Positions 1-64,000 of a stretch of 64,000 bases of DNA are shown here, one piece after another; positions within the stretch are counted from its first letter, which is position 1, and every line of letters starts with the position of its first letter. The DNA lies in assembly GCA_028281495.1 (NCBI GenBank), contig JANQJU010000095.1, positions 25,206 through 89,205 on the forward strand. The letters are read 5' to 3'. The notes beneath the pieces are model-generated. The model saw only the letters and a list, made by a program, of their open reading frames with translations. It was not told the DNA's origin and did no database searches. The position numbers were made by a program, and so were the translations under genes. Origin of the DNA: SAR324 cluster bacterium. GTDB lineage: Bacteria > SAR324 > NAC60-12.

Positions 1-3000
1 CATGTCTCGGAAATAACCACTACGGACGACCCAGAAAAGGAACACAAAAACGTCACGAAACCTGAACCTTCAAAAGTACCCGAAGCTAAGAAGGAGCTCG
101 AAGCTAGGAAGCCCCAGGAAGCCGTCGCCAAAAAGAAACCCAATGCTGTCGAAAAGAAAAAGCCGGAAGGTAAGCAGAGGCCGAACACCAAAAATAAAGC
201 CGCACACAAAAACAAATTAGCCGTCACAGGAAAGAAAAAGCCCGAAGCCGCGGGCAAGAAAACGAAGGAGAACAAAACAGGACCCCCTGATGCAGCCGCT
301 GGCCAACAAACCAAACCTTCCACAAAAAAACATTCATCGGGTGATGCGACTCCTCCCAAGGCGGCGGCTTCCCTAGCGATGAAAGCGAAAGCAACCTCAG
401 GTAACCAACTGGTTGATTTCATGCGTTCCTCACCGACGGTGATGTCACAAAACATCAGCAGTCTGGGCAATGCCATGACTGCCAACATGAATCAGCAAGC
501 GAAGGCCACTTTGGAGGCCCAGCCCAAAATTTCGATGAAAACTTCAGGCAGCCCCGACGGTGGAGCTAGCGTTCCGCCAACTCTCAACAAAGCGGCAGCT
601 CCCCCAAAACCCATCGTGTTGAAAAAAGGACCCGTCCCCAAATACAACAACTCGGTACCTACACAACACTCCAGACAAGACCCCTCTCACATTTCAACTT
701 CCATTGGGGCAAAACCTAAATTGCAAGCCACCGGTTCGGCTGACCCTAAGTTGACCGAACAAGCCAGCAAAGCGGGCAACACAGAGGCCGATGCCGCCCA
801 TGTCGAGTCGTTGGCAACCATTCACAGCAACAATGGGGAAGAACGGGTACAGCCCCAACAGATGGAGTTGCACAAACAAGCCGTTCTTCCGGCTCCCGTT
901 AAGATGGATCAACCTGCGGTGTCGTCGGAGGTCCTGGGTTATGCCACGCAAGATCTGCCAGGCTCAGTTCGCACCCTTTCCGACAAAGCCTTGAAAGCCA
1001 AGATGGAAAGCCAATTGGCTGCCAATGACCAAAAGGTGGAAGCGGCTGTCGCCAAACGCGACCTTGACAACCAACAAGCGATGGAAGCCGCGCAAACCCA
1101 AGCAGCGAAAGAAAGTGCAGCGGCTCAAGCTCAGCAAGATGCGGCTGTGGCCCAAGGAAGAGCGGCTATCTCTTCAAAAAAAGACGAGGCCGCAGCGGAA
1201 ACCGAAGGGGTGATGCACAAATACAAAGGCCAAGTGACTGCCAAGCATAAGGAGACGATGGATAAAGCCAATAAGACCATCGCTGATCACCAAAAGCGTG
1301 CGGATGCAGAAATGGCCAAAGGGGAACAAAAGGCCCAAGCCGAAAAGCGAAAAGCGGAAGCAGAGGCCGCCAGAGAACGCCAGGAAGCCCAGCGTAAAAA
1401 AGACAAAATGCACTGGTGGCAAAAAGTCGGCAGTTTTTTCTCAAGCCTTTGGAGTGCGCTGTCCCGGGCGATCACCGCCATCGTCAGTGTGGTCACTCAT
1501 GTTGTGACAACTGTCCTCAAAGCGGCAAAAAATTTGGCAATTGGCATTCTGAATGCGGCCACCAAAATCTTAACGGTGTTGATTGACCAATTCACCAAAG
1601 CGCTCAAAGCGTTTCTTTCGGTGGCTTTGGCATCCTTTCCAGGGATCCGCGTCAAACTGTTTGCGGCCATTGATGCAGTGGTCAGTGCGGTCAAACAGGT
1701 GATGGACAAAGTCATTTCCTCCCTGAAAAACACCCTGACCAACCTGATCGATACCTTGAGCAAAGCCTATGCTTTTGTTGCCAGTGTCTTCAAAGCGGCA
1801 ATGACCGCAGCCTTGGCCGTTGCCACGGCCATCGTCAAGGGTCGCTTCAGCAGCCTCCCGATGATCCTCTTCCGTGCGGCCTGTGAAGCGGCGGGGATTC
1901 CCCCCGAACCGGTCATCGAGATTTTGAAAAACGCTGCCGATGCCTTCATGGACATCATCAAACATCCGATCAATTTTGTGAAAAACCTGTTCAAAGCCAC
2001 TGCGCTGGGGATCAAACAGTTCGCAAAAGGTTTACCGAAAAAACTGCTGGGCGGTTTGATGTCTTGGCTGTTTGGCAAACTGGCCGAAGCGGGGATCGAA
2101 CTGCCAAAAACATGGGATCTGCCATCGGTCTTCATGTTGATTCTGAAAGTGCTCGGCCTGACCTTGGCCAATGTGAAAGCACGGGCCACCGCCATCCTTG
2201 GCGCAAAAAATATGGCCCGAATCGAGTTTGTGATTGAGCAGGCAAAAACCCTCTTCACCAAGAGTCCGGCAGCGGTGTGGGACCACCTCAAAGCCAAAGC
2301 CCACGAGATGAAAGAGGCGGCCCTCAAAGAAATCAATACTTGGTTGATCACCCGAGTCATCGGAGGACTCATCGAAAAGTTCTCACCTCCGGTGGTTGGG
2401 GCCATCATCGGGGCGATTCAGATGATCATGGCGATGGTCGGCAAAGCCAAACAGATCCTGCAATTGATGGCGGCGGTGTCCAAGAGCATGAAGCTCATTG
2501 CCCTGGGATCGTTGGGGGCAGCGGCCAACAAAATCGACTCGGTGTTGACTCAGAGCATTCCATTGGTGATCAACATGGCGATGGGCTTTTTGGGCATCAC
2601 GGGATTGGCCCAAAAAGTTCAAGATGCCATCCTGAAACTCCAAGAGCCTGCCAACCAGGCCATCGACTTCATCATCAAGAAATTCATTGCCCTGGCCAAA
2701 AGTGCCATGAGTGCGGTGAAGAAGGCTGGCAAAAAAGTGGTCAAAAAAGTGAAAGGCCTGTGGCAGGGCCGCAAAGATTTCACGACCAAAGATGGTGAGG
2801 AGCACGCCGTTTACGTGGATGGCACTGGCAAGGATGCTTCCATCGTGGTGAACCCCGTCCCCAAACAAGAGGTTTCGGCTTATTTGGACAAAGCCGAGAA
2901 AAACCTGCCGGAGAATGACGAATTCAAAGCCAAAGTTCAGGCAGACCTCAGCCAAGCCCGTTCGCTGCTCAGCACCATCGAAGGGGATATGGTGGACGTG

Positions 3001-5121
3001 GACACCAGCAACCAAAAAGCCACCGAGGAGGACTCGAAATCAAAAACTCCAAAACCCGCAACAACCCACGAGACGGGACCTCAAAAACAAGCCCAGAGTG
3101 ATATCGACGAACTGGCCACCATCCTCAAACGGATTATGGATGCCACGGGAGTGGCGATGGAAAGCGACGACACCAATTGGGAAGAGGCGGAACCGGAGGC
3201 TAAAAAGGCCGCCGCCGCCGAGGCAATCGAGACAACCTTCCAAAACAAAACATTCACTCAGAGTGAAATCGATGAAGAGTTGCAACGCGTCAAGAAGAAA
3301 TACGCTCTCAGTGAGGCCTCTTTCGATGTGGACAACAGCCGAATAGCCTTAGCGGCTTCTCCGGCAACATTTTTACCGGTGGAAGCAAACGCAGTTCCAC
3401 CAAGCCTACAAGACGGTGTGGATAGACACGTCAATGATACAGATAACACTGTTGCCGCAACAGGAAACTACCTTAAGGCTACGCATTTCGATGGACCGTT
3501 TCCAAGTCCTGCAGATGAGGTTGACGAAGGTCTACATCGATTTGCTGATATAGGTATTGAGATTCCTCTTGGGGATTCAGGATTAAAAACTCTAGGGAAT
3601 GCACCTCGACGTCCAGGGAGAGTAGAGGCTTTGTTAAGTTCTTATAAAAATGAAGGAAGAGCCGAGGGAGATACTACGTCATATGGTCATTTGGGAGTCG
3701 ATGAAGAAAAGATAATCAAAGGAACGAACAGTGTATCCTACGATGGAGGACATTTGGTGGGAGATCAATTGATGGATAGTCATCATTCATTCAATTTGTT
3801 TGAAGACTGGAACTTGGCACCTCAGGTTGAGAACTTCAACCGAGCAGCTTATTTAAATGTCATTGAAAAACCAGTTGCTAAAGCTATTAAAAACGCAGGT
3901 GCAACAGTCAGTTATACCGTCCAAGTTCAATATCCTGATGATACGTACTCAATTGATCCTTTGAATTTAGCTGCCAATTTGTGGGGGGAGAATAGCCAAA
4001 CCGCAAATCAAATTCGTGATGCAATTATATATAAAAAAGCTCCAAATGAACCTTTAGAACTCAAAAGACGCACACCGGGGTATTGGTGGGCCCGTGCTCA
4101 AATAAAAGAAGGAGGACCGATTCAGTCGGGAAATATTAATCAGTACAAAAATGTTTCTCGGACAATGGAGCCTGATGATGTGAGAGATAATGAAGATTAC
4201 AGCCCTCCTGATGGCGAGCACGCCATATATCTATTGACAGTCGATGGTAATGTTCATGAATCTTCCAGTCGAGCTTTTGAAGCGGCTCCAAGTGCGGAAG
4301 CGGCTCAACGTATTAATTATGTTGCTCAAAACAGCGTAGAAATAACGAGCCGTCAAAAGACTTTTGACCCACCAGCACCAGCACCAGCGGAACAGGCTGC
4401 AGCGTCAGCCGGGCTACCAGCAGCCCCGGCAACAGGGGGAACCAATGGCAGTCCAGACGATCAACAGGCAGCAGCGGCACCACCGGCAGCCCCGGCAACA
4501 GGGTTAAGCTCGCGCAGTCGAGACGATGAATCGGAAGCCCGGCAATGGCCATACGATCAACTGGCCGCCGCGTCACCAGCAGCCCCGCCAACAGAGGGAA
4601 TCGGGCACAGTCCAGACTATCATGATCATATGGCAGCCTGGCTAACGGAAGCCATGCCAGAACGTGAAGGCGCTGAGGAAAATGGTAGCAATCAAGGTAT
4701 GGGTGCAGAATACAAAAAAGTAAAGAAACCTGGTCGTAAACTTAGGAATGATGGTGATGGTAAGGCACCTATAGTGCGTAATGATGCCTCATTAATCACA
4801 AAACCTGCGGAAGAAACATCATCGACAAATCGTTCTCATATGGAAACCGTGACATCGGCAGACCTGTTACCAGAAGACATGCAAAATAATGGAGGCACTA
4901 CAGGGACTGCGAAAATCGAATCAGTGACAAGTCGTCCTTCGAAGAGAAAAGGAGGTGCTGGTGCAGAATTGCCTGATGAAGGTAACTCGTCTGAGGAAAG
5001 TGACTCGCTTCCTGAAGAAGGTGAACCGGATAATATAAAGAGAGAAAAAGAGGATCCTCCTCCTCCGTCTAATGATCCTCAGGCGAAGGAGGGTGGTGCA
5101 GACAGGCCTGATAATTCTTAG
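1..5121 (+). CDS. Giant polymorphic-toxin-like protein, 5'-partial, with internal EssD/YeeF-type (Endonuclease_NS_2-like) nuclease module
   Basis: Frame 1 has no stop from base 1 through the tracked ATG at 379, so the ORF enters from upstream. It has a Lys/Pro/Ala-rich and coiled-coil N-part and a long hydrophobic/amphipathic helical core. Then comes YDGGHLVGDQL..NLAPQVENFNRAAY..VSYTVQVQYPDD (nt ~3730-3960), the GHL..NLxPQ..N pattern I associate with EssD/YeeF beta-beta-alpha-Me nucleases. The tail is disordered, acidic and Pro-rich. Confidence 0.75.
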   Translation, partial: HVSEITTTDDPEKEHKNVTKPEPSKVPEAKKELEARKPQEAVAKKKPNAVEKKKPEGKQRPNTKNKAAHKNKLAVTGKKKPEAAGKKTKENKTGPPDAAAGQQTKPSTKKHSSGDATPPKAAASLAMKAKATSGNQLVDFMRSSPTVMSQNISSLGNAMTANMNQQAKATLEAQPKISMKTSGSPDGGASVPPTLNKAAAPPKPIVLKKGPVPKYNNSVPTQHSRQDPSHISTSIGAKPKLQATGSADPKLTEQASKAGNTEADAAHVESLATIHSNNGEERVQPQQMELHKQAVLPAPVKMDQPAVSSEVLGYATQDLPGSVRTLSDKALKAKMESQLAANDQKVEAAVAKRDLDNQQAMEAAQTQAAKESAAAQAQQDAAVAQGRAAISSKKDEAAAETEGVMHKYKGQVTAKHKETMDKANKTIADHQKRADAEMAKGEQKAQAEKRKAEAEAARERQEAQRKKDKMHWWQKVGSFFSSLWSALSRAITAIVSVVTHVVTTVLKAAKNLAIGILNAATKILTVLIDQFTKALKAFLSVALASFPGIRVKLFAAIDAVVSAVKQVMDKVISSLKNTLTNLIDTLSKAYAFVASVFKAAMTAALAVATAIVKGRFSSLPMILFRAACEAAGIPPEPVIEILKNAADAFMDIIKHPINFVKNLFKATALGIKQFAKGLPKKLLGGLMSWLFGKLAEAGIELPKTWDLPSVFMLILKVLGLTLANVKARATAILGAKNMARIEFVIEQAKTLFTKSPAAVWDHLKAKAHEMKEAALKEINTWLITRVIGGLIEKFSPPVVGAIIGAIQMIMAMVGKAKQILQLMAAVSKSMKLIALGSLGAAANKIDSVLTQSIPLVINMAMGFLGITGLAQKVQDAILKLQEPANQAIDFIIKKFIALAKSAMSAVKKAGKKVVKKVKGLWQGRKDFTTKDGEEHAVYVDGTGKDASIVVNPVPKQEVSAYLDKAEKNLPENDEFKAKVQADLSQARSLLSTIEGDMVDVDTSNQKATEEDSKSKTPKPATTHETGPQKQAQSDIDELATILKRIMDATGVAMESDDTNWEEAEPEAKKAAAAEAIETTFQNKTFTQSEIDEELQRVKKKYALSEASFDVDNSRIALAASPATFLPVEANAVPPSLQDGVDRHVNDTDNTVAATGNYLKATHFDGPFPSPADEVDEGLHRFADIGIEIPLGDSGLKTLGNAPRRPGRVEALLSSYKNEGRAEGDTTSYGHLGVDEEKIIKGTNSVSYDGGHLVGDQLMDSHHSFNLFEDWNLAPQVENFNRAAYLNVIEKPVAKAIKNAGATVSYTVQVQYPDDTYSIDPLNLAANLWGENSQTANQIRDAIIYKKAPNEPLELKRRTPGYWWARAQIKEGGPIQSGNINQYKNVSRTMEPDDVRDNEDYSPPDGEHAIYLLTVDGNVHESSSRAFEAAPSAEAAQRINYVAQNSVEITSRQKTFDPPAPAPAEQAAASAGLPAAPATGGTNGSPDDQQAAAAPPAAPATGLSSRSRDDESEARQWPYDQLAAASPAAPPTEGIGHSPDYHDHMAAWLTEAMPEREGAEENGSNQGMGAEYKKVKKPGRKLRNDGDGKAPIVRNDASLITKPAEETSSTNRSHMETVTSADLLPEDMQNNGGTTGTAKIESVTSRPSKRKGGAGAELPDEGNSSEESDSLPEEGEPDNIKREKEDPPPPSNDPQAKEGGADRPDNS
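4417..4597 (+). repeat. Three copies of a ~21-nt GC-rich unit (CCAGCAGCCCCGGCAACAGGG-like) encoding PAAPATG / PAAPPTEG in the toxin tail
   Basis: Copies read at 4417-4437, 4483-4503 and 4576-4597, all in the coding frame of the large ORF. Confidence 0.8.
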
Positions 5122-5244
5122 GGAAAAAGTAAGGAGTGATTAACGAGAGAAAATGGACATCTGTATAGCTATCCGAGATGCCAAGTTAGATTGATTACAA
5201 TATAACAATCACAGTTTATATTCACATTAATCAGGATGGACTAA

Positions 5245-6846
5245 ATGACTATTGAATCAAATGCATACAAAAAAGAATTTACGGAAACCACAACTCAGGA
5301 AAAGGGAGTTTGGCTGGGAGATTCCATCATTTGGAAACAGGTCGGAGCCTTTTATCAAGACACGGGCATTTCAGCCTGGGAAAGTGCGATCCCCTACCTG
5401 GTGACCAGCAATCCTCGAATTGCTGCTTCTTACGTCGAGATGGCGTTGGCTTTTATGGAAGATTGGATGAGACAAAACGGCAAACTGGCGGCCACTTGCC
5501 AATTCGTTGAGCTGGGAGCCGGACATGGCAGTTTCGCCTTGATGATGCTACGCGCATTGGCAGAGCGAGAAAAGGACTTTCGAGGGTTGGGTGTTCGCGT
5601 TCGTTACCTCTTGACGGATTTAGCTGCTGTTAATGTGGAAGCCTGGAAAAGTGATCCCTGGCTGAAAAACTGGTTGAACTCTGATGAGATTCAAGTGGCT
5701 CAATTTGACTGCATGCAGCAACAACCCGACTTGAAACCAATCAACTCGGAGGAAGGTCCCATCATTTTTATTGCCAACTATTTGTTCGATTCCTTACCTC
5801 ATGAAGCCTTTTTGTTGGAAGGCAAGGAAATACTTCGTGCCGAAACGTTCATCACGGCGAATGCCCAATCGAAGGACCCCAATGATTGGAAAATGAGTCT
5901 GGATTTTAAACCGTGCCCCATCGAGAGCTTGGAAGAAACAACGACAGAATTGCTGGAAGAATACAGGAAGCTGAGAGTTCAAGGGTGTGTTTTAATACCC
6001 GTGGGTGCCGTCCAGTGTATTGAAAATTTAAGGCAGTTGAGCAATGACCGTTTTCTGCTTTTGTGCTCGGATAAGGCACTATCCACTGAAAACAGTATTC
6101 AACACCGGAATCCCGCCGAAATTACGGCGTTCATGCATGCATCCATGCTAGTGAACCTACATGCCCTGATGCTTTATTTTCAGCGCAAAGGCGGGTGTGC
6201 TTGGATGCAGAAAACACAGCAGCAGTCCCTCTCTTCAGCAGCCTTCAGCATGGGAGTGGACTCTACTCAAATGCGCCACACTGACCGGGCCTTTTCACAG
6301 CAGCTTGACCAAAACAGTCCGGGAGACCTTTACAACTTGTCAACACAACTCTTGGAGCAGCGTTTTTCCTTAAATCTGGGCAGCATGCTGTCTCTGTTAA
6401 AGCTCATGGAATGGGATGCTTTGGTTTTTGAAGGCCTATACGATGCGATTCTTGCTTACTTGCCCTCCGCCACGGGGAGTGAGGTGTCGGATTTGCTGGA
6501 TGCTCTGCCATTGATTGCGGAGCGGAGATATCCGCTGCCCAGCTCGGGCGACACCCTGTTTCACATTGCGCACCTGCTGCAAACGCTTCAATGCTGGCGA
6601 TCCGCGATTAAACATTATCAGAACCGGATTGTTGAACGAGGGGATTCGGCGGAAGTGAGTTACAATCTTGGGTTATGCTTTAACGCGATAGAGGACCCCC
6701 ACACGGCAAAGGCGTGTTTTCAGCAGGCTTTGGAACTCAACCCAGACTTTCTTTTGGCTCAGGGTTGGCTTTATCGGCTCAATGCCCCACCAGATTCCAT
6801 TCCCGTTGGAGCCTCTAATACAGAACAAGCAGCTGCAATAATTTAA
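5245..6846 (+). CDS. MidA/NDUFAF7-like class I SAM-dependent methyltransferase with C-terminal TPR
   Basis: IPYLVTSNP..., QFVELGAGHGSFALMMLRAL (SAM-binding G-x-G loop) and IIFIANYLFDSLPHEAF resemble the Methyltransf_28 (MidA) pattern. The C-terminus YNLGLCFNAIEDPHTAKACFQQALELNPDF is TPR-like. Confidence 0.5.
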   Translation: MTIESNAYKKEFTETTTQEKGVWLGDSIIWKQVGAFYQDTGISAWESAIPYLVTSNPRIAASYVEMALAFMEDWMRQNGKLAATCQFVELGAGHGSFALMMLRALAEREKDFRGLGVRVRYLLTDLAAVNVEAWKSDPWLKNWLNSDEIQVAQFDCMQQQPDLKPINSEEGPIIFIANYLFDSLPHEAFLLEGKEILRAETFITANAQSKDPNDWKMSLDFKPCPIESLEETTTELLEEYRKLRVQGCVLIPVGAVQCIENLRQLSNDRFLLLCSDKALSTENSIQHRNPAEITAFMHASMLVNLHALMLYFQRKGGCAWMQKTQQQSLSSAAFSMGVDSTQMRHTDRAFSQQLDQNSPGDLYNLSTQLLEQRFSLNLGSMLSLLKLMEWDALVFEGLYDAILAYLPSATGSEVSDLLDALPLIAERRYPLPSSGDTLFHIAHLLQTLQCWRSAIKHYQNRIVERGDSAEVSYNLGLCFNAIEDPHTAKACFQQALELNPDFLLAQGWLYRLNAPPDSIPVGASNTEQAAAII

Positions 6847-6936
6847 GGCGAGGTGGAGTGGTAGTCCTCCGTTTGCCGATGCTGATTTTGTTGAAAAACT
6901 CTTTACAACCAGTTTGTGATTTTGTGATTTCCTATC

Positions 6937-7212
6937 TTGAAAAGATATATCGATATACCAGAACAAATTGCTTCTGATCTTAATATTCCTCAAGGAAATG
7001 GACAACAAAGACATGTCTTGGAAGCTTATGTAGCGGCAAAGTATAATGAAGGCTTGCTCACCTCATTTCAAGTTGGGCAATTGCTTGGACATGAGACCAG
7101 ATGGGATACAGACAAGTTCTTAAAAGATCATCATTGCCCTTCCGGTTATACTGACGCTGATCTAGAGGCAGACCTAAATATTCCTGATTCTCTATTTAAG
7201 CCATCAAAATAA
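6937..7212 (+). CDS. UPF0175-family antitoxin-like protein (TTG start)
   Basis: 91 aa. LLTSFQVGQLLGHETRWDTDKFLKDHHCPSGYTDADLEADL matches the UPF0175 pattern (helix-turn-helix plus Y-x-x-E/D-DL-E-x-DL tail). A PIN-like ORF follows 1 nt downstream. Confidence 0.6.
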   Translation: MKRYIDIPEQIASDLNIPQGNGQQRHVLEAYVAAKYNEGLLTSFQVGQLLGHETRWDTDKFLKDHHCPSGYTDADLEADLNIPDSLFKPSK

Positions 7213-7213
7213 A

Positions 7214-7468
7214 GTGTCTACTGCTGTCATCGATTCTAGTGTCATTCATTATTTAGTGCTCATAGATGGTGCACATCTCTTACCGATATTATTTGAGAAG
7301 GTATATCTCGCAGAAGAAGTCTATCGTGAATTGACCCACCGACGTACTCCCAAAAAAGTACGGGATTTTATCTCACAAGATTATCCGTGGCTTGAAATCC
7401 ATACATCGCCATTGCAAACCTCAGAAAGACCAATTTTTGGATTTCAGAGAAACATATTGCAAGACTGA
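7214..7468 (+). CDS. PIN-like (DUF3368-type) toxin, apparently 3'-truncated
   Basis: The N-terminus VIDSSVIHYLVLIDGAHLLPILFEKVYLAEEVYRELT fits the PIN-like partner of UPF0175. At 84 aa it lacks the C-terminal half typical of the family (~150 aa). IS debris follows. Confidence 0.45.
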   Translation: MSTAVIDSSVIHYLVLIDGAHLLPILFEKVYLAEEVYRELTHRRTPKKVRDFISQDYPWLEIHTSPLQTSERPIFGFQRNILQD

Positions 7469-7704
7469 AGCAGCAATATGGAAAACCAGAGAATCAAAGC
7501 TAGTGAGTAGAAAAATTATTGAGAAGCTTCCTACTTAACATCCTCCTTATTCAAGCTGAGAAGTTGTTTATACACCTCATCATTCCGTTTCCCAATCAAC
7601 ACGACGAAAAGAGTTTCCTCGATCATACTTTTTTCTTCTTTCCTTCTGGAGGCGAGCATCTATCCTTGCTTGAGCTGTTTGAAATTCTCTTGAATTTTTG
7701 ATGC

Positions 7705-7929
7705 TTGGCTCTCGCATCATGGTCGTTAATGACAATTCAAATCATGTTTTATAGAGTTTCCGCACATCCTCAGGAGTACGATCTTCGTTATGTGGTTTCC
7801 CATCTGCTTCAAATTTCTTCATTTATTCATCAACAAGGGGGGCAATTTCTCGTGCAAGTGAAGGAAAATCAACAGTTGTTATGTAAAGCGGTTGCATGGG
7901 TTGGCGTGAAAGCTTCCCATCGTTGCTGA
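7705..7929 (+). mobile_element. Degenerate ISAs1-family transposase fragment
   Basis: FIHQQGGQFLVQVKENQQLL resembles the conserved I..GGDY(L/V)LAVK(G/E)NQ..L block near the C-terminus of ISAs1/H-repeat transposases. There is no intact ORF and no terminal repeats identified. Confidence 0.35.
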
Positions 7930-8011
7930 ACCGAATTCCAGCGCCAAACACTGTGCACGTTGTCGTCGAATTTGATTTCTAAGTTCCATGGAGTCAGCCG
8001 TTGTGACATAG

Positions 8012-8149
8012 GAATCCCCAGCAAGGAGGACCCAGCCGGAATTGTACCGCTTAGCTTATGCCAAGTTGTATAAAAACGACGGGGCATTGACACCGGGATT
8101 GTCAGGCGAAACGGTGGATGGCATGTCCTTGGAGAAGATTGATTCGTAA
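8012..8149 (+). pseudogene. N-terminal fragment (~45 codons) of a group-II-intron-like / retron-type reverse transcriptase
   Basis: Translation between two stops reads ESPARRTQPELYRLAYAKLYKNDGALTPGLSGETVDGMSLEKIDS. The L.AY..(L/V)..N.GA.TPG....T.DGMS..KI pattern is typical of the region preceding RT motif 0/1. Nothing RT-like follows. Confidence 0.5.
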
Positions 8150-8296
8150 AGCCAATTCAGAAGGCTAAAATTGTCGTGCAGTAAGTGAAATCATACGAAT
8201 GTAAGAATTATTGTTAATAAACTAATAGTTTATAAATTAGGTTTTCACTGTAACTTTGCTACAGAGATCTATAATTGAATTATAGTTTTTCAAAGC

Positions 8297-9934
8297 ATGA
8301 AGAATGGTTCATCTGAGGGAGGGGTTATGTCTTGGAAACAACGATTGCTATCGTGGTGTTTGGTTTTGTTGGCCGTGTTGAACATAGCGGGAACCTGCGA
8401 CACAGAAAAAACGTATTCGTCGACCAAGTTGACGATTGTCAGTGGCTCGGAAAACAAAATGCTGGAAGATCTGATTCAAGAGTTTGCTGAGCGCAAACGA
8501 ACGACGATTCAGGTGGAATACCAAGGCAGTGTGGATATTTCCAACCTGATACGACAAGGCACTGCCAATCCCTATGATGCGGTGTGGCCTGCCAATAGCA
8601 TCTGGATCAACTTGGGAGATACCCAAGGAGTGATTAAGCATACAGAAAGTATCTTGCGTTCTCCGGTAGTGTTTGGAGTCCGACAAAGTAAAGCTCAAGA
8701 GTTGGGATGGAATCAAAACCCAGTGACCGTTGCCGACATCTTGACCGCTGCTGAATCGGGTCAATTGAAATTTGCGATGACCAGCGCAACCCAATCCAAT
8801 TCAGGAGCCAGTGCCTACCTGGGTTTTCTTTCGGCATTTGCCGAAAGTCCCGATGTTTTGTTGGAAACCCACCTTCAGCAGTCGGCGGTTGTTGACCGTG
8901 TAAAACGGCTATTAAAAACCATCGATCGGTCCTCGGGGAGTTCCGGTTGGTTGAAGGATCTGATGTTGGAATCGCGAGAAGGACAGTATGATGCAATGGT
9001 GAATTATGAGGCGATGGTGATTGAATACAATCAACATCTTGGCAATCGTGAACCATTGTGTGCGGTTTATCCGGTGGATGGGTTGGTTGTAGCAGACAGC
9101 CCGTTGGGTTATGTGAATAAAGGGGATGTCGAGAAAGAACAGCTATTTCAAGAATTGAAAGCGTATCTCTTATCAGACGCAGTCCAGAACGAATTGATTA
9201 AGCGAGGGCGTCGTGCCGGCGGGTTATTTGGGTTTGACTCCAGTAAAACCAGTGCGGATGTCTTCAATCCCGGCTGGTGTATTGATGTAGACCGCACACT
9301 CACCTCGGTGCGTGTGCCTTCACAATCGGTGATTGAGGAAGCCTTGTTATTATACCAAGAGCGATTGCGAAAGCCTTCCTTTACTGCGTATGTGTTGGAT
9401 TATTCAGGAAGCATGGCCGATGCTGGCGAAGCCGATATGAAAGCGGCAATGGCGTTATTGCTGGATCAAACCCAAGCGCAAGAACATTTGTTACAACCTA
9501 CGCCACGAGATATTCATCTCGTAATCCCCTTCAACGGAGCACCTATTGGCATTTGGCAGGTGCAAGGTAACGATCCCCAGGAGTTGAAAGCCTTGTTGAC
9601 CAAAATCCAACAGCTTCCGGCAAACGGCGGGACCGATATTTATTCTCCAACGGGCTTAGCCCTCGAACTCATTGCCACGGCCGATGTGAATCTTCAGGAT
9701 TATTTTCCGGCAGTGATTTTAATGACTGATGGAAAATCCGAGATGGAGATGAATGATTTATTTAATCAACATCCATCGTATCAACCCCACCAAGATATTC
9801 CGGTTTTTGGCATTGCATTTGGTAATGCCCATGACAGCCAATTGCGAGAAATTACTAACTTTGCCCGAGGGCGTTTATTTGATGGAAAACGCAACTTGGT
9901 TCATGCCTTCAAACAAGCCAAAGGCTACAATTGA
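8297..9934 (+). CDS. Secreted periplasmic-binding-protein-like domain fused to a von Willebrand factor A (vWA) domain
   Basis: N-terminal signal/TM segment (a start at 8327, MSWKQRLLSWCLVLLAVL, after GAGGGAGG is likelier). The C-terminal half has the MIDAS motif YVLDYSGSM, GGTDIYSPTGLAL and AVILMTDGKSE. Confidence 0.7.
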   Translation: MKNGSSEGGVMSWKQRLLSWCLVLLAVLNIAGTCDTEKTYSSTKLTIVSGSENKMLEDLIQEFAERKRTTIQVEYQGSVDISNLIRQGTANPYDAVWPANSIWINLGDTQGVIKHTESILRSPVVFGVRQSKAQELGWNQNPVTVADILTAAESGQLKFAMTSATQSNSGASAYLGFLSAFAESPDVLLETHLQQSAVVDRVKRLLKTIDRSSGSSGWLKDLMLESREGQYDAMVNYEAMVIEYNQHLGNREPLCAVYPVDGLVVADSPLGYVNKGDVEKEQLFQELKAYLLSDAVQNELIKRGRRAGGLFGFDSSKTSADVFNPGWCIDVDRTLTSVRVPSQSVIEEALLLYQERLRKPSFTAYVLDYSGSMADAGEADMKAAMALLLDQTQAQEHLLQPTPRDIHLVIPFNGAPIGIWQVQGNDPQELKALLTKIQQLPANGGTDIYSPTGLALELIATADVNLQDYFPAVILMTDGKSEMEMNDLFNQHPSYQPHQDIPVFGIAFGNAHDSQLREITNFARGRLFDGKRNLVHAFKQAKGYN

Positions 9935-9971
9935 AGCATCGTATTACACGGAACTATGAAGGAGACGGATC

Positions 9972-10610
9972 GTGTTTGCATTACGCTGGTTGCCACGGGA
10001 GTTGTTATCGGGGGGGCTATCATTAGGTGTCTATCTGGGTATGGAATGGGGGTTAACTTTAGTGTGGTGGGTGGATGTAACGGCCGCTTTATTGACTTAC
10101 GGAGCCTTGCATCTCGTGATTGCTCGAAAAAAGGAAGCTGATGAAATTCAGGCCCGGGGGCTTTCCCTCACCCAAGCTGAACTGCATGCTAAGGTGAACA
10201 ACGGGCTGGACATGGCCCGACAATTTGCAGCATTGGCCAAAACGATTCCGCAGTCGCCTATGGCTCCTGTGCTACAGGACATCAGTCAAGTGGTGGAACA
10301 GATCTTTAACCATTTCTTAGACGATCCAAGCGACTATCGAAAAGTCTTTGCCTTTGTGGATAACGACATCTCTTTAGGTTTAAAACTTGCCGAGTTCTAC
10401 ACGAAATACAGTCAAACTCCGGGATTAGGATCCGAAGAACAGCAGATGTTACAGGATAAAGAGAAAGTGATTCACAAATTTTTAGAAGGATGCCAGCAAT
10501 GCTATCGCAAATGTTTGGAAGATGATTTTCAAGAGTTTGACCTCCATGCCGACTATCTTCATAAATTGTTGGACTCTGAATCATTCACCATCACGACCGG
10601 AAAATATTAA
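9972..10610 (+). CDS. XpaC-like (5-bromo-4-chloroindolyl phosphate hydrolysis protein family) membrane protein
   Basis: GTG start after AAGGAGA. Two N-terminal TM helices plus a helical domain, ~210 aa, encoded in the same operon upstream of a TelA-like gene (one PBP-like gene lies between them), recalling the xpaC-yaaN pairing known in Bacillus subtilis. Confidence 0.45.
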   Translation: MFALRWLPRELLSGGLSLGVYLGMEWGLTLVWWVDVTAALLTYGALHLVIARKKEADEIQARGLSLTQAELHAKVNNGLDMARQFAALAKTIPQSPMAPVLQDISQVVEQIFNHFLDDPSDYRKVFAFVDNDISLGLKLAEFYTKYSQTPGLGSEEQQMLQDKEKVIHKFLEGCQQCYRKCLEDDFQEFDLHADYLHKLLDSESFTITTGKY

Positions 10611-10619
10611 GGAGGCTGT

Positions 10620-11714
10620 GTGAAAAAATACCGTACCCTGGCAGGACTCGTCATTTTGATTGTGGGAATTGGTATCGTTGCTTTGTTGCAGCTACTCGAT
10701 AACGATGTCTTCCAAGAAGTCCGTGCCCCCGATGCGATCACTGTGAAAGGCTATTATGGAGGGGAAAAAAGGGCATTTTTGCACAACGAAGCGGTTCTGG
10801 ATTTACTGAAGCAGCAATATGGCATCACCTTAGACCTCACCCGTCGAGGGAGTGTAGCTATGGTCACAACCGAATCCTTGGCGGGCTTTGATTTTGTGTG
10901 GCCTTCCAATCAGGTCACTGTGCAGTTGTTCGAGCAAACCCATCCGACGGTTACCTTTAAATCTCAAATCGTGTTCAATTCCCCGTTGGTGATTTACACA
11001 TGGGGGGAAATTGCGGAGGCTTTGGAACAACGCGGTGTGGTGGAAAAGCGAGGTGAGCATTATTACATCTTTCGCGCTAAAGAACTGATGGAATTGGTGT
11101 TGCAGAAAACCAAGTGGTCAGAGTTTGGCCTGAACCGTTGGGGAAGTATTGCTTTAGTGACCACCGATCCCCGTAAATCCAACTCAGGCAATATGGGGGC
11201 AGGCCTGATTGCCAATTTGCTGCAGGGCGAAGTGGTGTCCTTAGACACCCTACCTCAAGTGGAATCACAACTGGTGGACTACTATAAATCATTGGGATTG
11301 ATGGAAGCGTCGTCAGGCACATTGTTTGACAAATTTATCAAATCCAATGGATCGGTAGGCATGATTTTGGGATATGAAAACCAAATGATTGAATTTTCCA
11401 TTGAGCACCAAGAGGCCTTAGAATTGATTCAGCAGCGGGTTCGTGTGCTGTATCCCGAACCCACGATCATGACCAGCCATCCGTTAATCTCTCTGAATGA
11501 AAAGGGGCAACGCTTGCAACAAGCACTCGAAGATCCTCAAATCCAAGAACATGCTTGGCGAGATCATGGGTTCCGTACCGGGATCAGCGGTATCCAAAAC
11601 AATCCTAATGACTTGAAAGGGTTGAAGGTTCCTGAATTCATCACCAACGCCATGCCCATGCCCAGTGCACGGGTCATGAGTCGGATTATCGAGACTTTGA
11701 ATCAGAACCTCTAA
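10620..11714 (+). CDS. Membrane-anchored periplasmic-binding-protein-like protein, paralogous to the N-domain of the 8297 gene
   Basis: GTG start after AAGGAGG and an N-terminal TM helix. ITVKGYYGGEKRAF...FDFVWPSNQV parallels LTIVSGSENKML...YDAVWPANSI in the vWA protein. Confidence 0.55.
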   Translation: MKKYRTLAGLVILIVGIGIVALLQLLDNDVFQEVRAPDAITVKGYYGGEKRAFLHNEAVLDLLKQQYGITLDLTRRGSVAMVTTESLAGFDFVWPSNQVTVQLFEQTHPTVTFKSQIVFNSPLVIYTWGEIAEALEQRGVVEKRGEHYYIFRAKELMELVLQKTKWSEFGLNRWGSIALVTTDPRKSNSGNMGAGLIANLLQGEVVSLDTLPQVESQLVDYYKSLGLMEASSGTLFDKFIKSNGSVGMILGYENQMIEFSIEHQEALELIQQRVRVLYPEPTIMTSHPLISLNEKGQRLQQALEDPQIQEHAWRDHGFRTGISGIQNNPNDLKGLKVPEFITNAMPMPSARVMSRIIETLNQNL

Positions 11715-11746
11715 ATTTTCTCCACTTCCTTTGTTAAGAGGTTGTT

Positions 11747-12898
11747 ATGAGCACAGAAACTTCTTCGACCAGCACGGATCTGACCTTTCCCGGATTACAA
11801 AGCAAACAAGAATTGATTGCCACCGACTCGTTCACTCCAGAAACCTGGAAACGGGTGGAACAAGAAGTGGACAACATTCCGTTTGTGGTGGGAGGTCGTT
11901 TGGCGCTCAACACGACGATCCCACTAACCTTTGGGGCCAAACCTCAGGAGGCGTTGGGGCAGTTTTTGGAAACACTGATTGGCGATATGAAAGCCAAGGA
12001 TGCAGGCATTGCGGGTGATTTGGCTATTGAGTTAGCCCGTGGCATCGAAATGATGAACTTGCATCAAGTGAAAGAAGAACTCACGCAACCACAAAGCATG
12101 TTAGGTAAATTGTGGAAGTCGTTGACCTTTGCTTCCTCGGCCATTGAGGGTTTTTGGGCGCAACATCAAGAGGTGCTTAAGTTGATTGATGCGATCAAGC
12201 AAAAGACGGAAACCCGAAAACGAGCCTTATTGTTCGATTTGGAAAAACTCGACAAACTTTTGGCTCAGTATCAGGTGCATGCGGATGAAGTGCGGCTCTA
12301 TATTGCGGTAGGGGATCGTGTGTTGGAAAAAGCGGAATCCGAGTTTCAAAGCTTGTCAACCAAAACACAAAACGATCCCGAACGCGTGGCAGCTTTGAAG
12401 GATTTCCGTGATTGGATCACCAGTTTTGATGTGCGATTGTTGAATCTGAAAGTTGCTTTCACACAGTCAGTGACAACAGCACCAACGAAAGTCCGTTTGA
12501 TTCAAGAGTCTCAAAAGGTGGAAATTCAGAACATCATTGAATCGATCTTGTTCGATTTACCCAAATTGATGGATGCAATCATCCAAATGGGCAGCTTGTC
12601 CAACATCAAAGAGGCGCAAGCAGAAGACGATGCACGAAGGAAAGTGACGGAACAGTTGGATTCCTTGAGTGCGGAAGCCATACAGCAGGCCTACTTACAA
12701 TCCAAATCGAGTCAAGGTCGCGCATTAGAAACGGTGGAACGGTTGAACACTGTGGCCGAGCATCTGGTCCAAACCTTGGAACAAGGCAAAGCGTTAGAAG
12801 CCCAAAATGAGGAAAAACGCCAGCAAGCCGAAGCGGGGTTGATGGAGATTCAACACAAAGTAGCGCAAGCCTTAGAAGACGCCTCGCGTCCGGCATAA
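11747..12898 (+). CDS. TelA/YaaN-like toxic anion resistance family protein
   Basis: 383 aa and all-helical, which fits TelA family size. Operon context with the XpaC-like gene supports the call. I cannot verify a family-specific motif by eye. Confidence 0.5.
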   Translation: MSTETSSTSTDLTFPGLQSKQELIATDSFTPETWKRVEQEVDNIPFVVGGRLALNTTIPLTFGAKPQEALGQFLETLIGDMKAKDAGIAGDLAIELARGIEMMNLHQVKEELTQPQSMLGKLWKSLTFASSAIEGFWAQHQEVLKLIDAIKQKTETRKRALLFDLEKLDKLLAQYQVHADEVRLYIAVGDRVLEKAESEFQSLSTKTQNDPERVAALKDFRDWITSFDVRLLNLKVAFTQSVTTAPTKVRLIQESQKVEIQNIIESILFDLPKLMDAIIQMGSLSNIKEAQAEDDARRKVTEQLDSLSAEAIQQAYLQSKSSQGRALETVERLNTVAEHLVQTLEQGKALEAQNEEKRQQAEAGLMEIQHKVAQALEDASRPA

Positions 12899-13033
12899 CC
12901 CACACGAGTCCAGCCGATCTCAGTTCAAGAGAACTTAACTGAATTTTCGAGGTTTGAAAGAAGTCCACCAATATGGCAAAGGCCAACAATGTTTAGGGGA
13001 CACCCCCCAGCAAGCGCTAATATTTTTATCGAA

Positions 13034-13537
13034 TCATAGTAATTCAACTAAGCTTTTACGAACTGCTGCGATTGTCATGAAGAGTTTATTAGGCGTATCG
13101 TTAAACGGGGTGAATCCAAACTTTTTATAGAAGGCGATGGCTCCTTCTTTGGCATCAACGATAACCAAGGGGAATGCTACGGTTTCACTGGCTAACAATA
13201 ACTTTCTGAGAGCATCAATTAAAAGCCACTCTCCATACCCCTGGTGCTTGTAACGTTGATCGATAGCTAGTCGAGCAATCAGTCCTCCTGAACTAGCACT
13301 TTGATGTTTTTTCCGCAATTTTAAGGGTAAAGCCGTTAGGTCAATAGGTGTCATTGTGAGAGTGTAAAATCCAATAATACGTTCTGGGAATTTTTCGTCT
13401 TCCAGCACAAAAGTACGAGTATTATCTTTTTTTGCTTGTTGACTAGCCATCACTCTCAAATAATTATTTAGAGCATAAACTCCACAGTCGAAGTAGTTTC
13501 GATCATGCTTATTTTTATCCAATAGAACTGTAATCAT
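13034..13537 (-). CDS. GNAT-family acetyltransferase toxin (TacT/KacT-like)
   Basis: 167 aa. The N-terminal KHDRNYFDCGVYALNNYL matches H-D-x-x-x-F-x-C-G..LN.YL of DUF1778-associated GNAT toxins. The acetyl-CoA loop is RYKHQGYGEWLL. It overlaps the upstream antitoxin gene by 4 nt. Confidence 0.85.
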   Translation of the reverse strand: MITVLLDKNKHDRNYFDCGVYALNNYLRVMASQQAKKDNTRTFVLEDEKFPERIIGFYTLTMTPIDLTALPLKLRKKHQSASSGGLIARLAIDQRYKHQGYGEWLLIDALRKLLLASETVAFPLVIVDAKEGAIAFYKKFGFTPFNDTPNKLFMTIAAVRKSLVELL

Positions 13538-13821
13538 GACTGAACTTTCCCTTTATAACGTTGGGCAGCTTGTTGTAACCGATTATTGGGGTGGACTTGG
13601 TCATCTAATGCTTCAACAAGCATTAAAGCATCGCGTTGCGAGAGTTTAAGGGTACGCTCACGCTCTATAATACTTTTCGCTTTTTCTATTGCTGCACTGA
13701 GCACAAACGAATTAATGCTAGATACTCCAGACAGTGCTGCAGCTTGAGATAATAATTCTTGAGTATCAGTATCTACTCTAGCGGTGATACGAGGACTAGT
13801 AGACGTCATAATAATCTCCAA
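13534..13821 (-). CDS. DUF1778 (TacA/KacA-like) ribbon-helix-helix antitoxin
   Basis: RITARVDTDTQELLSQAAALSGVSSINSFVLSAAIEKAKSIIERE is the canonical DUF1778 pattern, translationally coupled to the GNAT toxin. Confidence 0.85.
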   Translation of the reverse strand: MEIIMTSTSPRITARVDTDTQELLSQAAALSGVSSINSFVLSAAIEKAKSIIERERTLKLSQRDALMLVEALDDQVHPNNRLQQAAQRYKGKVQS

Positions 13822-13922
13822 TGTAGGTGTTATTTTGTTACATTACTTAGAGTATAGTAACATTAGGTTTTAATGCCAAGATGTGCCACTTTGACACATT
13901 TATGGCGAATCAGTCAATCCAC

Positions 13923-14192
13923 CTAGCTTGTTTTGAGATTTATTCGTCGGGGCTGTGCGGGAGGTGATTGGTGACTCAAAATCAAAGTTTGTTGCGTATT
14001 GATAGGCAGGACATGAACCCCCTTGAACGAATAGAAAACCCATCGAGCCGTAGGCCGCTTCGTGGGCTTGCTTTTCTGGTCAGGGAAAGTTGCTTGATGG
14101 TGTTCCAACTGCGTTCGAATTCGATTCTCCAAAGCCGCGTAGACCAGTAAACACAGATCATAATCATCATTAAGTTGGAACCTATTATTCAA
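13923..14192 (-). mobile_element. IS4/IS1634-family transposase C-terminal fragment
   Basis: KPTKRPTARWVFYSFKGVHVL resembles the conserved G-K-P-T-x-R-P-T-x-R-W-(I/V)-F block of IS1634-type transposases. The 89-aa remnant has no catalytic region. Confidence 0.45.
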
Positions 14193-14258
14193 AAACTTAC
14201 AATTTGGACTGAGGAAAAGCGGATAACAGATGGATTGGGGGAAAGGAGTGTAATCGAA

Positions 14259-17200
14259 TTATCCATGGTTGGGCGGGATATTGAGATCAGGAATCTTTAA
14301 AGCATTGCCTATGAAGACCACATTAAACGTAGTAATTTCTATTTTATATCGCTCCATCAATTCTTTACTCCTTGGATGCAATCGAATTTTCCAAGTGGCA
14401 TATAGGGGCGGCCAATTGGTATCGGCCCGAAAGCTATCTTTTCCCGATTGTCGCTTTGACCGTGTGATTTCCCCATTGATAACCTTCACTTCAGACAAAT
14501 ACCGCGTCGAATCTGTACTCTGAAAGTATCGTAGCTTGGTTGGAATTTGATCTGAAATTGGGTCAATGGAATTCTCATCATTTGGATTCACGATCACTTT
14601 ATCCGCAACCAAATTTTGGCAATGGGTTTCTATATCAATCTCCAATTTTTTATCTGACAGAGATTTACTATTGCTTAGCTCCAAATCAATATCCACATGC
14701 TCAACTCGAAAGAAATATAACTTTCTGGTCTCTTCAAAAAATGAAGTATCTGACATTAAATCCAACTCAACAGTTTCTTGATTATTCAGTTGGTCTATTA
14801 GAGCTTGTTTTTCAATAGAGTAGATGACTTTTTCGCCCTTTATCATGCTTTTGGTCATTGGATAGTTTCTGTTGATGATTTTACTTGTCGTCAGATCTGA
14901 CAATTGGTTCTTAAGTTCAAAGGCCTTTTTTTGAATATCAATGAGTGCAATATCCAGTTCAGATTTGCGCAAGAATCGATAGAAAGAGGCGTTCTCGTAA
15001 TCAAGAATCAGTTGAGTAAGCTCCCGATACAAATCAATTTTTGATGTTAAAGTCATTAAGCCCAGTGCCTCGACCTGGGCCTGTTCGGCTTTACTTTCGT
15101 CCTCGAATTCCTTGGCAAGCTCCTTTTGCTGGCGGAGATTTTCACATTTCAACAATTCCACTTGGAGTTTGATTTCCAAATCAAAACGCTTCTCCATCAA
15201 ATTAAAGCCACCTTCGGCCTCGAAACTCATCTGTTCATAGGCTCGCAAAAAGTTTCTTGCACTTTCCTCATTGTAGATATTGTGGATACGGTCTCTTATT
15301 TCGGCATGATTTGTTTTCAATCTCACCAACCAAGCTTTTGCTTCACTCAATTGTTTGATGGGGTCCGGTTCCAGTTCAAGGTCATTTCGTAAACCTGAAT
15401 TTGCGAACAGACTGGAATCGGTTTGATCCAAATCTATGGAAATATTGTGTGCTGCGGACTTCAATTCATCCAAAAGGGGCAAGTATTGGTTTTTATAGTT
15501 TGCTAGCGCGATGAATGCGTTGGCCAATTTTTGCCCGTCGATAGTGCCTTGATGAAAGTCTTGCAAATTTCGTTTAAGCCACATTCTAGACCTATTTTTT
15601 TTCCAACCCTTGTAAAATGATTCCTTCAATTTTTTGCCATAAGGATTGTCCTTGAATGATTTTTCAATATCATCTTTAAGTGTTTCAATTTCTTGGGGCC
15701 ATTTATCGTTTATGTTTTCATTCAATAGATTGAGTTGCTTTATTTCCTTATCGAGTCTCTGTCTATCTTGTGCTTGGTTCTCTCCAGAAGCATTGTCCAT
15801 TTCCTCCTTTTTTTGACGAATGGTGTTTTCGATCTCGGGATATTTTTGTTGGTTAGCTGCGATCCAATCTTCCAACTGTTGTTTTCTTTCTGCGTTTTTA
15901 CCTAGGTTATCAGAATACATTTTGTTGAAGCCTTGGCTGTATTCGTCCCCTTTTTTTGAAATGATTGTTGATGAAATTTTTTCAAATGATTCAACGATGC
16001 TTTTTGTATCCTCATCTTGTATTAGAGCTTTAATACCAACTCCAACGCCACCCACAACAGCCCCCAAAAATAGAGGTGCCGTTGCTCCACCCGTCGCAAT
16101 GGTGACCACTAGGCTTCCCAACATACCAGCAACAGACTCAATGGCATTGAATATCAATTCTTGCCTTCGCTTTTTTTCGAGAGCATCCAATTGGATTTCA
16201 AGTACGTGAAGCAAATACGGTGTGGAATCTCCCAAGTCTTGGATAGCTAGAGACACTTTTTTGATTTCTCTGTCAGTTTGACCAATTGTCTTCTTATAAA
16301 GTTCAATAGTTTCTTGAGAACTATTCCTGGTATTCACTTGAATCAGGTGATGATACTCAGCATTTTTTTTGAACGATTTTAAGAGGGTTGTTAAATTATC
16401 GAGGTTTGTTTCTTTTGATTCCAAAATTTGGATATTTTCGGAAACAAAAATTAGCTTTTTGTAATACTCATCTACATAATACTCTGGAATAGGGTATGGA
16501 TTATCTCTATCTCCGGTGGCTAAAAACTTTTTAACAATGCCGTCCAGGAAGTTCTTCACTAGTATTTTTTGAGAGTTCAAATTTTCGTTTTCAAATTTAC
16601 ATGAACTCAACCAATTGACAATAGATTGTGCTTCTAAATAGTATTTTGACAGTAACAATTCATTGATTAAATCCGATTGAGCGATCACAAATCGTTCTAA
16701 ATTTGGATGTTTCCGCCAAAGCTTTTGGTCTGTTCCAAAGTAGTGAGGGTACAAAAAAAGGGGTTTTTTCAGTGAATAATCTCTAGAAGCGAGTCGTTGT
16801 TCTTCACTAAAATTTCTTGCTGCGTTGATTGTTTGCGTTGAATTTTTTTCAACTTTGTGAAGACTACCTTCACCACTGTACCAAACCTTGAATGAGTAGA
16901 TTGGAGCGCTTTTATTGGATTTAGATAATTGAATATAAGAGTGATCCTTGGTTTCTACTTTGCTTAGTTGGGTAAGTTTAGAGTCAGCATCTATTTTGCT
17001 ATTTGAATGATATATATTCTGATAAGTTATTTGTAACCCGCTATATTCATCCAAACAGAATAGTTGATTAGGATCTTCATCATCAGGAATTACAAAAATT
17101 TGTCGCGCAACAATAGTTAAGCTCGTGCTGACTAAGTTCCGTAGCCATGTGTTCTTGGAGCTTTTGTCTATCAATAGAGTGTCACAGATAATAAACACAT

Positions 17201-17495
17201 TGAGTAAACAGGGTATGTCAGTTCGATCAATTGGATCTCTTTGTTGGTCTGTATGAGTATTTTTTTTTAGTTGGTACTGATTGTATAGCTTATTCAGGAT
17301 ATCTTGTTGCTTTGCAAAACTAAAAATCCATTGCTGAGCTACAAATGTTGTTGCCGTACAATACTCTTGATCAATTTGTCTTGTATGATCGTCATTGCCA
17401 GTTACTTCTTCTGGAATAAAACCATGTCTGTCTAACCAGAATTGATAGTCATCTAGAGTATCGAATTGAAGTGGATCAAGAATTTTTGTTTGCAT
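14259..17495 (-). CDS. Orphan 1078-aa protein with central glycine-zipper membrane segment and long coiled coils
   Basis: AT-rich ORF overlapping the upstream 421-aa ORF by 20 nt. AGMLGSLVVTIATGGATAPLFLGAVVGGVGVGIKAL is a Gly/Ala-zipper hydrophobic hairpin flanked by Lys/Glu/Gln-rich heptad-like segments. I recognise no catalytic motif. Confidence 0.6.
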   Translation of the reverse strand: MQTKILDPLQFDTLDDYQFWLDRHGFIPEEVTGNDDHTRQIDQEYCTATTFVAQQWIFSFAKQQDILNKLYNQYQLKKNTHTDQQRDPIDRTDIPCLLNVFIICDTLLIDKSSKNTWLRNLVSTSLTIVARQIFVIPDDEDPNQLFCLDEYSGLQITYQNIYHSNSKIDADSKLTQLSKVETKDHSYIQLSKSNKSAPIYSFKVWYSGEGSLHKVEKNSTQTINAARNFSEEQRLASRDYSLKKPLFLYPHYFGTDQKLWRKHPNLERFVIAQSDLINELLLSKYYLEAQSIVNWLSSCKFENENLNSQKILVKNFLDGIVKKFLATGDRDNPYPIPEYYVDEYYKKLIFVSENIQILESKETNLDNLTTLLKSFKKNAEYHHLIQVNTRNSSQETIELYKKTIGQTDREIKKVSLAIQDLGDSTPYLLHVLEIQLDALEKKRRQELIFNAIESVAGMLGSLVVTIATGGATAPLFLGAVVGGVGVGIKALIQDEDTKSIVESFEKISSTIISKKGDEYSQGFNKMYSDNLGKNAERKQQLEDWIAANQQKYPEIENTIRQKKEEMDNASGENQAQDRQRLDKEIKQLNLLNENINDKWPQEIETLKDDIEKSFKDNPYGKKLKESFYKGWKKNRSRMWLKRNLQDFHQGTIDGQKLANAFIALANYKNQYLPLLDELKSAAHNISIDLDQTDSSLFANSGLRNDLELEPDPIKQLSEAKAWLVRLKTNHAEIRDRIHNIYNEESARNFLRAYEQMSFEAEGGFNLMEKRFDLEIKLQVELLKCENLRQQKELAKEFEDESKAEQAQVEALGLMTLTSKIDLYRELTQLILDYENASFYRFLRKSELDIALIDIQKKAFELKNQLSDLTTSKIINRNYPMTKSMIKGEKVIYSIEKQALIDQLNNQETVELDLMSDTSFFEETRKLYFFRVEHVDIDLELSNSKSLSDKKLEIDIETHCQNLVADKVIVNPNDENSIDPISDQIPTKLRYFQSTDSTRYLSEVKVINGEITRSKRQSGKDSFRADTNWPPLYATWKIRLHPRSKELMERYKIEITTFNVVFIGNALKIPDLNIPPNHG

Positions 17496-18741
17496 CAGAC
17501 TCCTTGTTTGTAACAGCGTTATCTAAATCGTCTAAAAAAACAAAAAGTGTTTCAAGCCGGGCCTCAACGAATCGAATGAGATGGAAATTGTCCCACATAA
17601 AGGCTTCGATCTCTTGTGTACTGAAACTATTCGTGCCTCTTATATGTTGTAAGTGTTCCTCAAGACTGATTCGGGTGCTGACAATCCAATCTTTGCCGCT
17701 CGTTTTGCTGCTCTTTACCTCCTCTTCAACATCATACCACTTATAAAAATTGTTGAGTTTGGTAATTAAATTTTTCAGTGAAGCAATATGGGTCTGATAG
17801 GTTTCCATAAAATCTTGGCAACTTTGATACCAACAAATGGTGAAGCTATTTACAAAGAATTTGTTTTCGGCTTCGTCCAACCCTGCGATCATGTTGTCAC
17901 ACATTCTTTGAAAATAAAAAGGGATGTTCCAATGGCCCGCTTCTTTGCGCTTTCGAATATCGGCCTTTTTTTCTTGGAAATTAAACTTAAGTGAATTGAG
18001 TGAGAAGTCGGATTTTTCCAAAACTATTTCTTTCTTAAACTTTCTCTCATAATCGTCACCATTATCAAAGAAACCTTTAGCTTCATGGTCGCCCAAGAAA
18101 TAATATACTTTGAGACTATCTATATAGGATGTTGGTTGAAGATTATCGTTGATTATTGTCAACATTTTATCGTTTTCACCTTGGAAATCTTGTTCGATTT
18201 TAATCAATGATTTCTGAATTCTGTCTAATTTATCTTTTATAAATTTTATCAATTCGATTAGTTGATCGATTTTGAATACGACTTCTGATTGGCTAAAAGT
18301 CCCTGGGTTTTCAAGCTGTTCTTTAAAATATTTGATTGTTTCATTAATTGTTTCTTTTGGTTGAGGATGCTTCTCACTGTCTCCGAACCTTAGTTCATAA
18401 AAATCGTTTTTTAGGTTTCTTAATCCACCTTCCTCAAGTTTTTCTCTAGATATAGAGTCAAAAGTATTGATGGATTTGATTAAATCCAGATAGTCCATTC
18501 TTTCGGAAACAAAGTGGATTTGATCATAACAATGTTGAAAGATACGATCTTGACTAGAGGGGGCAATTAAATGAGATTTGTTTTCTACCCAAGCTGGCGA
18601 ATTTTTAATCCACTCTTCGATTTGTTTTCTTGTGTATGGTAACGCAAAATTGAATTTAGCTTTTTCAGATTTAGCCGCAGGTAAACCGGCAAGAGTTTTT
18701 AACGAGTCATATTCTTTTTGTGTAATGCCACTAACACACAT
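17476..18741 (-). CDS. Orphan 421-aa protein, first gene of the two-gene island operon
   Basis: Long uninterrupted AT-rich ORF, same strand as the 1078-aa ORF and overlapping it. Predicted soluble and helical, with no recognisable domain. Confidence 0.55.
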   Translation of the reverse strand: MCVSGITQKEYDSLKTLAGLPAAKSEKAKFNFALPYTRKQIEEWIKNSPAWVENKSHLIAPSSQDRIFQHCYDQIHFVSERMDYLDLIKSINTFDSISREKLEEGGLRNLKNDFYELRFGDSEKHPQPKETINETIKYFKEQLENPGTFSQSEVVFKIDQLIELIKFIKDKLDRIQKSLIKIEQDFQGENDKMLTIINDNLQPTSYIDSLKVYYFLGDHEAKGFFDNGDDYERKFKKEIVLEKSDFSLNSLKFNFQEKKADIRKRKEAGHWNIPFYFQRMCDNMIAGLDEAENKFFVNSFTICWYQSCQDFMETYQTHIASLKNLITKLNNFYKWYDVEEEVKSSKTSGKDWIVSTRISLEEHLQHIRGTNSFSTQEIEAFMWDNFHLIRFVEARLETLFVFLDDLDNAVTNKESDANKNS

Positions 18742-18851
18742 AATAGAAGTCCTACGATTTGATGTTGATCCGTCAAAGGGTGAGTCGGGTTATTGACGTT
18801 GGGAACAACCGTTTCTTATCAAGTTGGTGATCCATTTAATGAATGGTGAAT

Positions 18852-19188
18852 TTACCTGAAATCTGGAATCGCAACGGCTGTGGTGAGGCTTTTCGGAAGC
18901 CCATGTTTTGCTAGGGAACCCCCGGTAAAGCTGGGATCATCCGTGACCTCTCGAATCGCATAGTCTGGCATGGGAAAGTTAATCAGTAGAAGGGGCCCTG
19001 CCATCGATGGGCCGTGCCTCTCTCAATCTCAGTTGTGATCCTGTCACGTATAAATCCGTAATCACTTCAGTCGTCACCACCAAATGATGAGGCACTTCAC
19101 GGCATAGCCAGCGGCGCTCACGTTCAACCGCCATATATTTCGTTTTGGGGAAACCCAGTTCTAATGCTGTCTTTGGATTGATATTCAT
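18852..19188 (-). pseudogene. CYTH-domain protein, disrupted
   Basis: The N-part AVERERRWLCREVP...ITDLYVTGSQLRLREA (ExExK-like start) ends in a stop at 18979. A different frame downstream reads PDYAIREVTDDPSFTGGSLAKHG, the typical CYTH C-terminus. The middle of the domain is missing. Confidence 0.5.
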
Positions 19189-19570
19189 TGAGACTCGTCT
19201 TGATGCTCAACTATGATTACTATGATATAATTACTATGAATTGATAACTGCAAGCTCTGGTTCGTCGCACACTCGACGTCGGTTTTTTGAACCGCATCGA
19301 TGAAAGCCTCGAGCTTATCAGGATCGAGACGCCCCCTTGTACGGACACCTGAGCACAAATCCACCCCGAACGGACGCACCGTTTTCATGGCTTCACCGAC
19401 ATTGTCCGGTGACAATCCACCCGCAAGAAATACCGGATGGGAGATACGTCATACAAATTCATCACTCACTGACCAGTCATGGATTCGGCTCGTCCCACCA
19501 TATTCTGGAGTGCTTAACGAAGGCCGTCTAGAATCGAGTAAAATTGAGTTAATGGCATCGCTACTAATAA
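19185..19570 (-). pseudogene. trpF: Phosphoribosylanthranilate isomerase, 5'-truncated and frameshifted
   Basis: One frame reads AINSILLDS...GGTSRIHDWS. A second frame reads PVFLAGGLSPDNVGEAMKTVRPFGVDLCSGVR..GRLDPDKLEAFIDAV. Together these match the C-terminal ~90 aa of TrpF, and no N-terminal half is present. Confidence 0.7.
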
Positions 19571-19580
19571 ACACATTGAT

Positions 19581-19602
19581 AATTACTACATATGTAGTAA
19601 TT
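19581..19602. promoter_or_regulatory. Perfect 22-bp palindrome AATTACTACATATGTAGTAATT, putative BlaI/MecI-type operator
   Basis: Lies 48 nt upstream of the blaI-like start. It contains the TACA/TGTA dyad typical of BlaI/MecI operators, and its core TACTACA-N2-TGTAGTA recurs at 21231-21254. Confidence 0.6.
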
Positions 19603-19649
19603 AAGAGAAAATCCGTATCTTTAAACGATAAATCTGAAGTCATGGAACG

Positions 19650-20054
19650 ATGAAAAAGAAACCATTAACCCTCGGACCGTTAGAAATGGAGTTGTTGGGG
19701 TTATTTGAAGACAATCGAGAATTGTCGGTTCGCGATGTTCAAGCGGAACTGAGAAGCCGAAACAATGAATTAGCGTATACAACGGTTATGACGGTCTTAG
19801 GCAGGCTGTATGATAAGAATCTCTTGAATCGTCGTAAAGCAGGGCGGCAATATATCTATTTTCAAGCACAAGAAACCCCTACTACAGGAAAATCATTTTT
19901 GAATCAGGTCAGTCATGCCTTGTTTCACAATCAACGGTTAAAACCGATTCTTTCCCTATTGGAAGAAGATGAATCTCTTACCGAACAGGAGTTGTTGGAG
20001 TTAAAAAAACAAGTGGAGCTTAAAATTCAGAAAATGAAAAAGAGTGAAAAATGA
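19650..20054 (+). CDS. blaI: BlaI/MecI/CopY-family winged-helix repressor
   Basis: 134 aa. LGPLEMELLGLF...LSVRDVQAEL...LAYTTVMTVLGRLYDKNLLNRRKAGRQYIY is the penicillinase-repressor fold pattern. It overlaps the downstream M56 peptidase gene by 4 nt. Confidence 0.85.
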   Translation: MKKKPLTLGPLEMELLGLFEDNRELSVRDVQAELRSRNNELAYTTVMTVLGRLYDKNLLNRRKAGRQYIYFQAQETPTTGKSFLNQVSHALFHNQRLKPILSLLEEDESLTEQELLELKKQVELKIQKMKKSEK

Positions 20055-21190
20055 TCGACTTCACGCTGATGAGTACGAACCTCATTATCAATTCTATACT
20101 TTCCTTTTGGATGGCTGCTTTGATCATTTCCATTAGCCTGAAAATCGTACCTTTGGGAATCAATCGAGGGAAACTCACCATCCTTCTGTTGCCGCTGGTG
20201 GTCCTAGTTTGGGATTGTTTGCAAGGGATCCCATCGAATTCCATTCTGTCGTTAGGATATGAAAAAGCTCAATGGATTTTTGCACATAAGATGGATCCTG
20301 GAATCAATCTGGGTGGAGCTATCGCAACATGGTTAGGGCCAACATTTGCGGTCAATTTTATCCTTTATCTGGAAACGCCAGCCGGTAATTATTCGATGAG
20401 TTATGTTGATTTTATTTTGCTATTCATGGATCGACGAGAAATTTTCATACTATTGTTGGTCGGGAGTCTTTTCATCATCTGTATTTCTTGTGTTCGAATT
20501 TTGCGACGGGCCTTCCATTATTATAGATTTAGCCAGCAGACTGGCTCCTTGCCAAATCCGACTCACGTTGTGCTGACACAAAAAATAGGCCCACCAAGAA
20601 AAATCCCCATTTTTCAGTCCAATGATCAATCGATGATTCCGTTTGCCGGAGGAATCATAAAACCCTTCATTCATATTCCGAAGTGGCTCGATTCAGTCCT
20701 CACCTCTCAAGAACAAAATGCTGTTCTTCAACATGAATTGGCCCATATTAAGCACCGAGACTTGATCCTCTTTTATGCTCTACAGTTTTTAACGGATCTC
20801 TTTTGGTTCATTCCAGGCATCTCACGTTGGAATAAAAAAATTTTATGCTTCATTGAACAACTAGCCGACCAAACCGCCATTCGTTCTGGAGTTGAACCTA
20901 CAGATTTGGCGTCTGCCATGATCAAATTGAAGCAGCACCACCTGAACTCAAACCAAGTATTTGGGATGTCTGTCAGTCCAAACACCATGTTTCAACAAAG
21001 AATCAATCTCTTATTACAACCCCCTCAGCTTTCCAGTTGGTTTGCTTCTACGTGTTGGGGTAAAATCGGAATCGGTTTCTTTTGGTTTTGGACATGTCTT
21101 GGTCTACAAGCAAACTTCCTGGGGAACCATGATTTAACCCCCCCCTTTCAGATGCCGGTGATGACTCTAATTTATCAATTATTTATTTAA
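20051..21190 (+). CDS. M56-family (BlaR1/MecR1-like) membrane zinc metalloprotease lacking a C-terminal sensor domain
   Basis: Multiple TM helices and the HExxH motif in LQHELAHIKHRDL. At 379 aa it is too short to include the ~250-aa penicillin-binding sensor domain of classical BlaR1. Confidence 0.8.
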   Translation: MIDFTLMSTNLIINSILSFWMAALIISISLKIVPLGINRGKLTILLLPLVVLVWDCLQGIPSNSILSLGYEKAQWIFAHKMDPGINLGGAIATWLGPTFAVNFILYLETPAGNYSMSYVDFILLFMDRREIFILLLVGSLFIICISCVRILRRAFHYYRFSQQTGSLPNPTHVVLTQKIGPPRKIPIFQSNDQSMIPFAGGIIKPFIHIPKWLDSVLTSQEQNAVLQHELAHIKHRDLILFYALQFLTDLFWFIPGISRWNKKILCFIEQLADQTAIRSGVEPTDLASAMIKLKQHHLNSNQVFGMSVSPNTMFQQRINLLLQPPQLSSWFASTCWGKIGIGFFWFWTCLGLQANFLGNHDLTPPFQMPVMTLIYQLFI

Positions 21191-21230
21191 TCACCTACAA
21201 AACAGGAGGGTTAATAAATTTTTGTAACTT

Positions 21231-21254
21231 AAAATACTACACTTGTAGTATTTT
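21231..21254. promoter_or_regulatory. Inverted repeat AAAATACTACA-CT-TGTAGTATTTT, second putative BlaI-type operator
   Basis: 11-bp perfect arms, ~70 nt upstream of the 21322 start. It shares the core TACTACA-N2-TGTAGTA with the palindrome upstream of blaI. Confidence 0.6.
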
Positions 21255-21321
21255 AATAATTAAAACAAGGATTGCAGGGGGCTATTTCTCTTCAATCATT
21301 ACGTTACAAAGGAGAGTAATC

Positions 21322-22584
21322 ATGAATCGACATATGCCAACCGCCATTTCATTGATATTAGGAATGGCTTTAGTTTTCATAGCTTCTTGTTCAACCACTA
21401 GCCCGTATCTTGATGTATCAGACCAGGAAAAACGGATAGAAATTTTAAGCAAGTGGTTAGAGTCGGAGCGAATTAAAAGCCATATCGCAGGAATGTCCAT
21501 TGTGATTGTACAAAATAACCGGGTACTGCTGAAACAAGGTTTTGGGTGGTCAAATGTTGAGGAGAAAATACCTGTAACCCCCAAGACGCTCTTTCCTATG
21601 GGTTGTTTAACAAAAACATTCACAGCAACACTCATTGCCAAGTTGGTTGATGAAGGTAAATTAGATTGGGATGATCCTGTGGCTAAGTATATTCCTGGTT
21701 TTAATCTGACGATAAAGAGTGACCATGAGAATGATACTGTAACCATTCGAGATTTACTCACCCATCGGGTAGGGATCGGTCTAACATCTAACAAAGGCTG
21801 GAATAATATGACGAGCCTAGAAGAAGTGCTGACAGCATTATCTGAAGAAAAACCAGCCGCTAGATTCAGAACAAGTTATCTCGATAATATTGCCCTGGAT
21901 ATGGCTGCAGGAGTTTCAGCAGGTAAGGCATCAAATTTGAGTTGGGCCGATTCCTTAAAGACTTTTTTACTAGGGCCGCTTGAAATGAGAAATTCTCAGG
22001 ATTTGGTCCTGCTAAAAAAGAAAAAACTCCGTCAATTTACGAGTTATGATTGGATAGAAAAAGAAGAAAAGTTTAAGAGCATTCCTTGGAAAAACGCTTT
22101 TGTGGATAACAATCCAGCAGCAGGGTTGGTTTCTAATGCAGAGGATATGGGCAAATGGCTAAAGTTTCTATTGAATCAAGGCAAATTTAATCGCCAACAG
22201 GTTGTGAGTGCAGAACAATTACAAGAAACTTGGACCCCTCAGATTGATTTGCCATGGCAGTGGGCCGTTGACCTCAAATTTTCAAAGGGAATATTGGGTG
22301 GAGATGCCGCAGAATATTACGGAATGGGATGGGTGATTGGAGAGAAAAAGGGACAAAAAGTCATCGCGACGAGAGGGCGTTATTCAAAGTTCCGTTCTCG
22401 AATGGTTTTGCTTCCTGATACAAACGTTGGTTTTGTTGTAATGGGAAACTCCCCCGGACACAATTCGGATTTATATTCAAAGTTGATAGATAATATCTTT
22501 GAAGCTGTGTTAGGCAGCCGAAGCCACGACCCAAATGCGACACACGACCCACAACCACACATACCACTTCACCAAACCCGCTAA
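21322..22584 (+). CDS. Beta-lactamase/PBP-fold (class C / family VIII esterase-like) lipoprotein with Cys replacing the SxxK serine
   Basis: Lipobox LVFIASC. TLFPMGCLTKTFTATLIAKLVDEGKLDWDDPVAKYIPGF aligns to the F.(I/L)(A/G)S.TK.FTA...L...G.L.LDD.V..Y(L/I)P motif, but codon TGT (Cys) occupies the nucleophile position. The KTG/HTG box position reads TRG. Confidence 0.75.
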   Translation: MNRHMPTAISLILGMALVFIASCSTTSPYLDVSDQEKRIEILSKWLESERIKSHIAGMSIVIVQNNRVLLKQGFGWSNVEEKIPVTPKTLFPMGCLTKTFTATLIAKLVDEGKLDWDDPVAKYIPGFNLTIKSDHENDTVTIRDLLTHRVGIGLTSNKGWNNMTSLEEVLTALSEEKPAARFRTSYLDNIALDMAAGVSAGKASNLSWADSLKTFLLGPLEMRNSQDLVLLKKKKLRQFTSYDWIEKEEKFKSIPWKNAFVDNNPAAGLVSNAEDMGKWLKFLLNQGKFNRQQVVSAEQLQETWTPQIDLPWQWAVDLKFSKGILGGDAAEYYGMGWVIGEKKGQKVIATRGRYSKFRSRMVLLPDTNVGFVVMGNSPGHNSDLYSKLIDNIFEAVLGSRSHDPNATHDPQPHIPLHQTR

Positions 22585-22835
22585 TAAGCGAAGATCTTCG
22601 GCCTGAAGTGCTTTCGATCCGACGTACCAGATCGTCTTTCTCATCCAAATTGAAGTCGATTCGTTGATCGGTCACTTCGCTTTCCAAGTCACGTTGCTCC
22701 CGAAGCCGTTTGCCTTTACCCATTGATTCCTTTTAGTCATGAAAAACTTTCCATAACCAAAATTAACACCAATTCGCAAATGATTTGTGGATGGAGTCAT
22801 TTGTGGAGAAATCGTTTGAAAACCACAAAATTTCA

Positions 22836-23819
22836 TCAAAATCTTAATTGAAAAGTAAATCTTGGAGCCAAAGTTCTTGAAGATTCTGGATCATCAAAGT
22901 TACTGGCATCTTCTCCCGGCTTTGCCTTCATATCTTTGGCTCTTTGAAGGCGTCGACCATCCGTGATGGTATTTGCCCCAAAATGGATTGCTATGGCCAA
23001 ATCCAAATCAAAATTAGGATTTGCCCCGTGATACACCCAACCGGTATACATAGAATCTACAAAGAGAATAAGATCAAATTCTCCGTGGAGAAGGGTGAAG
23101 ATCACGCTAGAAACAAAATTGCTGCTCCAGCGAGCCATACTGTGAGAAAGTGAATCTTTAAAAAGATGATAGAACCAGTTCTGGATGATTCCTCGGCTGA
23201 GCAGTTCCTCTCCGATACTGGTTAAGTAGGCGTTAACTAAGGTCCAGTTTTGAAGGTCCTCTTTTGTATAGCCATCTGTGTGGTAAACAAACTTTGGAGT
23301 TTCCTGGGTTTCAGTTTGTAGGGCCACTCCAGGATAAAAGGTCGGTTCCAGAAGATAATCCCAAAACTTCAAAGGAGATAAAAAATAGCCATAAGTTTCA
23401 TTATTATACTCACAGGTTTTATCATACAGATCCTGGCTCGTAATTTGCCAAAAGGCAAAGTAGATTCTCCAATAGTTTGCTGCCATAAAATTTTCATATG
23501 GCATAAAAACATCGACCTGGTCTTCATGCCGATAAGGACCTCCATGCTCATCACTGGTGTCCCGGTAGATTTTTTCATCATCGGGTTCAAAATCTTTATG
23601 ATTACGAAAATAGATCGTGCGTTCCAGAGAAAGCCATCGAGTTATACCGAAGGTCAAGGCTTTATCATATTGTCCCAGCCTAGAGTACCCTACTCCTGGT
23701 AAAAGCGTTTCTATCGCCCAAGTGCCCCAGCATTTTGAGATAGAAGTGGCATTGATCGAAGTCGTTAGTACAAAATAGATGGCCACTGAAAGCGCGATAT
23801 CCAAATTTTTTTTAACCAT
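22836..23819 (-). CDS. CPBP (CAAX protease/bacteriocin-processing) family intramembrane protease
   Basis: Motifs EELLSRG (EExxxR), FTLLHG (FxxxH) and AIHFGAN (HxxxN) occur in order in the C-terminal half. There is an N-terminal signal/TM segment. Confidence 0.6.
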   Translation of the reverse strand: MVKKNLDIALSVAIYFVLTTSINATSISKCWGTWAIETLLPGVGYSRLGQYDKALTFGITRWLSLERTIYFRNHKDFEPDDEKIYRDTSDEHGGPYRHEDQVDVFMPYENFMAANYWRIYFAFWQITSQDLYDKTCEYNNETYGYFLSPLKFWDYLLEPTFYPGVALQTETQETPKFVYHTDGYTKEDLQNWTLVNAYLTSIGEELLSRGIIQNWFYHLFKDSLSHSMARWSSNFVSSVIFTLLHGEFDLILFVDSMYTGWVYHGANPNFDLDLAIAIHFGANTITDGRRLQRAKDMKAKPGEDASNFDDPESSRTLAPRFTFQLRF

Positions 23820-24039
23820 GATCCACTTTCTATTTTAAATATATAAGTTCTACCCAAACCAACTTCCGCCTTGAAGCTTGAAAAAACAATACTTGTTGGA
23901 TCCATGTTTGATATCAAACCCATTGATTTTCAAAGTTTTTTTCATGAACGGTTGGTATTCAGCACTGAACGGTAGAAAAAGTGAATATGGGTTATTCTGC
24001 TAACATTTAGATATCGCGAAAATTCTCAAATTTTATCAT

Positions 24040-25023
24040 ATGCTCAAAAAGATTATAAAAAGGCTTCAACAGCTCGTTCAATTTCCTCTGCCTTATCCAG
24101 ATAGATTTTCAGGCAGAATACAGATTTATAGTTTATACGCCACCTTAGGAGGAGGTTTTGCTTTTGCCATTGATTATTTTTCGTACCCTGAAACAAATTG
24201 GGACGATTTTTCTTTGAGCTTGATTTATCTATTGCGAGCAGGAGTGGCGTATTTTTTTGCTTGTTTGATTATTGATGAATACTTAATGCCTCTGCTGCCT
24301 AAGGGGTGGGGGAAGCATTCAAATCGTACGGTAGGTAAAAATTGGATTGTTCAACTGGGAATAGCGAGTTTGTTTTTTCTCTGTATTGAGGTTTCTGATC
24401 TCTTCCTCATCCCTCTGCTCCAAGGTCTTGGATTTCCGTCAAATGTTGATCACTTTGCCTTTTGGGAAGAGTATTTCAGGATCTTACCTTATCTGGCTGT
24501 GATTATGTTTATAGTCATGACATTTCAAAAAAAAATGAATTATTTTTATCAATTACAAGATGCCAAAAAGATCAATCAACTTTTGATAGGAAAACATGAA
24601 CTTTTCGATCCTCCCAATAATTCGAATGTTTTATCTACAGAATCGAATCAGAGTAAGCCCTCCTTTTCTCCTGAAAAACTGATTCTACATACAGCTCAGG
24701 GGCAAGAGTTGGTCGAATTGAATTCAATCATTTATATAAAGGTCAAAGAACATTCCACTCAACTGTTTATTGACAAACTAGGGGGAATGAAAACCATTTA
24801 TGTTTCAACCTCTTTAAAAGAACTTAAGGAAAAACTGCCTGAATCGTCTTTTATTCAGACACATCGGTCATATATTGGAAATTTAAAATTTGCCAATCGA
24901 GTCGTAAATTATGGTGGAAAATATTTGCTTTATCTCAAAGAAGATCAATACTCTATTCCGATTAGTCGAAGACGGTTCTCTGAAACTTCAAAAAAGATAA
25001 AAGAGTGCTATAAAAACGATTAG
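24040..25023 (+). CDS. Membrane-anchored LytTR-domain DNA-binding protein
   Basis: The N-terminal half has several TM helices. The C-terminus IIYIKVKEHSTQLFIDKLGGMKTIYVSTSLKELKEKLPESSFIQTHRSYIGNLKF is a LytTR domain. Confidence 0.75.
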   Translation: MLKKIIKRLQQLVQFPLPYPDRFSGRIQIYSLYATLGGGFAFAIDYFSYPETNWDDFSLSLIYLLRAGVAYFFACLIIDEYLMPLLPKGWGKHSNRTVGKNWIVQLGIASLFFLCIEVSDLFLIPLLQGLGFPSNVDHFAFWEEYFRILPYLAVIMFIVMTFQKKMNYFYQLQDAKKINQLLIGKHELFDPPNNSNVLSTESNQSKPSFSPEKLILHTAQGQELVELNSIIYIKVKEHSTQLFIDKLGGMKTIYVSTSLKELKEKLPESSFIQTHRSYIGNLKFANRVVNYGGKYLLYLKEDQYSIPISRRRFSETSKKIKECYKND

Positions 25024-25467
25024 AGAAGAGGCTCTACTTTTCTACAATGCCAATCCTCCAAACCATTCCGGTGTAACAAAGATTCCGCCCCTGAAAGAAC
25101 ACTCATCTCGGCCAGGAACACCGAAGTCCCACGATAACGGTTAGTTTCCGACTCATACGATTTTTCATTATCAATCATTTCTATAAACTGAATCTTTTAT
25201 TTCCCTCAGTATCAATGAAAAAGAGCTGTGTTAGCCGTCAATTCACAGCCTGCTCCAACATGACTTGGCTGAAATCCTTCGCTACCGATCTATTTGGGGT
25301 TCCGGCGAGGTACGCAGGCTCGTCGAGCTTATCTGACATCGCTGGAAGCGATCCGTATACCCCATGTTTCGCTCAACCTACGCTTCAATCAGGGAGATAT
25401 CGAAACAATGTTGAAACGTCTGACCGATGACATACTGGCACATTTCATTGAATGAGGGAGAGAGACT

Positions 25468-26129
25468 ATGCAAAAAATCATTCTTGTTACCGGTTCAACT
25501 GACGGCATCGGGCTAGCTACGGCCAAGATGCTGGTCTCGCAGGGCCACCACGTCCTGCTACACGGCCGCAATCCAGCAAAATTGGAGGAGGCAGAAAAAA
25601 CCCTTTCCAGGCTATCAGGGGGAGGAAGTATTGAAAGCTATGTGGCGGATCTATCGGTTATAAACGATGTGATGGCACTCACGAACACCGTGGCGGAACG
25701 GACCCCTAAACTCGATGTGCTGATCAACAACGCGGGTGTCTATCGGACGGCCAATCTCGTCACGCAGGACGGATTGGATGTGCGGTTTGTTGTCAACACG
25801 ATTGCCTTTATCTGCTGACTCAACGGCTTATGCCGCTGCTTGGAGTTTCCGGACGAGTAATCAATCTTTCTTCTGCTGCTCAGTCTCCTGTTGATCCCAA
25901 GGCGATGGTGGGACAGGTCCAGCTATCTGACTTTGAAGCTTATGCGCAAAGTAAATTGGCGCTGACTATATGGTCCCGTAGTATGGCGCTTTCGCTCCAG
26001 GATAACGGCCCGGCAATCATCGCGGTTAACCCTGGATCGATGCTCGGCAGCAAGATGGTGAAAGAAGCCTTTGGAGTCGCTGGCGGCGATATCCGTATAG
26101 GCGCAGAAATTCTCAGCCGCGCAATACTG
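25468..26129 (+). pseudogene. Short-chain dehydrogenase/reductase, frameshifted and 3'-truncated
   Basis: ILVTGSTDGIGLATA (TGxxxGxG) is followed by NNAG. The frame breaks near 25805-25810 (NTIAFIC-stop in one frame, YLLTQRLMPLLG...INLSS..YAQSK in the next). SDR similarity stops at ..IGAEILSRAIL (~26129). Confidence 0.75.
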
Positions 26130-26219
26130 ATCCAGTGCCCACTGCCCACATTGAAAACGAGTGCAGTCATGAGAGGTATTCAACAGGACGGGCCGACCCA
26201 ATTTCTGGTCATTCATCAA
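26127..26219 (-). pseudogene. GNAT toxin (TacT-like) reduced to its first ~31 codons
   Basis: MMNDQKLGRPVLLNTSHDCTRFQCGQWALDQ matches the N-terminal L...HD...F.CG...LD.Y signature of DUF1778-partnered GNAT toxins. Beyond this point the frame is simply the antisense of the SDR remnant. Confidence 0.6.
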
Positions 26220-26499
26220 ACACTCCCGGTTCCGTCATCAAGGTCTGAAGCGCGGGAATGACTTGAGGGGGACGGTCCAGAGCCTTACAGAAGGCTTCCC
26301 ATTGCTCGTCCGAAAGTTTGAACTGATTTTGTTCGGCTAAAATAGCTTTGGCGGCCTCATAGGCGTTTTCAAGAATAAAATCACTGACGGTTTTCTGACG
26401 AAGTTGTGCCGCTCGGGTGATCAATTCTTTTTGAGAATGGCTTGCTCGTATATTGAGCCGTGTACTTTTTTTGACCCTTTCAGGGGATCGCTCTGGCAT
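26209..26499 (-). CDS. DUF1778 (TacA-like) antitoxin, now orphaned
   Basis: TRLNIRASHSQKELITRAAQLRQKTVSDFILENAYEAAKAILAEQ is the canonical DUF1778 pattern. It overlaps the toxin stump start by 11 nt. Confidence 0.8.
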   Translation of the reverse strand: MPERSPERVKKSTRLNIRASHSQKELITRAAQLRQKTVSDFILENAYEAAKAILAEQNQFKLSDEQWEAFCKALDRPPQVIPALQTLMTEPGVFDE

Positions 26500-36200: not shown

Positions 36201-36490
36201 AGAGGCGTTTGGTCTAATTCGGCATAGCACTTTTGAAGCACGGTGAAAGCATTGTCGTAAAATCCAAAAAAGATGTGCAATCCATGCTCTTCAATCCGAT
36301 TGTGCTGTTCTTGATTCCTGCCACTGGCACCTTTGCCTCCTAAGCGCCATCCCATTTGATAGATCGTGATGTCATAGTGCTTGTGCCAGTTGGGTTGCTG
36401 GGTCAATTCGAATGCAGTGACAAGAGAGGAAAGGCCTCCTCCTAAGATAGCCACTTTCTGCTTCTTATGGGTCGTTGTTGAGGGCATCAT
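33269..36490 (-). CDS. FAD/NAD(P)-binding oxidoreductase (amine-oxidase/desaturase-like) fused to a C-terminal acetoacetate-decarboxylase-like domain
   Basis: N-terminal Rossmann dinucleotide motif KVAILGGGLSSLVTAFEL and C-proximal LYLTGDW. The last ~300 aa contain VNSDIASRNGREIFGFNKS, resembling the GRE.(W/F)G.PK block of the ADC family. Confidence 0.55.
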   Translation of the reverse strand: MMPSTTTHKKQKVAILGGGLSSLVTAFELTQQPNWHKHYDITIYQMGWRLGGKGASGRNQEQHNRIEEHGLHIFFGFYDNAFTVLQKCYAELDQTPLNPYLRFDEYFKGHNLISYWDFHEKRFYDITFPPNELKPGESPTVQPKTLEEYTEGLFLFLFKWLHELAEQPPLSQPHLPLEGPLTDALQALLKMLPPTGKGLAEGPLNLLRHLMGVGGMLLEVVKDLLPESWVEIETIAAQDLVRLIAHALSVNLPLLKTITEDSLKVFKQLKSVFQMIDELLPRKEGAKVEFWAYTTYVLTDLFHAVCNGLLQANCIAGYVDWFAPEFDKHSFRKWLVQYGAEEQTIDSFPIFGVLDAFFSRQQDGAAGAVLHGLFEIFNYKGSVMWKMQAGMGDTIFAPLYAALKKRGVKFEFFHRVDSLHLASEKKDGARPIEKITLYRQATLKKSLPYEPLITVPFQREVDGQFQEHDLPCWPSEPLYDQLEEGAILKEQGINLEDWWTEWKEPEKVELHQGADFDLVVLGASIGILPDICQELLNDPENTPFANMLQQVKTVQTQAMQLWFKPDLKGLGWPAAPPVSDGYYEPFDTWADMSHLLPKESWPDNMVHNLAYHCSPLPDDAEGPLPSRTEHGYAQQQQARVKKHALAFLKQSVKGLWPKAIHKESGELNCDLLVDPENREGMDRFEAQYWNAPTNPSDRYVLSVPGSTRARLKANGSGYSNLYLTGDWTWNPISLGCAEAATIAGKYTCQAMVGASATTQVYNDWLQETDQAILSKQVPLIVRDGALYYHQPYEGKQFLSHAFLLPANQDKLNLICEQHLNLGHLKYEPLIPYVLFVATETHRMQQIGDPDYMKEMDFGFWIPVVKTPHNSSIDHFDVADVIQFYQPYLWVNSDIASRNGREIFGFNKSAADLVYPESPASEQLFSCHTYVLDEGQTKVGLAELLSIQKMASAPPLTWLEEGTTLLSRVWQHPQLGMVFLKQFPDIHNGLTACYQAVTEVHTQFSKVAVPQFDEAHFHFLIRRCKSHHIVEALGLHCQPDSPREGFDAVRCIRVSIDEDTNFDVGNGRVVYRSI

Positions 36491-36602
36491 AGAACTCCTT
36501 TGTTATATCCAGCCCCCTTCCTTATAGCTGCGAGTTTAGCATCAAAAAAGAGAGGGCGTTGTTTGAGTGATCAAGTCAGAAACCATCGCCCAATTTGAGA
36601 GG

Positions 36603-39600
36603 TCAACTGGACGAAGTCTCATGAGTGAAAAACGAAAAGGGGCGGCATCCCATCTGTTGGTAAAGATGTTCTGCCTGCACCGCATATTCCCCACATTTCT
36701 GGGACTCAACACAGGAGCTTTGGGCTAATAAGGTCTGTGCTTGCGCCTGGGGATAGGGCATTTGAAAGTGTTGAGACCAATGAAGGCTTTTCTTCAAAAT
36801 TCGTACCGCCTGCTGCTCTTTGTCAGAACACCGTAACACCAAAGCTTGGTAAATCAGGCAAGTGGGTTTGAGGATAGGAAAAAGGAGGGCTAATTTTTTG
36901 ACAAAGCCGAAAGCGTTTTTCGTTTTCGCCTGCCATTGCGGAAGTTCTTGGGAGTGCCCTGTGAGTTTGGCAGTCTGCCAACGATGGAGATAAAATTGTA
37001 GTGGCCCCAAACACCCATCGATGACGGTCAACGCCATGGGTAAGGATTGGTTTTGGAGTTCCAACGTGTGATTGGCGACTTCTTCGGCAGATTCCCATTC
37101 CTCCAGGGTCATGTGCGTTTGTATCAATAATCCCAAACAAATGAGCATGGAGGCATAGTCCTGGACTTCCTCCAAATGAGTTTTCGCCTGAATTAGGTAG
37201 GTTTTGGCCCTCTGGGGATGGCCTTTCAGCAGCGCACTCCGGCCACTCATGAATAATCCCCACGCCAAATGCTGCCGATTGTTCCAGGTTTGCCCCACTT
37301 CAATCATTTCATTAAAAATGGTTTGGGTTTCCTGGAGTTGCCCTTGAAAAAATTTTAAGGCCCCTAAGGTCGATTGGTATTGGGCGTAATTTTTGGGGTC
37401 CAAATCTTTATTGATCAAACGTCCCAAATAATCGATCACCCGTTGAGATTCCTGCCACTGTCCCACTCCGGTTAAGTAGTGCCCGACCGCCACAAAAGTA
37501 AATGTTTGGTCATTATACCCCAACGGCCCCTCAGCAGTGAGCGCATAGGTCTCTGCTTTATCCAAGTAATACTGGGCCAGTTTCCGTAGTGTACAGCTTC
37601 CGAGCACCAAACCTAAAAAAGAATGGGCGGCTCCCGAATCGGTGGCCCGACTACGATCGAGCAAATTCACCGCCAAGATCGCACTGCCAATCATGCCCAA
37701 CATGTTGTTACTGAAATAGTACCGCCTGCTGAGGAAGGAGACCAAGAGACTGGCATCTTTCCAATGCGTGACGGGCGGAGCGGCATTCGAGGTTTGAGAT
37801 GCCTTGGAGGAAAAAAGCCGGAAATTCAACTGTCGCCAGGATTGTTTCAGAATGAGTGTGGCCCATTCGCCACGAGACGAAGGAATCGGTTCGCCATATT
37901 CCGCTAAAGCCCGAATGGCCTGGTGTTCGGATTGCTGCAAGTCACCGAGGTCTTCATAAGATCGGGCAACCCCTGCCAACCACGTGGCCATTTGATTCGG
38001 ATGGCTCAACTTCCGTTTTTGGGCAATGGCGATCGCTTTCTCAAAATAAGTGATCGATTCTTTGGGAACCAACGATTGACGGGCATGAAAGCCCGCTTGA
38101 CCGAAGTATCCCATCGCCGTCTCTGGTTTTCCTCCTTCGAGCCAGTGATGGGCCAATGGGGCTAACAGGGACGGGTCGGAAGACTCCTTGAAATTCGATT
38201 CCATCACTGTTGCGGCGGCTTGATGATAATGTTCATTTTGAGCAGGAGAGATCATGTTGGTACAACATTCGCGGAGCTTATCATGCGTGAAGCTCACCCG
38301 CCCTGGTTGGCTCTCTTCCAAAATACCAGCCTGAAAGAGTTCTTCGAGCACCGGAGGCCAATCTTTCTCGTCCTGGCTTACATCGTCCTGGCTTAAGATG
38401 ACTGAAACCAGATTCACTTCAAATACGCGCCCCAGAATGCTCCCGACGTGTAAAAAAATTTGTCCAGCTTCTGGCAATGCCTGGATCCTACGAACCAGTA
38501 ATTCCTGAATGCTATTGGGGGTTTCCAACTGAAAGTTTGAGGACGCCGATGCCTGTGGAGGGGGCTGAAATTGCCAATGGCCTTCATGAGTACGGGCAAA
38601 CCAATTTTCAGCAACCGCCATTCGTAAATATTCGGCCACATAAAACGGATTCCCTTCACTTTCGTGATACAGGAGTTTGACCAGAGGGGGCGGGAATTGA
38701 GAGAGAGCCAGCATACTCTCCAATTGTTGACTCACTTCGTTCTGGGTCAATCGCTCCAACTGGAATGAAACCACGTCTTTATTTTCATTCAAGGCTTGTA
38801 AAATGGAAGGGACCTCCTCTGTACGATAAAATCCAATGAGCAACACATTCATGGCTTGGAGTTTTTCAGGAAGCAACCACTCCAAAATGCTCAAGGTCAG
38901 TTCGTTGGCCCATTGTAAATCGTCGAGGATCAAAACCAGTTTTGTGGTACGGGCATAGTGGTTCAGCATCTCTGCAAAGGCGTGCTTGACTTCCTGCAAC
39001 AAAACTTCAGTGGGGAGATCGATTCCCCAAATGCTGTCTGGAGCTTCCAATAATTTTCCTAACTCCTTCACTTTAGGCTCGTAGAGAGACAATACGGCAT
39101 ATTGGTCTCCAAGCCACTGTTGGGTTTTTTCTTTTCCATCCAACTTACATTGCTCCACCACCTCTTTTAAAAAGGCTTGAAAGGGTTGCGTGTTGGTTGA
39201 AAACTGAGACTGATGCCCCATCATTTCAGTAGTTGGCACCGTTTCTCCACGAACCACGTGAAAGAAACGTCCTTGAAACAATCGAGCCAATTCATTGGCA
39301 AAAAAGGTTTTGCCCATACCACTTTCTCCACGAATCAATACGGCTCCTCCTTGTGTAGACTCAGGGTCTAGGAACGGTCTCAAGGCACGAATCAAGTCAC
39401 GACGCCCTGTAAAAGTAGGACGGTATAAATAATTGGACGCAGCGGGTGCCATTTCGCGAAACTCTTTTTGGAATTGTCGTGAAGTGTGGGGTAAGAGTTG
39501 TTGAACAACATCAGAGGCATAACCGGGGCGATCGGTCATGGACTTGGCTAGTAGAGATTGCACAAGCTGGTTTATCGGCTGCGGGAGATTTTCCACTTCT

Positions 39601-40337
39601 GGGGCTAAGGGGGGAGGAGGGAGGCTTAAATGATCTCGGAGCTGGGAATGGGAATTGGGGAAAGGGAGTCTTCCTGTTAGGAGTTCGTAGAAGATACAGC
39701 CAAGAGCATAAAGATCCGTTCTGGCATCCAAAGCAATACAGCGAATTTGTTCTGGCGCTGTATAGCCGGGACTGCCTCCTATGCTGAAGTCTGCTTCCAA
39801 AGCCATCTTATTTGGAGTGCTGTAAAATCGGCAAGTTTGTTCAAAATCAATAATGATGGCTTTTCCAGAAGGTGTGATGAGGATATTTTCTGGTTTGAGA
39901 TCCGCATGCACTAAGCCATATTGGTGCAATTGAGATAATGGATAGCATATCTGACAAATTAGAGTGCAGGCTTCTTGAAAGATGGTGGATTCGAGTTGGT
40001 TTGAGGGTTTGAGGGTTTGCCAAATTTGTTGTTGGTGTTCGCGTAGCGTTTTTCCCTCAACCCAAGAACGGGCAACCCATTGAATGCTTTGAAACATCCC
40101 TTTTTCCACAATGAACAGCTCTTCCGAGACCCTCTCTGATTCTAGAATTTGGATTTCTCGTTGCAGCCCAAGAAACTTTTGAGGATGCGCTTCTTGAGCC
40201 GTCTTTACAATCACTCGTTGTTCTGACGATTTGCAATACCCTCGATAAGTGCTTCCACTGGGGGCTTGGATCAAAGGTTCACTGAGCTCAATAGAACCCA
40301 GGTGGAGCGGAAAATCATGATGAGGAGAAACTGACAT
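36603..40337 (-). CDS. Ser/Thr protein kinase fused to a STAND AAA ATPase and TPR-like helical repeats
   Basis: Kinase motifs HADLKPENILI and GSPGYTAPEQ are followed by the P-loop IRGESGMGKTFFANELA. The C-terminal ~600 aa is helical and repeat-rich. Confidence 0.85.
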   Translation of the reverse strand: MSVSPHHDFPLHLGSIELSEPLIQAPSGSTYRGYCKSSEQRVIVKTAQEAHPQKFLGLQREIQILESERVSEELFIVEKGMFQSIQWVARSWVEGKTLREHQQQIWQTLKPSNQLESTIFQEACTLICQICYPLSQLHQYGLVHADLKPENILITPSGKAIIIDFEQTCRFYSTPNKMALEADFSIGGSPGYTAPEQIRCIALDARTDLYALGCIFYELLTGRLPFPNSHSQLRDHLSLPPPPLAPEVENLPQPINQLVQSLLAKSMTDRPGYASDVVQQLLPHTSRQFQKEFREMAPAASNYLYRPTFTGRRDLIRALRPFLDPESTQGGAVLIRGESGMGKTFFANELARLFQGRFFHVVRGETVPTTEMMGHQSQFSTNTQPFQAFLKEVVEQCKLDGKEKTQQWLGDQYAVLSLYEPKVKELGKLLEAPDSIWGIDLPTEVLLQEVKHAFAEMLNHYARTTKLVLILDDLQWANELTLSILEWLLPEKLQAMNVLLIGFYRTEEVPSILQALNENKDVVSFQLERLTQNEVSQQLESMLALSQFPPPLVKLLYHESEGNPFYVAEYLRMAVAENWFARTHEGHWQFQPPPQASASSNFQLETPNSIQELLVRRIQALPEAGQIFLHVGSILGRVFEVNLVSVILSQDDVSQDEKDWPPVLEELFQAGILEESQPGRVSFTHDKLRECCTNMISPAQNEHYHQAAATVMESNFKESSDPSLLAPLAHHWLEGGKPETAMGYFGQAGFHARQSLVPKESITYFEKAIAIAQKRKLSHPNQMATWLAGVARSYEDLGDLQQSEHQAIRALAEYGEPIPSSRGEWATLILKQSWRQLNFRLFSSKASQTSNAAPPVTHWKDASLLVSFLSRRYYFSNNMLGMIGSAILAVNLLDRSRATDSGAAHSFLGLVLGSCTLRKLAQYYLDKAETYALTAEGPLGYNDQTFTFVAVGHYLTGVGQWQESQRVIDYLGRLINKDLDPKNYAQYQSTLGALKFFQGQLQETQTIFNEMIEVGQTWNNRQHLAWGLFMSGRSALLKGHPQRAKTYLIQAKTHLEEVQDYASMLICLGLLIQTHMTLEEWESAEEVANHTLELQNQSLPMALTVIDGCLGPLQFYLHRWQTAKLTGHSQELPQWQAKTKNAFGFVKKLALLFPILKPTCLIYQALVLRCSDKEQQAVRILKKSLHWSQHFQMPYPQAQAQTLLAQSSCVESQKCGEYAVQAEHLYQQMGCRPFSFFTHETSSS

Positions 40338-41358
40338 ACATCGTTTGAGGAAAGAACGGAAAAGTTAAGCTGCTCTTAACAAGTTGTCTCTTTTTAGTAG
40401 ACCACAACAGGAAAACGTAAAGGTTCCTCCATCGGGAAAAACAAAAACTCCCAAGCTACCAATAGAAGTCACAAGTCCCTTTTGGAGTGTCGTACCGAGA
40501 TTGTTAGTGGCTGGTCCAAGGTACTGTGACGCTAGTTCGGTGCCGGGGGGAACCATGGATAAATTGTAGCGCTCATGATGGATTCTCCTAAAAATATGTT
40601 CGCCCGAAAGTTAAACTATAAAATTAAGGTTTAAAGAAAAGATTTTACGGTCTGAATTAAGTCTATCTAGGTATGAAAATTGATCGGACTGCGAAGAAAA
40701 TTCAATTCATGGGCTGTAAAAAATGCCTCTCAATAACTATTTGGCTGAGTAGAGTCAGGAATCTCCATAATATATGTAAAAGGAGAATAGGGTGCAACCT
40801 TAATCCTAACAATTCAATAGCACTCAAAAAAATAACGAAAATCATAAAGACGGGTTGAAGTGATGAAAGGGGCTCAGGTGTACTTTTGTGTTAGGATCAG
40901 CATAATTCAACTGAACAACCCAGGAGAAATAGGATTACCGAAACCATTGCAACCCCATCCTCTTTAGGAGCGGGAAGGTGAGCTTCCAATGTTCACATGT
41001 TGAAATAGAATTGTCAGATTATGTACTTGCAATTTATTTGCATTTAACTGAAACTGCCTTCGAAGTATTTAAATTAACGATTTTATCAGCATCGTCGCTA
41101 TGTTGACACGGCAACAAAATGTGAATAGGTCCGTGGATATCGTTATTTCCTTTTTCCCCGCCCTTGTTAGTTCATCACCGTTGCCTGAATGTCCAAGGCC
41201 TTGGACTATCTGACATGAAACGATCCCCCATGAAAATAAACTAGCTTTGTTACCTAGCCTCGAGATGAGCTTAGGAAACCATTGCATGCTGTGATTGGCT
41301 TTACGGATTGCTGTTTAGTTTTCAAATACGCAAATTTATTGCATTTACTATTGTGAAA

Positions 41359-42738
41359 ATGAAAAAGAAAACAATGAAAAAGTATCTGATTGGGGTGACA
41401 GCACTCCTCTGTTTAGTGGTGATTTCCGTGCCTTTGAACGCCCAAGAAAAAAAGCTTTCTTTCAATCCAGAAATCTCAGTGGTGCTGGACCTTGTCTATG
41501 TGGGACGCACCATTGAGGAAGAGGAAGACAATGTGGATGACACCTACGAAGATATGGAACTCCCTGGATTTCAAGGCAGTAACCAAGGGGTGTTCAATCG
41601 AGAAAATGGTGTTTCACTCAATAACGTCGAGTTGGTCTTGTCCAGTCCCGTCGACCCGTATTTTGATATGTTCATCAATTTCCATCTGTTTGAATTCGAA
41701 TTTGAAGTCGAAGAAGCCTTTGTCACCACACGCCGCATTCCTTACGGGTTCCAATTTAAATTAGGAAAATTCAAAAGCGGCTGGGGCCGTATCAATTCTA
41801 TCCATCAACACGAGTGGCCATTTTCTGACACGCCATTGATCATCGCAGCCCTTTTCGGGGAAGAAGGCTTACAAGAGGTGGGTGCTCAAGTGACTTGGAT
41901 AGCTCCCACCGATGTCTTTTTGCAATTGGGCCTGGAAGCTCTAAGGGGAGAGAATTTGAATAGCTTTGGTACCAATGGCTTTACGGTAGGTGACGAGGAA
42001 GTGAACGATGCCACCCAACCCAATGCCTGGGTCGGATATGCCAAGACGTCCTTTGATGTGGGAGAGACTTCAATTCTACTCGGAAGCAGTGTCATGCAAG
42101 GAACCGCTCGTGGGACCGATGATTCGATTGGAGTGATTGAAGAAGAGGGAGAGCATGAACACGGCGTTGCGGTTGATGAGAACGAGTATGAAGCAGAGGA
42201 AAAGGTCGCCAGATATGAGAGTAGTGTCGCTCAGCATGTGCATGGAGGGGGAGACGAAGAGGAAGAGGACAGTGACGATCCGCGTTATGAGATGGACACA
42301 CAGATCTGGGCGGTGGATGTGACGCTTAAGCATTTTTTCGATTCTTACCGCAGTCTCACATGGGTCTCGGAATACATTCAGCGCACCATGAAAGGCGATT
42401 TGTTTCTCGTCGATGGAGACAAGTTGGATTTTGAAAAGACACAAGGGGGGCTGTATTCCCAAGTGGTGTGGCGCTTTGCTCCAGAATGGAGCAGCGGTTT
42501 GCGATATGACCTCATCACGACCAATGATGTTTCAGTGGATAACGAAGACTTAGATTTGGAAAATAACTTAAAGCGAACGTCATGGATGCTGGATTATAAG
42601 CCAACGGAATTTTCGGTGCTCCGCTTTCAGCTCAATCAGGAACATGCCAGGGAACTGGATGGAGAACAAAAACAAGTCAATGATGTGCTGCTTCAGTTCG
42701 ATATGAGCATTGGTGCTCACGGTGCCCATGATTTTTAA
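41359..42738 (+). CDS. Secreted outer-membrane beta-barrel-like protein with His/Asp/Glu-rich insert
   Basis: I prefer the ATG at 41359 (MKKKTMKKYLIGVTALLCLVVISVPLNAQE signal peptide) over the tracked TTG at 41308. It has alternating beta-strand-like sequence and an aromatic C-terminal residue (..AHGAHDF). The insert is EEEGEHEHGVAVDENEYE...HVHGGGDEEEEDSDD. Confidence 0.55.
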   Translation: MKKKTMKKYLIGVTALLCLVVISVPLNAQEKKLSFNPEISVVLDLVYVGRTIEEEEDNVDDTYEDMELPGFQGSNQGVFNRENGVSLNNVELVLSSPVDPYFDMFINFHLFEFEFEVEEAFVTTRRIPYGFQFKLGKFKSGWGRINSIHQHEWPFSDTPLIIAALFGEEGLQEVGAQVTWIAPTDVFLQLGLEALRGENLNSFGTNGFTVGDEEVNDATQPNAWVGYAKTSFDVGETSILLGSSVMQGTARGTDDSIGVIEEEGEHEHGVAVDENEYEAEEKVARYESSVAQHVHGGGDEEEEDSDDPRYEMDTQIWAVDVTLKHFFDSYRSLTWVSEYIQRTMKGDLFLVDGDKLDFEKTQGGLYSQVVWRFAPEWSSGLRYDLITTNDVSVDNEDLDLENNLKRTSWMLDYKPTEFSVLRFQLNQEHARELDGEQKQVNDVLLQFDMSIGAHGAHDF

Positions 42739-42768
42739 CACCGGACTGTCATCTATTTGGAGAATCGT

Positions 42769-43662
42769 ATGGTGAAATTTGTCATCAGCGCCATTTTGGT
42801 ATGGGGGGCTTTGGCCCAATCCGTTTGGGGCAATTTACAAGTGGTCACGTCCTATCCTTATATTGCTGATTTAGCCCAGCAGATTGGAAAAGATCAGATT
42901 TCAGTAACCGCGTTAGGCTCAGGAAGTTGGGATCCTCACTTTGTTCCTCCCAAGCCGTCATTTATTGCCAAAGTGCGGCGTGCTGATTTGCTGATCATCA
43001 ATGGAGCCGAGAACGAAATTGGTTGGATGCCACCCATTATCAAACGAGCCAATAATCCACAGGTCCAACCAGGCAGTCGTGGGTTTTTAGATTTGTCGGC
43101 TGTTGTGGAATTGATTGATGTCCCCAACAATTTATCAAGAGCGAATGGAGATGTTCACGCGGCGGGGAATCCTCACTTTTATCTCGACCCCCATAATATT
43201 CCAACATTGGTTCAAACGATTACGGAGCGGCTTTGCGAATTGAACCGTTCTGCTTGTCCCATTTACCAGAAAAACCAGCGTGTTTTTCAAGAAACATGGT
43301 CTCAACGATTGGAAGTGTGGGACGCACAAATGAGACCTTTAAAAGGCAGAAAAGTGATCCAATATCACAAAAATTACGATTACTTTTTTAAACGCTACGG
43401 CATTCATTCGATCAATACCTTAGAGCCGCTTCCTGGAATTCCACCGACCACAAAACACTTGGTGAACTTGATTGAACAAGCTCAACAAGAACCAGTGCAT
43501 TCCGTACTTCTGAGTGTGTATCAATCCAAAAAAGCAGCAAATTTTGTTGCTCAAAAATTAGGGACTCCCACCATTGTTTTGCCTCACGACGTGAACTCGT
43601 TAAAAGAGGTCCCCGATATTTTTTCCCTTTTTGACACGCTAGTGCAGAGGATCAGCCAGTGA
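42769..43662 (+). CDS. Metal (Zn/Mn-type) ABC transporter substrate-binding protein, ZnuA/TroA family
   Basis: Signal peptide, then VVTSYPYIADLAQQIG, DPHFVPPKPS, NGAENEIGW and GNPHFYLDPHN, which fit cluster A-I metal-binding SBPs. The ATG at 42769 after GGAG is preferred to the tracked TTG at 42757. Confidence 0.7.
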   Translation: MVKFVISAILVWGALAQSVWGNLQVVTSYPYIADLAQQIGKDQISVTALGSGSWDPHFVPPKPSFIAKVRRADLLIINGAENEIGWMPPIIKRANNPQVQPGSRGFLDLSAVVELIDVPNNLSRANGDVHAAGNPHFYLDPHNIPTLVQTITERLCELNRSACPIYQKNQRVFQETWSQRLEVWDAQMRPLKGRKVIQYHKNYDYFFKRYGIHSINTLEPLPGIPPTTKHLVNLIEQAQQEPVHSVLLSVYQSKKAANFVAQKLGTPTIVLPHDVNSLKEVPDIFSLFDTLVQRISQ

Positions 43663-44417
43663 CGGACATCCTCTTCTCGTCATTTTTATTGTCGGTGGTG
43701 CTAGTCGGAATCCATGCCTATTTTGGGCTGGAAATCATTGAGCGCGGCATCATTTTTACGGATTTGGCGGTTGGACAAATGTCGGCGTTTGGAGCGTCGG
43801 TATCCTTGATGTTTTTTCATGGGCACGGTTTGTACCCTTTTGCATTATCTTTTGCGTTGATTGCCGGCGGTTTGATCGCTTGGGTCTCTCGACGTCCCGC
43901 GATCCATTTGGAAGCCTTCATAGGTTTGCTTTATGCGTTTGGCGTTTCGGGTGTTTTCATGCTGCTGTCTCAATCGGCTCATGGCATGGAGGAATTTCAA
44001 GAACTGATGGCGGCCGACATCCTTTTCACCCCTTTGAACGAAGTCCTTAAGACGGCCGGAATCTACGCAATTTTGGGTATGTTCATTGTTTGGTTCCAAG
44101 CCCGGACCCAAGGATTTCTTAAAGATTTATTTTTTTTCATCACTTTCTCCATCACAGTCACGAGTTCAGTGGAAGTGGTGGGGGTCTTGGTGGTGTTTGC
44201 CCTTCTCATTGCACCGGCATTGCTCGCTAAGCAAATCAGTCGAGGCTACCCGGTGGTCAATGCTTGGCTCATCGGCATTGCCGTGAATCTTTTGGCGGTG
44301 AGCATTTCTTATGCTTGGGATTTTCCTACAGGCTACACCCTCGTTTTTTGCCATGCGTCGATCACGCTCAGCTTGCTTTTGCTAGGCAATTTGCTGCGGC
44401 GATCCAACGCTTTATGA
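43659..44417 (+). CDS. Metal ABC transporter permease (ZnuB-like)
   Basis: 252 aa with ~7 TM helices. The GTG start overlaps the SBP stop. Position and size fit ABC-3 family permeases. Confidence 0.65.
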   Translation: MTDILFSSFLLSVVLVGIHAYFGLEIIERGIIFTDLAVGQMSAFGASVSLMFFHGHGLYPFALSFALIAGGLIAWVSRRPAIHLEAFIGLLYAFGVSGVFMLLSQSAHGMEEFQELMAADILFTPLNEVLKTAGIYAILGMFIVWFQARTQGFLKDLFFFITFSITVTSSVEVVGVLVVFALLIAPALLAKQISRGYPVVNAWLIGIAVNLLAVSISYAWDFPTGYTLVFCHASITLSLLLLGNLLRRSNAL

Positions 44418-44467
44418 ATGGTGTTGTAGTCATCACAATTCAATCATTGTTTCAAAAGGAGAACGCT

Positions 44468-45043
44468 ATGAAAAAAATTGGATGGTTTTTGTTGGTCATC
44501 GGGATGTTTTCCCTTATTGCGATCAGTTGCGCCCCAAGAGGCGGTGATGACGATGACGATGACGATAATAATACAGGCATTGGAGTGACGGCTGAACAGT
44601 TGGCTCCTTTTACCGGCTTTTATCAATTTCGCCTCGATGCTGCTGAAAATGCGGAAGTTCTTGAAGAAGCGGGTGGCGATGCGGCCAGTGTCACAACCAT
44701 TTTTGACTTGGAAACCGATGGTGAAATCTTCTTATTTCAAGTCGGTACCGACCAAACCTGTAGCTTCGTTGAAGAGTCGGCCACTTTTTCCATTTCAGAA
44801 GATAACCAAGTCCTCAATATTACTGTGGGTGAAGCCTCGCTCCAAATGACTCTATCCGAAGATAACGCAACTATGACCTTGACTCCGACGAGTGAAGAAG
44901 GAGGGCATGAACATGAAGATGGGGGAGAAGGGGAGTCCATTTTATTAGACCCGTTTGGATTTGATGAAGCCTCGGTTTGGTCCAGACAAGACGACTTGCC
45001 TGAAGCCTGTGAAGCGGTCCATGACCACGATGAGGGCGAATGA
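44468..45043 (+). CDS. Lipoprotein with poly-Asp tract and His-rich C-terminus (putative metal-binding)
   Basis: ATG at 44468 after AAGGAGAA gives MKKIGWFLLVIGMFSLIAISC (lipobox), then GGDDDDDDDNN, and C-terminal GGHEHEDGGEGE...HDHDEGE. The tracked start at 44264 would overlap the permease. Confidence 0.6.
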   Translation: MKKIGWFLLVIGMFSLIAISCAPRGGDDDDDDDNNTGIGVTAEQLAPFTGFYQFRLDAAENAEVLEEAGGDAASVTTIFDLETDGEIFLFQVGTDQTCSFVEESATFSISEDNQVLNITVGEASLQMTLSEDNATMTLTPTSEEGGHEHEDGGEGESILLDPFGFDEASVWSRQDDLPEACEAVHDHDEGE

Positions 45044-45046
45044 AAT

Positions 45047-47569
45047 ATGCTTGCGTCAATCAACGTTCCGCCGTCTGTTTCCAAAGGGCAGGTAGTCCTC
45101 ATTTCAATTCTATTTTGCGCATCTGGCTTCGTGGGCTTGGTGTACCAAGTGCTGTGGATGAAAGAGTTGGGACTGTTGTTTGGAAACTCTTCTCAAGCGG
45201 CAGCCACGACCTTGGTGGCGTTTTTCTTAGGGTTGGCGGTTGGAGGGTATGTTTGGGGCAAGCGTTCCAAAAACATTCGGCATCCACTTCGAACGTACGC
45301 ACTGTTAGAAGTTGGAGTCGTCTGTAGCGCGCTCCTTTATTATGTTTTGTTGGACACCTATTATCTTCTGTACAGTCCCTTGTTTCAAATCGTTGGCGAT
45401 TATCCAACGGTGTTTGTAACGCTCAAATTTGTACTGGCTGTCGTTATTCTCTTTTTGCCCGCCTTTTTTATGGGGGGGACCTTGCCTCTCATGAGTCAGC
45501 ATTTGGTCCGAAATGCCAACTCTTTGGGAAAAACCACTTCTTTGTTGTATGCCGTCAATACGCTTGGAGGCGCATTGGGGGCATACATGGCAGGATTTCA
45601 TTTGCCTCCGTTGATGGGGTTTGATCGAACCTATGTGGTCGCCTTAATCTTGACCGGGGGCGTTGCACTGCTTGCCTGGGTTTTGAGCTATTTTTCGGCA
45701 CCGCCTGCTATTCATCAATCCCCCTCACCTCCTGAAAAACCACCCACCTTGCCACTGATGTCATGGAACTCGATACGAGCTTTGGCGTTTCTTTCAGGTT
45801 TTGTGGCATTGAGCGTCGAAATTTTGTGGACTCGTATGTTTTCGCAAGTGCTTCAGAATTCGGTGTATACGTTCTCCACGGTACTTGTCATTTTTTTGGT
45901 ATCTCTTGCCTTGGGAGCTTGGCTGGCTAGTTTTTTAGCCCGATATGATTTCAACCCCTTGGCCACGATATCGATCCTCCTCCTTTTATCCGCATTGCTC
46001 ATCGGATTAACTCCCTTTTTATTTTCGTGGACAACCAATGGATTGCAGTATTTGGGAGGTAAAAAAGATTGGATCGACTACATGGTAGAAATCTTCCGAC
46101 ACGGCGGTACCGTCATGTTGGTGCCCGGGATTTGCCTGGGCAGCATTTTTCCGTATTTGCTCAAAATGAGCGAGGCTCACCATCAAGCCGCTGGTGAAAC
46201 GGTAGGCCATTTGATAGCAATCAATACCTTGGGAGCAATTGTCGGTTCGGTCAGTGCAGGATTCGTCTTCATGCCGTTGTGGGGTTTATGGAACAGCATT
46301 CGATTGATGGCTGTCATTTATCTGCTCGTGGTCCTTTTTCTTGTACCCCCTAAACCGAGTCGGACCAAACTGTTCCAATGGGCAGCTGCTTTCGGCTTGT
46401 TGCTTTTGATTACGGTTTTTGAGCCATCTTCCGTACCCCTGATTCGAGTGGATCCTGTCAAAAAGAAAGAAGTTCTTTATGAGTATTGGGAAGGGAGCAA
46501 CGGGACGGTCGCCGTCGTAAAACGGAAAAATTCTCTCAAGATCAAAGTCAATAACTATTACAGCTTAGGAGGAACCGGAGCAAAAAAATGGGAAGCCAAG
46601 CAGTCCCATCTGCCTCTCTTAATTCATCCGAATCCAAAATCCGTGTTCTATCTAGGTATGGGAACTGGAATCACCGCAGGGGCCGCATTGAGTCACCCTG
46701 TCGAACGAGTCGTCGTGAGTGAACTAATCCCTGAAGTGGTTGAGGCCGCCGAGAAATACTTTCAGCCTCATCTCAATGGCTTGTTTACCGATCAACGTGC
46801 TTCCATCGTTACCGAAGACGGCCGGAATTATCTATTGGGCACGTCCGAACAATTTGATGTGATCATCGCGGATTTGTTTATTCCGTGGAGAGCGGGTGTG
46901 GGGAGTTTGTATACACAGGAACACTTTGTCACGATCCACCAACATTTGAAAAAAGGGGGGCTGTTTGCCCAATGGTTGCCCTTGTATCAATTGACAGAAG
47001 CCGACTTTGGAGGAATTGCTCGTACCATGCTCGAAGCATTTCCTCAGGTGACGATGTGGCGGGGGGATTTTCTTTCCAGAAAGCCAATTGTAGTCTTGAT
47101 TGGTCATCAAAATGATCAACCCTTTCAACCTTATGATCTTTCACAACGCATGCAACAAGTGGGGGTGGAATTCAAACAAACCCCTGTGGGTCATTTTCCA
47201 TTTTTTTCGCATTATGCGGGGAACCTTTCTAGTGTCAAACATCTCTTTAATTCTTATCTTATCAATACTGATGATTTGCCATTGATTGAATATCAAGCTC
47301 CTATCAGCCATCGTCAGCAAAAAGCCCGTCAATCCCAATGGTTTGTCCAAGAAAAATGGACTCGCTTTGTCGAAACGGTATTGACCCATCATCCTCCTGC
47401 AAACGATCCTTATTTAAAAAACCTCCCGACACAACAATATCGGTTTCCTCACGCAGGACTCTTCCTTCACCAAGCTAAGGTGGCTCAATATCAAGGAAAT
47501 TCAAAGCAATTCACCACGTTGCTCTACCAGTACCACCAGCAGGTGAAGACGCATGAGACCTTGCCTTAA
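45047..47569 (+). CDS. Polytopic membrane domain fused to a spermidine-synthase-like (polyamine aminopropyltransferase fold) domain
   Basis: The first ~440 aa have many TM helices. The C-terminal domain has VFYLGMGTGITAGAAL (SAM-type G-x-G), VVVSELIPEVVEAAEKYF and FDVIIADLF. Confidence 0.75.
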   Translation: MLASINVPPSVSKGQVVLISILFCASGFVGLVYQVLWMKELGLLFGNSSQAAATTLVAFFLGLAVGGYVWGKRSKNIRHPLRTYALLEVGVVCSALLYYVLLDTYYLLYSPLFQIVGDYPTVFVTLKFVLAVVILFLPAFFMGGTLPLMSQHLVRNANSLGKTTSLLYAVNTLGGALGAYMAGFHLPPLMGFDRTYVVALILTGGVALLAWVLSYFSAPPAIHQSPSPPEKPPTLPLMSWNSIRALAFLSGFVALSVEILWTRMFSQVLQNSVYTFSTVLVIFLVSLALGAWLASFLARYDFNPLATISILLLLSALLIGLTPFLFSWTTNGLQYLGGKKDWIDYMVEIFRHGGTVMLVPGICLGSIFPYLLKMSEAHHQAAGETVGHLIAINTLGAIVGSVSAGFVFMPLWGLWNSIRLMAVIYLLVVLFLVPPKPSRTKLFQWAAAFGLLLLITVFEPSSVPLIRVDPVKKKEVLYEYWEGSNGTVAVVKRKNSLKIKVNNYYSLGGTGAKKWEAKQSHLPLLIHPNPKSVFYLGMGTGITAGAALSHPVERVVVSELIPEVVEAAEKYFQPHLNGLFTDQRASIVTEDGRNYLLGTSEQFDVIIADLFIPWRAGVGSLYTQEHFVTIHQHLKKGGLFAQWLPLYQLTEADFGGIARTMLEAFPQVTMWRGDFLSRKPIVVLIGHQNDQPFQPYDLSQRMQQVGVEFKQTPVGHFPFFSHYAGNLSSVKHLFNSYLINTDDLPLIEYQAPISHRQQKARQSQWFVQEKWTRFVETVLTHHPPANDPYLKNLPTQQYRFPHAGLFLHQAKVAQYQGNSKQFTTLLYQYHQQVKTHETLP

Positions 47570-47712
47570 CAACTCAAGCATTTCTCAAAAGTTTGATCCC
47601 GTTGACGATGACTGTCATCATGGATCCCTTTATACGCGACTATAAAATGAAGATTTTTGTGGTTGCAGTAGGGGGTGTCTAGGAGAGACCAGACTCATGA
47701 TGTTTTAGGGGA

Positions 47713-48615
47713 ATGACGGCGTGGCTTATGCAGATTGACAACATCCATGATGCCATTGTGTTGATCGAAAATCACCTGACAGAACCACTGGTGCTGCAAG
47801 AGGTGGCAAGTCATGCTCGGATGTCGTTTCGGCATTTTCAACGACAATTCAAAGCAATGACGGGGGATTCGGTTAAAGAATATTTACGAGCACGACGGTT
47901 AAGCTCCGCAGCAACGGATCTGGCAACAAGCCAAAAACGTATTTTAGAGATCGCCCTCGATTATCAATTTGAATCCCAAGAAGCCTTCACACGCGCATTT
48001 TCTCAACGATTTTTTCAAACACCGGGAAAATTCCGAAACAGCAGTTTCAGGAATATCCAACTCAATAAAATTCCGTTGACTTATGAAGCGCTCGAACACT
48101 TTCAGCGAGGTCTGACACTATCCCCGACAATCACCACCCTACCTTCGATGAAAGTGGTGGGGTTGAGAGCAACATTACAATCGTTTGGATCACGAACGGA
48201 TCTATCCAATTTACAAAAAGTGGATCGCGTCTATCGAGAATTTGACATCCGAAAGTTTGAAATCCAGAAAGTGATCCTTCCCCAAGGAATGCCCTGGGAT
48301 TATTCGATCAATGCGGTGTGGTATTCCCCAAAGCAACCAAGCGATGAGATGATGTATTTGGTCTGCTTGCAGGTCGAAGACTTTCACAAAATTCCCCAGG
48401 GTATGGAGACCCTCATTCTCCCTCAAGCACGTTATGCTTACTTTCGTCACCACGGACATTTAGATCACAATCTGTACACCACCAATTATGCGATCACGTC
48501 TTGGTTTCCCAAATCGGTCTATCGCCTCGGAAATGCTCCCATCCTAATGTACCACTACCATTTTGCTTCGGGGACAAACGACATCTATTCTGAACATTAT
48601 TATCCTGTTCAGTAA
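47713..48615 (+). CDS. AraC-family regulator with GyrI-like effector-binding domain
   Basis: The N-terminal HTH pair is LQEVASHARMSFRHFQRQFKAMTGDSVKEYLRARRL...ILEIALDYQFESQEAFTRAF. The C-terminal ~170 aa resembles a GyrI/SOUL-like small-molecule-binding domain. Confidence 0.8.
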   Translation: MTAWLMQIDNIHDAIVLIENHLTEPLVLQEVASHARMSFRHFQRQFKAMTGDSVKEYLRARRLSSAATDLATSQKRILEIALDYQFESQEAFTRAFSQRFFQTPGKFRNSSFRNIQLNKIPLTYEALEHFQRGLTLSPTITTLPSMKVVGLRATLQSFGSRTDLSNLQKVDRVYREFDIRKFEIQKVILPQGMPWDYSINAVWYSPKQPSDEMMYLVCLQVEDFHKIPQGMETLILPQARYAYFRHHGHLDHNLYTTNYAITSWFPKSVYRLGNAPILMYHYHFASGTNDIYSEHYYPVQ

Positions 48616-48731
48616 TCTCGAAAACCACTCCCACTCGCCTCGTCTTCATTTTGGCATAAAATATCAAAACATCTGATTCGTTCATTGATAGATTACGGCT
48701 ATCGACGCTCCGACTCGCGTGTTTCAGGGGA

Positions 48732-48769
48732 ATCCTGTGAGGATCATTTTATCCTGTGAGGATCATTTT
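48732..48769. repeat. Perfect tandem duplication of 19-nt ATCCTGTGAGGATCATTTT (each unit a 5-bp hairpin ATCCT-GTG-AGGAT plus T-run)
   Basis: Read directly at 48732-48750 and 48751-48769, between the AraC-family gene and the serine hydrolase gene. Confidence 0.9.
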
Positions 48770-48866
48770 TTGTTGTACGAGGAGGCGGTTATTAAAGACC
48801 TGTGGAATGTGGGGTTCTGTTTGTGTGTTTCGTGAATCTTTTATCTATGGACTCGAAAGGGAGAAA

Positions 48867-50402
48867 ATGATGGCAATCCAATTGATCGATCGGTGCGCGT
48901 GCTGGCGTTTCCTAACCAAAGGGTTGATGTTGGTGAGTTTGTTACTGCCTGGAGTGGGGTGGGCGCAATCCTCGGACGCTTGTGTGGATGTTTCAGGCAT
49001 TTGGAACAGTGTGGAATATATGAAAGGGGAGTGTGAGCACGGAACCCAGTACCGTCGTTTGGAAATCCAACAAACCGGATGTGCCATCCAGTGGGTGGGA
49101 ACCGAGGTCACCGGTGAAGTGAACGGTTCTCAGATTACTTGGAATGACCCTTTGCCAGACCGTCATGGTCGAGGATGGTATACCTTGGAGGAGGGAACAC
49201 TCACCGTGTCCGGGTCACAAGTTGAAGGGACTTTGGTGTGGGAGTGGTCGGATGACATCAAGTACTGTATGGGCGAAACGCAGTTCCAAGCCACCCGTCA
49301 CGTTCCCGAGAGTAGAGCAATCTCGGCCTCGGAAACTGTCACAGGTCCCTGGGAGCGTGACTATTGGCCCACCGCAGGTTGGCGAACCAATACCTTGGAA
49401 GCCCAAGGGGTGGACCCCAAGCCTATTGCTAAAATCGTAGAGCAAATACCCACTCAATTACCGTTTTTGTCGAGTTTGCTGATTGTGCGTCAAGGAGAAT
49501 TAGTTTGGGAACAATATTTTCCAGGCAAGTATCAACCTGCACCTCAACCCGAACAGTTGCAGCATGTGTATTCGGTGACTAAAAGTGTGACCAGTGCGCT
49601 GGTGGGTCTCGCGATGCAGCGTCAACAACTCCACGATGTGGACCAAACCTTAGAAGACCTATTGCCTCAGGTTTACTTGGAGTCTGGACTGGAAGCGGAC
49701 AAACGGAAAATCCGCTTGCAAGACTTGTTGCAAATGACTTCTGGTTTCAAATGGATAGAAAACTTCACCGACCCCACCGGAGTCTCCACAAAATGGGCCT
49801 TTGCTAACGATTGGACCCAAGCAGCGTTAGCTCTACCTTTAGAGAACAACCCAGGGTCCCGCTTCAACTATAACTCGGCCAATTCCCATCTGCTGGGAGT
49901 GATTGTGAGCGAAGCGACGGGAATGCCGTTGGTGGCCTTTGCCAAAGAAGCGCTGTTTGCCCCGTTAGGCATCACAAATTATTATTGGTCACGAGAAGGG
50001 CAAACCTCATTTTTGACAGTTTCCAATAATAAAGGACAGTATGACCATGGCGGCGGTGGCCTGGAACTCACGGCCCGGGATTTGGCAAAGTTCGGTTATT
50101 TGTATCTGAATCAAGGCGTATGGGAGGGACGACAGCTTCTTGCCAAAGACTGGGTAGACGAGTCGTTCCACAACACGGTGAAGACCGGAGACCCCTCGAC
50201 CTATGGCTATCAATGGTGGACCTATGATGGTTGGAAATCTCCCTTTTATTATGGAGTGGGCTTGGGAGGACAATTGTTGTTTGTAGTACCAAAACAAGAT
50301 TTGGTGATCGTGATGACATCCCACCGTCCGGCGACTCCCAGTCCGGTGATAGACCTCACCTATTACTACAATTTTCAAGCGTTGATGGATGCTTTGCCGT
50401 GA
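48867..50402 (+). CDS. Secreted serine hydrolase of the beta-lactamase/PBP fold with extra N-terminal domain
   Basis: Canonical YSVTKSVTSALVG (SxxK), YNSANSHLLG (YxN) and HGGGG. I prefer the ATG at 48867 (after GGGAGAA; hydrophobic signal-like LMLVSLLLPGVGWAQS) to the tracked 48756, which starts inside the tandem repeat. Confidence 0.8.
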   Translation: MMAIQLIDRCACWRFLTKGLMLVSLLLPGVGWAQSSDACVDVSGIWNSVEYMKGECEHGTQYRRLEIQQTGCAIQWVGTEVTGEVNGSQITWNDPLPDRHGRGWYTLEEGTLTVSGSQVEGTLVWEWSDDIKYCMGETQFQATRHVPESRAISASETVTGPWERDYWPTAGWRTNTLEAQGVDPKPIAKIVEQIPTQLPFLSSLLIVRQGELVWEQYFPGKYQPAPQPEQLQHVYSVTKSVTSALVGLAMQRQQLHDVDQTLEDLLPQVYLESGLEADKRKIRLQDLLQMTSGFKWIENFTDPTGVSTKWAFANDWTQAALALPLENNPGSRFNYNSANSHLLGVIVSEATGMPLVAFAKEALFAPLGITNYYWSREGQTSFLTVSNNKGQYDHGGGGLELTARDLAKFGYLYLNQGVWEGRQLLAKDWVDESFHNTVKTGDPSTYGYQWWTYDGWKSPFYYGVGLGGQLLFVVPKQDLVIVMTSHRPATPSPVIDLTYYYNFQALMDALP

Positions 50403-50633
50403 AGGAAGGAGGGTTGAATTGGGAAGAACTTCGACCGTTAATAGATAAACACCATGATAGACTGACACAGAACACGAAGATTCAAACGATTAAACCAAGT
50501 CGATTGCTCTGACGAAACCATCGATTTTCGATGCTTGCACTCAAAAGACTTAGGTTTATGAATATACGTGCTCGATAACTGTGTCAGTCATCAGTGGTTT
50601 GTGGCTAAGGATTTCCCACTAGAAACGGGAAAA

Positions 50634-51560
50634 CTAATTAATTGTACAATGGTTTGGAATCAAATTGCACATGTATTCGACTTCAGACTGACTTAAAACA
50701 CTGTTAAACAGATACACTTCATCGACTTCTCCTGTCAGCCAGTTATCCTCGTAAGCATCTCCGCCAATTTGGATTTGTTTGGCTATTGTCAAATTATCAG
50801 ACAGTACGACTTCTTTGACCAAATTAGCATTGATGTACATGCGGATTGTTTTGCTATTGTGGTCATAACTTCCCACCACATGTTGCCACACATTCTCTGT
50901 CAATTTACCAGAAGAATCAGAACTACAATGCCAGGAATCCGTAGTTCCATCATCGGCTCCTAGAGCGAGATGATAGTTGGTATCGCAGCCTGAGTTTTGG
51001 CTTGAGCTAGACCCTCGGAAGTAGAAATGTGATCGTGCGCTCGTGGAACCAACCCCCACAATTCCTTGCCTTAAGTGTTGATTGAGCGTGTTGTTTCCCG
51101 GCTTCACCCATACAGATACGGTGAGGGAACTATTGCCCCAATTGTTTGAAATGTTGCTACCTTGTAAATTGCTGTTCCCGGAAAACTGAGCTGCATTGCC
51201 TAGAGCTCCTTGTGGGGTGGTCGTTAAAGTCCCGATGTTCAAGTGGTTTCCGTTCGGTGATTGGTCATCCGTTGGGGATGGTCCATCAAAGGAATAGTGG
51301 GCAAACAAGCCTCCAGGCATTGTAGGTTGTGAGAGATCTAAAACTGGCAAATCTCGGCCATCCCAAAATTGGATTTTACCTCCATCCCGAGTTACTAAAT
51401 CCGTTACACCGTCGTTATTTAGATCATCAAACCGAAATCCATTGATGTTGGTACAATACTGATTGGTGAGACAATCCAGTATATCTATAGGTTCCGGTTC
51501 AGGAGTCGTGGCAGAAGCGAATGTGGGTGCCGCTAATAGAATCAATAACCATTTTTTCAT
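50634..51560 (-). CDS. Secreted LamG/concanavalin-A-like lectin domain protein with N-terminal FG-GAP/VCBS-like Ca-binding motif
   Basis: Signal peptide MKKWLLILLAAPTFASA. DLNNDGVTDLV is FG-GAP-like. LTVSVWVKP...WQHVVGSYD...IRMYINANLV...GEVDEVYLFNSVLSQSEV is the Laminin_G_3 pattern. Confidence 0.7.
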   Translation of the reverse strand: MKKWLLILLAAPTFASATTPEPEPIDILDCLTNQYCTNINGFRFDDLNNDGVTDLVTRDGGKIQFWDGRDLPVLDLSQPTMPGGLFAHYSFDGPSPTDDQSPNGNHLNIGTLTTTPQGALGNAAQFSGNSNLQGSNISNNWGNSSLTVSVWVKPGNNTLNQHLRQGIVGVGSTSARSHFYFRGSSSSQNSGCDTNYHLALGADDGTTDSWHCSSDSSGKLTENVWQHVVGSYDHNSKTIRMYINANLVKEVVLSDNLTIAKQIQIGGDAYEDNWLTGEVDEVYLFNSVLSQSEVEYMCNLIPNHCTIN

Positions 51561-51762
51561 AGTTCCTCTATGTGATAGTATTGGAAAATAATTTAATGTT
51601 TAGTGGAATTTTCATTGTCCTTTATTGGACAACTGTAAAGACAACAACTTTTTTTGATAGGTTTAAAAAAAAAAGAGAAGTTATTCAATTTTATGGTTTT
51701 GTTAACGTTAGTATTGATGGATAACTTGTCGGAAGGGAGGGGCATGGATTCTCTAGAAGAGC

Positions 51763-52308
51763 TTACTGACTGCGGGGGCCAGCGCCGTATTCTTTTATTT
51801 TCAGATAAATTTTATACAAGGTGGTGTTAACAGCATAAATCGCAAAGCCCCAGCAAAGCCCTCCTAACACAATGAGAAGAGCAGTCCTCACAAATCCTGA
51901 AAAGGCAATCAGGGTCATTTGCCTATACAAAAAAATTGCCACAAATTGAATCATCTCGGTAGTTGAGTCAAATTCTACACTCCTATTGAGCACATTGTAC
52001 CGAGAGAACTGATCGTAAAGTTCTACGATGAGCCTTATCATCACAACACAGGTACTCGCTAGCATTCCAGTTAGGAGCATTTTTTCCCAAGATGGTTTTC
52101 CTTTCAAGCATCGATTCAATTGAACCGCACCCAGCCAACCGGTGATTAACGCGAATGGTACAATGCTCAGCAAATCATCAAGGTACATCGTGATGTAAGT
52201 CCAATCGAGCAAGAGAATCTCCATTTTGGGAATAAGCACATGAGGCACCCAAATGGATAGGATTATCAAGGCCTCGATCAATCCGACAAGTATTGGGGGT
52301 CTTTTCAT
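51763..52308 (-). CDS. Hypothetical polytopic membrane protein
   Basis: 181 aa with ~5 hydrophobic helices and no recognisable motif. AT-rich. Confidence 0.45.
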   Translation of the reverse strand: MKRPPILVGLIEALIILSIWVPHVLIPKMEILLLDWTYITMYLDDLLSIVPFALITGWLGAVQLNRCLKGKPSWEKMLLTGMLASTCVVMIRLIVELYDQFSRYNVLNRSVEFDSTTEMIQFVAIFLYRQMTLIAFSGFVRTALLIVLGGLCWGFAIYAVNTTLYKIYLKIKEYGAGPRSQ

Positions 52309-52362
52309 AGGGATTCGCTTTCAATTGAATTGGTAAAATTCAACTCTCATTTATGTGACCAA

Positions 52363-52404
52363 AATAGGAAGATTTTCTCGCAGAATAGGAAGATTTTCTC
52401 TCAG
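52363..52404. repeat. Tandem 21-nt duplication AATAGGAAGATTTTCTC(G/T)CAG
   Basis: Copies at 52363-52383 and 52384-52404 differ at one base. Located in an AT-rich intergenic region. Confidence 0.9.
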
Positions 52405-52772
52405 ATTAAGAGAGCCTTAGAAGATTGTAGTGAGCAGAGCCATTACCTAAAGACTGTTATCTAAATCAGGGGTAGGACAACCTGAAGTAGTTTTGCTGGT
52501 ATTGGAAACAATCATTGATAGATTTTTTTCTATTCCTGATAGATTAAATTCTATAAATAATGGATCTTTTAGCGAACACTGAAGCTATTTTGAAAAATAA
52601 CCTGTAGTCTGAATTTTATTTTTTTGTTTTAAAATTAGTTACTTATGCGTGGTTTTAATTACTTTTTAAAGAAAAGTGTTCATGTGGCACAAATCTAGTA
52701 GCTAGAAAGGCAACAAGGCACAAAACTTTGAATGCCTTGTCCGTATGAATCCCCTCAAACTTAGGATCGAAG

Positions 52773-53195
52773 ATGATCAATTTTATCGAAGTTAGCAAAG
52801 CAATATCCCATGCGTTACGCCACGAACCATGGCTTTATGAATTGGAATTGGATCAAGAAGGCTGGGTTCCTATGGAACAGATGTTATCTGCATTACACTC
52901 TGAAAAACCGGATTGGGAGTCCTTACAAGAGAGCGATCTTCATACAATGATGGCGCGATCGGAAAAGCAACGGTATGAGATCCAAGATGGCAAAATTCGG
53001 GCGCTTTATGGTCATTCAGTACCAGGGAAGGTCACCAAAACTTCCACAGCGCCCCCCTTGGATTTCGACTCCAGTATTGGGGGTTCGATGCCTCCCGCCC
53101 CTACCAATCTAAAAGGTTTAAATAGAATATCTAACGATAAATATGCAGCTATGGGAAAAGAATTCAAAAGGTTTGAGAAGCTACAGTCAATGTAA
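52773..53195 (+). pseudogene. kptA: RNA 2'-phosphotransferase (KptA/Tpt1), only the N-terminal ~95 codons; the rest of the ORF is read-through into unrelated sequence
   Basis: ISKAISHALRHEPWLYELELDQEGWVPMEQMLSAL...KQRYEIQDGKIRALYGHSV...APP parallels the E. coli KptA N-lobe as I recall it. The expected ..LYHGT.. and the NAD-binding lobe are absent. Similarity ends at nt 53057. Confidence 0.7.
53058..53106 (+). pseudogene. 3' half of a tRNA-Arg(UCG) with encoded CCA (anticodon arm to 3' end), no 5' half
   Basis: TTGGA-TTTCGAC-TCCAG (anticodon UCG with U33 and A37), variable TATT, T-arm GGGGG-TTCGATG-CCTCC, acceptor strand CGCCCCT, then A and CCA. The upstream sequence is kptA coding, with no D-arm or 5' acceptor strand. 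Confidence 0.7.
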
Positions 53196-53348
53196 AAACT
53201 GATAATTTCTATAACCTTTTTAAAAGAATGAAGTCCATTAAACGAGTCTATGGGATGGATTCGATATGTCCACCCGGCGCATTGTTTCTGAAAATTGAAA
53301 TTCTGTGTATCGACCTGGACTTTAGCCAGTGCCTGTCAAGCGCTGGAT

Positions 53349-53421
53349 TCACGCGGCCGCAGGTTCAATTCCTGCCACCTTTCGAGGTGTAGCTCAGTTG
53401 GTTAGAGCACGTGTCTATTGG
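53349..53421 (+). ncRNA. Circularly permuted tRNA-like element (order 39-72 then 1-38) with acceptor helix closed as CACCT-TTCG-AGGTG
   Basis: Read in order: TCACG, CGGCC, GCAGG-TTCAATT-CCTGC, CACCTTT, CGAGGTG, TA, GCTC-AGTTGGTTA-GAGC, A, CGTGT, CTATTGG. All canonical tertiary positions are present (U8, A14, G15:C48, G18G19, T54T55C56, G53:C61). Whether it is transcribed or functional is unknown. Confidence 0.5.
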
Positions 53422-53500
53422 GATAGCTCTGCGAGAGCAACGGACTGAAAATCCGTGAATGCAGGTGGGCCGCAACAGCGGACCATTCCTGCTCCACAAT
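53417..53500 (+). ncRNA. Aberrant tRNA-Phe(GAA)-like element: short D-loop without GG, and a T-loop carrying an 18-nt hairpin insertion
   Basis: Acceptor ATTGGGA / TCC(A)CAAT with one bulge, then TA and D-arm GCTC-TGCGA-GAGC. The anticodon arm is ACGGA-CTGAAAA-TCCGT. The T stem GCAGG/CCTGC encloses T-GGGCCGC-AACA-GCGGACC-ATT. No CCA is encoded. Confidence 0.45.
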
Positions 53501-53776
53501 GCAAAAAGGGAGAGCTGAATATTCGGTGGAGGTGTTTTGAAATAGAGACGAGTTTTGTTTCGAAACCATCATCCACACAGAGTTGATGCTTTGCTCGTAT
53601 GAGGATACCGCTGACTGAATGCTCGGTTAGAGACTGGGCTGGTTTCGATTTTTCCTAATTCTCGAAAAACGATTCCTGTCTAGTTTGCGATTCGTCCAAT
53701 CGGTAAGCTCAATCATTCGACCGCATTGATTGTGTTAAGAATATTCAGTGATCTTGACAGAAAGGAGGTTAAATTC

Positions 53777-54931
53777 ATGTTCAAAATTTTGTTTATATGG
53801 ATATGTCGACTGTTGATGTTTGAACGGATTCTTGTGCAAGAAAATCAACGTGTACTGGTGTTTCGAGATGGAACGTTCCTTAAAATTCTATCGCCAGGCA
53901 CCTATTGGTTTTTTAAGGCACTTCATGAATTGACCTTTGAAAATCACGATATCACGCAACCTCAATTTTGTAGTGAATGGACCGATGTATTGTTGAAAAA
54001 TCACAAAGATGAAGTAGCGGATTGTTTGACCTGGGTTGATATTCTGGATCATCAGGTCGCGCTCGTTTCATTGAACGGAAAGGCTTATGAACTGCTTCCT
54101 TTAGGAGCACGTCGGGCTTATTGGACTGTGATGCATGAGCTTGATTTTGAGGTGATTGACACGTCGCAGAATCTGCAGGTGCCTCCTGAAAAAGTACCTA
54201 CACTGATGCGACTGAGGTCCAATCATTTCAGCTGGCACATTGTTACTGAAAACAGTGTAGGGTTGCTGTTTGTCAATGGTCAACTGACTCAACAATTGGG
54301 GCCTGGAGGTTATGCGTTTTGGAAAACTGGGTTAGAGCTACGGTTCGAAATTCTAGATTTGCGGGTGCAGCAAGTTGAAGTGGTTGGACAAGAAATTTTG
54401 ACCAAAGATCGTGTCAGCTTACGAGTGAATTTGACCGCGCATTACCAAGTGATGGATCCGGTTAAAGCCAAAACTCAGGTGGTTGGTTATTCCGATATGC
54501 TTTACAAATACTTACAGTTCGGTTTGCGTGAAGCGATTGGTGGCCGAAATTTGGACGAACTCTTGTTGGATAAAAACCAACTCAACGAAGTCGTTTTCTC
54601 CACAGCTAAAAACCAAATTGAAGCGTGTGGCGTGGAGTTAAAAGCGGTAGGTATCAAGGACATCATTTTGCCTGGCGAAATCCGGGACATCATGAACCAA
54701 GTGGTTGAAGCACAAAAGCGTGCCGAAGCCAACTTGATCAAAAGGCGTGAAGAAACCGCTGCTACCCGATCCTTGCTCAACACAGCTAAGTTGATGCAGG
54801 ACAATCCCACGTTGCTGCGCCTCAAGGAGCTAGAAGCGCTAGAAAAGGTAACGGATAAAATCGACAACCTGCATGTCTATAATGGGGTCGAGGGATTGAT
54901 GAATAACTTGGTCCCTTTGGCTAAATCGTAA
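53777..54931 (+). CDS. SPFH/band-7 (stomatin/prohibitin-like) domain protein with an N-terminal SPFH-like duplication
   Basis: ATG at 53777 after AAAGGAGG is preferred to the tracked 53726. The N-terminal TM helix is followed by VQENQRVLVFRDGTF..LSPGTYWFF and again by VTENSVGLLFVNGQL..LGPGGYAFWK. The canonical SPFH core is ILTKDRVSLRVNLTAHYQVMDP...REAIGGRNLDELL, with a coiled-coil tail. Confidence 0.75.
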   Translation: MFKILFIWICRLLMFERILVQENQRVLVFRDGTFLKILSPGTYWFFKALHELTFENHDITQPQFCSEWTDVLLKNHKDEVADCLTWVDILDHQVALVSLNGKAYELLPLGARRAYWTVMHELDFEVIDTSQNLQVPPEKVPTLMRLRSNHFSWHIVTENSVGLLFVNGQLTQQLGPGGYAFWKTGLELRFEILDLRVQQVEVVGQEILTKDRVSLRVNLTAHYQVMDPVKAKTQVVGYSDMLYKYLQFGLREAIGGRNLDELLLDKNQLNEVVFSTAKNQIEACGVELKAVGIKDIILPGEIRDIMNQVVEAQKRAEANLIKRREETAATRSLLNTAKLMQDNPTLLRLKELEALEKVTDKIDNLHVYNGVEGLMNNLVPLAKS

Positions 54932-54945
54932 CTTAACAAGAGCGT

Positions 54946-54973
54946 GGGTTTTCACATCAATTTGTGAAAATCC
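54946..54973. terminator. 11-bp stem hairpin GGGTTTTCACA-TCAATT-TGTGAAAATCC between convergent genes
   Basis: Lies 15 nt after the SPFH stop and ~120 nt after the TIR gene stop on the other strand. One G:T pair, and no strong T-run follows, so terminator function is uncertain. Confidence 0.35.
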
Positions 54974-55094
54974 ATGTTCTTACCCTTGAAATCGACTTTA
55001 CCCTCGAAATGAAATGCGGTCGCCCTGGAAGACGTTATCAATTCACTTGCGGTAGTATGTGAAATTAGAAAGGAGTGGCAATTTTTGTTAAGCA

Positions 55095-56492
55095 TTATTT
55101 ATTCTTTACCCTTAGAGATTTAAGCAAACGCTCCTTTGCATTTTCGTACTGGCTATCATTTCTCCAATTTGAAAAATCTGCGACATGTTGCTGTTTAAAA
55201 AGCATCTTCACCCAGGCTAATTGCGATCTTAGCACCGAATCATCCAATCGAATCGGTAATATATTTGATTTTCCTTGAGCAGCCCAATGGTATTCCTTTG
55301 AGACCCATTCGCTTTTTATAGAATGCCTTGAAAGTATGACAAGAAACACCTTACTACGTTGAATCTCTGCCAGAATCGTTTCTTTTAGATAATCTCCTCC
55401 GTAAAGATCATTGTACCAACAGTTCACACCACCGAGAGTCAGGTCAGCATATAGCCTATTGGTAAACTCTCTATCTTCTGAAGTATGGCTCATAAAACAA
55501 AAATCCCTTTCATGTATCTGAGCTTCATCTAATAGGATTGCATCCCTTAAATTAGCCTCACCAAATTCTGTTCGACGGACTTTTACCTTGCGTAAATCTG
55601 TCTTTGTCAACCTCGCTCCTGAAAGATTCGCTTGTCTTAGATCTGCTCCCTGAAGATTCGCGTGTTCCAAAATTGCGTTCTCGAAATCTGCGTGTAGGAG
55701 ACTTGAATTTCTGAAGTCTCCACCGCTCAAATCGACTTCCTTCAAAACGACTCTGTTCATGGTCGAATTTTGACATCTGGGAGGCTCTTCAAAATCTGCT
55801 TTTAAAAAGTTTGCCTCACTTAGATTGGCTTCTTCGAAATCTGTATTCATCAGGCGAGCACTTTCAAAGTTGGCTTCACCCAGGTACGCATATCTGAAAT
55901 CTGTATTCATCAGGCGAGCACTTTTAAAGTTTGCTTCACTCAGGTCCGCATATCTGAAATCTGTATTCATCAGGCGAGCACTTTCAAAGTTGGCTTTTTG
56001 AAGTTTCGCCTCACGAAAGTCTGCTCTATTGAGATTTGCTTCATAAAACCTAGAATCGTCCAAAATCGCTTTGACAAGGTCGGCTTCTTGAAGCATCGCC
56101 CCACTGAGATTAGTATTATTCAAATCTGTTCTAAAGAGAGTTGCATTACTGAGATCCGTATTACTCAATTCCGCATGACTTAAATTAGCTCCCTCCAGTT
56201 CAACACCCTGCAAGTTAGCATCACTAATATTTGCTTCACTGAGATTAGAGTCTTTCAAATCGGCACCACGAAAGTCAGCCCCTTGAAGATTAGCACCGCT
56301 GAGATTTGCTTCGTTTAATTTCCAATTGCTAAAATCCTTGTTTCTTAAATCTACCTTCTTGAGGTCAGCTATTTCTCCTTCTTCGCCTTCTGACTCAACC
56401 CATTCTTCATGTTTTTCGAGAATGAGTTCCAACTCTTCTGCAGAAATTTTTCGTAAATCAGCCACTGAATCTCTCAACTTGAGTTTTTCCAA
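55095..56492 (-). CDS. Pentapeptide-repeat protein with C-terminal TIR domain
   Basis: ~250 aa of A(D/N)LxG-type pentapeptide repeats (ANLSGANLQGADFRGADLKDSNLSEANISDANLQG...), then FMSHTSEDREFTNRLYADLTLGGVNCWYNDL...VFLVILSRHSIKSEWVSKEYHWA. This fits the TIR pattern, including the conserved Glu after S..W. Confidence 0.8.
   Translation of the reverse strand: MEKLKLRDSVADLRKISAEELELILEKHEEWVESEGEEGEIADLKKVDLRNKDFSNWKLNEANLSGANLQGADFRGADLKDSNLSEANISDANLQGVELEGANLSHAELSNTDLSNATLFRTDLNNTNLSGAMLQEADLVKAILDDSRFYEANLNRADFREAKLQKANFESARLMNTDFRYADLSEANFKSARLMNTDFRYAYLGEANFESARLMNTDFEEANLSEANFLKADFEEPPRCQNSTMNRVVLKEVDLSGGDFRNSSLLHADFENAILEHANLQGADLRQANLSGARLTKTDLRKVKVRRTEFGEANLRDAILLDEAQIHERDFCFMSHTSEDREFTNRLYADLTLGGVNCWYNDLYGGDYLKETILAEIQRSKVFLVILSRHSIKSEWVSKEYHWAAQGKSNILPIRLDDSVLRSQLAWVKMLFKQQHVADFSNWRNDSQYENAKERLLKSLRVKNK
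55838..55996 (-). repeat. Intragenic 60-bp tandem repeat, ~2.6 near-identical copies, encoding ESARLMNTDFRYA(D/Y)L(S/G)EANF(K/E)
   Basis: The sequence lines 55861, 55921 and 55981 are almost identical in register: ...AAATCTGTATTCATCAGGCGAGCACTTT(C/T)AAAGTT(G/T)GCTTCAC... Confidence 0.9.
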
Positions 56493-56586
56493 ACTACTAA
56501 GTAATAACGTAAGAATTGGGGATAACTCAAGCCGATCCGTAAATATTCAGAGTAACTATGAGAATGTCATTACATTAGAGTGAGTT

Positions 56587-59211
56587 ATGAATAAAGTTTA
56601 CGACCAGTATTGGGGGAAAGCAAAGTCTACCAAAACCGTTAGTCACCACCTATTTGCTTACCACAGCCTGGATGTGGTCGCAGTGGGAACCCGTTGGTGG
56701 GAAACGAGTGTTGCTTTGCGTAACGGGATGATTCGAGCGATGGGTGTCGATGAACCTCAAGCCAAGGCCTGGATGCAATTCTTTTTAGGGCTGCATGATT
56801 TAGGAAAGCTCGATTTTCGTTTCCAGCAGAAGGCTCCTCAGGTTGCAAAAAAACTGGGGCACTCGGTCGAGAACTCCAGAAAGCGTTCAAATTATGATCA
56901 CGGAGAATGGGGGTTCACTTGGTACCAACGCGAGCGGGAATCACGCTATGGTTTGCCCGAACGAAAGAGGGCTTATTGGATTCAATGGGGACGAGCCGTT
57001 ACCGGACATCATGGACGCTTTTATCAATGCGTTGACAAGAGCACGGTTGAAGGTCTCATGATCAACGAAGCCTCGCGAGATGTATGGAATAAAGATCAGT
57101 TGGCTCGCACTGAATGGTGTGAGGATTTGTATGAATGGTTTCTCGTTCCAGCAGGCCTCAGCAAAACATCGCTTTCCCCTCCCTGTCCCCACCAATTCGC
57201 TGGGTTTTGCTGCGTCTGTGATTGGCTTGGTTCCAATGAAACACCAGGTTTCTTTGAGTATGATGACCAACCCTATCCTGACTTGATGCAATACTTTCAG
57301 TCACGCTTTCCGATTGCTCAGCACAGTCTTCAAACAAGCGGTTTGTTCGTTCCCGCAGTGAACAAAGGGGGAGTTTCCTTAGTTCTTGAACAAGGCCAAT
57401 CTCCCCGAAAAGTGCAAAGTTTAGTGGAACAACTACCAGTGCAACCTGGATTGACCATCATCGAAGCTTCCACAGGTTCTGGCAAAACAGAGACGGCTCT
57501 GGGCTATGCAAGTATTCTCCTAGCAAACTCGCTTGCAGACAGTGTGATGATTGCCTTACCCACTCAAGCCACCGCCAACACTATGTTGGCACGAATGGAA
57601 AAGATCGCGCCCCGCTTGTTTCCAGTTCAAGTGAATTCTCCCCACTCACTCAGCAATCTGCTATTGGCACATGGAAAATCTAACTTCGAGCCGCGTTTTA
57701 TTGAACTCAAAAAGACGATGTATCGCAATACCGCTCAAGGGAAGGAGGAGGCTCTTACGCAATGTTCTCAATGGTTAGCTGAAAGCCGGAAGCGTGTGTT
57801 TTTAGGTCAAATTGGTGTCGGGACTATCGATCAGGTACTCATGTCGGTTTTACCAATTCGTCATCAATTTGTTCGTGGTTTCGGATTGCACAAAAGTGTG
57901 CTGATTGTGGATGAAGTTCATGCTTATGATTTTTATATGGTGGGGCTGTTGGAAGAAGTCTTAAAAAAGCAACGGGAAGCGGGCGGCAGTGCCATAATGC
58001 TATCGGCAACATTACCAGCGATACAAAAATCGGTTCTCTTAAAAGCTTGGAGCAGTAAGGAAGATGCATCGGCGAATTCGCCATATCCTCTGATTACTCA
58101 CGTCAATCAGGAAGGTAGGTTTCAAACATTTAAAATAGCAGACAAAGCTCAGGAAATAGCAGACAAAGTTCGCCAATCGCCATCGAATGGTATCAAACTG
58201 GAACGGTTGGTAACCTCCGATTGGCGATTGTCCCAACAACAAATGGATCGAGTACTTGAGGCCGCAACTTCCGGTGCTCATGTGGCAATTGTGCTGAATT
58301 TAGTTGATGAAGCTCAAAGACTTTTCAAACAACTGACACAACGAGTGAACGGACGGCCCATTGCTCTGGATTTATTTCATGCACGTTTTCGTTTCAAAGA
58401 TCGCCAAACTCGTGAACAGGCAGTGATCGAACATTACCAACCCCGTTCTATCCTCAAACCGGGGCGTATTCTGGTTGCTACTCAGGTCGTTGAACAAAGC
58501 CTCGATCTCGATTTCGATTGGCTCATCACTCATTTGTGCCCCGTTGATTTACTGTTTCAACGTATCGGGCGTTTGCATCGACACCAAACCACGAAACGTC
58601 CTCAGGGGTTTGAAAATCCGTTGTGTACGGTCATTTTAAATCAGGGAAACAATTATGGCCTCCACCAATTGATTTATGGAAATGCCTCTGTGTTATGGCG
58701 TACCAAGGAATTATTGAAATCGCATGATTGTTTAAAGTTCCCCTACATCTACCGACCTTGGATTGAGCAAGTGTATCAAGAGGATGCTTGGTCCGATGAA
58801 CCTGCTTCCATTCAAAAGCAAAAGGCCGAATTTTTAGTGGAACAGAAAACTCGAAACCAAACAGCAAAGCAACTGAGCCAAGAATGGTTTACGCCTTTGA
58901 AAGATAATGATCAAAACGCGGCATTACTGACACGTGATGGAGAAATGGGTCTCAATCTACTCTTGGGCAGAAACGACAATTCTTCATTTCAATTGTTGGA
59001 TGAGGACTGGGATAAGGCTTTTGTCAACGAGCAAATCAACCGCCATACGGTTGCGGTACCTGCCTCTTGGAAACGATTTTTACACGAACCAAAACAGGGA
59101 TTATATCACGTCTCGATGAAGCCCCACCCTGATATCGAATCGGAGTGGGCCAGCGATGAACTCAAGTTACGCTACAGCTCTGAGCGAGGGCTAGAAAGGG
59201 TCAATGGATGA
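56587..59211 (+). CDS. cas3: Type I-E Cas3 HD nuclease / SF2 helicase
   Basis: N-terminal HD domain (HHLFAYHSLDVVAV, GLHDLGKLDFRFQ), helicase motifs STGSGKTE (I) and VDEVHAYD (II). 874 aa, directly upstream of and overlapping cse1. Confidence 0.9.
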   Translation: MNKVYDQYWGKAKSTKTVSHHLFAYHSLDVVAVGTRWWETSVALRNGMIRAMGVDEPQAKAWMQFFLGLHDLGKLDFRFQQKAPQVAKKLGHSVENSRKRSNYDHGEWGFTWYQRERESRYGLPERKRAYWIQWGRAVTGHHGRFYQCVDKSTVEGLMINEASRDVWNKDQLARTEWCEDLYEWFLVPAGLSKTSLSPPCPHQFAGFCCVCDWLGSNETPGFFEYDDQPYPDLMQYFQSRFPIAQHSLQTSGLFVPAVNKGGVSLVLEQGQSPRKVQSLVEQLPVQPGLTIIEASTGSGKTETALGYASILLANSLADSVMIALPTQATANTMLARMEKIAPRLFPVQVNSPHSLSNLLLAHGKSNFEPRFIELKKTMYRNTAQGKEEALTQCSQWLAESRKRVFLGQIGVGTIDQVLMSVLPIRHQFVRGFGLHKSVLIVDEVHAYDFYMVGLLEEVLKKQREAGGSAIMLSATLPAIQKSVLLKAWSSKEDASANSPYPLITHVNQEGRFQTFKIADKAQEIADKVRQSPSNGIKLERLVTSDWRLSQQQMDRVLEAATSGAHVAIVLNLVDEAQRLFKQLTQRVNGRPIALDLFHARFRFKDRQTREQAVIEHYQPRSILKPGRILVATQVVEQSLDLDFDWLITHLCPVDLLFQRIGRLHRHQTTKRPQGFENPLCTVILNQGNNYGLHQLIYGNASVLWRTKELLKSHDCLKFPYIYRPWIEQVYQEDAWSDEPASIQKQKAEFLVEQKTRNQTAKQLSQEWFTPLKDNDQNAALLTRDGEMGLNLLLGRNDNSSFQLLDEDWDKAFVNEQINRHTVAVPASWKRFLHEPKQGLYHVSMKPHPDIESEWASDELKLRYSSERGLERVNG

Positions 59212-60674
59212 ATTTACTGACAGATGCTTGGATTCCAGTTCATGCACAAGGGCAACACACTCATCTCCATCTGGAAACCATTCTCACTGATGAAACATCG
59301 TGGGAGATCGACTTGCCTAGAGATGATTTGGAGTTGGCAGCCATTCAGCTTCTTAGCAGCCTAGTGCAATGCCTGTTGCCTCCTGAAGATCTGGACGATT
59401 GGGTAGAACGATTGAAAGCTCCGATTCCTACAGAAACCTACCGGCAAGCAATCAAACCTTTTCAGGAATGGTTTGATCTGAGCCATTCCCAATACCCGTT
59501 TATGCAATGCTTGGCCACCACTGCGAAAAACATTACTCCCATTCAAAAGCTCTTTGTCGGATTGCCAGAAGGCAACAATCACATTTTTTTTAACCGACCA
59601 GGTGAAGTCCAACTTGCTTGTTCCTCCTGTGTCGCCATCGCTCTCTTCAACCAAGCCTCCAATGCACCTAGTTTCGGAGGGGGGTTTAAGGATGGATTAA
59701 GAGGAGTGCCGATTTCTACAATGATTCGAGGCTACAACCTTCGTGAAACCTTGTGGTTGAATGTTCTATCTCTTCAGAAATTGCCGCTACCTTATGACCC
59801 AGAACAACCGGATGAACCGGTGTGGGTGAGTCCTATTGAACAAAATTCAAAATTCTCGGCGGCTTCTATTGGGTGGGTTCGAGGGCTGTTTTGGCAGCCG
59901 CATCACCTCCGGTTGAATTCTCCTCAGCAAGGAGCATGTGACGTGTGTCAAACTCAAAATACGGACGTGTTTTCTGGTTTCCTGAAGGAAAGATTCAAAT
60001 TTAGTTTGGAGGGCACCTGGAAGCATCCCTACAGCCCCAGTGAGTGGAAAAAGTCGAACGACAAAGAAACTAACTATCTTTCTTTTCGGAAAAATATCCC
60101 AGCCTGGACTCACTTGGATCGTTTTCTGGTTCCCCATCAGAAAACGAACGAAAAATTCGGATCAACCCCAGCTTTGGTCGTGGATCAATTCAAAGAGGGG
60201 CTTGCAGGTGAACGACATCTAAGCCTGATTGTTGGAGGATATCGGAATAAGCAAGCCTCGATCCTGCAACGTCGTCACACCCTTTTTGATCTCTCTGAAG
60301 GATGGATAGATAAAGGAGAATGGGGCCTCGTGGAGAAATTCATCAGCATCATTTTAGGCATCAAGAAATTGCTCACGAACTACCTTTATGGCGTGGGTAA
60401 AAAAGTGGGTTCCCAAGGTTTATCCGAAACGGCAGAAAGGCAATTTTACTTCCGCACAGAACCCATGATCCACGAGATTCTTCGTTCGTTTCAGAGGGAT
60501 TCATGGAGCGAGACTTCCACCCAATTTTTCCAACAATTGGAAATACTTGTGAATGAACTTTATGACGCCACTGTAAAACCCTTCGAGCGGAATGAAAAAC
60601 ATTTGAAAATTATTGTCGTGACCAAGGCTCGGTTCCAGCTTGCCTTAAAACGACTTCGAAAGGAGGCACTTTGA
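59208..60674 (+). CDS. cas8e: Cascade large subunit Cse1/Cas8e (CasA)
   Basis: MNLLTDAWIPV..., LPRDDLELAA, YPFMQ and CVAIALFNQASNAPSFGGGFKDGLRG closely parallel E. coli CasA as I recall it (MNLLIDNWIPV, LPRDDMELAA, CTAIALFNQANQAPGFGGGFKSGLRG). Confidence 0.9.
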   Translation: MNLLTDAWIPVHAQGQHTHLHLETILTDETSWEIDLPRDDLELAAIQLLSSLVQCLLPPEDLDDWVERLKAPIPTETYRQAIKPFQEWFDLSHSQYPFMQCLATTAKNITPIQKLFVGLPEGNNHIFFNRPGEVQLACSSCVAIALFNQASNAPSFGGGFKDGLRGVPISTMIRGYNLRETLWLNVLSLQKLPLPYDPEQPDEPVWVSPIEQNSKFSAASIGWVRGLFWQPHHLRLNSPQQGACDVCQTQNTDVFSGFLKERFKFSLEGTWKHPYSPSEWKKSNDKETNYLSFRKNIPAWTHLDRFLVPHQKTNEKFGSTPALVVDQFKEGLAGERHLSLIVGGYRNKQASILQRRHTLFDLSEGWIDKGEWGLVEKFISIILGIKKLLTNYLYGVGKKVGSQGLSETAERQFYFRTEPMIHEILRSFQRDSWSETSTQFFQQLEILVNELYDATVKPFERNEKHLKIIVVTKARFQLALKRLRKEAL

Positions 60675-61222
60675 GCACCCTATCTTCAACTACAATGATC
60701 GAACAAAACAAAGCGGCTGAATCCCAATATAATGAACTCTGGCGACGTTTTCATGAGTTCAACCCCAAAGTAAGAGCCGAAATCAGGCGGGTACGCACCT
60801 ACGAAGATTTAGGAAACGTTCCTTCATTTTATCATCTATTTTTTGGACTCAAATTTCCCTATAGCGATCAATGGCATCGTATCGTCTACTTCTTCCCCTA
60901 CCTTGACGAAACGAGTGCCGTTGATGGGCTGTACCGCCCTTTAGGTCGTCAATTTCTGGATCATAAGATCAGCGAATCTCGAATCGTTCAGCTAGTGCGG
61001 GCAGATCATCCCCAAGATATGGATTATCTACGACGTTTGATTCAACACGCGCAACCCGTTGCCAATTGGCGGAACTTTGGTTCGCTCCTTTACTACTGGG
61101 GCAAATCCAATGCACGAAAGATCCTTCAGGACTACTGCTTAGCAGCTGTCGCGCTCGACGATCAGTCCCGTGAATACCAAAACCAGAAATCCCCATCCCA
61201 GCAAGGAGAATCTCATGACTGA
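60671..61222 (+). CDS. cse2: Cascade small subunit Cse2/Cas11e (CasB)
   Basis: 183 aa. IRRVRTYEDLGNVPSFYHL and RIVQLVRADHPQDMDYLRRLIQHAQPVANW parallel E. coli CasB (IRRVSEPDELRDIPAFYRL, RIFQLIRADRTADMVQLRRLLTHAEPVLDW). Confidence 0.85.
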   Translation: MSTLSSTTMIEQNKAAESQYNELWRRFHEFNPKVRAEIRRVRTYEDLGNVPSFYHLFFGLKFPYSDQWHRIVYFFPYLDETSAVDGLYRPLGRQFLDHKISESRIVQLVRADHPQDMDYLRRLIQHAQPVANWRNFGSLLYYWGKSNARKILQDYCLAAVALDDQSREYQNQKSPSQQGESHD

Positions 61223-62330
61223 AAACCAGCCATTAAAGAACTTTGTCAATATCCACATTTTGATTTCTCACAGCCCATCTTGTTTGAACCGAGACGATAT
61301 GAACATGCAAAAAGCTGCTGTGTTTGGTGGCGTTAAGCGCACCAGAATTTCTAGTCAAAGCCTCAAACGCTCCATACGACACAGCGATTATTACCGACAG
61401 CATTTGGGAGATCCATCAATTCGGACACGAGAGTTAGGGGTAATGCGTCAAAAAATTATTGAGGCATTAGGGAACAAATATTCGGAAGACATAGTAACCC
61501 AAACGTTACAAGAGCTGACGGACAAAACGGAGATGGAAGCGACAACTCGTGCTGATGCGGTCGCGCCTTGGGTCATCTCAGAAATTGATCAATTGTGTCG
61601 TATTGTTCAAGCCAGTGAAGGGGATGCAAAACAATTGAAGCAACTGCTCAACACCAATGCCGAAACGCTCAGGGAAAGTCTCAAGTCAGGTGGCATTGAT
61701 GTGGCACTTTCAGGGCGCATGGCAGCGAAAGGCAAACTGAGCAATGTAGACGGTGCAATGGCTGTGGCTCATTCCATCACAACCCATGCATCAGAGCCGG
61801 AAATTGACTGGTTTACGGCAGTGGATGATTTGGCAAGTGAACAAGGAGAAACTGGTTCAGGACATTTGGATACACAAGAATTCAGTGCAGGAGTGTTTTA
61901 CCGATATGCCAGTATCAACCTGAGACAGTTACAGAAAAATTTGGGAAATACAGATCGTTCCTTCGTACTTTCGGTTGCTGCTCACGTGGTCCATCTTATG
62001 GCCACCGTTGTACCCTCGGCGAAACAAAATAGTTTCGGTGCCTACAATTTGGCTGACTTTGTGATGGTGAACTTAGGGCATCAACCCATTTCCTTAGCAA
62101 ATGCGTTTGAATCTCCAATTAATAGCAAAAAAGAGGGATACTTGGGTGCTTCCATCCAAGCTTTGGAATCTTATTGGAATGATGTTTCGAAAGGATATGG
62201 TTTGGAAGATCAAATGGCCTCATTTAGCCTGAATCAGAAATCGAAGTCCTCTCGATTTCAAGCCATCCAAGAATTGGAAAACTGGCTCCGTGCCGATGGA
62301 CAATCTTCTCTCCCTTCTCAAGATCAGTAG
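61215..62330 (+). CDS. cas7: Cascade backbone subunit Cas7e (CasC)
   Basis: ATG at 61215 after AAGGAGAA overlaps the cse2 stop. FVNIHILISHSPSCLNRDDMNMQKAAVFGGVKRTRISSQSLKRSIR is nearly identical to the E. coli CasC N-terminus as I recall it. Confidence 0.9.
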   Translation: MTENQPLKNFVNIHILISHSPSCLNRDDMNMQKAAVFGGVKRTRISSQSLKRSIRHSDYYRQHLGDPSIRTRELGVMRQKIIEALGNKYSEDIVTQTLQELTDKTEMEATTRADAVAPWVISEIDQLCRIVQASEGDAKQLKQLLNTNAETLRESLKSGGIDVALSGRMAAKGKLSNVDGAMAVAHSITTHASEPEIDWFTAVDDLASEQGETGSGHLDTQEFSAGVFYRYASINLRQLQKNLGNTDRSFVLSVAAHVVHLMATVVPSAKQNSFGAYNLADFVMVNLGHQPISLANAFESPINSKKEGYLGASIQALESYWNDVSKGYGLEDQMASFSLNQKSKSSRFQAIQELENWLRADGQSSLPSQDQ

Positions 62331-62338
62331 GAGGTCCA

Positions 62339-63016
62339 ATGAACACCTATCTAATCCTACGTCTCCAAGGACCTATGCAGTCCTGGGGGGATCATACATT
62401 TGAAGATTTTCGTCCCTCTCATCCCTTTCCAACTCGCAGTGGCCTCACCGGCTTATTGGGAGCATGCTTGGGCATCGACCGAGCAGAAACACAAGCTCAT
62501 GCCGAACTTTCTGCCAGTTTCGCTATGGCGGTGCGGAGCAATCAAACCATGACCAAACTTGAAGACTTTCACACTGTTTTTGATGTCGAACGCGTGAGTG
62601 GACCACCAAGGAAACACCCTGTGGTTTCAAGACGGGAATATTTGTGTGATGCATCGTTTTCCGTCGCCATGCGGTTCTATGACAATGCTGTGTTCCGTTT
62701 AGAACAAGTGAAATCCGCTATTCAAGCTCCTTACTACACCCCCACCTTAGGGAGGCGATCATGCCCACTCGCAGTCCCATTATTAGAGCGAGAACACGGG
62801 GGAGAAGTCCAAGCCCCAGATGTATTGCAGGCGTTTGCACTAATTCCGCCTCAGCAGGGTATTGTGTATTTCGAGCCTTCAGAAATTCCGGAAAGTCTGC
62901 AACTAAAACCGCCTCAATTAGCACTTCGCGATGTTCCGTCGCCTCAAGGGATAAGGCAGTTTGCCAAGCGAACAGTATGTATCTATCAATCAGGCGAAGA
63001 TCGTACATCTCATTAA
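62339..63016 (+). CDS. cas5: Cascade subunit Cas5e (CasD)
   Basis: MNTYLILRLQGPMQSWGDHTFEDFRPSHPFPTRSGLTGLLGACLGIDR parallels E. coli CasD (MRSYLILRLAGPMQAWGQPTFEGTRPTGRFPTRSGLLGLLGACLGIQR). Confidence 0.9.
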   Translation: MNTYLILRLQGPMQSWGDHTFEDFRPSHPFPTRSGLTGLLGACLGIDRAETQAHAELSASFAMAVRSNQTMTKLEDFHTVFDVERVSGPPRKHPVVSRREYLCDASFSVAMRFYDNAVFRLEQVKSAIQAPYYTPTLGRRSCPLAVPLLEREHGGEVQAPDVLQAFALIPPQQGIVYFEPSEIPESLQLKPPQLALRDVPSPQGIRQFAKRTVCIYQSGEDRTSH

Positions 63017-63026
63017 AAAAGGAGGA

Positions 63027-63773
63027 ATGATGCCTATTTTATATTTGAGCCAAATTGTACTGTCTGGTCCTCAACGGAGGAAACTCCAGACCGCCAATAG
63101 TTATGAGTTACATCAATTACTGCGGAAAGCTTTCCATACAGGGAATGAGAGGCAGACTCGAAACTTCTTGTATCGGGCAGACCACAAACCACATCACACT
63201 CATATCTTGGTGCATTCCCAAAACGAACCGGATTGGAGCCAAATTTTTAACCCTACTGAATGGGAAGTAAAATGCTACACACCCCAATTTCGAGAAGGGC
63301 AAGCCTTCTCTTTTTATCTCCGAGCCAATGCCGTGATTGCGGAAAGGAAGTTACCGGGCCAACGTTCTAAAAAACGCCCGCTAACTGCTACCGAATACCT
63401 TCACCGAGTTTGGTATTCGTCTAAGGGAGAAATCGAATCCATGGAACACAATCAAGGTTGGATTTTTCGACAAAGTAAGCAACATGGATTTTCACTAATA
63501 GATGTTGATACCTTGGGACAGGCGTTGGCTTCCGGTGTCAAAACATTCAAAAATCTCAAACACCATGCTCTTTCTCAACAATACAATAGTGAAACAAACC
63601 ATTGCCAAGCTTCCCACTCATCATCCGCTCCAAATTTTATCCGACACACTGGACAGAATCTACGAGGCACTTTGCAGATAACTGATGTGGAAAAATTTGG
63701 GTCCATCTATGTGTCAGGTTTGGGACGAGGTAAAGCTTTTGGGTTTGGTATGTTGAGTCTGTTAAGACGATAA
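63027..63773 (+). CDS. cas6e: Cas6e (CasE) crRNA endoribonuclease, longer than the E. coli protein
   Basis: Start at ATGATG (63027/63030) after AAAAGGAGG. ILYLSQIVLS..YELHQLLRKAF parallels MYLSKVIIAR..YQLHQGLWHLF. The C-terminus GLGRGKAFGFGMLSL matches the Cas6e glycine-rich loop. An extra ~45-aa Ser/His/Gln-rich segment precedes the last strand. Confidence 0.85.
   Translation: MMPILYLSQIVLSGPQRRKLQTANSYELHQLLRKAFHTGNERQTRNFLYRADHKPHHTHILVHSQNEPDWSQIFNPTEWEVKCYTPQFREGQAFSFYLRANAVIAERKLPGQRSKKRPLTATEYLHRVWYSSKGEIESMEHNQGWIFRQSKQHGFSLIDVDTLGQALASGVKTFKNLKHHALSQQYNSETNHCQASHSSSAPNFIRHTGQNLRGTLQITDVEKFGSIYVSGLGRGKAFGFGMLSLLRR

Positions 63774-64000: not shown

Follow-up and report, generated by a model that had tools for sequence, protein, structure and literature searches.

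The giant open reading frame (ORF) at the start of the window, that is, the whole 64,000-nucleotide stretch of a SAR324 cluster bacterium contig analyzed here, probably encodes a large modular effector that is related to tape measure proteins and carried as cargo by a contractile injection system (CIS), a phage-tail-like particle. For this protein we infer nuclease activity, loading, and delivery, and for the SAR324 genome an injection system. The locus was distinctive in two respects, as the companion gene of its closest relatives was absent and the protein carried an extra disordered tail of 251 residues.

Layout of the giant ORF

Frame 1 of the window contained no stop codon from nt 1 until nt 5119-5121, and its 5' end ran off the window. 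The database copy of the protein (P0001) is 1778 aa long, compared with 1706 codons here; therefore, the window begins at P0001 residue 73, and the first 72 codons lie upstream. The following features were assigned.

1..5121, + strand: giant ORF, the 3' 1706 codons plus stop of P0001 (translation; 100% identical database protein)
1..975, + strand: N-terminal region, hydrophilic, low-complexity, rich in Lys/Ala/Pro/Gln (sequence, hydropathy, disorder-promoting fraction)
976..1395, + strand: charged helical segment before the core, rich in Ala/Gln/Lys/Glu (sequence; coiled-coil character inferred)
1396..2754, + strand: tape-measure-related hydrophobic helical core (PHROG matches, BLASTP, Kyte-Doolittle scan)
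2716..2778, + strand: junction 1, where similarity to the paralogue P0002 stops, at P0001 residues 978-998 (BLASTP)
2755..2862, + strand: pre-toxin module 1, GLWQGRKDFTTKDGEEHAVYVDG...IVVNPVP (sequence comparison)
3196..4365, + strand: nuclease cassette of ~390 residues (39% identical along its entire length to the L002 effector C-terminus; alignment)
3220..3430, + strand: junction 2, where GC3 changes, most likely at nt 3340 (permutation-tested change point)
3610..3945, + strand: Pfam Endonuclea_NS_2 match, window aa 1204-1315 (profile search)
3751-3753, 3811-3813, 3838-3840, and 3865-3867, + strand: putative catalytic residues His, Asn, Asn, and Glu, respectively (invariant columns)
4366..5118, + strand: C-terminal extension of 251 codons, rich in Ala/Pro/Glu/Gly/Ser (composition, no homologue)
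5245..6846, + strand: methyltransferase-TPR gene, Methyltransf_28 (MidA-like) plus TPR (Pfam profiles)

The N-terminal region continues the off-window leader, whose motif (LEDNRPEA...LQALADQ) was located at P0001 residues 39-57. A leader motif of the form [FL]xD[NQR]R[PTSE] occurred within residues 28-42 of P0001, P0002, P0020, P0036, P0040, and P0041, and that of P0001 was also present in DUF4157 proteins. The P0001 leader was hydrophilic, disordered, and slightly positive (Kyte-Doolittle -0.78 for residues 1-35; charge of +5 in residues 6-21), which fits, in a qualitative comparison, the eCIS signal features described previously (PMC11297309). DUF4157 itself, the defining domain of eCIS-associated toxins, gave no match in full-length P0001 even at E <= 5, and was likewise absent from P0002, P0024, P0026, and P0031. 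A TolA-like match over aa 252-467 was weak (E 0.0034).

The core matched seven PHROG tape-measure families, with a best E of 1.6e-12. Five 19-mers at or above a Kyte-Doolittle value of 1.6 (nt 1471-1527, 1777-1833, 2119-2175, 2392-2448, and 2554-2610) were predicted to form hydrophobic helices. In BLASTP, P0001 residues ~300-1035 were aligned with P0003-P0016, and the core was conserved with DUF4157/eCIS_core proteins. Pre-toxin module 1 was common to P0003-P0006, P0024, and P0026, and was missing from P0002.

Nuclease cassette, tip exchange, and base composition

The original prediction had placed a nuclease module about 400 codons before the C-terminus, and the Pfam match indeed ended 391 codons before the stop. 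The conserved module extended beyond this match to window aa 1455 (...SRQKTF, nt 4365), so that the truly extra C-terminal part amounts to 251 codons. The predicted beta-beta-alpha-Me nuclease was supported by the profile search, in which PF13930 (Endonuclea_NS_2) scored 39.1 bits against a cutoff of 27 (E 1.1e-9) and PF01223 scored 26.7 bits against a cutoff of 23 (E 5.2e-6).

In the cassette, pre-toxin module 2 (nt 3292-3378, ...IALAASPATFLP) was joined by the Endonuclea_NS_2 catalytic region and, on the C-terminal side, by a conserved subdomain that ends in SRQKTF. The nuclease motifs GGHL (nt 3745-3756), WNLAPQ, NFN, and IE(K/N)P were all present. The H/N/N/E positions were conserved in the giant ORF and invariant in the 27 cassette-bearing proteins and 61 more distant relatives; by analogy, they represent a putative catalytic His, metal-binding Asn, and a conserved Glu. 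Sequence comparison thus supported a beta-beta-alpha-Me-type (Endonuclease_NS_2) nuclease with its catalytic-type residues intact. Two AlphaFold2 runs on the nuclease, based on 6- and 11-sequence alignments, reached pLDDT values of 49 and 58, and the values in the catalytic stretch stayed under 50. Foldseek of these low-confidence models against the PDB returned no match at E <= 0.001, and phmmer and hmmsearch against PDB sequences also returned none.

The cassette search yielded 30 representatives at E <= 1e-30, and the cassette also existed as stand-alone proteins of 411-538 aa. No match was obtained by tblastn of a plasmid collection with the cassette or its downstream partner (described below), in scans of viral contigs with P0002 and the cassette, or in scans of genome contigs with P0001 and the methyltransferase-TPR protein.

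The paralogue P0002, encoded on the same contig, shared ~72% identity with P0001 over residues 1-998 and 81% over residues 141-978, followed by a different tip, which is a different, weakly related nuclease. The C-terminal tips varied among P0003-P0016, AHH included. Furthermore, core and cassette similarities were incongruent across the family, as in the pair P0024-P0023, where identity was 32% in the core and 63% in the cassette. These sequence relationships support the nuclease as an exchangeable cassette of a polymorphic family, with module shuffling at the family level.

The DNA from ~3.4 kb onward had been described as more AT-rich than the preceding 3 kb, as would be expected if the tip were exchanged by recombination. 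GC was 0.525 over nt 1-3400 compared to 0.416 over nt 3401-4200. The sharper signal was GC3, which was 0.64 up to nt ~3340 and 0.32 beyond it (log-likelihood ratio 68.6; 0/500 permutations). This change point lay in or adjoining the conserved ASPATFLP motif, and GC3 remained low down to the stop codon of the giant ORF. However, total GC climbed back to 0.6-0.68 at nt 4400-4600 because this stretch encodes Ala/Pro. Compared to the window (GC 0.449; GC3 of its genes 0.45 +/- 0.06), the upstream 3.3 kb was the stronger outlier, being GC-rich, and the cassette was only modestly AT-rich. A matching GC3 drop was found in two independent homologues of 32-40% identity, and the core-plus-cassette order was colinear throughout with P0024 and P0026. 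Given its recurrence in distant homologues of colinear layout, the drop is no proof that the tip of the giant ORF was swapped recently, and it could not simply be read as a recent exchange; module shuffling was supported at the level of the family.

Downstream region and C-terminal tail

In 6/6 of the closest loci whose downstream sequence was readable, the cassette was followed by a gene for a protein with a duplicated CxxCxxCC motif (PF03692). This partner was absent from the window, where the best tblastn hit (E 0.039) fell at an unrelated site; the idea that a remnant of the partner survives in the tail or in the rest of the window was rejected for lack of a tblastn match. No Pfam immunity family, DUF600-type included, was detected in any ORF of 60 aa or more at 4.3-8.3 kb. 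The earlier statement that no immunity gene is recognizable therefore became stronger, because the usual downstream partner of the cassette is now identified and is missing here. In contrast, AHH-tipped relatives have Imm11 downstream. A literature search found no paper on CxxCxxCC together with immunity.

The next gene was a methyltransferase-TPR gene, as originally described (Methyltransf_28, E 1e-10; TPR_1, E 1.5e-9). The suggestion that its product provides immunity was not upheld. A spacer of 123 nt separated the gene from the giant ORF, the gene had its own ribosome-binding site, its GC3 was 0.53 compared to 0.34 in the cassette, and no homologue was found beside any other cassette locus. 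A fused second domain was also rejected, since the gene shares the reading frame of the giant ORF but four in-frame stops lie in the spacer. The small ORFs at 6.7-8.1 kb were rejected as immunity genes as well; one was UPF0175 antitoxin-like and followed by a PIN-like stub, the others were matchless, and together they look like an unrelated toxin-antitoxin remnant. It is possible that the target of the toxin is not self.

The tail was the stretch past the usual stop of the family, as 17/26 relatives ended within 3 residues of ...RQKTF. It was disordered, net acidic (45 D/E compared to 25 K/R), and Cys-free, and contained small repeats. No domain was found in it, and no homologue was found in the 177 collected proteins or at any locus examined; among relatives, the sole precedent was P0045, which is different.

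Since the partner is missing and the tail is without precedent except for the different P0045, the gene could be a decaying copy. According to this explanation, an effector lost its stop after ...RQKTF, 251 unrelated codons were fused to it, the partner was deleted, and the toxin fell out of use. In favor of it, the DNA at the tail junction, ACT TTT GAC, is one T short of TTT TGA. However, being one T short is expected by chance about 3 times in 16 by our own estimate, and the junction was identical in two Logan assemblies from separate runs. Moreover, all 1778 codons were uninterrupted, with the family-invariant nuclease residues intact, and the tail frame contained 0 stops compared to 5-25 in the other five frames, with a coding-like composition by codon position (GC3 0.35, GC1+2 0.61). 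A degenerating or silenced copy is thus unlikely.

A further reading of the same junction is that the stop loss (TTT TGA to TTT GA-) added a tail that replaces the partner in cis, for example as a DNA-mimicking autoinhibitor. The tail would then suppress the nuclease inside the producing cell, up to the point at which the protein is unfolded, loaded, or cleaved, and the toxin would be self-contained, with no need of an immunity gene. We consider this very unlikely.

Logan contigs carrying the neighboring gene (L007 and L008) were 100% identical to the window and ended inside the giant ORF at nt 2230 and 3519, respectively. The window proteins that were looked up all fell into singleton clusters, and HIP1 was not enriched.

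Delivery context and comparison with known systems

The assignment as CIS cargo was based on the core, the leader, and the gene neighborhoods of relatives. The full-length search matches P0003-P0015 were 1076-2074 aa long, with similarity confined to the core, and 11/13 had an N-terminal PF13699 eCIS_core. The P0005 gene was flanked by CIS_TMP (PF19268) and AAA genes, and the P0004 gene came directly after CIS_TMP. In L002, a 1677-aa protein with the order DUF4157, core, and the same cassette followed sheath, Pvc16_N, and WHD+AAA genes, and in L015 the cassette adjoined a WHD+AAA gene. An eCIS_core match was found in 8/27 cassette proteins and 31/61 of the more distant ones, and eCIS_core/DUF4157 was the only trafficking-type domain found with the nuclease among these 88 relatives. 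None of them contained LXG, Rhs, PAAR, or VgrG domains. Two findings count against the assignment: the 59 kb of window downstream of the giant ORF contained no injection-system structural genes, and P0001 itself had no DUF4157 match.

A T6SS effector, fired by a cell-anchored contractile sheath and not by an extracellular particle, would share several of these features. The T6SS is also a CIS, so the tape-measure-like core and the leader would fit there, and DUF4157 is sometimes present in T6SS effectors (PMC11297309). However, the markers PAAR, VgrG, Hcp, MIX, and FIX were absent from P0001 and its relatives, the window contained no T6SS genes, and all homologue loci with context showed Afp/PVC-type genes (Pvc16_N, CIS_TMP, WHD+AAA). 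These findings make T6SS delivery distinctly improbable.

EssD/EsaD and YeeF are LXG-type nuclease toxins of type VII secretion. They belong to the same Pfam nuclease family (PF13930) as P0001, with a C-terminal toxin on a trafficking N-terminus. The module had been called EssD/YeeF-like; this holds at the level of the Pfam family but not for trafficking, as P0001 and the 88 nuclease relatives lacked LXG/WXG100, Rhs, PT-HINT, and CdiA-type domains. An EssD/YeeF-type or similar contact-dependent polymorphic toxin, exported through a secretion system of its producer and directed against neighboring bacteria with immunity encoded elsewhere, would also account for two paralogues that share their N-terminal part and differ in their tips. 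However, neither the LXG/WXG domain nor a DUF600-type or other Pfam immunity gene downstream was present, and the relatives mapped to injection-system loci, so we regard this explanation as extremely improbable. A structural prophage or tailocin tape measure protein with a C-terminal nuclease, and not a dedicated effector, is suggested by the PHROG matches, the very large size, and the coiled-coil and hydrophobic helices, yet it is scarcely credible because those matches span only ~230 of the 1778 residues, the 59 kb downstream are free of phage and tail genes, the homologues in L009 and L010 adjoin a separate dedicated CIS_TMP gene, and the same contig encodes a second paralogue whose tip is different.

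As cargo of a CIS, the protein would act in three steps. The hydrophilic, positively charged, disordered N-terminal leader would direct loading, for which characterized systems use an Afp15/Pvc15-type AAA+ ATPase, and the cargo would be placed in the tube lumen. The coiled-coil segment and the hydrophobic tape-measure-like core would ride in the tube and may enter the target membrane after ejection. The C-terminal Endonuclease_NS_2 module would then degrade nucleic acid, most likely DNA, in the receiving cell.

The closest characterized analogue of the giant ORF, likened by description, is Tme (BN159_7576) of Streptomyces davawensis, which combines DUF4157, disorder, a coiled coil, a transmembrane tape-measure-like region, and a C-terminal endonuclease (PMC11126660). 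Both proteins are very large and mostly disordered, with coiled-coil segments and hydrophobic helices of remote homology to phage tape measure proteins; both also carry, close to the C-terminus, a His-Asn-type DNA/RNA non-specific endonuclease domain, and no immunity protein was reported for Tme (PMC11126660). Unlike P0001, Tme has an N-terminal DUF4157, and its nuclease is EndA-like (DRGH motif), whereas P0001 best matched PF13930 (GGH motif). Counted from the C-terminus, the catalytic His is ~200 residues in for Tme but 455 for P0001, owing to the extra tail.

The Sle1/Sle2-type effectors of actinobacterial CIS resemble P0001 in being tape-measure-related, without a DUF4157 of their own, with a coiled coil at the N-terminus and a functional C-terminal domain that can be exchanged (PMC13277306). 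One member showed nucleic-acid-directed toxicity and had an immunity gene directly downstream, and Sle1 has a small DUF4157 protein as its neighboring partner, along with sheath genes (PMC13277306). The lineages differ, as the relatives of P0001 came from cyanobacterial, Burkholderiales, and Bacteroidota-type MAGs. DUF4157 is reported to be an optional domain that loading does not require (bioRxiv 10.64898/2026.05.27.728243).

DUF4157-linked eCIS toxins, which are encoded by the 3'-terminal part of Afp/PVC-like operons, share with P0001 a linker of >1000 aa, a C-terminal toxin, and a hydrophilic, positively charged N-terminus, often with no identifiable immunity gene (Geller et al. 2021, PMC8213781; Danov et al. 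2024, PMC11297309). Among eCIS-associated toxins, linkers are commonly long, and an immunity gene is often missing (PMC8213781). Pne1 of the Pseudoalteromonas luteoviolacea MACs is a PF13930 cargo of an extracellular contractile injection system that kills eukaryotic cells, with no immunity protein described; its likeness to the P0001 nuclease is the shared Pfam family, and at 496 aa it lacks the tape-measure-like core of P0001 (bioRxiv 10.1101/543298).

Large tape-measure-related CIS nuclease effectors have already been described (2024-2026), so the present case is an ordinary one for a young field, and missing immunity genes beside such toxins are a recognized puzzle. Within the long linker of DUF4157 toxins lies a conserved core of tape-measure-like type, together with short pre-toxin modules that mark the points of tip exchange. 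An Endonuclease_NS_2 clade, of ~90 clusters when grouped at 50% identity, seems to be specific to these effectors. The uncharacterized protein with duplicated CxxCxxCC is a candidate for a new nuclease-immunity or accessory family, and the locus, as a natural partner-less variant with an acidic tail, bears on whether the partner is needed for self-protection.

Nuclease cassette of the giant ORF

The giant ORF occupies frame 1 of the + strand from nt 1 to a stop codon at 5119-5121 (1706 codons), and its 5' end lies beyond the window. A 100% identical protein, P0001, was found in the database; because it has 1778 aa, the window starts at P0001 residue 73. The best-supported reading is that a contractile injection system (CIS) carries P0001 as a tape-measure-related cargo and thereby delivers a non-specific nuclease. 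We infer that P0001 is delivered, that its nuclease is active and that the SAR324 genome has an injection system; no CIS structural genes were found within the 64-kb window.

The nuclease module that the original prediction placed in this ORF was confirmed by profile matches. Endonuclea_NS_2 (PF13930) was significantly matched at window aa 1204-1315 (nt 3610-3945; E 1.1e-9, 39.1 bits, cutoff 27 bits), and the same stretch was also matched by Endonuclease_NS (PF01223; 26.7 bits, cutoff 23 bits), both in Pfam. All elements of the observation were real.

Window nt 3301-4260 used as a query returned just five matches among 5.8 billion proteins, at 40-49% identity over the full length. These matches were short (193-538 aa), and all five ended at ...ARQ(K/Q)TF or at most two residues away. 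Among these five, P0021 represents just the end of a gene that is frameshifted at locus L002. When the two pieces were rejoined, a 1677-aa protein was obtained with the order DUF4157, linker, core, pre-toxin and the same nuclease, immediately 3' of sheath, Pvc16_N and WHD+AAA genes. The frameshift (L002 9900-10010), which splits this giant effector gene, is possibly a low-coverage assembly error. The rejoined protein aligned to P0001 residues 1138-1527 with 39% identity, which places the cassette at nt 3196-4365 of the window.

An exhaustive profile search gave 184 representatives, 30 of which spanned the whole cassette at E<=1e-30. Of these, P0024 (34% identity) and P0026 (32%) were colinear with P0001 over the stretch between the coiled-coil region and the end of the cassette, and both, as P0001, were without DUF4157. 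Endonuclea_NS_2 was present in 26 of 27 cassette proteins and in 47 of 61 more distant relatives; the eCIS core (DUF4157) was present in 8/27 and 31/61. GGH, the N of WNLAPQ, the N of NFN, Y and E were invariant in both sets and kept in P0001. No LXG, Rhs, PAAR, VgrG or other trafficking domain was detected in either set. With the eCIS core present instead of LXG, the T7SS-like (EssD/YeeF) frame first proposed was not supported. The catalytic stretch was modelled at low confidence in two AlphaFold runs, and a fold search and PDB searches gave no match.

The match between P0001 and its paralogue P0002 stopped at P0001 residue ~998 (nt ~2778), after which P0002 carried a different tip, in which the PF13930 match was below threshold. 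P0001 has two short pre-toxin modules, of which its relatives carry one or both:

2755-2862 (+): pre-toxin module 1, ending in a strand-plus-(S/N)P motif
3292-3378 (+): pre-toxin module 2, ending in a strand-plus-(S/N)P motif

Between P0024 and P0023 the core was 32% and the cassette 63% identical, and between P0045 and P0027 the values were 56% and 29%. Across the family, similarity in the core thus does not go along with similarity in the cassette, and cassettes have therefore moved between cores. The predicted exchangeable toxic tip is supported at the family level. The P0001 cassette was roughly equidistant from all others (29-43%).

Core, leader and comparison with known effectors

Full-length P0001 gave two kinds of match: P0002 (1264 aa), encoded on the same 89-kb contig, and 13 proteins of 1076-2074 aa (P0003-P0015), which resemble P0001 only in its middle part (residues ~300-1035). 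In 11 of these 13, the N-terminus carries a PF13699 eCIS core. Seven PHROG tape-measure families matched the P0001 central region, the best of them at E 1.6e-12, and five segments of 19 residues in it are strongly hydrophobic. Of the core relatives other than the paralogue, the two closest both lie inside injection-system clusters: P0005 has a CIS_TMP gene on one side and an AAA gene on the other, and P0004 directly follows CIS_TMP.

DUF4157 was not detected in P0001 even at E<=5. The off-window N-terminus is hydrophilic and positively charged, with the motif LEDNRPEA at residues 39-46. Similar motifs were found at residues 28-42 of P0002 and four other relatives (P0020, P0036, P0040 and P0041), followed in some by a DUF4157 domain. 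Tandem effector arrays at L014 78-6734 and L015 4109-10657 have a near-identical N-terminal leader (…GKVRQRLN.EQKSSQ.EIHPS.GWLQ.KSIDQDSE…) and different tips, for example AHH with Imm11, then DUF4157 with nuclease. These arrays suggest leader-defined effector sets for one injection system.

The closest characterised analogue of P0001 is Tme of Streptomyces davawensis, which consists of DUF4157, disorder, a coiled coil, a transmembrane tape-measure-like region and a C-terminal endonuclease (PMC11126660). The Tme endonuclease is toxic in E. coli via its catalytic His; Tme acts on the producer's own mycelium, and no immunity protein was reported (PMC11126660). Sle1-type effectors are without DUF4157 and have swappable tips (PMC13277306). 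In AlgoCIS, the loading signal is a disordered N-terminus and DUF4157 is dispensable (bioRxiv 10.64898/2026.05.27.728243). Geller et al. described linkers of >1000 aa and frequently absent immunity genes (PMC8213781), and Pne1, a PF13930 cargo, kills eukaryotic cells (bioRxiv 10.1101/543298). The locus studied here is peculiar in its absent DUF4157, its absent partner gene and its added acidic tail.

Downstream genes and the immunity question

In the closest cassette subclade, a Cys-rich protein of 320-356 aa is encoded 3' of the nuclease on the same strand at every locus with readable downstream sequence. Six loci were counted:

L001 4600-5571: partner protein gene
L002 10665-11720: partner protein gene
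L003 3303-4157: partner protein gene, with a DDE transposase (L003 1630-3018) inserted between nuclease and partner
L005 2698-3747: partner protein gene
L006 1291-2328: partner protein gene
L015 10730-11800: partner protein gene

The copies were 31-69% identical to each other. Two PF03692 CxxCxxCC units were found in three of the four copies scanned first, and the L015 copy had no Pfam match at E<=0.01. Imm11-type genes hold the equivalent position behind the AHH tips of relatives; therefore, the Cys-rich partner is by position a candidate cognate immunity or accessory protein, possibly of a new family. No literature on this CxxCxxCC partner was found. A DUF1963 protein comes next after the partner in L002 and L015.

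Tblastn with all partner copies found no homologue in the 64-kb window (best E 0.039, at an unrelated site), in agreement with the expected lack of a recognisable immunity gene. As predicted, the next gene encodes a methyltransferase-TPR protein:

5245-6846 (+): Methyltransf_28 and TPR domains (Pfam)

It was proposed that this protein might provide immunity. Between the giant ORF and this gene lies an AT-rich spacer of 123 nt that contains four in-frame stops. The gene is preceded by an AGGA ribosome-binding site of its own, shows a host-like GC3 of 0.53, and had no homologue at the other cassette loci. It is thus unlikely to substitute for the partner. Farther downstream, a UPF0175 antitoxin-like ORF (6937-7212, +) and an 84-aa PIN-like stub (7214-7468, +), in a stretch of GC 0.38-0.40, are probably what is left of a type II toxin-antitoxin pair, without relation to the nuclease.

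Composition, C-terminal tail and other window features

The DNA was AT-richer from ~3.4 kb, as originally described: GC fell from 0.525 (nt 1-3400) to 0.416 (nt 3401-4200). Third codon positions gave the clearest signal. GC3 was 0.64 in codons 430-1113 and 0.32 from nt ~3340 up to the stop codon, and this change point (log-likelihood ratio 68.6, reached in 0 of 500 permutations) coincided with the second pre-toxin module. Total GC rebounded at nt 4400-4600 (GC1+2 0.72, GC3 0.42) because Ala and Pro are encoded there. The other window genes averaged GC 0.446 (GC3 0.45 +/- 0.06), and no 3.4-kb stretch of the window outside the giant ORF exceeded GC 0.489; therefore, it is the GC-rich upstream part that deviates more strongly, and the AT-richness of the nuclease part is only moderate.

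GC3 dropped likewise in the P0024 gene, from 0.8-0.9 to ~0.5, and in L002, from 0.5-0.6 to 0.29. The drop is thus a recurrent family property and no proof of recent exchange in the SAR324 genome. Of the original prediction, the nuclease, its modularity and the lack of an immunity gene stood; the T7SS-like frame, the reading of the composition drop as recent recombination and the methyltransferase idea did not. Three homologues just 32-40% identical (window 1291-4365, L013 131-4780 and L002 5550-10582) had GC3 0.25-0.35 higher in the core than in the cassette, with core values exceeding the local gene average and cassette values falling short of it.

Among 26 other cassette representatives, 17 ended within three residues of ...RQxTF and one was truncated. 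Seven had 65-93 extra residues, which by eye resembled a helix-hairpin-helix DNA-binding motif and had no Pfam match, and P0045 had 369, with an Aspzincin_M35 peptidase at the end. P0001 carries 251 extra residues (nt 4366-5118), rich in Ala, Pro, Glu, Gly and Ser and net acidic, with no domain or homologue found. The tail frame is truly open, with 0 stops (the other frames have 5-25), and its GC3 stays as low as in the cassette. The cassette/tail junction was exactly reproduced in two Logan assemblies from separate runs. Its DNA reads ACT TTT GAC, one T short of TTT TGA, which is suggestive of stop loss; by our own estimate, the pattern is expected by chance in ~3 of 16 cases.

Several other features were observed in the window:

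8297-12898 (+): SBP_bac_11+VWA, PF10112 (Halogen_Hydrol), a 364-aa protein without match, and TelA; looks like a stress module of the tellurite/toxic-anion-resistance type
14259-17495 and 17476-18741 (-): a pair of large ORFs (1078 and 421 aa) that overlap, with a very low GC of 0.35-0.37 vs 0.45 for the window; neither matched Pfam or PHROG, and both look foreign
28742-32852 (-): a MACPF (perforin-like) protein beside a GH30-like glycosidase
33269-40337: following that pair, a NAD_binding_8 protein (1073 aa) and a Ser/Thr kinase-AAA_16-TPR protein (1244 aa)
55095-56492 (-): pentapeptide repeats with a C-terminal TIR domain, a possible defence gene directly upstream of the CRISPR-Cas genes
56587-63773 (+): complete-looking type I-E CRISPR-Cas set (Cas3 with HD and helicase, Cse1, Cse2, Cas7/CT1975, Cas5, Cas6e-like), whose array, if any, would be past the window end

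Follow-up and report, generated by a model that had tools for sequence, protein, structure and literature searches.

Is the AT-rich DNA near 13 to 25 kb of this stretch one foreign island that destroyed a housekeeping trpF gene, and does the trpF stump within it say anything about tryptophan synthesis in its owner? An earlier note on this DNA had described a single island running from 13034 to 19650, bounded by gene wreckage and ending at a blaI operator. We analysed the locus within the whole stretch of 64,000 nucleotides, referred to here as the window, and find an unremarkable mosaic of horizontally acquired DNA that surrounds two dead accessory genes.

Base composition of the locus

Read from left to right, the GC content of the window drops at about 13018, from 47% to 37%, and climbs back to 49% at about 18863. 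A second drop, to 39.5%, follows at about 19529, with recovery at about 25223. These four positions are maximum-likelihood change points, with log-likelihood gains of 19, 20, 10 and 19, respectively, and they delimit two blocks:

13018..18863, no strand: low-GC block 1, about 37% GC (change points, segment GC, tetranucleotide distance)
19529..25223, no strand: low-GC block 2, about 39.5% GC (change points, tetranucleotide distance)

By segment, GC is 0.477 for 1-13033, 0.374 for 13034-18800, 0.474 for 18801-19580, 0.398 for 19581-25400 and 0.458 for 25401-64000, and none of the 802 same-length windows outside 13034-25400 falls below 0.417. In tetranucleotide distance, block 1 lies 0.337 and block 2 lies 0.269 from the remainder of the window, compared with 0.139 +/- 0.026 (maximum 0.213) for the controls, so that both blocks are outliers by 5-7.6 control standard deviations. 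The genes of block 1 have a GC3 of 0.28-0.36, compared with 0.48-0.54 for the genes of the left flank. These shifts in GC and tetranucleotide usage are significant and uphold the earlier proposal that compositionally foreign, low-GC DNA is present.

The outline of that DNA is a different one, however. The CYTH/trpF wreckage does not bound an island; it is a 0.7-kb islet of host-like GC that separates the two low-GC blocks. Since segment GC at the two remnants is close to that of the flanks, they lie outside the AT-rich stretch, which does not extend to the trpF remnant as had been thought: GC is already up at 18863, and the remnants stand at 0.474. What had been taken for the right flank, from blaI to the LytTR gene, is itself AT-rich.

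The dead genes of the islet

Both genes named in the earlier note have confirmed homologs, and the lesions that they carry make them genuine pseudogenes:

18852..19188, minus strand: CYTH-like (triphosphate tunnel metalloenzyme family) pseudogene, recognised as two homologous pieces in different frames
19278..19565, minus strand: trpF-like (PRAI) pseudogene, C-terminal ~90 codons (Pfam, Thermotoga maritima TrpF alignment, metagenome PRAI genes)

The CYTH-like gene is missing its middle, as had been noticed. The open reading frame at 18979-19188 (minus strand) aligns with residues 1-67 of a family of ~178 aa at 70-77% identity, whereas that at 18852-19004 (minus strand), in another frame, is 51-74% identical to codons ~142-178 of the same genes. 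About 73 central codons (~68-140; about 220 bp) are thus deleted, with a junction near 18988-18998 and a change of frame, and the remnant carries two substitutions at otherwise invariant positions. Assignment of the family to the CYTH, or triphosphate tunnel metalloenzyme, group draws on the JGI label of its ~178-aa relatives ('CYTH domain-containing protein') and on a family profile that matches the solved proteins 2FBL/3TYP (NE1496) with E = 5e-10; we take 2FBL to be NeuTTM. NeuTTM, the tripolyphosphatase of Nitrosomonas europaea, is an example of these enzymes (PMC3440374). Unlike them, the family is missed by the Pfam CYTH model, which matches neither the remnant (E <= 10) nor the full-length relatives P0007 and P0035 (E <= 0.01).

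That trpF is reduced to its C-terminal ~90 codons, another claim of the note, is borne out by significant matches to Pfam PRAI (positions 154-192 of 193, E = 5.5e-7), to residues 128-200 of T. maritima TrpF (PDB sequence, E = 3e-13) and to full-length metagenomic PRAI genes, which are 70-77% identical to the remnant and themselves score 1e-26 with Pfam PRAI. The C-terminal third therefore aligns with TrpF proteins (PF00697); in contrast to them, only residues ~128-216 of ~225 are left, and the remnant has neither a complete (beta/alpha)8 barrel nor an uninterrupted frame. The interruption is not the frameshift that had been supposed, as the whole remnant lies in one frame; it is a single TGA nonsense codon at 19449-19451, where relatives have Arg. 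Substitutions at conserved positions include a change of GGTG to GGTS. Homology begins at 19553-19565, 15-27 nt from the palindrome upstream of blaI, in agreement with the reported truncation within ~20 nt of that palindrome.

Gene content of the two blocks

Block 1 and its left edge hold the following:

13034..13537, minus strand: GNAT toxin of the TacT/KacT/AtaT type, 167 aa (Pfam Acetyltransf_7, 3e-9; PDB matches)
13534..13821, minus strand: TacA (DUF1778) antitoxin, 95 aa (Pfam TacA1, E = 9.8e-25, positions 1-79 of 80)
13822..13922, no strand: two palindromes upstream of the toxin-antitoxin pair, a probable operator (fold)
13923..14192, minus strand: 3' stump of an IS1634-family transposase gene (tblastn, NCBIfam)
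14259..17495, minus strand: orphan gene, 1078 aa, no homolog; mostly helical, one Gly/Ala-rich hydrophobic hairpin at residues ~446-495
17476..18741, minus strand: orphan gene, 421 aa, no homolog; soluble, helical, no hydrophobic segment

The toxin has full-length PDB matches to KacT (5ZGN/5XUN), to the N-acetyltransferases 6AJM/6AJN/6GTS and to 5FVJ, with E from 1e-19 to 9e-7 (phmmer). The antitoxin gene lies directly upstream of the toxin gene with a 4-nt overlap, and the region ahead of it folds as a single strand at -12.2 kcal/mol (z = -3.0; 0 of 200 shuffles as good). A KacT-like toxin, an upstream TacA1 antitoxin, a 4-nt overlap and a palindromic promoter region are all shared with the type II systems TacAT, KacAT and AtaRT, and nothing in the pair, as predicted from sequence, is unusual. 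By its family membership, the toxin would acetylate charged tRNA and be restrained by TacA, and such a pair would tend to stabilise the block that carries it. The transposase gene is not full-length: ~64 C-terminal residues match, with 52% identity of residues 13-76 of the stump to ISSpu7/IS1634 transposases (E = 2e-13; tblastn, plasmids) and a match to positions 418-465 of 483 of the NCBIfam model transpos_IS1634 (E = 0.006). No matching terminal repeats were found for this stump.

The two orphan genes overlap by 20 nt and therefore form an operon. Neither protein has a homolog among 1.8-5.8 billion proteins (about 15 billion predicted proteins by another count), a family match in Pfam, NCBIfam, PADLOC and PHROGs or a match in the PDB, and the 1078-aa protein matches nothing among plasmid records. 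The larger gene has an open frame of 1087 codons, compared with a longest frame of 193 in 300 shuffles, and its codon positions follow GC1 > GC3 > GC2; an AGGA stands 8 nt ahead of the ATG of the 421-aa gene. Single-sequence AlphaFold models of the two proteins were unusable (mean pLDDT 35 and 46). With two long intact genes lacking detectable relatives, beside a toxin-antitoxin pair and in defence-rich surroundings, the operon is the only element of the locus with discovery potential. Our best guess, which no homology supports, is that the operon encodes a toxin- or effector-like pair in which a soluble helical protein assists a large helical one, the latter entering a membrane through its single Gly/Ala-rich hydrophobic hairpin. 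In its fullest form, which we hold to be decidedly doubtful, the operon would be an unseen two-component membrane-active system (toxin, effector or abortive infection) in which the large protein inserts by its hairpin and the small one serves as partner or chaperone; it would travel on a mobile, low-GC block that the adjacent TacAT-type pair keeps stable and, as no homolog was found, would be a new protein family.

A more specific reading takes the orphan pair for the A subunit of a Tc (ABC) toxin, split in two and diverged, with the hairpin as channel tip and the C-terminus as TcB-binding domain. The size of the larger protein is near that of a separate 1118-aa C-terminal TcA-like protein of an Allocoleopsis plasmid, the motifs look alike by eye, and BLASTP, HMMER and hhalign all align the post-hairpin RKQQLEDW with the 'RR.DDW' segment of TcA. 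However, an HMM of seven TcA C-terminal regions gives -2.8 bits, less than many shuffled versions, hhalign returns a probability of 0.4% (E = 0.16), the top BLASTP E-value is 0.29, Pfam Tc domains do not match up to E = 10, and TcB/TcC genes are absent nearby. The reading is in effect rejected at the sequence level, and its chances are slight indeed.

Block 2 and its right edge contain the following:

19580..19603, no strand: perfect 24-bp palindrome TAATTACTACATATGTAGTAATTA, presumed BlaI operator, 47 nt upstream of the blaI ATG
19650..20054, plus strand: blaI-type repressor, 134 aa (Pfam Penicillinase_R, 1.3e-21)
20051..21190, plus strand: BlaR1-like M56 peptidase, 379 aa (Pfam Peptidase_M56, 3.8e-15, residues 137-320)
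21322..22584, plus strand: serine hydrolase of the beta-lactamase (PF00144) family (Pfam Beta-lactamase, 2.5e-55)
22836..23819, minus strand: CAAX/Rce1-like membrane protease (Pfam Rce1-like, 6.8e-9)
24040..25023, plus strand: LytTR-domain regulator (Pfam LytTR, 1.5e-15)
25468..26261, plus strand: short-chain dehydrogenase gene with a 1-nt frameshift near 25803-25808 (Pfam adh_short; single assembly)

The trpF stump does abut the blaI palindrome, which is perfect over 24 bp (22 bp had been given), has a TACATATGTA core and occurs once in the window (0.01 expected). Staphylococcal BlaI/MecI operators have TACA/TGTA half-sites, and because of this resemblance we presume that BlaI binds here. The repressor matches BlaI (1SD4) and MecI (1OKR) in the PDB with E = 2e-5 to 1e-4, and its stop codon is overlapped by 4 nt by the M56 peptidase gene. 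A Penicillinase_R repressor, an overlapping M56 gene, a beta-lactamase-family gene and an upstream palindrome are also found in the BlaI/MecI-BlaR1/MecR1 regulons of Staphylococcus and Bacillus, and by analogy with these families BlaI, sitting on the palindrome, would keep its own operon repressed, and inactivation of BlaI by the M56 peptidase would lift this repression. In contrast to those regulons, the window has one operator copy only, its hydrolase belongs to PF00144 (class C/esterase-like), and its 379-aa BlaR1-like protein has M56 as the only structural family, plus a weak M48 match; no penicillin-binding sensor or transpeptidase domain was found in it with Pfam. Because this sensor domain is lacking, the inducing signal is probably not a beta-lactam.

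In the dehydrogenase gene, adh_short positions 1-94 fall in the first open reading frame and 128-189 in the second, the change of frame being readable in the sequence; this gene is a further piece of wreckage, at the right edge.

Origin of the locus

We consider it somewhat probable that successive horizontal acquisitions and deletions shaped the region between 13.0 and 25.2 kb, which would make it a variable accessory locus and not one island in a housekeeping gene. We propose that an older accessory pair at host-like GC, in which a CYTH-like phosphohydrolase gene came after a stand-alone trpF of the PRAI type, was approached from both sides. On one side, the ~39.5% GC block with blaI, the sensor-less blaR1-like M56 gene, the PF00144 hydrolase, the CAAX protease and LytTR may have arrived, or a deletion next to this block may have run inward; the same event would have cost trpF its 5' ~127 codons, with the loss ending 15-27 nt short of the palindrome. 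On the other side, the ~37% GC block would have brought the orphan operon, the truncated IS1634 transposase gene and the GNAT/TacA pair. The stranded pair would then have decayed, trpF gaining its TGA and substitutions and the CYTH-like gene losing ~73 codons with a change of frame. We found no close relative of the organism, and at 90% identity every window protein tested is a singleton; the order of events is therefore our inference. As both remnants are nearest to genes of high-GC bacteria, the islet is perhaps old foreign DNA itself and not native. Under the proposed sequence of events, the locus would be a clean, small example of accessory layering, in which two distinct imports squeeze an older pair that is lost by truncation, deletion and nonsense mutation, with a deletion that ends just before a regulatory palindrome.

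The locus resembles genomic islands and hot spots with flanking gene decay in its sharp GC and tetranucleotide shifts, its truncated junction genes, its defence-rich surroundings and its cargo, which comprises the orphan genes together with the toxin-antitoxin pair, the IS fragment and the regulator/hydrolase operon. It differs from them in that it consists of two unlike blocks around a 0.7-kb islet of dead genes instead of one bounded insert, and in that the usual marks are missing: no tRNA genes were found in the 64,000 nt, a Pfam scan of 13-26 kb showed no family of integrases or recombinases, and the block boundaries have no direct repeats. A possible but rather unlikely alternative is that the whole 13.0-25.2 kb mosaic was pre-assembled on a plasmid, an integrative element or in another donor and was placed as a single import between the TelA operon and the dehydrogenase and sigma-54 regulator genes. 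All seven genes and remnants between 13034 and 19565 lie on one strand, the toxin-antitoxin pair and the IS fragment are typical mobile-element cargo, and both dead genes have their nearest kin, at 70-77% identity, in other, high-GC lineages and in no conserved context, as is typical of mobile accessory genes. There is also a 19-nt inverted repeat that joins 13026-13044 to 19229-19247 (17 of 19 matched), with the 10-mer ATTACTATGA present three times, exactly at the places of the repeat (0.10 expected); however, this is a post hoc find, the repeat cannot be extended, and its estimated p is 0.01-0.1. A single import is further disfavoured by the islet, whose GC is that of the host flanks and unlike that of either block, by the failure to find integrase, relaxase or replication genes in the region and by the lack of any plasmid match for the 1078-aa protein.

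The interpretation given in the earlier note, that one AT-rich island destroyed a housekeeping trpF, so that a second copy must exist or the organism is a tryptophan auxotroph or host-dependent, is in our judgement improbable. The remnant is a true PRAI homolog, the motifs KICC and LLDS, which match the catalytic Cys and Asp of T. maritima TrpF, are retained in its full-length relatives, and no other trp gene occurs among the open reading frames scanned in the window. Nevertheless, low-GC DNA flanks the wreck on both sides, and the clade of the remnant consists of stand-alone PRAI genes of 216-230 aa outside trp operons. In 80 metagenomic loci of its closest relatives, with at least 1 kb upstream in 41 and at least 1 kb downstream in 47, there is no trpB/trpA cluster, and no family of neighbours is shared by more than 4; likewise, no trpF lies within 6 kb in any of the 41 CYTH-like loci. 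For both dead genes, the nearest relatives are stand-alone genes in high-GC soil bacteria, with neither conserved neighbours nor a trp operon around them, and for trpF the 70-77% identity extends to organisms of 33-71% GC, which by our own estimate is far above what vertical descent of TrpF would give between distant lineages and points to horizontal spread. The stump thus looks like a horizontally mobile accessory copy and not a housekeeping trpF. Because its relatives stand alone, the stump argues only weakly for auxotrophy or host dependence, and a caution follows for similar cases: a 'biosynthetic' gene stump beside foreign DNA is not in itself a sign of either.

That the pseudogenes and composition jumps are artefacts of a chimeric metagenome contig or of indel errors is very improbable, and we reject it. 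The assembly apparently derives from a metagenome, the Logan contigs of two runs end at the same point in the GNAT gene (13352-13370), and the dehydrogenase frameshift is seen in one assembly only. However, an independent Logan contig of run SRR20820735 is identical base for base to 13352-25559, spanning the boundaries at 18863, 19529 and 25223 and both dead genes; contigs from two more runs are identical over the trpF-blaI junction, and the boundary at 13018 is internal to other Logan contigs from two runs. Nor is there a homopolymer indel among the lesions: trpF is truncated at its 5' end and has a nonsense codon, and the CYTH-like gene has a deletion of ~220 bp. Weakest of all, and likewise rejected, is an integrase-less integron cassette array with the short repeats as attC core sites: the genes share one strand and mix toxin-antitoxin, orphan and context-free accessory genes as chromosomal integrons do, but the spacers downstream of the genes fold like shuffles as single-stranded DNA (z -0.9 to +0.9, by a general fold and not an attC-specific model), no integrase is nearby, and the 3.2-kb gene is far above typical cassette size.

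The rest of the window carries many accessory and defence genes, among them a type I-E CRISPR-Cas system, a TIR protein and a MACPF protein.

Composition and boundaries of the locus

The GC content of the whole window is 44.9%, and its distribution over the window is uneven.

GC fraction of successive segments of the window
1-13033: 0.477
13034-18800: 0.374
18801-19580: 0.474
19581-25400: 0.398
25401-64000: 0.458

A likelihood change-point scan places the GC breaks at 13018, 18863, 19529 and 25223, and no window of equal length elsewhere falls below 0.417 GC. The two low-GC stretches, block 1 (13018-18863) and block 2 (19529-25223), are also tetranucleotide outliers (0.337 and 0.269, respectively, compared with 0.139 +/- 0.026 for controls), and GC at the third codon position, about 0.5 for the TelA operon on the left flank, is 0.28-0.36 in block 1. 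The sliding-window and k-mer analysis proposed in the earlier note thus reveals a shift in composition, and because GC, tetranucleotide usage and third-position GC all change, the AT-rich island described there is real; the extent assigned to it, with the GNAT pair at one end and the trpF remnant at the other, is not. Between two different low-GC blocks, the wreck of the CYTH-like and trpF-like genes forms an islet of 0.7 kb whose composition is host-like, and the blaI side, taken previously as the right flank, is likewise foreign-looking up to 25223.

An independently assembled Logan contig (run SRR20820735) is identical to the window over 13352-25559, the trpF-blaI junction is reproduced without a mismatch in contigs of two other runs, and the boundary at 13018 falls inside further Logan contigs. 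Therefore, the structure is not an assembly chimera, although one study supplied all of the supporting data. Logan contigs of two separate runs stop at one point within the GNAT toxin gene (window 13352-13370), and this shared end suggests an assembly-graph branch arising from a repeat or a strain variant.

Integron cassettes were rejected, as the spacers do not fold in an attC-like manner and an integrase is absent. Of the marks of a classical island, tRNA gene, integrase and boundary direct repeat are all absent, and Rfam and tRNA scans of the whole window were empty. A 19-nt inverted repeat (17/19 matched) joins 13026-13044 and 19229-19247, and the 10-mer ATTACTATGA occurs in three exact copies in 64 kb (0.10 expected) at 13026-13044 and 19216-19247, one at the left GC boundary, where it overlaps the stop codon of the GNAT gene, and two in tandem in the spacer between trpF and the CYTH-like gene. 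These repeats were found post hoc, the inverted repeat does not extend, and they may have arisen by chance or be the scar of a recombination event.

Two dead genes in the islet

Both dead genes lie on the minus strand. For the CYTH-like gene, an ORF at 18979-19188 shares 70-77% identity with residues 1-67 of a family of about 178 aa, and an ORF at 18852-19004, in a different frame, matches codons ~142-178 of the same family. The gene has therefore lost its middle, as had been noticed from the sequence: about 73 codons are gone, with the junction near 18988-18998. The Pfam CYTH model did not detect this family; its profile matches PDB entries 2FBL and 3TYP (N. europaea NE1496; E = 5e-10), which we take to be the CYTH tripolyphosphatase NeuTTM. 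The CYTH membership of NeuTTM is stated in the literature (PMC3440374).

The trpF-like remnant was correctly recognised as a C-terminal part: it aligns to residues 128-200 of Thermotoga TrpF (E = 3e-13) and matches the end of the Pfam PRAI model. It was said to be split by a frameshift, which we do not find. The whole length lies in a single minus-strand frame (...DAINSILLDSRRPSLSTPEYGGTSRIHDWSVSDEFV, stop, RISHPVFLAGGLSPDNVGEAMKTVRPFGVDLCSGVRTRGRLDPDKLEAFIDAVQKTD), the alignment to the Thermotoga protein is continuous across the stop, and the stop is a single TGA (19449-19451) at a position that is Arg in relatives. As judged from these alignments, the lesion is a nonsense codon with loss of the 5' ~127 codons, and conserved positions have drifted, e.g. 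GGTG to GGTS. The homology starts at 19553-19565, close, as claimed, to the palindrome of blaI, which we find to be a perfect 24-bp palindrome (TAATTACTACATATGTAGTAATTA) at 19580-19603, 47 nt upstream of the blaI start and unique in the window.

The closest relatives of the trpF remnant, with which it shares 70-77% identity along its length, are full-length PRAI genes of 216-230 aa; the metagenome contigs that carry them, from soil and other sources, have a GC of 0.33-0.71 (median 0.62). Among 80 such loci, with at least 1 kb upstream in 41 and at least 1 kb downstream in 47, there are no conserved neighbours, any neighbour family occurring in at most four loci, and neither a trpB/trpA cluster nor a CYTH gene was found. 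Members of the CYTH-like family come from Reyranella and further Alphaproteobacteria, Acidovorax, Dyella, Rhodanobacter and Myxococcota (GC 0.56-0.72), their neighbours vary over 41 loci, and trpF lies within 6 kb in none of these (38 genome and 3 metagenome loci). Synteny through relatives of the two dead genes returned no trpF-CYTH pairing in either set; by way of the TelA flank there was no match in the genome collection searched, and the window proteins looked up were all singletons at 90% identity. With conserved neighbours lacking in both sets, the two dead genes are context-free accessory genes, apparently spread by horizontal transfer. The stump does not justify an inference of tryptophan auxotrophy or host dependence. 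The earlier note was largely right in what it observed and only partly right in how it interpreted it. A shared ancestry between the serine hydrolase of the window and one adjoining trpF at another locus was rejected (20% identity, superfamily level only).

Contents and proposed history of the low-GC blocks

Genes of block 1
13034-13537, GNAT toxin, full-length match to solved KacT, AtaT-type and TacT-type acetyltransferases
13534-13821, TacA/DUF1778 antitoxin, 4-nt overlap with the GNAT toxin gene
13923-14192, ORF, IS1634-family transposase stump (last ~64 residues)
14259-17495, minus strand, 1078-aa orphan gene
17476-18741, minus strand, 421-aa orphan gene, 20-nt overlap with the 1078-aa gene

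Upstream of the antitoxin gene, 13822-13922 holds two palindromes (TGTGTCAAAGTGGCACA and GTTACTATACTCTAAGTAATGTAAC) and its single strand folds with z = -3.0; this region is probably the operator of the toxin-antitoxin pair.

The reading frames of the two orphans, which form an operon, exceed the longest in shuffled island DNA 5- to 10-fold, and their positional GC is of coding type. Only self-hits or noise were returned for both in a word-indexed search of 5.8 billion proteins, in Pfam, NCBIfam, PADLOC, PHROGs and PDB sequences and in a tblastn search of plasmids, and for the 1078-aa protein in a full HMMER scan of 1.84 billion representatives. Comparison with each other and with other window genes gave no paralogy, and internal repeats were not found. 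A mostly helical structure is predicted for the 1078-aa protein, which has one Gly/Ala-rich hydrophobic stretch (residues ~446-495); a hydrophobic segment is absent from the 421-aa protein. AlphaFold single-sequence models of the two (mean pLDDT 46 and 35) are too poor for use. A resemblance of the larger protein to the C-terminus of Tc toxin A subunits was considered and rejected, as HMM and hhalign comparisons with seven TcA-like C-terminal regions from plasmids, picked by a motif, were negative. On a plasmid of the cyanobacterium Allocoleopsis franciscana PCC 7113 (NC_019739.1, 128680-132036), a 1118-aa 'hypothetical protein' with the TcA C-terminal motif follows a separate neuraminidase-like protein, apparently a Tc toxin A subunit in split form.

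Block 2 encodes a blaI-type repressor, a BlaR1-like M56 peptidase, a PF00144 serine hydrolase, a CAAX protease and a LytTR regulator. The BlaR1-like protein (20051-21190, plus strand; 379 aa) consists of the M56 peptidase domain only, without the penicillin-binding/beta-lactam sensor domain, and therefore the signal of the blaI operon is probably other than beta-lactams. Promoter and terminator counts over 12800-19800 equal chance expectation, and for this reason we make no claim for a blaI promoter.

The locus is best explained as a layered accessory region, in which two imported low-GC blocks would flank an older accessory gene pair. One block would have been stabilised by the TacAT module and marked by the IS1634 stump, and the stranded older pair would then have been truncated, deleted and mutated, the trpF truncation halting just before the blaI palindrome. 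Layered accessory structure of this sort is already well known, and the orphan operon is the sole element that might reward experimental work.

Other genes of the window

Just past block 2, a short-chain dehydrogenase gene (25468-26261, plus strand) is in two ORFs, with an apparent 1-nt frameshift near 25803-25808 in a single assembly; Pfam adh_short positions 1-94 match the first ORF and 128-189 the second. No identifiable gene remnant was found in 25030-25460.

A 665-aa protein at 30855-32852 (minus strand) has a MAC/perforin (MACPF) domain (Pfam 2.3e-21), a domain uncommon in bacteria. At 379-5121 (plus strand), a 1580-aa candidate polymorphic toxin has a DNA/RNA non-specific endonuclease domain (residues ~1078-1196), and the strand that encodes it is unusually rich in A (AT skew up to 0.39). 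In 55095-63773, a type I-E CRISPR-Cas operon has immediately upstream of it a minus-strand gene (55095-56492) for a pentapeptide-repeat protein that ends in a TIR domain.

Genes of the type I-E CRISPR-Cas operon
56587-59211, cas3
59208-60674, cse1
62339-63016, cas5

A 140-aa ORF at 52773-53195 (plus strand), whose match is limited to positions 4-88 of the 177-position Tpt1/KptA RNA 2'-phosphotransferase profile, may be a further truncated gene in a low-GC patch.

Follow-up and report, generated by a model that had tools for sequence, protein, structure and literature searches.

Two adjacent genes on the minus strand of a SAR324 cluster bacterium contig, here called A and B, are, judged by their sequence, genuine protein-coding genes and lineage-restricted orphans without a detectable relative in the public databases searched. 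They fit no known family or system, which falls short of demonstrating a new mechanism. The only functional clue in the pair is an uncharged hydrophobic hairpin in the middle of protein B. A possible, if doubtful, reading is that A and B form a two-gene module gained by horizontal transfer: B would insert into membranes via this hairpin, and A would be its soluble helical partner. Membrane insertion of B, any toxicity or defence function, and what A does are inferred rather than observed.

Two intact genes in a low-GC segment

The window is the whole stretch of 64,000 nucleotides that was analysed. Two long overlapping open reading frames had been predicted on its minus strand, and both are present with exactly the expected positions and lengths (Table 1). 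The longest stop-free stretch is 1087 codons, against a maximum of 164 codons in 200 shuffles of the region, and the codon-position GC follows the order GC1>GC3>GC2, the same pattern as in neighbouring real genes. It is because of this long open stretch and coding-type pattern that A and B are regarded as real genes. The reading frame of B is +1 relative to that of A. In the sequence, the Shine-Dalgarno motif AAGGAG of B is read at 17505-17500, 4 nt before the ATG, and AGGA stands 8 nt before the ATG of A. The 20-nt overlap and the Shine-Dalgarno sites ahead of both genes suggest that the two are translationally coupled.

Table 1. Features of the A/B locus and its flanks (positions in the window)
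Feature	Position	Strand	Description
GNAT acetyltransferase toxin	13034-13537	-	Acetyltransf_7 3e-9; low GC too
TacA-like antitoxin	13534-13821	-	Pfam TacA1 9.8e-25; low GC too
IS1634-family transposase C-terminal remnant	13923..14192	-	Directly downstream of B
Gene B	14259..17495	-	1078-aa orphan protein, 125 kDa, pI 5.6
Hairpin of B, aa 454-488, SVAGMLGSLVVTIATGGATAPLFLGAVVGGVGVGI	16032..16136	-	35-residue uncharged Gly/Ala/Val helical hairpin
A/B junction	17476..17505	-	Overlap (20 nt) of A 3' end and B start, with AAGGAG Shine-Dalgarno
Gene A	17476..18741	-	421-aa acidic (pI 5.5) soluble orphan protein, predicted mostly helical
Backbone-GC (49-50%) remnant upstream of A	18852..19540	-	trpF pseudogene and two short ORFs
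trpF pseudogene	~19290-19540	-	5'-truncated, in-frame stop; PRAI profile positions 154-192 only

Both genes are more AT-rich than the backbone, as predicted: their GC contents (A, 34.8%; B, 37.1%) lie about 10 points lower than those of backbone genes (about 46-50%). They belong to a low-GC segment of ~5.9 kb (~13.0-18.9 kb), which also holds the TacAT pair and the IS1634 remnant and ends upstream of A in a sharp GC rise to 0.49-0.50 at 18900-19500. In tblastn against plasmids, the IS1634 remnant is 50-54% identical to ISSpu7-like transposases of the IS1634 family, with the match confined to aa 13-76. The original prediction framed the pair with a TacAT toxin-antitoxin pair, a transposase scar and two pseudogenes. 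The TacAT pair, the IS1634 scar and the trpF pseudogene were all recovered; the supposed second pseudogene, two short ORFs at 18852-19188, has backbone GC but gave no profile match. The segment probably arrived by horizontal transfer, with the trpF region, now degraded, or a site next to it as the point of insertion. A foreign origin of A and B is proposed because of their low GC against a backbone of about 0.47, and the adjacent IS1634 remnant, TacAT pair and trpF pseudogene fit it.

Search for relatives and structure models

Protein B was compared exhaustively by phmmer (HMMER) with 1.84 billion representatives drawn from ~15 billion proteins, and it matched only itself, with no relative. 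The sequence checks of A were word-seeded and DNA-pattern searches only; against 5.8 billion clusters, A also gave only its self-match, and no relatives were found by word-seeded search of these clusters. Genomic, metagenomic, viral and plasmid DNA was also scanned, with no relatives of A or B found, and tblastn of B against 72,556 plasmids gave 0 matches. The only further copies are on 100% identical contigs, which come from two sequencing runs. Searches of Pfam, NCBIfam, PADLOC, PHROGs and PDB sequences with A and B returned no significant match, so that the early impression that no domain can be assigned to either protein stands. No domain of a toxin, an enzyme, a secretion signal or an immunity protein could be recognised in either. 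Orphan genes are frequent in undersampled lineages.

AlphaFold was run in single-sequence mode for both proteins. The model of A (pLDDT 46) is nearly all helix, and that of B (pLDDT 35) has long helices from 428 to 870. Foldseek searches with these low-confidence models returned nothing significant. As predictions, the models are unreliable and too poor to back any fold.

The hairpin of protein B

Protein B consists of an N-terminal part of ~445 aa, the central hydrophobic hairpin, a polar helical part of ~380 aa and a non-helical C-terminal part of ~200 aa. The Gly/Ala zipper segment that had been noticed in B is indeed there, as a single uncharged hairpin. It is the sole hydrophobic stretch in B, hydropathy analysis found no hydrophobic segment in A, and across both proteins no other uncharged run reaches at least 20 residues. 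The motif scan finds GxxxG at 478-482 and AxxxGxxxG at 479-487, so that helix 2 of the hairpin carries the zipper residues A479-G483-G487 and G478-G482. A hydrophobic helix with (G/A/S)xxxGxxxG thus occurs in B, although sharing this motif does not make proteins homologous. KKRR stands just N-terminal of the hairpin, and large hydrophilic regions flank it on both sides. Long coiled coils had also been proposed for the flanks. This is only partly borne out: there are heptad-like segments at 338-425, 713-743 and 842-873, and the low-confidence model has long helices from 428 to 870.

An N-terminal signal peptide is absent from B. The free energy of insertion of the hairpin is marginal (approximately +2.4 to +3.4 kcal/mol), and for this reason conditional insertion fits better than constitutive Sec-dependent insertion. 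Under the two-gene module reading, B would be made in the cytoplasm and be soluble or peripherally bound there. Its hairpin would then go into the lipid bilayer as a helix-turn-helix, so that the two flanking parts (~450 aa N-terminal, ~590 aa C-terminal) would both face one side of the membrane. If copies of B associated with each other by their glycine zippers, the membrane could be disturbed or made permeable, and A, soluble, acidic and helical, may work in stoichiometric amounts with B, as its co-subunit, its chaperone or its inhibitor. The hairpin is, however, no more than marginally hydrophobic and could instead belong to the buried core of a soluble, helical B.

Comparison with known toxins

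In several bacterial toxins, including Tde1, TelE, EsxX and the CDI ionophoric toxins, the membrane-active element is a short, hydrophobic, Gly-rich (G/A)xxxGxxxG segment (PMC10240207, PMC10434224, PMC12744356, PMC11630599). Such segments are required for membrane action in Tde1 (PMC10240207), TelE (PMC10434224) and EsxX (PMC12744356). B resembles these toxins in having AxxxGxxxG within a 35-residue uncharged hairpin, but there is no sequence homology. These toxins either are small or have the zipper in a terminal region (N-terminus of the T6SS protein Tde1; C-termini of the T7SS proteins TelE and EsxX), whereas the hairpin of B lies in the middle of 1078 aa. Their delivery domains (LXG, PAAR-linked or CdiA) can be recognised and immunity genes lie next to them, but for B neither is recognisable; no small membrane ORF of an immunity type was found beside the A/B pair.

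In the pore-forming domain of colicins, a bundle of helices encloses a hydrophobic helical hairpin. Like colicins, B has one uncharged Ala/Gly/Val-rich hairpin of ~35-40 residues in a hydrophilic, soluble protein with long helices. However, the colicin hairpin belongs to a 10-helix domain, close to its C-terminal end, and Pfam and PDB searches recognise this domain, whereas B gives no such match. A colicin gene is followed by its immunity gene, and no immunity gene is recognisable beside B.

The C-terminus of B had been likened to that of Tc-toxin A proteins (TcA). This likeness was not supported: no TcA-related Pfam family is found, even at E<=10, on full-length B, on its sub-domains or on its last 209 aa, and PDB sequence searches with B (phmmer, E<=10) returned no TcA chain. 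With 1078 aa against ~2500 aa, B does not reach half the length of TcA, and it has no sequence match to the TcA domains sought (VRP1, neuraminidase-like, pore-forming helices, TcB-binding domain). TcB/TcC (Rhs-repeat cocoon) genes are missing from its neighbourhood, where A, the IS remnant, the TacAT pair and pseudogenes are found. TcdA1 appears in Foldseek for protein A only, from the pLDDT-46 model (E=1.2, TM 0.16). What TcA and B demonstrably share is large size, partly helical nature and a beta-rich C-terminal region, and nothing else.

Alternative explanations

YaxAB and XaxAB are binary toxins that cross the membrane by pushing a hydrophobic helical hairpin out of a bundle of helices (PMC5935710, PMC6086661). 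If A and B were a binary alpha-pore-forming toxin of this ClyA/YaxAB type, A would bind the target membrane or prime B, the hairpin of B would be extruded from a long helical bundle, and release would occur without signal peptides. The genes are indeed adjacent and co-oriented, and A, with ~420 aa and 49.7 kDa, is comparable to YaxA (45.9 kDa; PMC5935710) and to the first proteins of these systems (~45-50 kDa). Both A and B are predicted to be largely helical, the hairpin is central between long helices, neither protein has a signal peptide, and AhlC, XaxB, ClyA and AhlB chains recur among the Foldseek matches of A. These matches are, however, not significant (E 0.2-1.4, TM 0.15-0.25, from the pLDDT-46 model) and stand among coiled coils of SMC, chemoreceptor and axonemal proteins; a check of both proteins for a head-stalk-foot bundle gave E of at least 0.2 and TM of at most 0.25 with low-confidence models made without an alignment. 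No sequence match of A or B to ClyA/Hbl/Yax families was found in Pfam or PDB. The operon and the size of A suit the ClyA family, which takes in YaxAB/XaxAB, AhlABC and Hbl/Nhe and has subunits of ~30-46 kDa, but B does not: at 125 kDa it has three times the mass of YaxB (39 kDa) and has extra N- and C-terminal regions, and its 35-residue uncharged Gly zipper differs from the amphipathic membrane helices of YaxB. This explanation is quite improbable. That B is a specialised secretion substrate (a T3SS/T4SS/T6SS-type effector or translocator), entering the membrane of a target cell by a bilobed hydrophobic hairpin as in chlamydial Inc or IpaB/YopB-type proteins and with A as its chaperone, is very unlikely. 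The hairpin flanked by helical and coiled regions, the low-GC orphan genes and an upstream acidic helical protein, a type often seen for chaperones and co-effectors, would suit it. Yet no secretion-system genes were seen among the window ORFs scanned, no MIX, PAAR, LXG, Rhs or translocator families were found in A or B, A (421 aa) is far above the usual size of secretion chaperones, IpaB appears in Foldseek only at E=8.3, and the gene content of the window (sigma-54 activator, GH30, CRISPR) suggests a free-living organism.

A further reading, in line with the original prediction of a membrane-acting effector with a partner, takes B for a membrane-acting abortive-infection or defence effector and A for its sensor or regulator. 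Defence systems commonly use membrane-disrupting effectors, and the pair lies on accessory low-GC DNA next to a toxin-antitoxin pair and an IS scar. The case for a typical defence or virulence island nevertheless turned out weak: neither A nor B matches any PADLOC-DB v2 defence profile at E<=1, their immediate neighbours have no PADLOC match, no adjoining defence or secretion-system genes were recognised, and the nearest recognised defence genes, for a TIR-pentapeptide protein and type I-E CRISPR-Cas, are ~37 kb away. No nucleotide-binding, nuclease, protease or signalling domain was found in A or B either. A defence role of this kind is distinctly unlikely. There is a similarly small chance that a single ancestral gene of ~1500 aa was split by a recent +1 frameshift, or that the pair is functionless, decaying cargo of a dead mobile element. 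The +1 frame of B, the overlap, the decayed surroundings (IS remnant, trpF pseudogene, frameshifted short ORFs) and the lack of homologues that could reveal constraint are in line with this. Against this, the open frame of B extends just 9 codons beyond its ATG in the upstream direction, its AAGGAG is strong and well spaced, and 1499 codons have stayed intact in DNA of 36% GC. Stops appear readily in such DNA, so the intact codons speak for selection that is recent or still at work. A structural protein of a mobile element, either phage tape-measure-like or from conjugation, is extremely improbable and largely refuted by the context. Such proteins are often ~1000 aa long and helical with Gly-rich hydrophobic segments, as B is with its central one, and the hairpin weakly matches the PHROG family phrog_17774 (E=0.056), which has no assigned function. 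But A and B have no significant PHROG or Pfam match to tape-measure, tail or conjugation proteins, no phage or conjugation genes are nearby, and no viral contig or plasmid matched.

Significance of the A/B pair

Orphan genes alone open no long-standing question to testing. With the hairpin as the one hint at what they do, A and B are a curiosity rather than a discovery; their main present value is that of a documented, rigorously checked ORFan. It seems unlikely that they found a previously unseen two-component family, in which an amphitropic B switches from a soluble to a membrane-inserted state by its glycine-zipper hairpin under the control of A and serves as a toxin or abortive-infection effector on mobile DNA of a poorly sampled lineage. 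If the pair is truly a membrane-acting module, it would show that the switch from soluble to membrane-inserted, as in colicins, ClyA-type toxins and glycine-zipper effectors, can be achieved in a new and unrelated way, by a 125-kDa protein family known so far from a single strain.

The A/B Gene Pair

The two orphan protein genes, A and B, lie exactly where the original prediction had placed them, with the lengths that it had given. Their overlap measures 20 nt, and the reading frame of B is +1 with respect to that of A. The motif AAGGAG is found at 17505-17500, within the final codons of A and 4 nt 5′ of the ATG of B, and AGGA stands 8 nt 5′ of the ATG of A. A stop-free stretch of 1087 codons was observed, against a maximum of 164 codons in 200 shuffles of the region, and thus a chance origin of the two ORFs is excluded. 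GC contents at the three codon positions (GC1/GC2/GC3) are 0.46/0.30/0.36 in B and 0.42/0.28/0.34 in A, the same coding pattern as in the neighbouring genes. Overall GC is 34.8% in A and 37.1% in B, against 46-51% in the backbone genes of the window. A and B form a real, probably translationally coupled pair on horizontally acquired DNA, and we consider it very likely that they are real acquired genes that are co-expressed. Within the window, neither paralogues, internal repeats nor similarity between A and B were found, and scans for promoters and terminators gave matches at shuffle expectation only.

Sequence Searches and Structure Prediction

No domain had been assignable to A or B in the original prediction, and profile searches agreed: Pfam, NCBIfam, PADLOC and PHROGs gave no credible match to the full proteins or to six sub-domains (the latter at E≤10). 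Matches to an RTX N-terminal profile (E=0.56), to RNase Y (E=0.0018; 17 bits where the cutoff is 454 bits) and to coiled-coil-type profiles were set aside as noise. PDB sequence searches to E=10, run with the full proteins and separately with the N-terminal, central and C-terminal portions of B, also returned only noise. The C-terminus of B had been loosely likened to Tc toxins, and this idea failed on every point of membership that could be tested, Pfam and PDB sequence searches among them. A word-seeded search of 5.8e9 clusters recovered A and B themselves only, and a search (E≤10) with a chimera of the non-coiled N-terminal and C-terminal regions of B likewise gave nothing but the query's own source. 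Exhaustive phmmer (HMMER) of B against 1.84e9 50%-identity representatives again found B alone; the orphan status of A is based on the word-seeded search and the DNA scans. These scans, by degenerate pattern and tblastn, detected nothing in genome contigs (B), metagenome contigs (A and B) or viral contigs (A and B), and tblastn of B against plasmids was likewise blank. The sole other copies of the locus are two Logan contigs from two sequencing runs, SRR20820734 and SRR20820735; they match it at 100% identity across 12.2 kb and 2.8 kb and are therefore of the same strain.

Orphan pairs on mobile DNA are common in undersampled lineages. Three further sizeable ORFs in the window (364, 476 and 308 aa) are without a profile match, which makes the orphans A and B less surprising and suggests, on the limited evidence of one library per ORF, that profile-less genes are not rare in this genome. 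For the TelA neighbour, no close relative was found among 185,579 species representatives. A sigma-54 activator among the genes would speak against a cyanobacterial source. By sequence, the A/B pair fits no known family, although a new mechanism is not thereby demonstrated.

AlphaFold2 without an alignment reached a mean pLDDT of only 35.1 for B and 46.4 for A. Aa 428-870 of B were modelled as long helices and its last ~180 residues as strand and coil, with very low confidence. Foldseek searches of both models against the PDB gave no match at E≤0.001 and none below E=0.05, with TM-scores ≤0.25; the lists contain proteins with long helices and of a generic kind, among them SMC arms, chemoreceptors, axonemal proteins and BAR/ESCRT-III. 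The models and their Foldseek matches were rejected as support for any fold.

Genomic Surroundings

The original prediction had framed A and B with a toxin-antitoxin pair, a transposase scar and pseudogenes, and this frame was borne out by the TacA and GNAT profiles, the IS1634 remnant and trpF (see the table). In a 300-nt GC profile, two low-GC blocks are parted by a 600-bp spacer of 49-50% GC. The spacer region holds the trpF remnant; more trpF-like sequence, broken by a stop, lies upstream of its last ~40 codons, and two short backbone-GC ORFs beside it have no profile match. The position of the remnant, squeezed between the low-GC blocks, suggests a backbone operon that was destroyed when DNA was inserted on two separate occasions. 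In the second block, the pairing of CPBP and LytTR genes is like that of bacteriocin-immunity/regulation loci.

Direct repeats are absent from the borders of the low-GC block that holds A and B. A 19-nt inverted repeat (13026-13044 / 19229-19247), somewhat above shuffle expectation, may be due to chance, and backbone-GC DNA is enclosed between its arms. Its motif, TCATAGTAAT, is present twice in tandem within 19216-19247, upstream of a 69-aa ORF, and once as an inverted copy (13026-13044) overlapping the stop codon of the GNAT toxin gene. The 19-nt inverted arms are 89% complementary, stand 6.2 kb apart and bracket TacAT, the IS remnant, B and A.

Coordinates of A, B and other features of the window
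Feature	Coordinates	Strand	Content or evidence
A	17476..18741	-	421 aa
B	14259..17495	-	1078 aa
GNAT acetyltransferase toxin of TacAT	13034-13537	-	Pfam, 3e-9
TacA-like antitoxin of TacAT	13534-13821	-	Pfam, 9.8e-25
Transposase remnant, 89-aa ORF, downstream of B	13923-14192		C-terminal part only of IS1634-family (ISSpu7-like), 50-54% identity
First low-GC block	13.0-18.9 kb		GNAT toxin, TacA antitoxin, IS remnant, B, A (GC profile)
Spacer	18.9-19.5 kb
trpF (PRAI) pseudogene	within 18852-19540	-	5′-truncated, in-frame stop; last ~40 codons = Pfam PRAI positions 154-192 of 193
Second low-GC block	19.5-25.2 kb
Genes of second low-GC block	19650-25023		BlaI-like repressor, BlaR1/M56 peptidase, serine beta-lactamase-fold protein, CPBP/Rce1-like intramembrane protease, LytTR regulator
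1580-aa protein	379-5121	+	Sole recognised domain: DNA/RNA non-specific endonuclease, aa 1078-1196
364-aa ORF	10620-11714	+	No match (Pfam)
Two tandem 665-aa ORFs	28742-32852	-	First: GH30-family glycosidase
Adjoining 1073-aa and 1244-aa proteins	33269-40337	-	1073 aa: N-terminal NAD(P)-binding Rossmann motif only; 1244 aa: Ser/Thr kinase-AAA_16-TPR (STAND-like)
476-aa ORF	41308-42738	+	No match (NCBIfam)
308-aa ORF	50634-51560	-	No match (NCBIfam)
Pentapeptide-repeat protein, C-terminal TIR-like region	55095-56492	-	PADLOC ThsB/PDC-S66 matches
Type I-E CRISPR-Cas operon, directly after TIR-pentapeptide gene	cas3 56587-59211; cse1 59208-60674
Further cas-sized ORFs of this operon	up to 63773

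The label of a defence island found no support: PADLOC was blank for A, B and ten neighbours, the distant TIR-pentapeptide protein excepted. This protein and the type I-E CRISPR-Cas operon (55095-63773) are the only recognisable defence cluster of the window, ~37 kb from A/B; its Cas3 is ≤36% identical to plasmid-borne copies. Elsewhere in the window, the 1580-aa protein is a possible nuclease toxin of large size, secreted or polymorphic, and the first kb has an unusually high AT skew (0.39). The two 665-aa ORFs are probably a tandem duplication. The adjoining 1073-aa and 1244-aa proteins are both large and poorly characterised.

The Putative Hairpin of B

A is acidic (pI 5.5), hydrophilic and without a hydrophobic segment; it is predicted to be almost wholly helical, with heptad-like stretches at 148-202, 301-342 and 384-419. 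B (125 kDa, pI 5.6) has no signal peptide. A scan for catalytic and secretion motifs (Walker A, HExxH, GxSxG, CxxC, LPXTG, twin-arginine) was negative. B has exactly one uncharged run of at least 20 residues, aa 454-488 (SVAGMLGSLVVTIATGGATAPLFLGAVVGGVGVGI), which reads as two short helices linked via GGATAP. KKRR directly precedes this segment and QDED directly follows it, and it contains GxxxG (478-482) and AxxxGxxxG (479-487). For its best windows of 17-21 residues, an approximate biological hydrophobicity scale gives +2.4 to +3.4 kcal/mol. Such marginal values speak for a hairpin that is buried or inserts conditionally rather than for a classical transmembrane pair inserted by Sec. Colicins follow the principle of hairpin extrusion from the soluble to the membrane state. 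The same principle is known for YaxAB/XaxAB (PMC5935710, PMC6086661). Glycine zippers are needed for the membrane action of Tde1, TelE and EsxX (PMC10240207, PMC10434224, PMC12744356); the glycine-zipper motif present in B marks a motif class rather than a family.

Alternative Explanations and Proposed Mechanism

Several other explanations were weighed. A frameshifted or decaying gene could be imagined from the +1 frame of B and the remnants nearby, and is quite unlikely. An abortive-infection effector, with TacAT close by, deserves the same low weight, and PADLOC found no defence-system membership for A or B. Slightly less probable still is a binary alpha-helical pore-forming toxin. The ClyA-family toxins AhlC, XaxB, ClyA and AhlB recur in the Foldseek list of A (E 0.2-1.4, from a low-confidence model), which is a lead only, and the pair differs from the ClyA family in subunit size. 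A secreted effector or translocator is very unlikely. A structural protein of a mobile element is highly improbable, PHROGs having given no credible match and viral contigs none.

Our preferred reading is that of an acquired pair acting at a membrane. B would be synthesised in the cytoplasm, and its hairpin would insert as a helix-turn-helix, so that the two large hydrophilic regions would share one side of the membrane. Packing through the glycine zipper would favour self-association of B and membrane perturbation, and A would be its stoichiometric partner. Membrane activity of the hairpin has, in our view, about an even chance of being true, and a toxin or defence role for A/B is unlikely. 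The composite of an acquired coupled pair, in which B inserts a hairpin and A serves as its partner, is tentatively proposed as possible, if doubtful.

Follow-up and report, generated by a model that had tools for sequence, protein, structure and literature searches.

The BlaI/BlaR1-BlaZ and MecI/MecR1-MecA systems of Staphylococcus aureus and the BlaI/BlaR1-BlaP system of Bacillus licheniformis combine a PF03965 repressor with an M56 partner carrying HExxH, and their target belongs to the penicillin-recognising superfamily. Two operator positions are used, and the core TACANNTGTA lies within a dyad of 24-30 bp. These traits recur in the three-gene locus described here, located on a 64-kb stretch of DNA from a SAR324 cluster bacterium (the window). 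In contrast to the systems mentioned, the protease in the window has no C-terminal penicillin-binding sensor and the Asn-Phe dipeptide of the repressor is not conserved. The target gene lies downstream on the same strand and not divergently, and its product has a class C instead of a class A fold, without the catalytic Ser, Tyr, Asn and His.

The BlaI/BlaR genes of mycobacteria, presumably Rv1846c/Rv1845c, likewise encode a BlaI repressor and an M56 protein without a beta-lactam-binding domain. This pair is a published non-canonical example (cited in PMC13492132). Its regulon comprises an active class A beta-lactamase and energy-metabolism genes elsewhere in the genome, whereas the target in the window is adjacent and seemingly dead. 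A transpeptidase sensor domain was reported for only ~6% of the M56 proteins, and a blaI-like gene was found near 96% of the M56 genes (PMC13492132). In most M56/BlaI pairs of the family the sensor is lacking, so that its absence is the rule and not an exception.

The CenIR system of C. difficile consists of cenI, the sensor-less cenR and a following gene for a 136-aa exported protein, which is derepressed 500-fold (PMC13492132). The succession of a blaI-like repressor, an M56 protease without transpeptidase sensor and an exported protein, in CenIR the most strongly repressed target, is the same as in the window. CenIR does not respond to beta-lactams (PMC13492132), a property that the locus in the window would share. 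Gene order, export signal and an operator before the third gene are the CenIR-like traits that can be read from the window sequence. The differences are the Firmicutes host, the lack of a close sequence relationship and the target, which is a PBP-fold lipoprotein of 420 aa here. The corresponding protein in the relatives of the present module is secreted and has ~135 aa, compared to the exported 136 aa of CenIR. The locus is of a common, non-antibiotic type of repressor and membrane-protease switch and not a new kind of system.

The lipoprotein, too, has a described counterpart, a dead protein of beta-lactamase fold that is controlled by envelope stress. In P. aeruginosa, stress induces MipB (PA1797), a lipoprotein whose fold resembles that of AmpC; it lacks SXXK, and its YXN and KTG motifs are degenerate (PMC10936184). 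The lipoprotein of the window is similar in fold and motifs, in its location in the envelope and, presumably, in its transcriptional control by envelope stress. However, MipB is controlled by the two-component system ParRS, carries two additional beta-barrel domains at its C-terminus and acts together with the outer-membrane protein MipA, whereas the lipoprotein in the window would be controlled by BlaI/M56 and has no C-terminal domain but only a His-rich tail.

Organization of the locus

The three genes and their regulatory sites are listed in Table 1. They are located inside a low-GC block at 14-26 kb of the window, and next to them lies what remains of trpF, truncated and containing an in-frame stop. 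Neither a tRNA nor an Rfam family was detected in the 64 kb of the window.

Table 1. Features of the locus, with positions in the window.
Feature	Position	Strand	Remarks
blaI promoter, putative −35 hexamer TTGATA	19576-19581	+	2 nt 5′ of the O1 core; by comparison with related loci
Operator O1	19580-19603	.	Perfect 24-bp palindrome TAATTACTACAT ATGTAGTAATTA; core TACTACATATGTAGTA at 19584-19599
BlaI/MecI-family winged-helix repressor gene	19650-20054	+	134 aa; PF03965, E 1e-21, 77.5 bits
Short M56 membrane zinc-protease gene	20051-21190	+	379 aa; PF05569, 56.3 bits
Operator O2	21229-21256	.	13-nt perfect arms TTAAAATACTACA ct TGTAGTATTTTAA, 2-nt spacer; core TACTACACTTGTAGTA at 21235-21250
Class-C/S12-fold lipoprotein gene	21322-22584	+	420 aa; PF00144, E 2.5e-55, 188 bits
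Lipobox Cys23 codon	21388-21390	+	IAS-C
Cys95 codon TGT	21604-21606	+	Nucleophile Ser column

Repressor and protease

The repressor scores well above the PF03965 gathering cut-off of 22.6 bits and could be aligned over its full length, with residues 3-119 on S. aureus BlaI (1sd4/1xsd) and 4-120 on MecI. The closest relatives (~50% identity) adjoin short M56 genes, and the named BlaI relatives, with identities of 41-46%, originate from Bdellovibrio and Oligoflexia MAGs. With the NCBIfam exception models for BlaI/MecI of resistance operons, 22-25 bits were obtained, which is below the cut-offs of 180-250. The column of the cleavage dipeptide Asn-Phe of S. aureus BlaI, which we take to be Asn101-Phe102, is Ser-Leu in the window.

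A copper-dependent regulation of the CopY type was considered and rejected. The repressor contains no cysteine in its 134 aa and is therefore not a CopY-type metal sensor; the C-terminal CxC...CxC metal-binding motif of CopY/TcrY is absent, the score with the CopY model TIGR02698 (44.5 bits) is below the cut-off of 122, and the partner gene encodes a protease.

The start of the M56 gene overlaps the blaI stop by 4 nt. The PF05569 score exceeds the cut-off of 31 bits, and both motifs are intact, HELAH at position 228 (HExxH) and EQLAD at position 269 (ExxAD zinc ligand). Hydrophobic segments were found at residues 11-29, 42-60 and 130-148. No Pfam domain past M56/M48 could be identified in the 379-aa protein, the penicillin-binding sensor domain PF00905 is absent, and the C-terminus lies ~25 residues past the last hydrophobic stretch. 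With the model blaR1_generic only 36.5 bits were reached (cut-off 400). The M56 proteins of related loci, with which it is collinear, share 26-28% identity with it (E 1e-35 to 1e-38), and a sequence search of the PDB gave no match at E ≤ 0.01. The absence of a sensor domain, as claimed in the original prediction, is borne out and extends to the close M56 relatives, which all have a length of 370-395 aa.

Operator sites and promoter of the repressor gene

O1 and O2 have the core TACTACA-NN-TGTAGTA in common. Both had been noted before as perfect palindromes, which is correct, but their lengths were underestimated: the site upstream of blaI covers 24 bp instead of 22 bp, and the arms of the second site are 13 nt instead of 11 bp. 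The distance from the end of O1 to the blaI ATG (19650) is 46 nt, and that from the end of O2 to the ATG of the lipoprotein gene (21322) is 65 nt. If up to two mismatches are allowed, the 16-bp core TACTACANNTGTAGTA is found at exactly two sites in the 64-kb window, with 0.08 expected by chance, and two or more sites occurred in none of 100 shuffles. Nine further matches are obtained in the window with three mismatches, which corresponds to the chance level.

The core published for BlaI/MecI operators is TACANNTGTA (PMC1935004; also PMC7253601). The core of O1 and O2 agrees with it, and the putative promoter of the repressor gene carries a predicted palindromic operator of this type. Furthermore, the central 14 bp of O1 (ACTACATATGTAGT) are identical to the palindrome made from the S. 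aureus mecA half-operator ATAAGACTACAT (PMC1935004).

The layout operator, blaI, short M56, operator and target is conserved in 26 related metagenomic loci. These were gathered via the neighbours of BlaI matches and a metagenome pattern scan; a word-index search with M56 gave 3 matches. The motif was identified upstream of blaI, near its start, in 19 of 20 related loci, and in 17 of 21 an operator follows M56 at a distance of at most 150 nt. Since the same motif is found at the two matching positions in these loci, both palindromes are supported as credible operators of the BlaI-like repressor. The common control of both genes that had been proposed for the window is consistent with this conservation and with the match to the published core. 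The flank of O2, AACTTAAAATACTACA, has the same letters in one related locus (L088).

The consensus of 26 upstream sites of related loci is TTGACAa.TACTAC....GTAGTA. The corresponding sequence in the window is TTGATAAT followed by TACTAC, in the same geometry. A generic sigma-70 scan called no promoter at O1 or O2 and left the −35 hexamer unflagged; the putative promoter is assigned solely by comparison with the related loci.

Fold and active site of the lipoprotein

The N-terminus MNRHMPTAISLILGMALVFIAS-C fits the lipobox pattern [LVI][ASTVI][GAS]C, with a hydrophobic segment at residues 5-23. The AlphaFold2 model of the protein, built on an alignment of 119 sequences, has a pLDDT of 88.3 and a pTM of 0.88, whereas the single-sequence model was unusable (pLDDT 34). 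Using Foldseek, the best matches of the model were Pab87 (2qmi), Flp (4gdn), the R61 DD-peptidase (1ikg) and AmpC with a probability of 1.00; the E-values to class-C-fold structures range between 1e-26 and 1e-20 and the TM scores between 0.64 and 0.72. The class-C/S12 fold is thus confidently predicted to be kept despite the lost catalytic residues.

For the identification of the catalytic residues, HMMER alignments to solved structures were used, in which Cys95 is placed on the catalytic Ser (GSITK in Pab87 and ASNTK in Flp, compared to GCLTK in the window). Multiple alignments gave the same result. The original prediction of a Cys, codon TGT, in the nucleophile Ser column is confirmed. The sequence of the locus is identical in contigs from three separate sequencing runs (100% identity to the window in four Logan loci, which come from three contigs), therefore the Cys is not an assembly error.

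The H/K-x-G box was likewise correctly described as TRG (Thr350-Arg-Gly). A second motif loss had been overlooked, since the Y-x-N column reads Asp188-Asn-Ile190. The active site thus differs by S95C, Y188D, N190I and H350T, and G356, after the H-x-G box, is replaced by Lys. Lys98 of Cys95-x-x-Lys98 is the only catalytic residue kept, together with the flanking F100 and T101. The four exchanges are located in columns that are 92-100% conserved among 118 homologues. In the homologue columns, Tyr and Asn of Y-x-N were found in 119 and 110 of 121 sequences and His of H-x-G in 118 of 121. In each of the other 281 aligned domains the nucleophile column is Ser; the top matches from 1.84 billion exhaustively searched representatives are among them. 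Four of the five catalytic positions are lost, compared to 10 of the 61 other conserved positions (Fisher p = 0.006), and 52 of the 66 conserved core positions are kept in total.

The lipoprotein shares the fold, the Lys of SxxK and many core residues with Pab87, Flp, the R61 DD-peptidase, AmpC, ClbP and LACTB, but it differs from S12/class-C serine hydrolases in Ser to Cys, Tyr to Asp, Asn to Ile and His to Thr. Judged by these motifs, which define the family, it is not a functional serine hydrolase. Since all three catalytic motifs are altered and the nearest relatives all have Ser, a non-catalytic pseudoenzyme appears far likelier than a thiol enzyme.

Proposed regulation and output

We consider it probable that the three genes form a proteolytic signalling module of a non-canonical BlaI/BlaR (CenIR-like) type, with a most likely non-catalytic lipoprotein as output. 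A dimeric repressor of the BlaI family would bind the two 16-bp palindromes, O1, flanked by the −35 and −10 regions in the promoter of blaI-M56, and O2 in the promoter region of the lipoprotein gene. Upon a signal, presumably from the envelope, the short inner-membrane M56 zinc protease, without an extracytoplasmic sensor domain, would inactivate the repressor by cleavage, resulting in the derepression of both transcription units. The second unit in the relatives encodes a small secreted protein, in the window a lipoprotein derived from S12/class-C serine hydrolases. Because the fold is kept and four of five catalytic residues are lost, the lipoprotein most likely acts in the envelope without catalysis, as a pseudoenzyme that may serve in binding or as a scaffold.

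If this reading is true, the locus provides a clean, comparatively footprinted case among the BlaI/M56 switches unrelated to beta-lactams, a large majority that has hardly been studied; its operator has 16 bp, two positions are conserved and the promoter geometry is defined. It would also indicate that the output slot of the module can be swapped. No long-standing question is opened by it.

Alternative roles of the lipoprotein

The lipoprotein has also been suggested to act as a detached sensor. As a dead ligand-binding protein it would report to the sensor-less M56 protease, for example via the conserved periplasmic loop of ~70 residues between TM2 and TM3, and would be both output and input. 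In favour of this proposal, M56 itself carries no sensor domain, and the loop contains residues that are invariant in an alignment of four sequences (the window protein and three relatives). Two precedents are known: MipB is induced by ParRS and was proposed to be its co-sensor (PMC10936184), and in B. thuringiensis a free-standing PBP, PbpP, serves as the beta-lactam sensor of a regulated proteolytic cascade (PMC8092216). However, beta-lactam binding is needed for the activation by PbpP, which feeds an anti-sigma factor cascade and not a BlaI/M56 pair (PMC8092216). What did not hold is a conserved pairing with the PBP-fold gene. In 15 of 18 informative relatives, whose M56 proteins are equally sensor-less, the operator-controlled slot is taken by the unrelated small secreted protein, and a PBP-fold gene was found in none of the loci of close M56 relatives. 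This places the lipoprotein in an output slot, not in a conserved sensor slot. A remnant of the gene for the small secreted protein was not detected in the window by tblastn.

Surveyed from the side of the lipoprotein, the expected linkage failed as well: an M56 gene is nearby in only 1 of 80 homologue loci, and the shared operator is absent there. This single locus, from a Planctomycetota MAG (L078), combines the PBP-fold gene with blaI, M56 and a gene for a coiled-coil protein; the combination was judged to be coincidental, as the Ser is intact and no palindrome is shared. Finally, repression at rest would be an awkward design for a sensor. A role as detached sensor is therefore unlikely.

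Alternatively, the gene could be a recently acquired and inactivated copy under relaxed selection, functionless, with the Cys as one of many neutral changes. The low-GC block and the adjacent broken trpF remnant make a gene en route to decay possible. No relative with more than ~40% identity was found among ~15 billion proteins, and no orthologue was found in the databases searched, including a GTDB scan, which gave no copy of the gene. The protein is located on a long branch (median identity to its matches 33%, among the matches themselves 49%), and the C-terminal PF11954 domain of most homologues is missing. Ser, Tyr and His are kept by the homologues as a whole; of the two signs of a decaying gene named beforehand, Ser in all homologues is thereby borne out. 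In contrast, the frame of 420 codons is unbroken at ~42% GC, with an intact lipobox and a GGAG ribosome-binding sequence upstream. The fold is confidently predicted, and within the conserved core the losses fall preferentially on the catalytic positions. The variant is known so far from one genome only and may prove functionless, which we nevertheless regard as doubtful. A recent paralogy with the other PF00144 gene of the window was rejected due to an identity of 21%.

The original prediction also considered a thiol-nucleophile enzyme, an active acyl-transferase or hydrolase with Cys95 and Lys98 as the catalytic pair. Cys95 is located exactly at the nucleophile position, in the model at the N-terminus of helix 94-110, and is the sole cysteine of the mature protein besides the lipid-modified Cys23. 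An engineered Ser70Cys variant of TEM, a thiol-beta-lactamase, keeps partial activity. The retained Lys98 and the only non-lipidated cysteine leave room for some thiol chemistry. Against catalysis, not only the Ser but also the general-base Tyr is replaced, as are Asn in Y-x-N, His in H-x-G and G356, and a Cys at this position is found in none of the 281 other domains. This enzyme is thus very unlikely. Of still smaller probability is a split BlaR1, a cysteine version of the penicillin-recognising fold, in which Cys95 and Lys98, located in a pocket of strong positive charge (R351, R353, K356), would capture an envelope-derived or xenobiotic ligand, either covalently as a thioester or through oxidation or alkylation of the thiol, and the loaded lipoprotein would dock on the M56 periplasmic loop and lead to repressor cleavage as a positive-feedback sensor.

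As a natural Ser-to-Cys form of the penicillin-recognising fold that is stripped of its motifs, the protein could offer a way to find out which ligands are bound by dead lipoproteins of the PBP fold.

The module and its BlaI-like and M56 proteins

The locus probably belongs to the non-canonical BlaIR kind, resembling CenIR, a BlaI/M56 pair of C. difficile. It consists of genes for a BlaI-like repressor, a short M56 peptidase and a lipoprotein.

Features of the module and of its upstream border
Feature	Position	Strand	Description
trpF, 3′ half (PRAI, PF00697)	19185-19560	-	in-frame stop, no 5′ half; abuts the blaI promoter
O1	19580-19603		perfect 24-mer palindrome before the blaI-like gene
blaI-like gene, Penicillinase_R (PF03965)	19650-20054	+	134 aa, E 1.3e-21
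M56 peptidase gene (PF05569)	20051-21190	+	379 aa, E 3.8e-15; 4-nt overlap with the blaI-like gene
O2	21229-21256		13-nt perfect arms with a 2-nt spacer, before the lipoprotein gene
Lipoprotein gene, PF00144 'Beta-lactamase' family	21322-22584	+	420 aa, E 2.5e-55

The repressor could be aligned end to end with BlaI and MecI of S. aureus, and it scored below every one of the curated NCBIfam cut-offs for BlaI, MecI and CopY. A CopY-type metal sensor was ruled out, since the protein contains no cysteine. In the M56 protein, the zinc-protease motifs HELAH (position 228) and EQLAD (position 269) and three clear N-terminal hydrophobic segments were identified. As originally predicted, the protein is sensor-less: a Pfam search found no further domain after M56, and the C-terminus lies about 25 residues past the last hydrophobic stretch. 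The lack of a sensor domain is ordinary within the family. In a 2026 survey, a transpeptidase sensor domain was found in only about 6% of approximately 15,000 M56 proteins, while 96% of M56 proteins have a BlaI-like gene at most five genes away (PMC13492132).

The closest relatives of the repressor show about 50% identity and are adjoined by M56 genes of 373-386 aa, whose products are collinear with the M56 protein of the window (26-28% identity). When metagenomes were scanned with these M56 proteins as an alignment, 22 further loci were obtained, and 26 loci were compared in all.

Operator sequences

The core TACTACANNTGTAGTA is common to O1 and O2, and no third site was found in the 64 kb with up to two mismatches permitted. 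The chance expectation for the core is 0.08, and two matches occurred in none of 100 shuffles; with three mismatches permitted, nine extra matches were found in the window, as chance predicts. The matching palindromes of the original prediction are thus present at both genes, but they are longer than described (24 instead of 22 bp for O1, arms of 13 instead of 11 nt for O2).

In the related loci, the motif TACTAC-N4-GTAGTA (at most one mismatch) was identified at the blaI start (19 of 20 informative loci) and in the 150 nt downstream of the M56 gene (17 of 21). For the upstream sites, the consensus reads TTGACAa.TACTAC....GTAGTA, which places a putative −35 hexamer two bases ahead of the operator. 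O1 has the same geometry, with TTGATAAT preceding the operator, and AACTTAAAATACTACA, which flanks O2 on the left, recurs unchanged as the matching flank in the related locus L088. The published BlaI/MecI operator is a 24-30-bp dyad around TACANNTGTA (PMC1935004; PMC7253601), which the core found here matches. Furthermore, a palindrome constructed from the half-operator of S. aureus mecA has the same central 14 bp as O1 (PMC1935004). O1 and O2 are taken as genuine operators, to which the repressor would bind. The proposed BlaI regulon is supported and, with the motif at both positions in related loci, strengthened; the M56 peptidase would cleave the repressor on an inducing signal.

In many relatives, a distal operator is present in addition, 22 bp upstream of the position of O1. 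At this distance the window shows a left half-site TACTAA (19562-19577) with a degenerate right arm, and the distal operator seems to have been lost. In the related locus L090, a third perfect operator, TACTACAAGTGTAGTA, was found at positions 1676-1691, 1.9 kb upstream of blaI and some 60 nt ahead of a separate ORF for a 306-aa membrane protein (1754-2674). Judging from this site, the regulon may reach beyond the module in some genomes.

The third gene of the module

Among the relatives with enough downstream sequence, 15 of 18 have a gene for a secreted protein (about 135-147 aa, no Pfam match) behind the second operator. This conserved family was found among loci L085-L111 (e.g., L088:6572-6982 and L093:5215-5628). 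In its place within the module, it corresponds to CDR_0474 of the C. difficile system, which has the same layout of cenI, the sensor-less cenR and cdr_0474; the product of the latter is a 136-aa exported protein that is 500-fold derepressed on CenIR depletion. None of these related loci carries a PBP-fold gene in the third slot. Since this slot usually holds the small secreted protein, and no remnant of its gene was found in the window, the lipoprotein gene occupies the output slot of this conserved module, replacing the usual cargo. As a predicted cargo the lipoprotein is unusual and so far comes from one genome only.

In a Planctomycetota MAG (L078:2025-7812), genes for a BlaI-like protein, a 401-aa M56 protein, a 572-aa coiled-coil protein and a 661-aa PBP-fold protein with intact Ser lie in a row. 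Upstream of this blaI, the direct repeat CAGACAAAACGACTG was found, not a TACA/TGTA palindrome.

The lipoprotein as a probable pseudoenzyme

The lipoprotein carries a lipobox (IAS followed by Cys23), and Cys95 is its sole other cysteine. In HMMER alignments, the catalytic Ser of Pab87 and Flp was aligned with Cys95. Two multiple alignments, of 120 word-index matches and of the top 150 matches of an exhaustive search in 1.84 billion representatives, concur: the nucleophile column is Ser in all 281 other aligned domains. The predicted Cys at the position of the nucleophile Ser is therefore borne out, as is the TRG box; the original prediction had overlooked the loss of the Y-x-N motif. In the lipoprotein, Asp188 stands in the Tyr column (Tyr in 119 of 121 sequences), Ile190 in the Asn column (110 of 121) and Thr350 in the His column (118 of 121), and the almost invariant Gly right after the His box is Lys356. 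Lys98 is retained. Of 66 domain columns defined as at least 85% conserved, 52 were kept and 14 lost, with losses at four of five catalytic positions compared to 10 of 61 other conserved positions (Fisher p = 0.006).

The AlphaFold2 model built with an alignment is confident (pLDDT 88.3, pTM 0.88) and places Cys95 at the N-terminus of helix 94-110; Foldseek matched it to Pab87, Flp, the R61 DD-peptidase, AmpC, ClbP and LACTB. The lipoprotein lies on a long branch, with a median identity of 33% to its matches versus 49% among these, and no relative closer than about 40% identity was found in the databases searched. The C-terminal PF11954 domain, present in most homologues, is absent, and the protein ends in a His-rich tail (HDPNATHDPQPHIPLH).

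A retained fold with removed chemistry is the signature of a pseudoenzyme, and we infer a non-catalytic function. A close precedent is MipB of P. aeruginosa, a lipoprotein that is induced by polymyxin and has an AmpC-like fold, no SXXK and degenerate YXN and KTG motifs; it was proposed as co-sensor for the system inducing it (PMC10936184). Together with PbpP, a stand-alone PBP sensor of B. thuringiensis, MipB keeps alive the idea that the lipoprotein is a detached sensor for the M56 protein. This is possible but not favoured, because the equally sensor-less M56 relatives have an unrelated protein in the third slot, and linkage to M56 was found in only one of 80 loci of lipoprotein homologues, with no shared operator there. 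These comparative data speak against a conserved sensor role. Plain decay of the gene is a less likely alternative: the gene is a singleton inside a low-GC block (about 14-26 kb), and the trpF remnant lies directly upstream of blaI. Against decay, the reading frame is intact, a GGAG ribosome-binding sequence lies upstream, and the lipobox and the conserved core are preserved. Every available copy of the locus is identical. A thiol-nucleophile enzyme built on Cys95 is unlikely, since its catalysis would also depend on the surrounding Tyr, Asn and His, which have been replaced along with the Ser.

Genomic surroundings

The G+C content at about 14000-26000 is 36-42% compared to 45-50% in the flanks, and this block may be an acquired island. 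Besides the module, it contains two large ORFs without Pfam match (1078 and 421 aa), broken genes, and CPBP and LytTR genes. Directly downstream of the lipoprotein gene (22836-25023), a gene for a CPBP/Rce1-like intramembrane protease (− strand, 327 aa) and a divergent gene for a 327-aa LytTR DNA-binding protein were found. Judged by eye, the LytTR protein seems hydrophobic over its N-terminal two-thirds and may be anchored in the membrane. An 88-aa ORF of the public gene caller (19387-19653, + strand), antisense to the trpF remnant and without Pfam match, is suspected to be spurious. At 18852-19188 (− strand), two short ORFs that overlap in different frames, neither with a Pfam match, may be fragments of a single broken gene.

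A second PF00144 protein (548 aa; 47713-50402) is 21% identical to the lipoprotein and has the nucleophile Ser in place, its SVTK being aligned with CLTK. Among NCBIfam models, it matched 3-succinylated cholic acid synthase best, with a score far under the cut-off, and its gene adjoins an AraC/GyrI-like regulator.

In the region 55095-63773, a gene for a TIR-domain protein that carries pentapeptide repeats lies on the − strand beside cas3 (56587-59211) and cse1 (59208-60674), which looks like the start of a type I-E CRISPR-Cas operon. A 665-aa MACPF/perforin-domain protein (30855-32852, − strand) neighbours a GH30-family glycosidase (28742-30739, − strand). The cluster at 8297-12898, comprising an SBP+VWA protein, a Halogen_Hydrol (PF10112) protein, a 364-aa protein without Pfam match and TelA, resembles toxic-anion-resistance gene sets.

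Follow-up and report, generated by a model that had tools for sequence, protein, structure and literature searches.

SPFH/Band-7 proteins are reportedly encoded in modules together with a cognate tRNA-like RNA, and Burroughs and Aravind are said to have proposed in 2016 that such modules act as RNA-repair scaffolds. Long tRNA arrays (L-arrays) are spread horizontally, have HNH and rtcB genes as neighbours, undergo frequent insertions and deletions and contain pseudogenes (Santamaria-Gomez et al. 2021, PMC8421152). In phage T4 the homing endonuclease SegB is encoded beside a tRNA array and cuts preferentially inside tRNA genes (PMC8421152).

The DNA considered here, called the window below, is a stretch of 64,000 nucleotides from a SAR324 cluster bacterium, which we compared with both systems. 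Like an SPFH/Band-7 RNA-repair module, the window has an intact slipin gene with a same-strand tRNA-like RNA and a conserved leader upstream, and members of the same family are recurrently found beside RtcB and RlaP; unlike such a module, the window copy has no RtcB, RlaP or HNH nearby, and its tRNA-like element carries private insertions and scores just under tRNA thresholds. Like the L-arrays (PMC8421152), related SPFH loci bear arrays in which as many as 23 tRNAs share one orientation and encode CCA, and which have HNH and RtcB genes next to them; unlike them, the window holds one tRNA fragment and two tRNA-like modules and no complete tRNA, and its membership of the L-arrays would be that of a remnant only.

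The analysis concerns a junction at 53057/53058, at which a kptA gene stops and a tRNA 3' fragment begins. The junction is a pseudogene scar and ordinary as such; the surrounding cassette is more interesting. The value of the junction is that of a pointer: next to it, the tRNA-like locus forms the RNA partner of an SPFH/slipin gene that is very widespread and uncharacterised. The features of the region are as follows:

52773..53057, + strand: kptA', codons 1-95, coding for the N-terminal RNA-binding lobe of an RNA 2'-phosphotransferase (Tpt1/KptA); Pfam PF01885, PDB 6E3A alignment, tblastn
52773..53195, + strand: 140-aa ORF, made of kptA' and a 45-aa read-through tail (tRNA fragment and AT-rich spacer); ORF list
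53058..53106, + strand: tRNA-Arg(UCG) 3' fragment, positions 27-76; sequence, Infernal, rule-based scan
53107..53242, + strand: AT-rich spacer that related loci lack, holding the stop codon of the read-through ORF; alignment A4
53243..53317, + strand: SPFH-associated RNA, its conserved 5' domain with a T-arm-like hairpin, CCGGCGC, then GUGUAUCGACC; alignment A4, profile
53318..53340, + strand: window-specific hairpin insert, 7-bp stem and 7-nt loop CUGUCAA, anticodon-arm-like; alignment A4, fold
53347..53416, + strand: permuted tRNA-like module with T arm, loop-closed acceptor-like stem and D arm, YrlA-like; Rfam, consensus fold
53418..53500, + strand: tRNA-like element lacking CCA, with GAA anticodon loop, short acceptor stem and 14 nt inserted in the T loop; Rfam
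53501..53776, + strand: 3' part of the leader, with a conserved GCUGAA at 53514-53519 and AGGAGG at 53764-53769 ahead of the SPFH ATG; alignment A4, sequence
53777..54931, + strand: SPFH/Band-7 gene (slipin, PA4582-like), intact, 384 aa; Pfam Band_7 E 3e-30, gene call in L001

The kptA stump and the tRNA-Arg(UCG) fragment

The extent of kptA was determined at the protein level. The 95 codons of kptA' are uninterrupted, and AGGA is found 7 nt 5' of the ATG. The Pfam PTS_2-RNA match (PF01885) is confined to residues 5-89 of the 140-residue ORF, i.e. to positions 4-88 of the 177 positions of the profile. In the alignment with Tpt1 of C. thermocellum (PDB 6E3A, 182 aa), chain residues 4-96 correspond to ORF residues 2-95 (E 1e-29). 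The residues R16-H17 and R76 are kept, and the conserved LRH and KIRALYGHS motifs are both there. Full-length KptA homologues are 178-190 aa long; the best of them reach about 65% identity across the first 94-95 residues and none further on. Alignments that seemingly reached into the ORF tail were rejected as gapped noise. With seven full-length KptA proteins as tblastn queries against the 64-kb window, the sole match was 52776-53057, and the C-terminal NAD+-binding lobe (profile positions ~89-177) had no match anywhere in the 64 kb. The earlier note had placed the end of kptA similarity at nt 53057, which is the end of residue 95, and had proposed that the NAD-binding lobe was removed; the limits of the 6E3A and tblastn matches bear out the first claim, and the absence of the C-lobe from all 64 kb in the tblastn search bears out the second. 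Compared with Tpt1/KptA (PF01885; 6E3A), residues 2-95 of the window ORF represent the N-terminal RNA-binding lobe with its conserved motifs, but profile positions 89-177 are replaced by 45 unrelated residues: the ORF codes for a fragment, not an enzyme.

For the 45-aa tail no homologue was found, and the ORF forms a singleton cluster. Other short KptA entries in the databases are independently broken genes whose ends are unrelated to this tail. As no homologue shares the C-terminal tail, the view of the ORF as a truncated gene and not a genuine short variant holds. A functional short variant would be an N-lobe-only KptA, or an mRNA-borne tRNA 3' piece, kept for a role in an SPFH ribonucleoprotein, possibly by binding 2'-phosphorylated or damaged RNA ends or by acting as a CCA-ending decoy. 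Some properties agree with this: the cut lies at the boundary between the two KptA lobes, and the 95 open codons are accompanied by LRH, KIRALYGHS, the upstream AGGA and 65% identity to full-length enzymes. However, the architecture and the tail occur in no other sequence, the tail is nothing else than translated tRNA and AT-rich spacer, and the known chemistry of Tpt1 requires the missing NAD+ lobe, so that the 140-aa ORF, which has no NAD+ site, is predicted to be incapable of 2'-phosphate transfer. Such a variant is therefore very unlikely. Position 27, where the tRNA piece starts, is not known as a break point of anticodon nucleases or split tRNAs. We would grant a slender chance to a more specific version, in which the N-lobe-only KptA and the mRNA-borne CCA-ending tRNA piece would have been co-opted into a ribonucleoprotein of the SPFH protein and the tRNA-like RNA, e.g. 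as a sensor of, or decoy for, tRNA ends that are broken or 2'-phosphorylated, and would share a transcript with the structured RNA and the SPFH gene. Every comparative signal is in the direction of a one-off truncation. On all readings but co-option, the 140-aa ORF is a pseudogene from which the NAD+ lobe is missing.

The second partner of the junction is a tRNA piece. The 49 nt of 53058-53106 can be written as TTGGA/TTTCGAC/TCCAG/TATT/GGGGG/TTCGATG/CCTCC/CGCCCCT/A/CCA, which corresponds to an anticodon arm (UCG), a 4-nt variable loop, a T arm, the 3' acceptor strand, a discriminator A and the CCA. The first base of the fragment is the first base of the anticodon stem. When the stretch submitted to Infernal was begun at 53058, a 5'-truncated tRNA was reported (model positions 26-71, 22.7 bits, E 0.004); a full-length Rfam tRNA match over 53058-53106 was not obtained, even at E up to 10. 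We also used a rule-based scan for tRNA 3' parts, whose pattern is an anticodon arm of 5 bp with U33, a variable loop of 4-5 nt, a T arm of 5 bp carrying a TTCRA loop, and CCA. Both strands of the window were searched, and 53058-53106 is the single site; dinucleotide shuffles gave 0 sites in 200 with CCA required and 0.035 sites per shuffle without CCA. The window contains no complete tRNA according to ARAGORN and to Rfam at the gathering score, and no matching tRNA 5' half (acceptor strand and D arm) was found in it. The description of the 49 nt as a tRNA 3' half running from the anticodon stem to an encoded CCA is thus upheld by Infernal and by the shuffle-tested scan, and the proposed tRNA-like fold is recognised by Infernal as that of a 5'-truncated tRNA.

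The junction is as sharp as first described, both truncations being confirmed at 53057/53058. A contig of the Logan assembly of SRR20820735 is identical to the window across it, from 42773 to 55865 (13,093 nt), an agreement which may come from the same reads. This bears on the idea of an assembly chimera, i.e. of two molecules joined by the metagenome assembler at a short shared sequence. The assembly is of the metagenome type, and kptA' runs up to the junction with a C-rich stretch, GCGCCCCCC, both of which would agree with such an artefact; the identical Logan contig, with the reservation just given, and the coherence of coding and RNA features on either side of the junction leave it the barest chance.

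The sequence around the junction offers few other features. Apart from chance pairs, repeat searches returned only one tandem repeat, of 21 bp, at 52363-52405. No sigma70-like site was found on the + strand of the spacer, and a promoter/terminator scan of 52300-53800 gave nothing usable on that strand. Both kptA' and the tRNA piece are gene fragments, and their junction is a case of ordinary gene decay.

Search for an integrated element

The earlier note had interpreted the junction as an attL/attR scar. According to this interpretation a tyrosine-integrase element would have entered a tRNA-Arg(UCG) gene and 53058-53106 would be the partial direct repeat at its far end (attR); the DNA left of the fragment, kptA stump included, would belong to the element, and the intact tRNA and the integrase would lie more than 53 kb leftward or would have been lost. 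The extent of the fragment fits such an event: it spans the region from the first anticodon-stem base to the CCA, and an integrase site would start there by design. Williams is said to have described, in 2002, identity blocks of this extent (anticodon stem to CCA) at tRNA att sites of the anticodon-loop type. The composition of the DNA is also in keeping with it: the AT-rich character noticed to the left of the junction was confirmed, with 33-42% GC in 2.5 kb against 44-51% in the flanks. The target may moreover have been an array tRNA, so integration would fit an origin of the fragment in an array too.

The other marks of an integrated element are missing. The 49 nt do not recur in the window, even with 3 mismatches allowed; the 53 kb leftward and the 11 kb rightward hold no tRNA, and the window has no matching tRNA 5' half that could have completed the target. 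Pfam scans, which took in nearly all non-overlapping ORFs of at least 110 aa in the window, revealed no integrase, phage or conjugation domain; on the lack of a nearby integrase gene the earlier note was right. The genes on the left side code for ZnuA, an ABC-3 permease, an MFS-spermidine synthase, AraC, beta-lactamase-like proteins, kinases and glycosidases. For an attP core to border on the middle of kptA, an additional event would be required. Exact scans of genome, metagenome and viral collections did not recover the parent tRNA: the T-arm/acceptor part of the 49 nt had 0 exact matches in the genome, viral and metagenome contig collections. When the region and the 49 nt were compared with phages and plasmids by BLAST, nothing beyond generic tRNA-arm similarity was returned.

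The follow-up proposed with the scar, a search for an intact tRNA-Arg(UCG) gene and for a second copy of the 49 nt, thus yielded neither in the window, nor a parent in the three collections. The locus resembles the tRNA att sites of integrase islands and prophages in that a tRNA 3' fragment, from anticodon stem to CCA, abuts AT-richer unrelated DNA; it differs from them in that a direct-repeat partner, an intact tRNA, an integrase and mobile-element genes are all missing from the window. The scar is not borne out by these results, and we consider integration at a tRNA gene an unlikely origin of the junction. The case holds a lesson for annotation: taken alone, a tRNA 3' half does not count as evidence for an integrase att site.

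The structured RNA and the family of SPFH loci

The SPFH protein has 7982 homologues, with which it aligns over the full length and of which some are named slipin or PA4582; the best non-self match shows 54% identity over 96% of the length. The best non-self matches of three window proteins are 54-65% identical, and no close relative of the organism is present in the searched collections. The closest SPFH homologues (loci L010, L011 and L013, 51-54% identity) have 0.7-1 kb of non-coding DNA upstream, with the same elements in the same order as in the window: a T-arm-like hairpin followed by CUGGCGC; GUGUACCGAUG; the permuted tRNA-like module; the tRNA-like element; and GCUGAA. In alignment A4 of 53236-53560 with these three loci, the mean column identity is 66% and two insertions are private to the window; the hairpin at 53318-53340 is an insertion with respect to L010, L011 and L013. 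Of the 32 base pairs in the consensus, 14 show compensatory changes, which are seen in the T arm and in the closing stem of the permuted module among others. A profile of the 5' domain built from L010, L011 and L013 alone has one match in the window, at 53246-53313 (E 7e-8). From 53243 to 54931 the window is thus homologous to the SPFH cassette of other loci.

A permissive Rfam search gave two sub-threshold matches to the right of the junction. The first, to YrlA, covers 53333-53427 (37.5 bits, E 3e-6, against a gathering score of 69) and the second, to tRNA, covers 53418-53500 (28.7 bits against a gathering score of 29). The latter aligns with elements that ARAGORN calls tRNA in L010, L011 and L013 (Phe-GAA or Ile-AAU). 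The permuted module is limited to the subgroup formed by the window, L010, L011 and L013. Like YrlA and the bacterial Y RNAs (Rfam RF02553), 53347-53416 presents a T arm, a closed acceptor stem and a D arm in permuted order; unlike them, it scores far below the gathering score, its outer (Ro60-binding) stem is not conserved and contains non-canonical pairs, and Pfam scans detect no rsr (TROVE) gene in the window. What had been called an odd tRNA-like locus is a structured RNA that is conserved ahead of an SPFH/Band-7 (slipin) gene, the latter being widespread. To the right of the junction, the RNA-plus-SPFH unit looks intact. Its leader motif is conserved and absent from Rfam, and is a candidate regulatory or processing element.

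To see the family as a whole, 80 further SPFH loci were drawn from metagenomes by protein homology alone; 73 loci have enough upstream sequence. A tRNA or tRNA-like element is present on the same strand, 150-700 nt upstream of the SPFH gene, in 61 of the 73; its anticodon varies. At least 4 extra co-oriented tRNAs are found upstream in 16 of the 73 loci and at least 10 in 10 of them, with a maximum of 23. The CCA is encoded by most of the array tRNAs (215/234), and Arg(UCG) is present in three of the arrays. An iterated profile of the 5' domain recovered 57-59 SPFH loci, always on the + strand and 350-750 nt upstream of the SPFH gene, and had no match elsewhere in 0.8 Mb. The profile of the broad family has no match that reaches the window, and the E. 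coli slipin cassette has no match to the 5'-domain profile. Among 175 neighbouring ORFs, the only recurrent families are RtcB (12), HNH endonuclease (8) and RlaP (3). The neighbours of the RNA-plus-SPFH unit otherwise differ from locus to locus. Pfam scans found neither RtcB nor RlaP in the window; among the other SPFH loci a minority carry them, i.e. they are facultative.

In loci chosen by protein homology alone, the SPFH cassette is thus strongly linked to long tRNA arrays and to RNA-repair genes. The cassette is tied to long accessory tRNA arrays, RtcB, RlaP and HNH, and occasionally to kptA. If the link holds, it would join the "cryptic" tRNA arrays, which are induced by translational stress, with the predicted SPFH-based RNA-repair scaffold. 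In the searchable literature we found no statement linking the SPFH cassette with tRNA arrays, and no connection of the cryptic arrays with the SPFH RNA-repair scaffold.

Two observations made during the comparison of loci may be added. A genome scan with the SPFH protein returned distant relatives only (36-47% identity), yet gave the first hint of the tRNA arrays. An apparent synteny between L010 and the window, an 841-aa MFS gene in the former and the 840-aa MFS-spermidine synthase (45047-47569) in the latter, proved a false lead: the two proteins are unrelated.

Origin of the junction

Most likely, the half tRNA is the last remnant of an accessory tRNA array upstream of the SPFH unit. We give about an even chance to the reading in which the kptA stump and this remnant of an array tRNA-Arg(UCG) were joined by illegitimate recombination, most simply by one deletion. 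The starting state would have been an arrangement like that of L035, with kptA, then a co-oriented accessory tRNA array, then the structured RNA and the SPFH gene. The tRNA-Arg(UCG) would have been the last, CCA-encoding member of the array and not a housekeeping gene serving as a phage attachment site. A single deletion would have had one end between the lobes of kptA and the other at position 26/27 of this last array tRNA. It would have taken away the NAD+-binding lobe of kptA, the tRNA 5' part and any DNA that separated them, and left the first 95 kptA codons fused to the 3' two-thirds of tRNA-Arg(UCG). Both remnants would be inert: the ORF has no NAD+ site, and the tRNA piece no 5' acceptor strand and D arm.

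We favour the deletion for several reasons. Both truncations are real, and 53236-53560 aligns with the region upstream of the closest SPFH homologues with compensatory changes. Upstream tRNAs or tRNA-like elements (61/73 loci), arrays (16) and arrays with Arg(UCG) (three) are found at SPFH loci. In the loci in which the array abuts the structured RNA (L035 and L002), the last tRNA ends 18-47 nt ahead of the conserved 5' domain, and the window fragment ends 137 nt ahead of it on the same strand. The RtcB, HNH and RlaP neighbours of the SPFH genes agree with the description of the L-arrays (PMC8421152), and the window is without integrase, second copy or intact tRNA. A last reason is the order of genes in L035, where one strand carries LysR, a full-length KptA, an array of 13 tRNAs with Arg(UCG), the 5' domain, SPFH, 4 tRNAs, HNH and RlaP: kptA, Arg(UCG)-bearing array and SPFH follow each other as kptA', tRNA fragment and SPFH do in the window.

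Several facts count against the deletion of an array. L035 is the one locus with kptA among about 90 SPFH loci, and its KptA is only 39% identical to the window stump. The three loci closest to the window, L010, L011 and L013, have the proximal RNA only and no array. No specific similarity to the 49 nt is seen in the Arg(UCG) genes that other loci carry in their arrays. That a random deletion should end at the start of the anticodon stem would be luck, and the ancestral state is not seen, no close relative being present in the searched collections.

The closest KptA homologues (65%) lie in RHS/polymorphic-toxin-like cassettes without tRNAs or SPFH, and the window kptA may therefore be unrelated to the SPFH cassette. 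This leads to another origin, in which two unrelated pieces were brought together: an SPFH cassette with a truncated array end would have arrived horizontally and inserted within or next to a kptA, either resident or derived from a toxin cassette; the remainder of that kptA would have disappeared at the same time or subsequently, and no functional link would exist between kptA and cassette. The RNA-plus-SPFH unit behaves as a self-contained mobile cassette with different neighbours in every locus, the nearest KptA homologues being in cassettes of the RHS/immunity type and not in SPFH loci, as expected under this view, and long tRNA arrays do spread horizontally with HNH endonucleases, SegB cutting within tRNA genes (PMC8421152). 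However, the kptA C-lobe is missing beyond the cassette and elsewhere in the window, so that at least two events would be needed. The partner genes upstream of those KptA homologues share no homology among themselves, and no remnant of them is seen in the window; L035 shows that kptA can belong to an SPFH cassette. An assembly of unrelated pieces is in our view quite unlikely.

The array origin of the fragment, the former membership of kptA in the same cassette and the single deletion at the junction are inferences of the favoured reading. The earlier note had wondered whether the proximity of an RNA-repair enzyme to the tRNA-like locus was coincidental. The idea of an association is strengthened by the family: SPFH loci recurrently adjoin RtcB, HNH and RlaP, often carry arrays and in one case among about 90, L035, include kptA. 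KptA is also encoded by phages, mostly jumbo phages (97 records); two phage neighbourhoods that were inspected were without tRNAs or repair genes.

tRNA arrays and leader RNA of SPFH genes

The regions preceding SPFH/slipin genes were compared across loci sampled by protein homology alone (L020-L099, L002, L006 and L035, beside window 53058-54931). Co-oriented arrays of CCA-encoding tRNAs, with a maximum of 23 tRNAs, were present 5' of the gene in 16 of 73 loci. These arrays tie the long, horizontally transferred tRNA arrays known as "L-arrays" to the cassette formed by SPFH and a tRNA-like element, a connection for which no statement was found in the searchable literature.

An RNA motif of about 75 nt, conserved in 57-59 SPFH loci and corresponding to the 5' domain of the leader, separates the array from the proximal tRNA or tRNA-like element. 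It consists, in order, of a hairpin, CUGGCGC and GUGUACCGAUG. Within the 0.8 Mb searched the motif had zero occurrences outside the SPFH-leader position, and Rfam contains no family for it.

Positions of the leader motif in the window, in its three closest SPFH homologues (L010, L011, L013) and in L035, an SPFH locus with kptA and a tRNA array
window 53243-53317, leader motif
L010 6498-6573, leader motif
L011 6458-6535, leader motif
L013 6440-6518, leader motif
L035 5384-5455, leader motif

The proximal element itself is situated 150-700 nt 5' of the SPFH gene and its anticodon is highly variable: Ile-GAU (14), Met-CAU (9) and Phe-GAA (4), together with Thr, Ser, Lys and Asn, the anticodon being undeterminable in several cases. 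By a crude test CCA is found in only 29 of 61 elements. The permuted YrlA-like module is restricted to the subgroup of the window, L010, L011 and L013. In L011 (6250-6400, e.g. CTAAAGTGA) and L013 (5990-6100, e.g. ACACGAAA), the SPFH leader's promoter-like TTGACA is immediately preceded by dense short repeats, both direct and inverted, which could serve as operators.

Related cassettes

In 1625 of 5426 complete E. coli genomes, a slipin gene forms a cassette with RlaP-like nucleotidyltransferase and zeta-toxin-family genes, adjoining yjbD (for example L102, CP061233.1 604811-619926). A sigma54-like TGGCAC-N5-TCGCA and a T-arm-like hairpin precede this slipin gene; neither ARAGORN nor the 5' domain profile gave a match upstream of it.

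The closest KptA homologues (L015, L017, L018, L019) are encoded 3' of RHS/LysM toxin-like genes, and each homologue is preceded by a gene of 136-150 aa that differs at every locus. In Pseudomonas sp. CR3202 this pair is tandemly duplicated. Such neighbourhoods and paired genes suggest a role of KptA in toxin-immunity-type cassettes.

Lineage and surroundings of the window

Best non-self identities are 65% for the truncated KptA, 54% for SPFH and 57% for the MFS-spermidine synthase; the lineage is very poorly sampled. Named matches point to Gammaproteobacteria/Pseudomonadota.

A minus-strand pentapeptide-repeat protein with a C-terminal TIR domain directly adjoins a type I-E CRISPR-Cas operon (cas3, cse1, cse2, cas7, cas5, cas6e; window 55095-63773), which puts the SPFH cassette on the margin of a defence region. 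In the AT-rich spacer 5' of the kptA stump, a 21-bp sequence, AATAGGAAGATTTTCTCGCAG, occurs twice in tandem (window 52363-52405). Elsewhere, a short-chain dehydrogenase is broken into two neighbouring ORFs (window 25468-25818 and 25830-26261), covering adh_short profile positions 1-94 and 128-189, and is probably another pseudogene.
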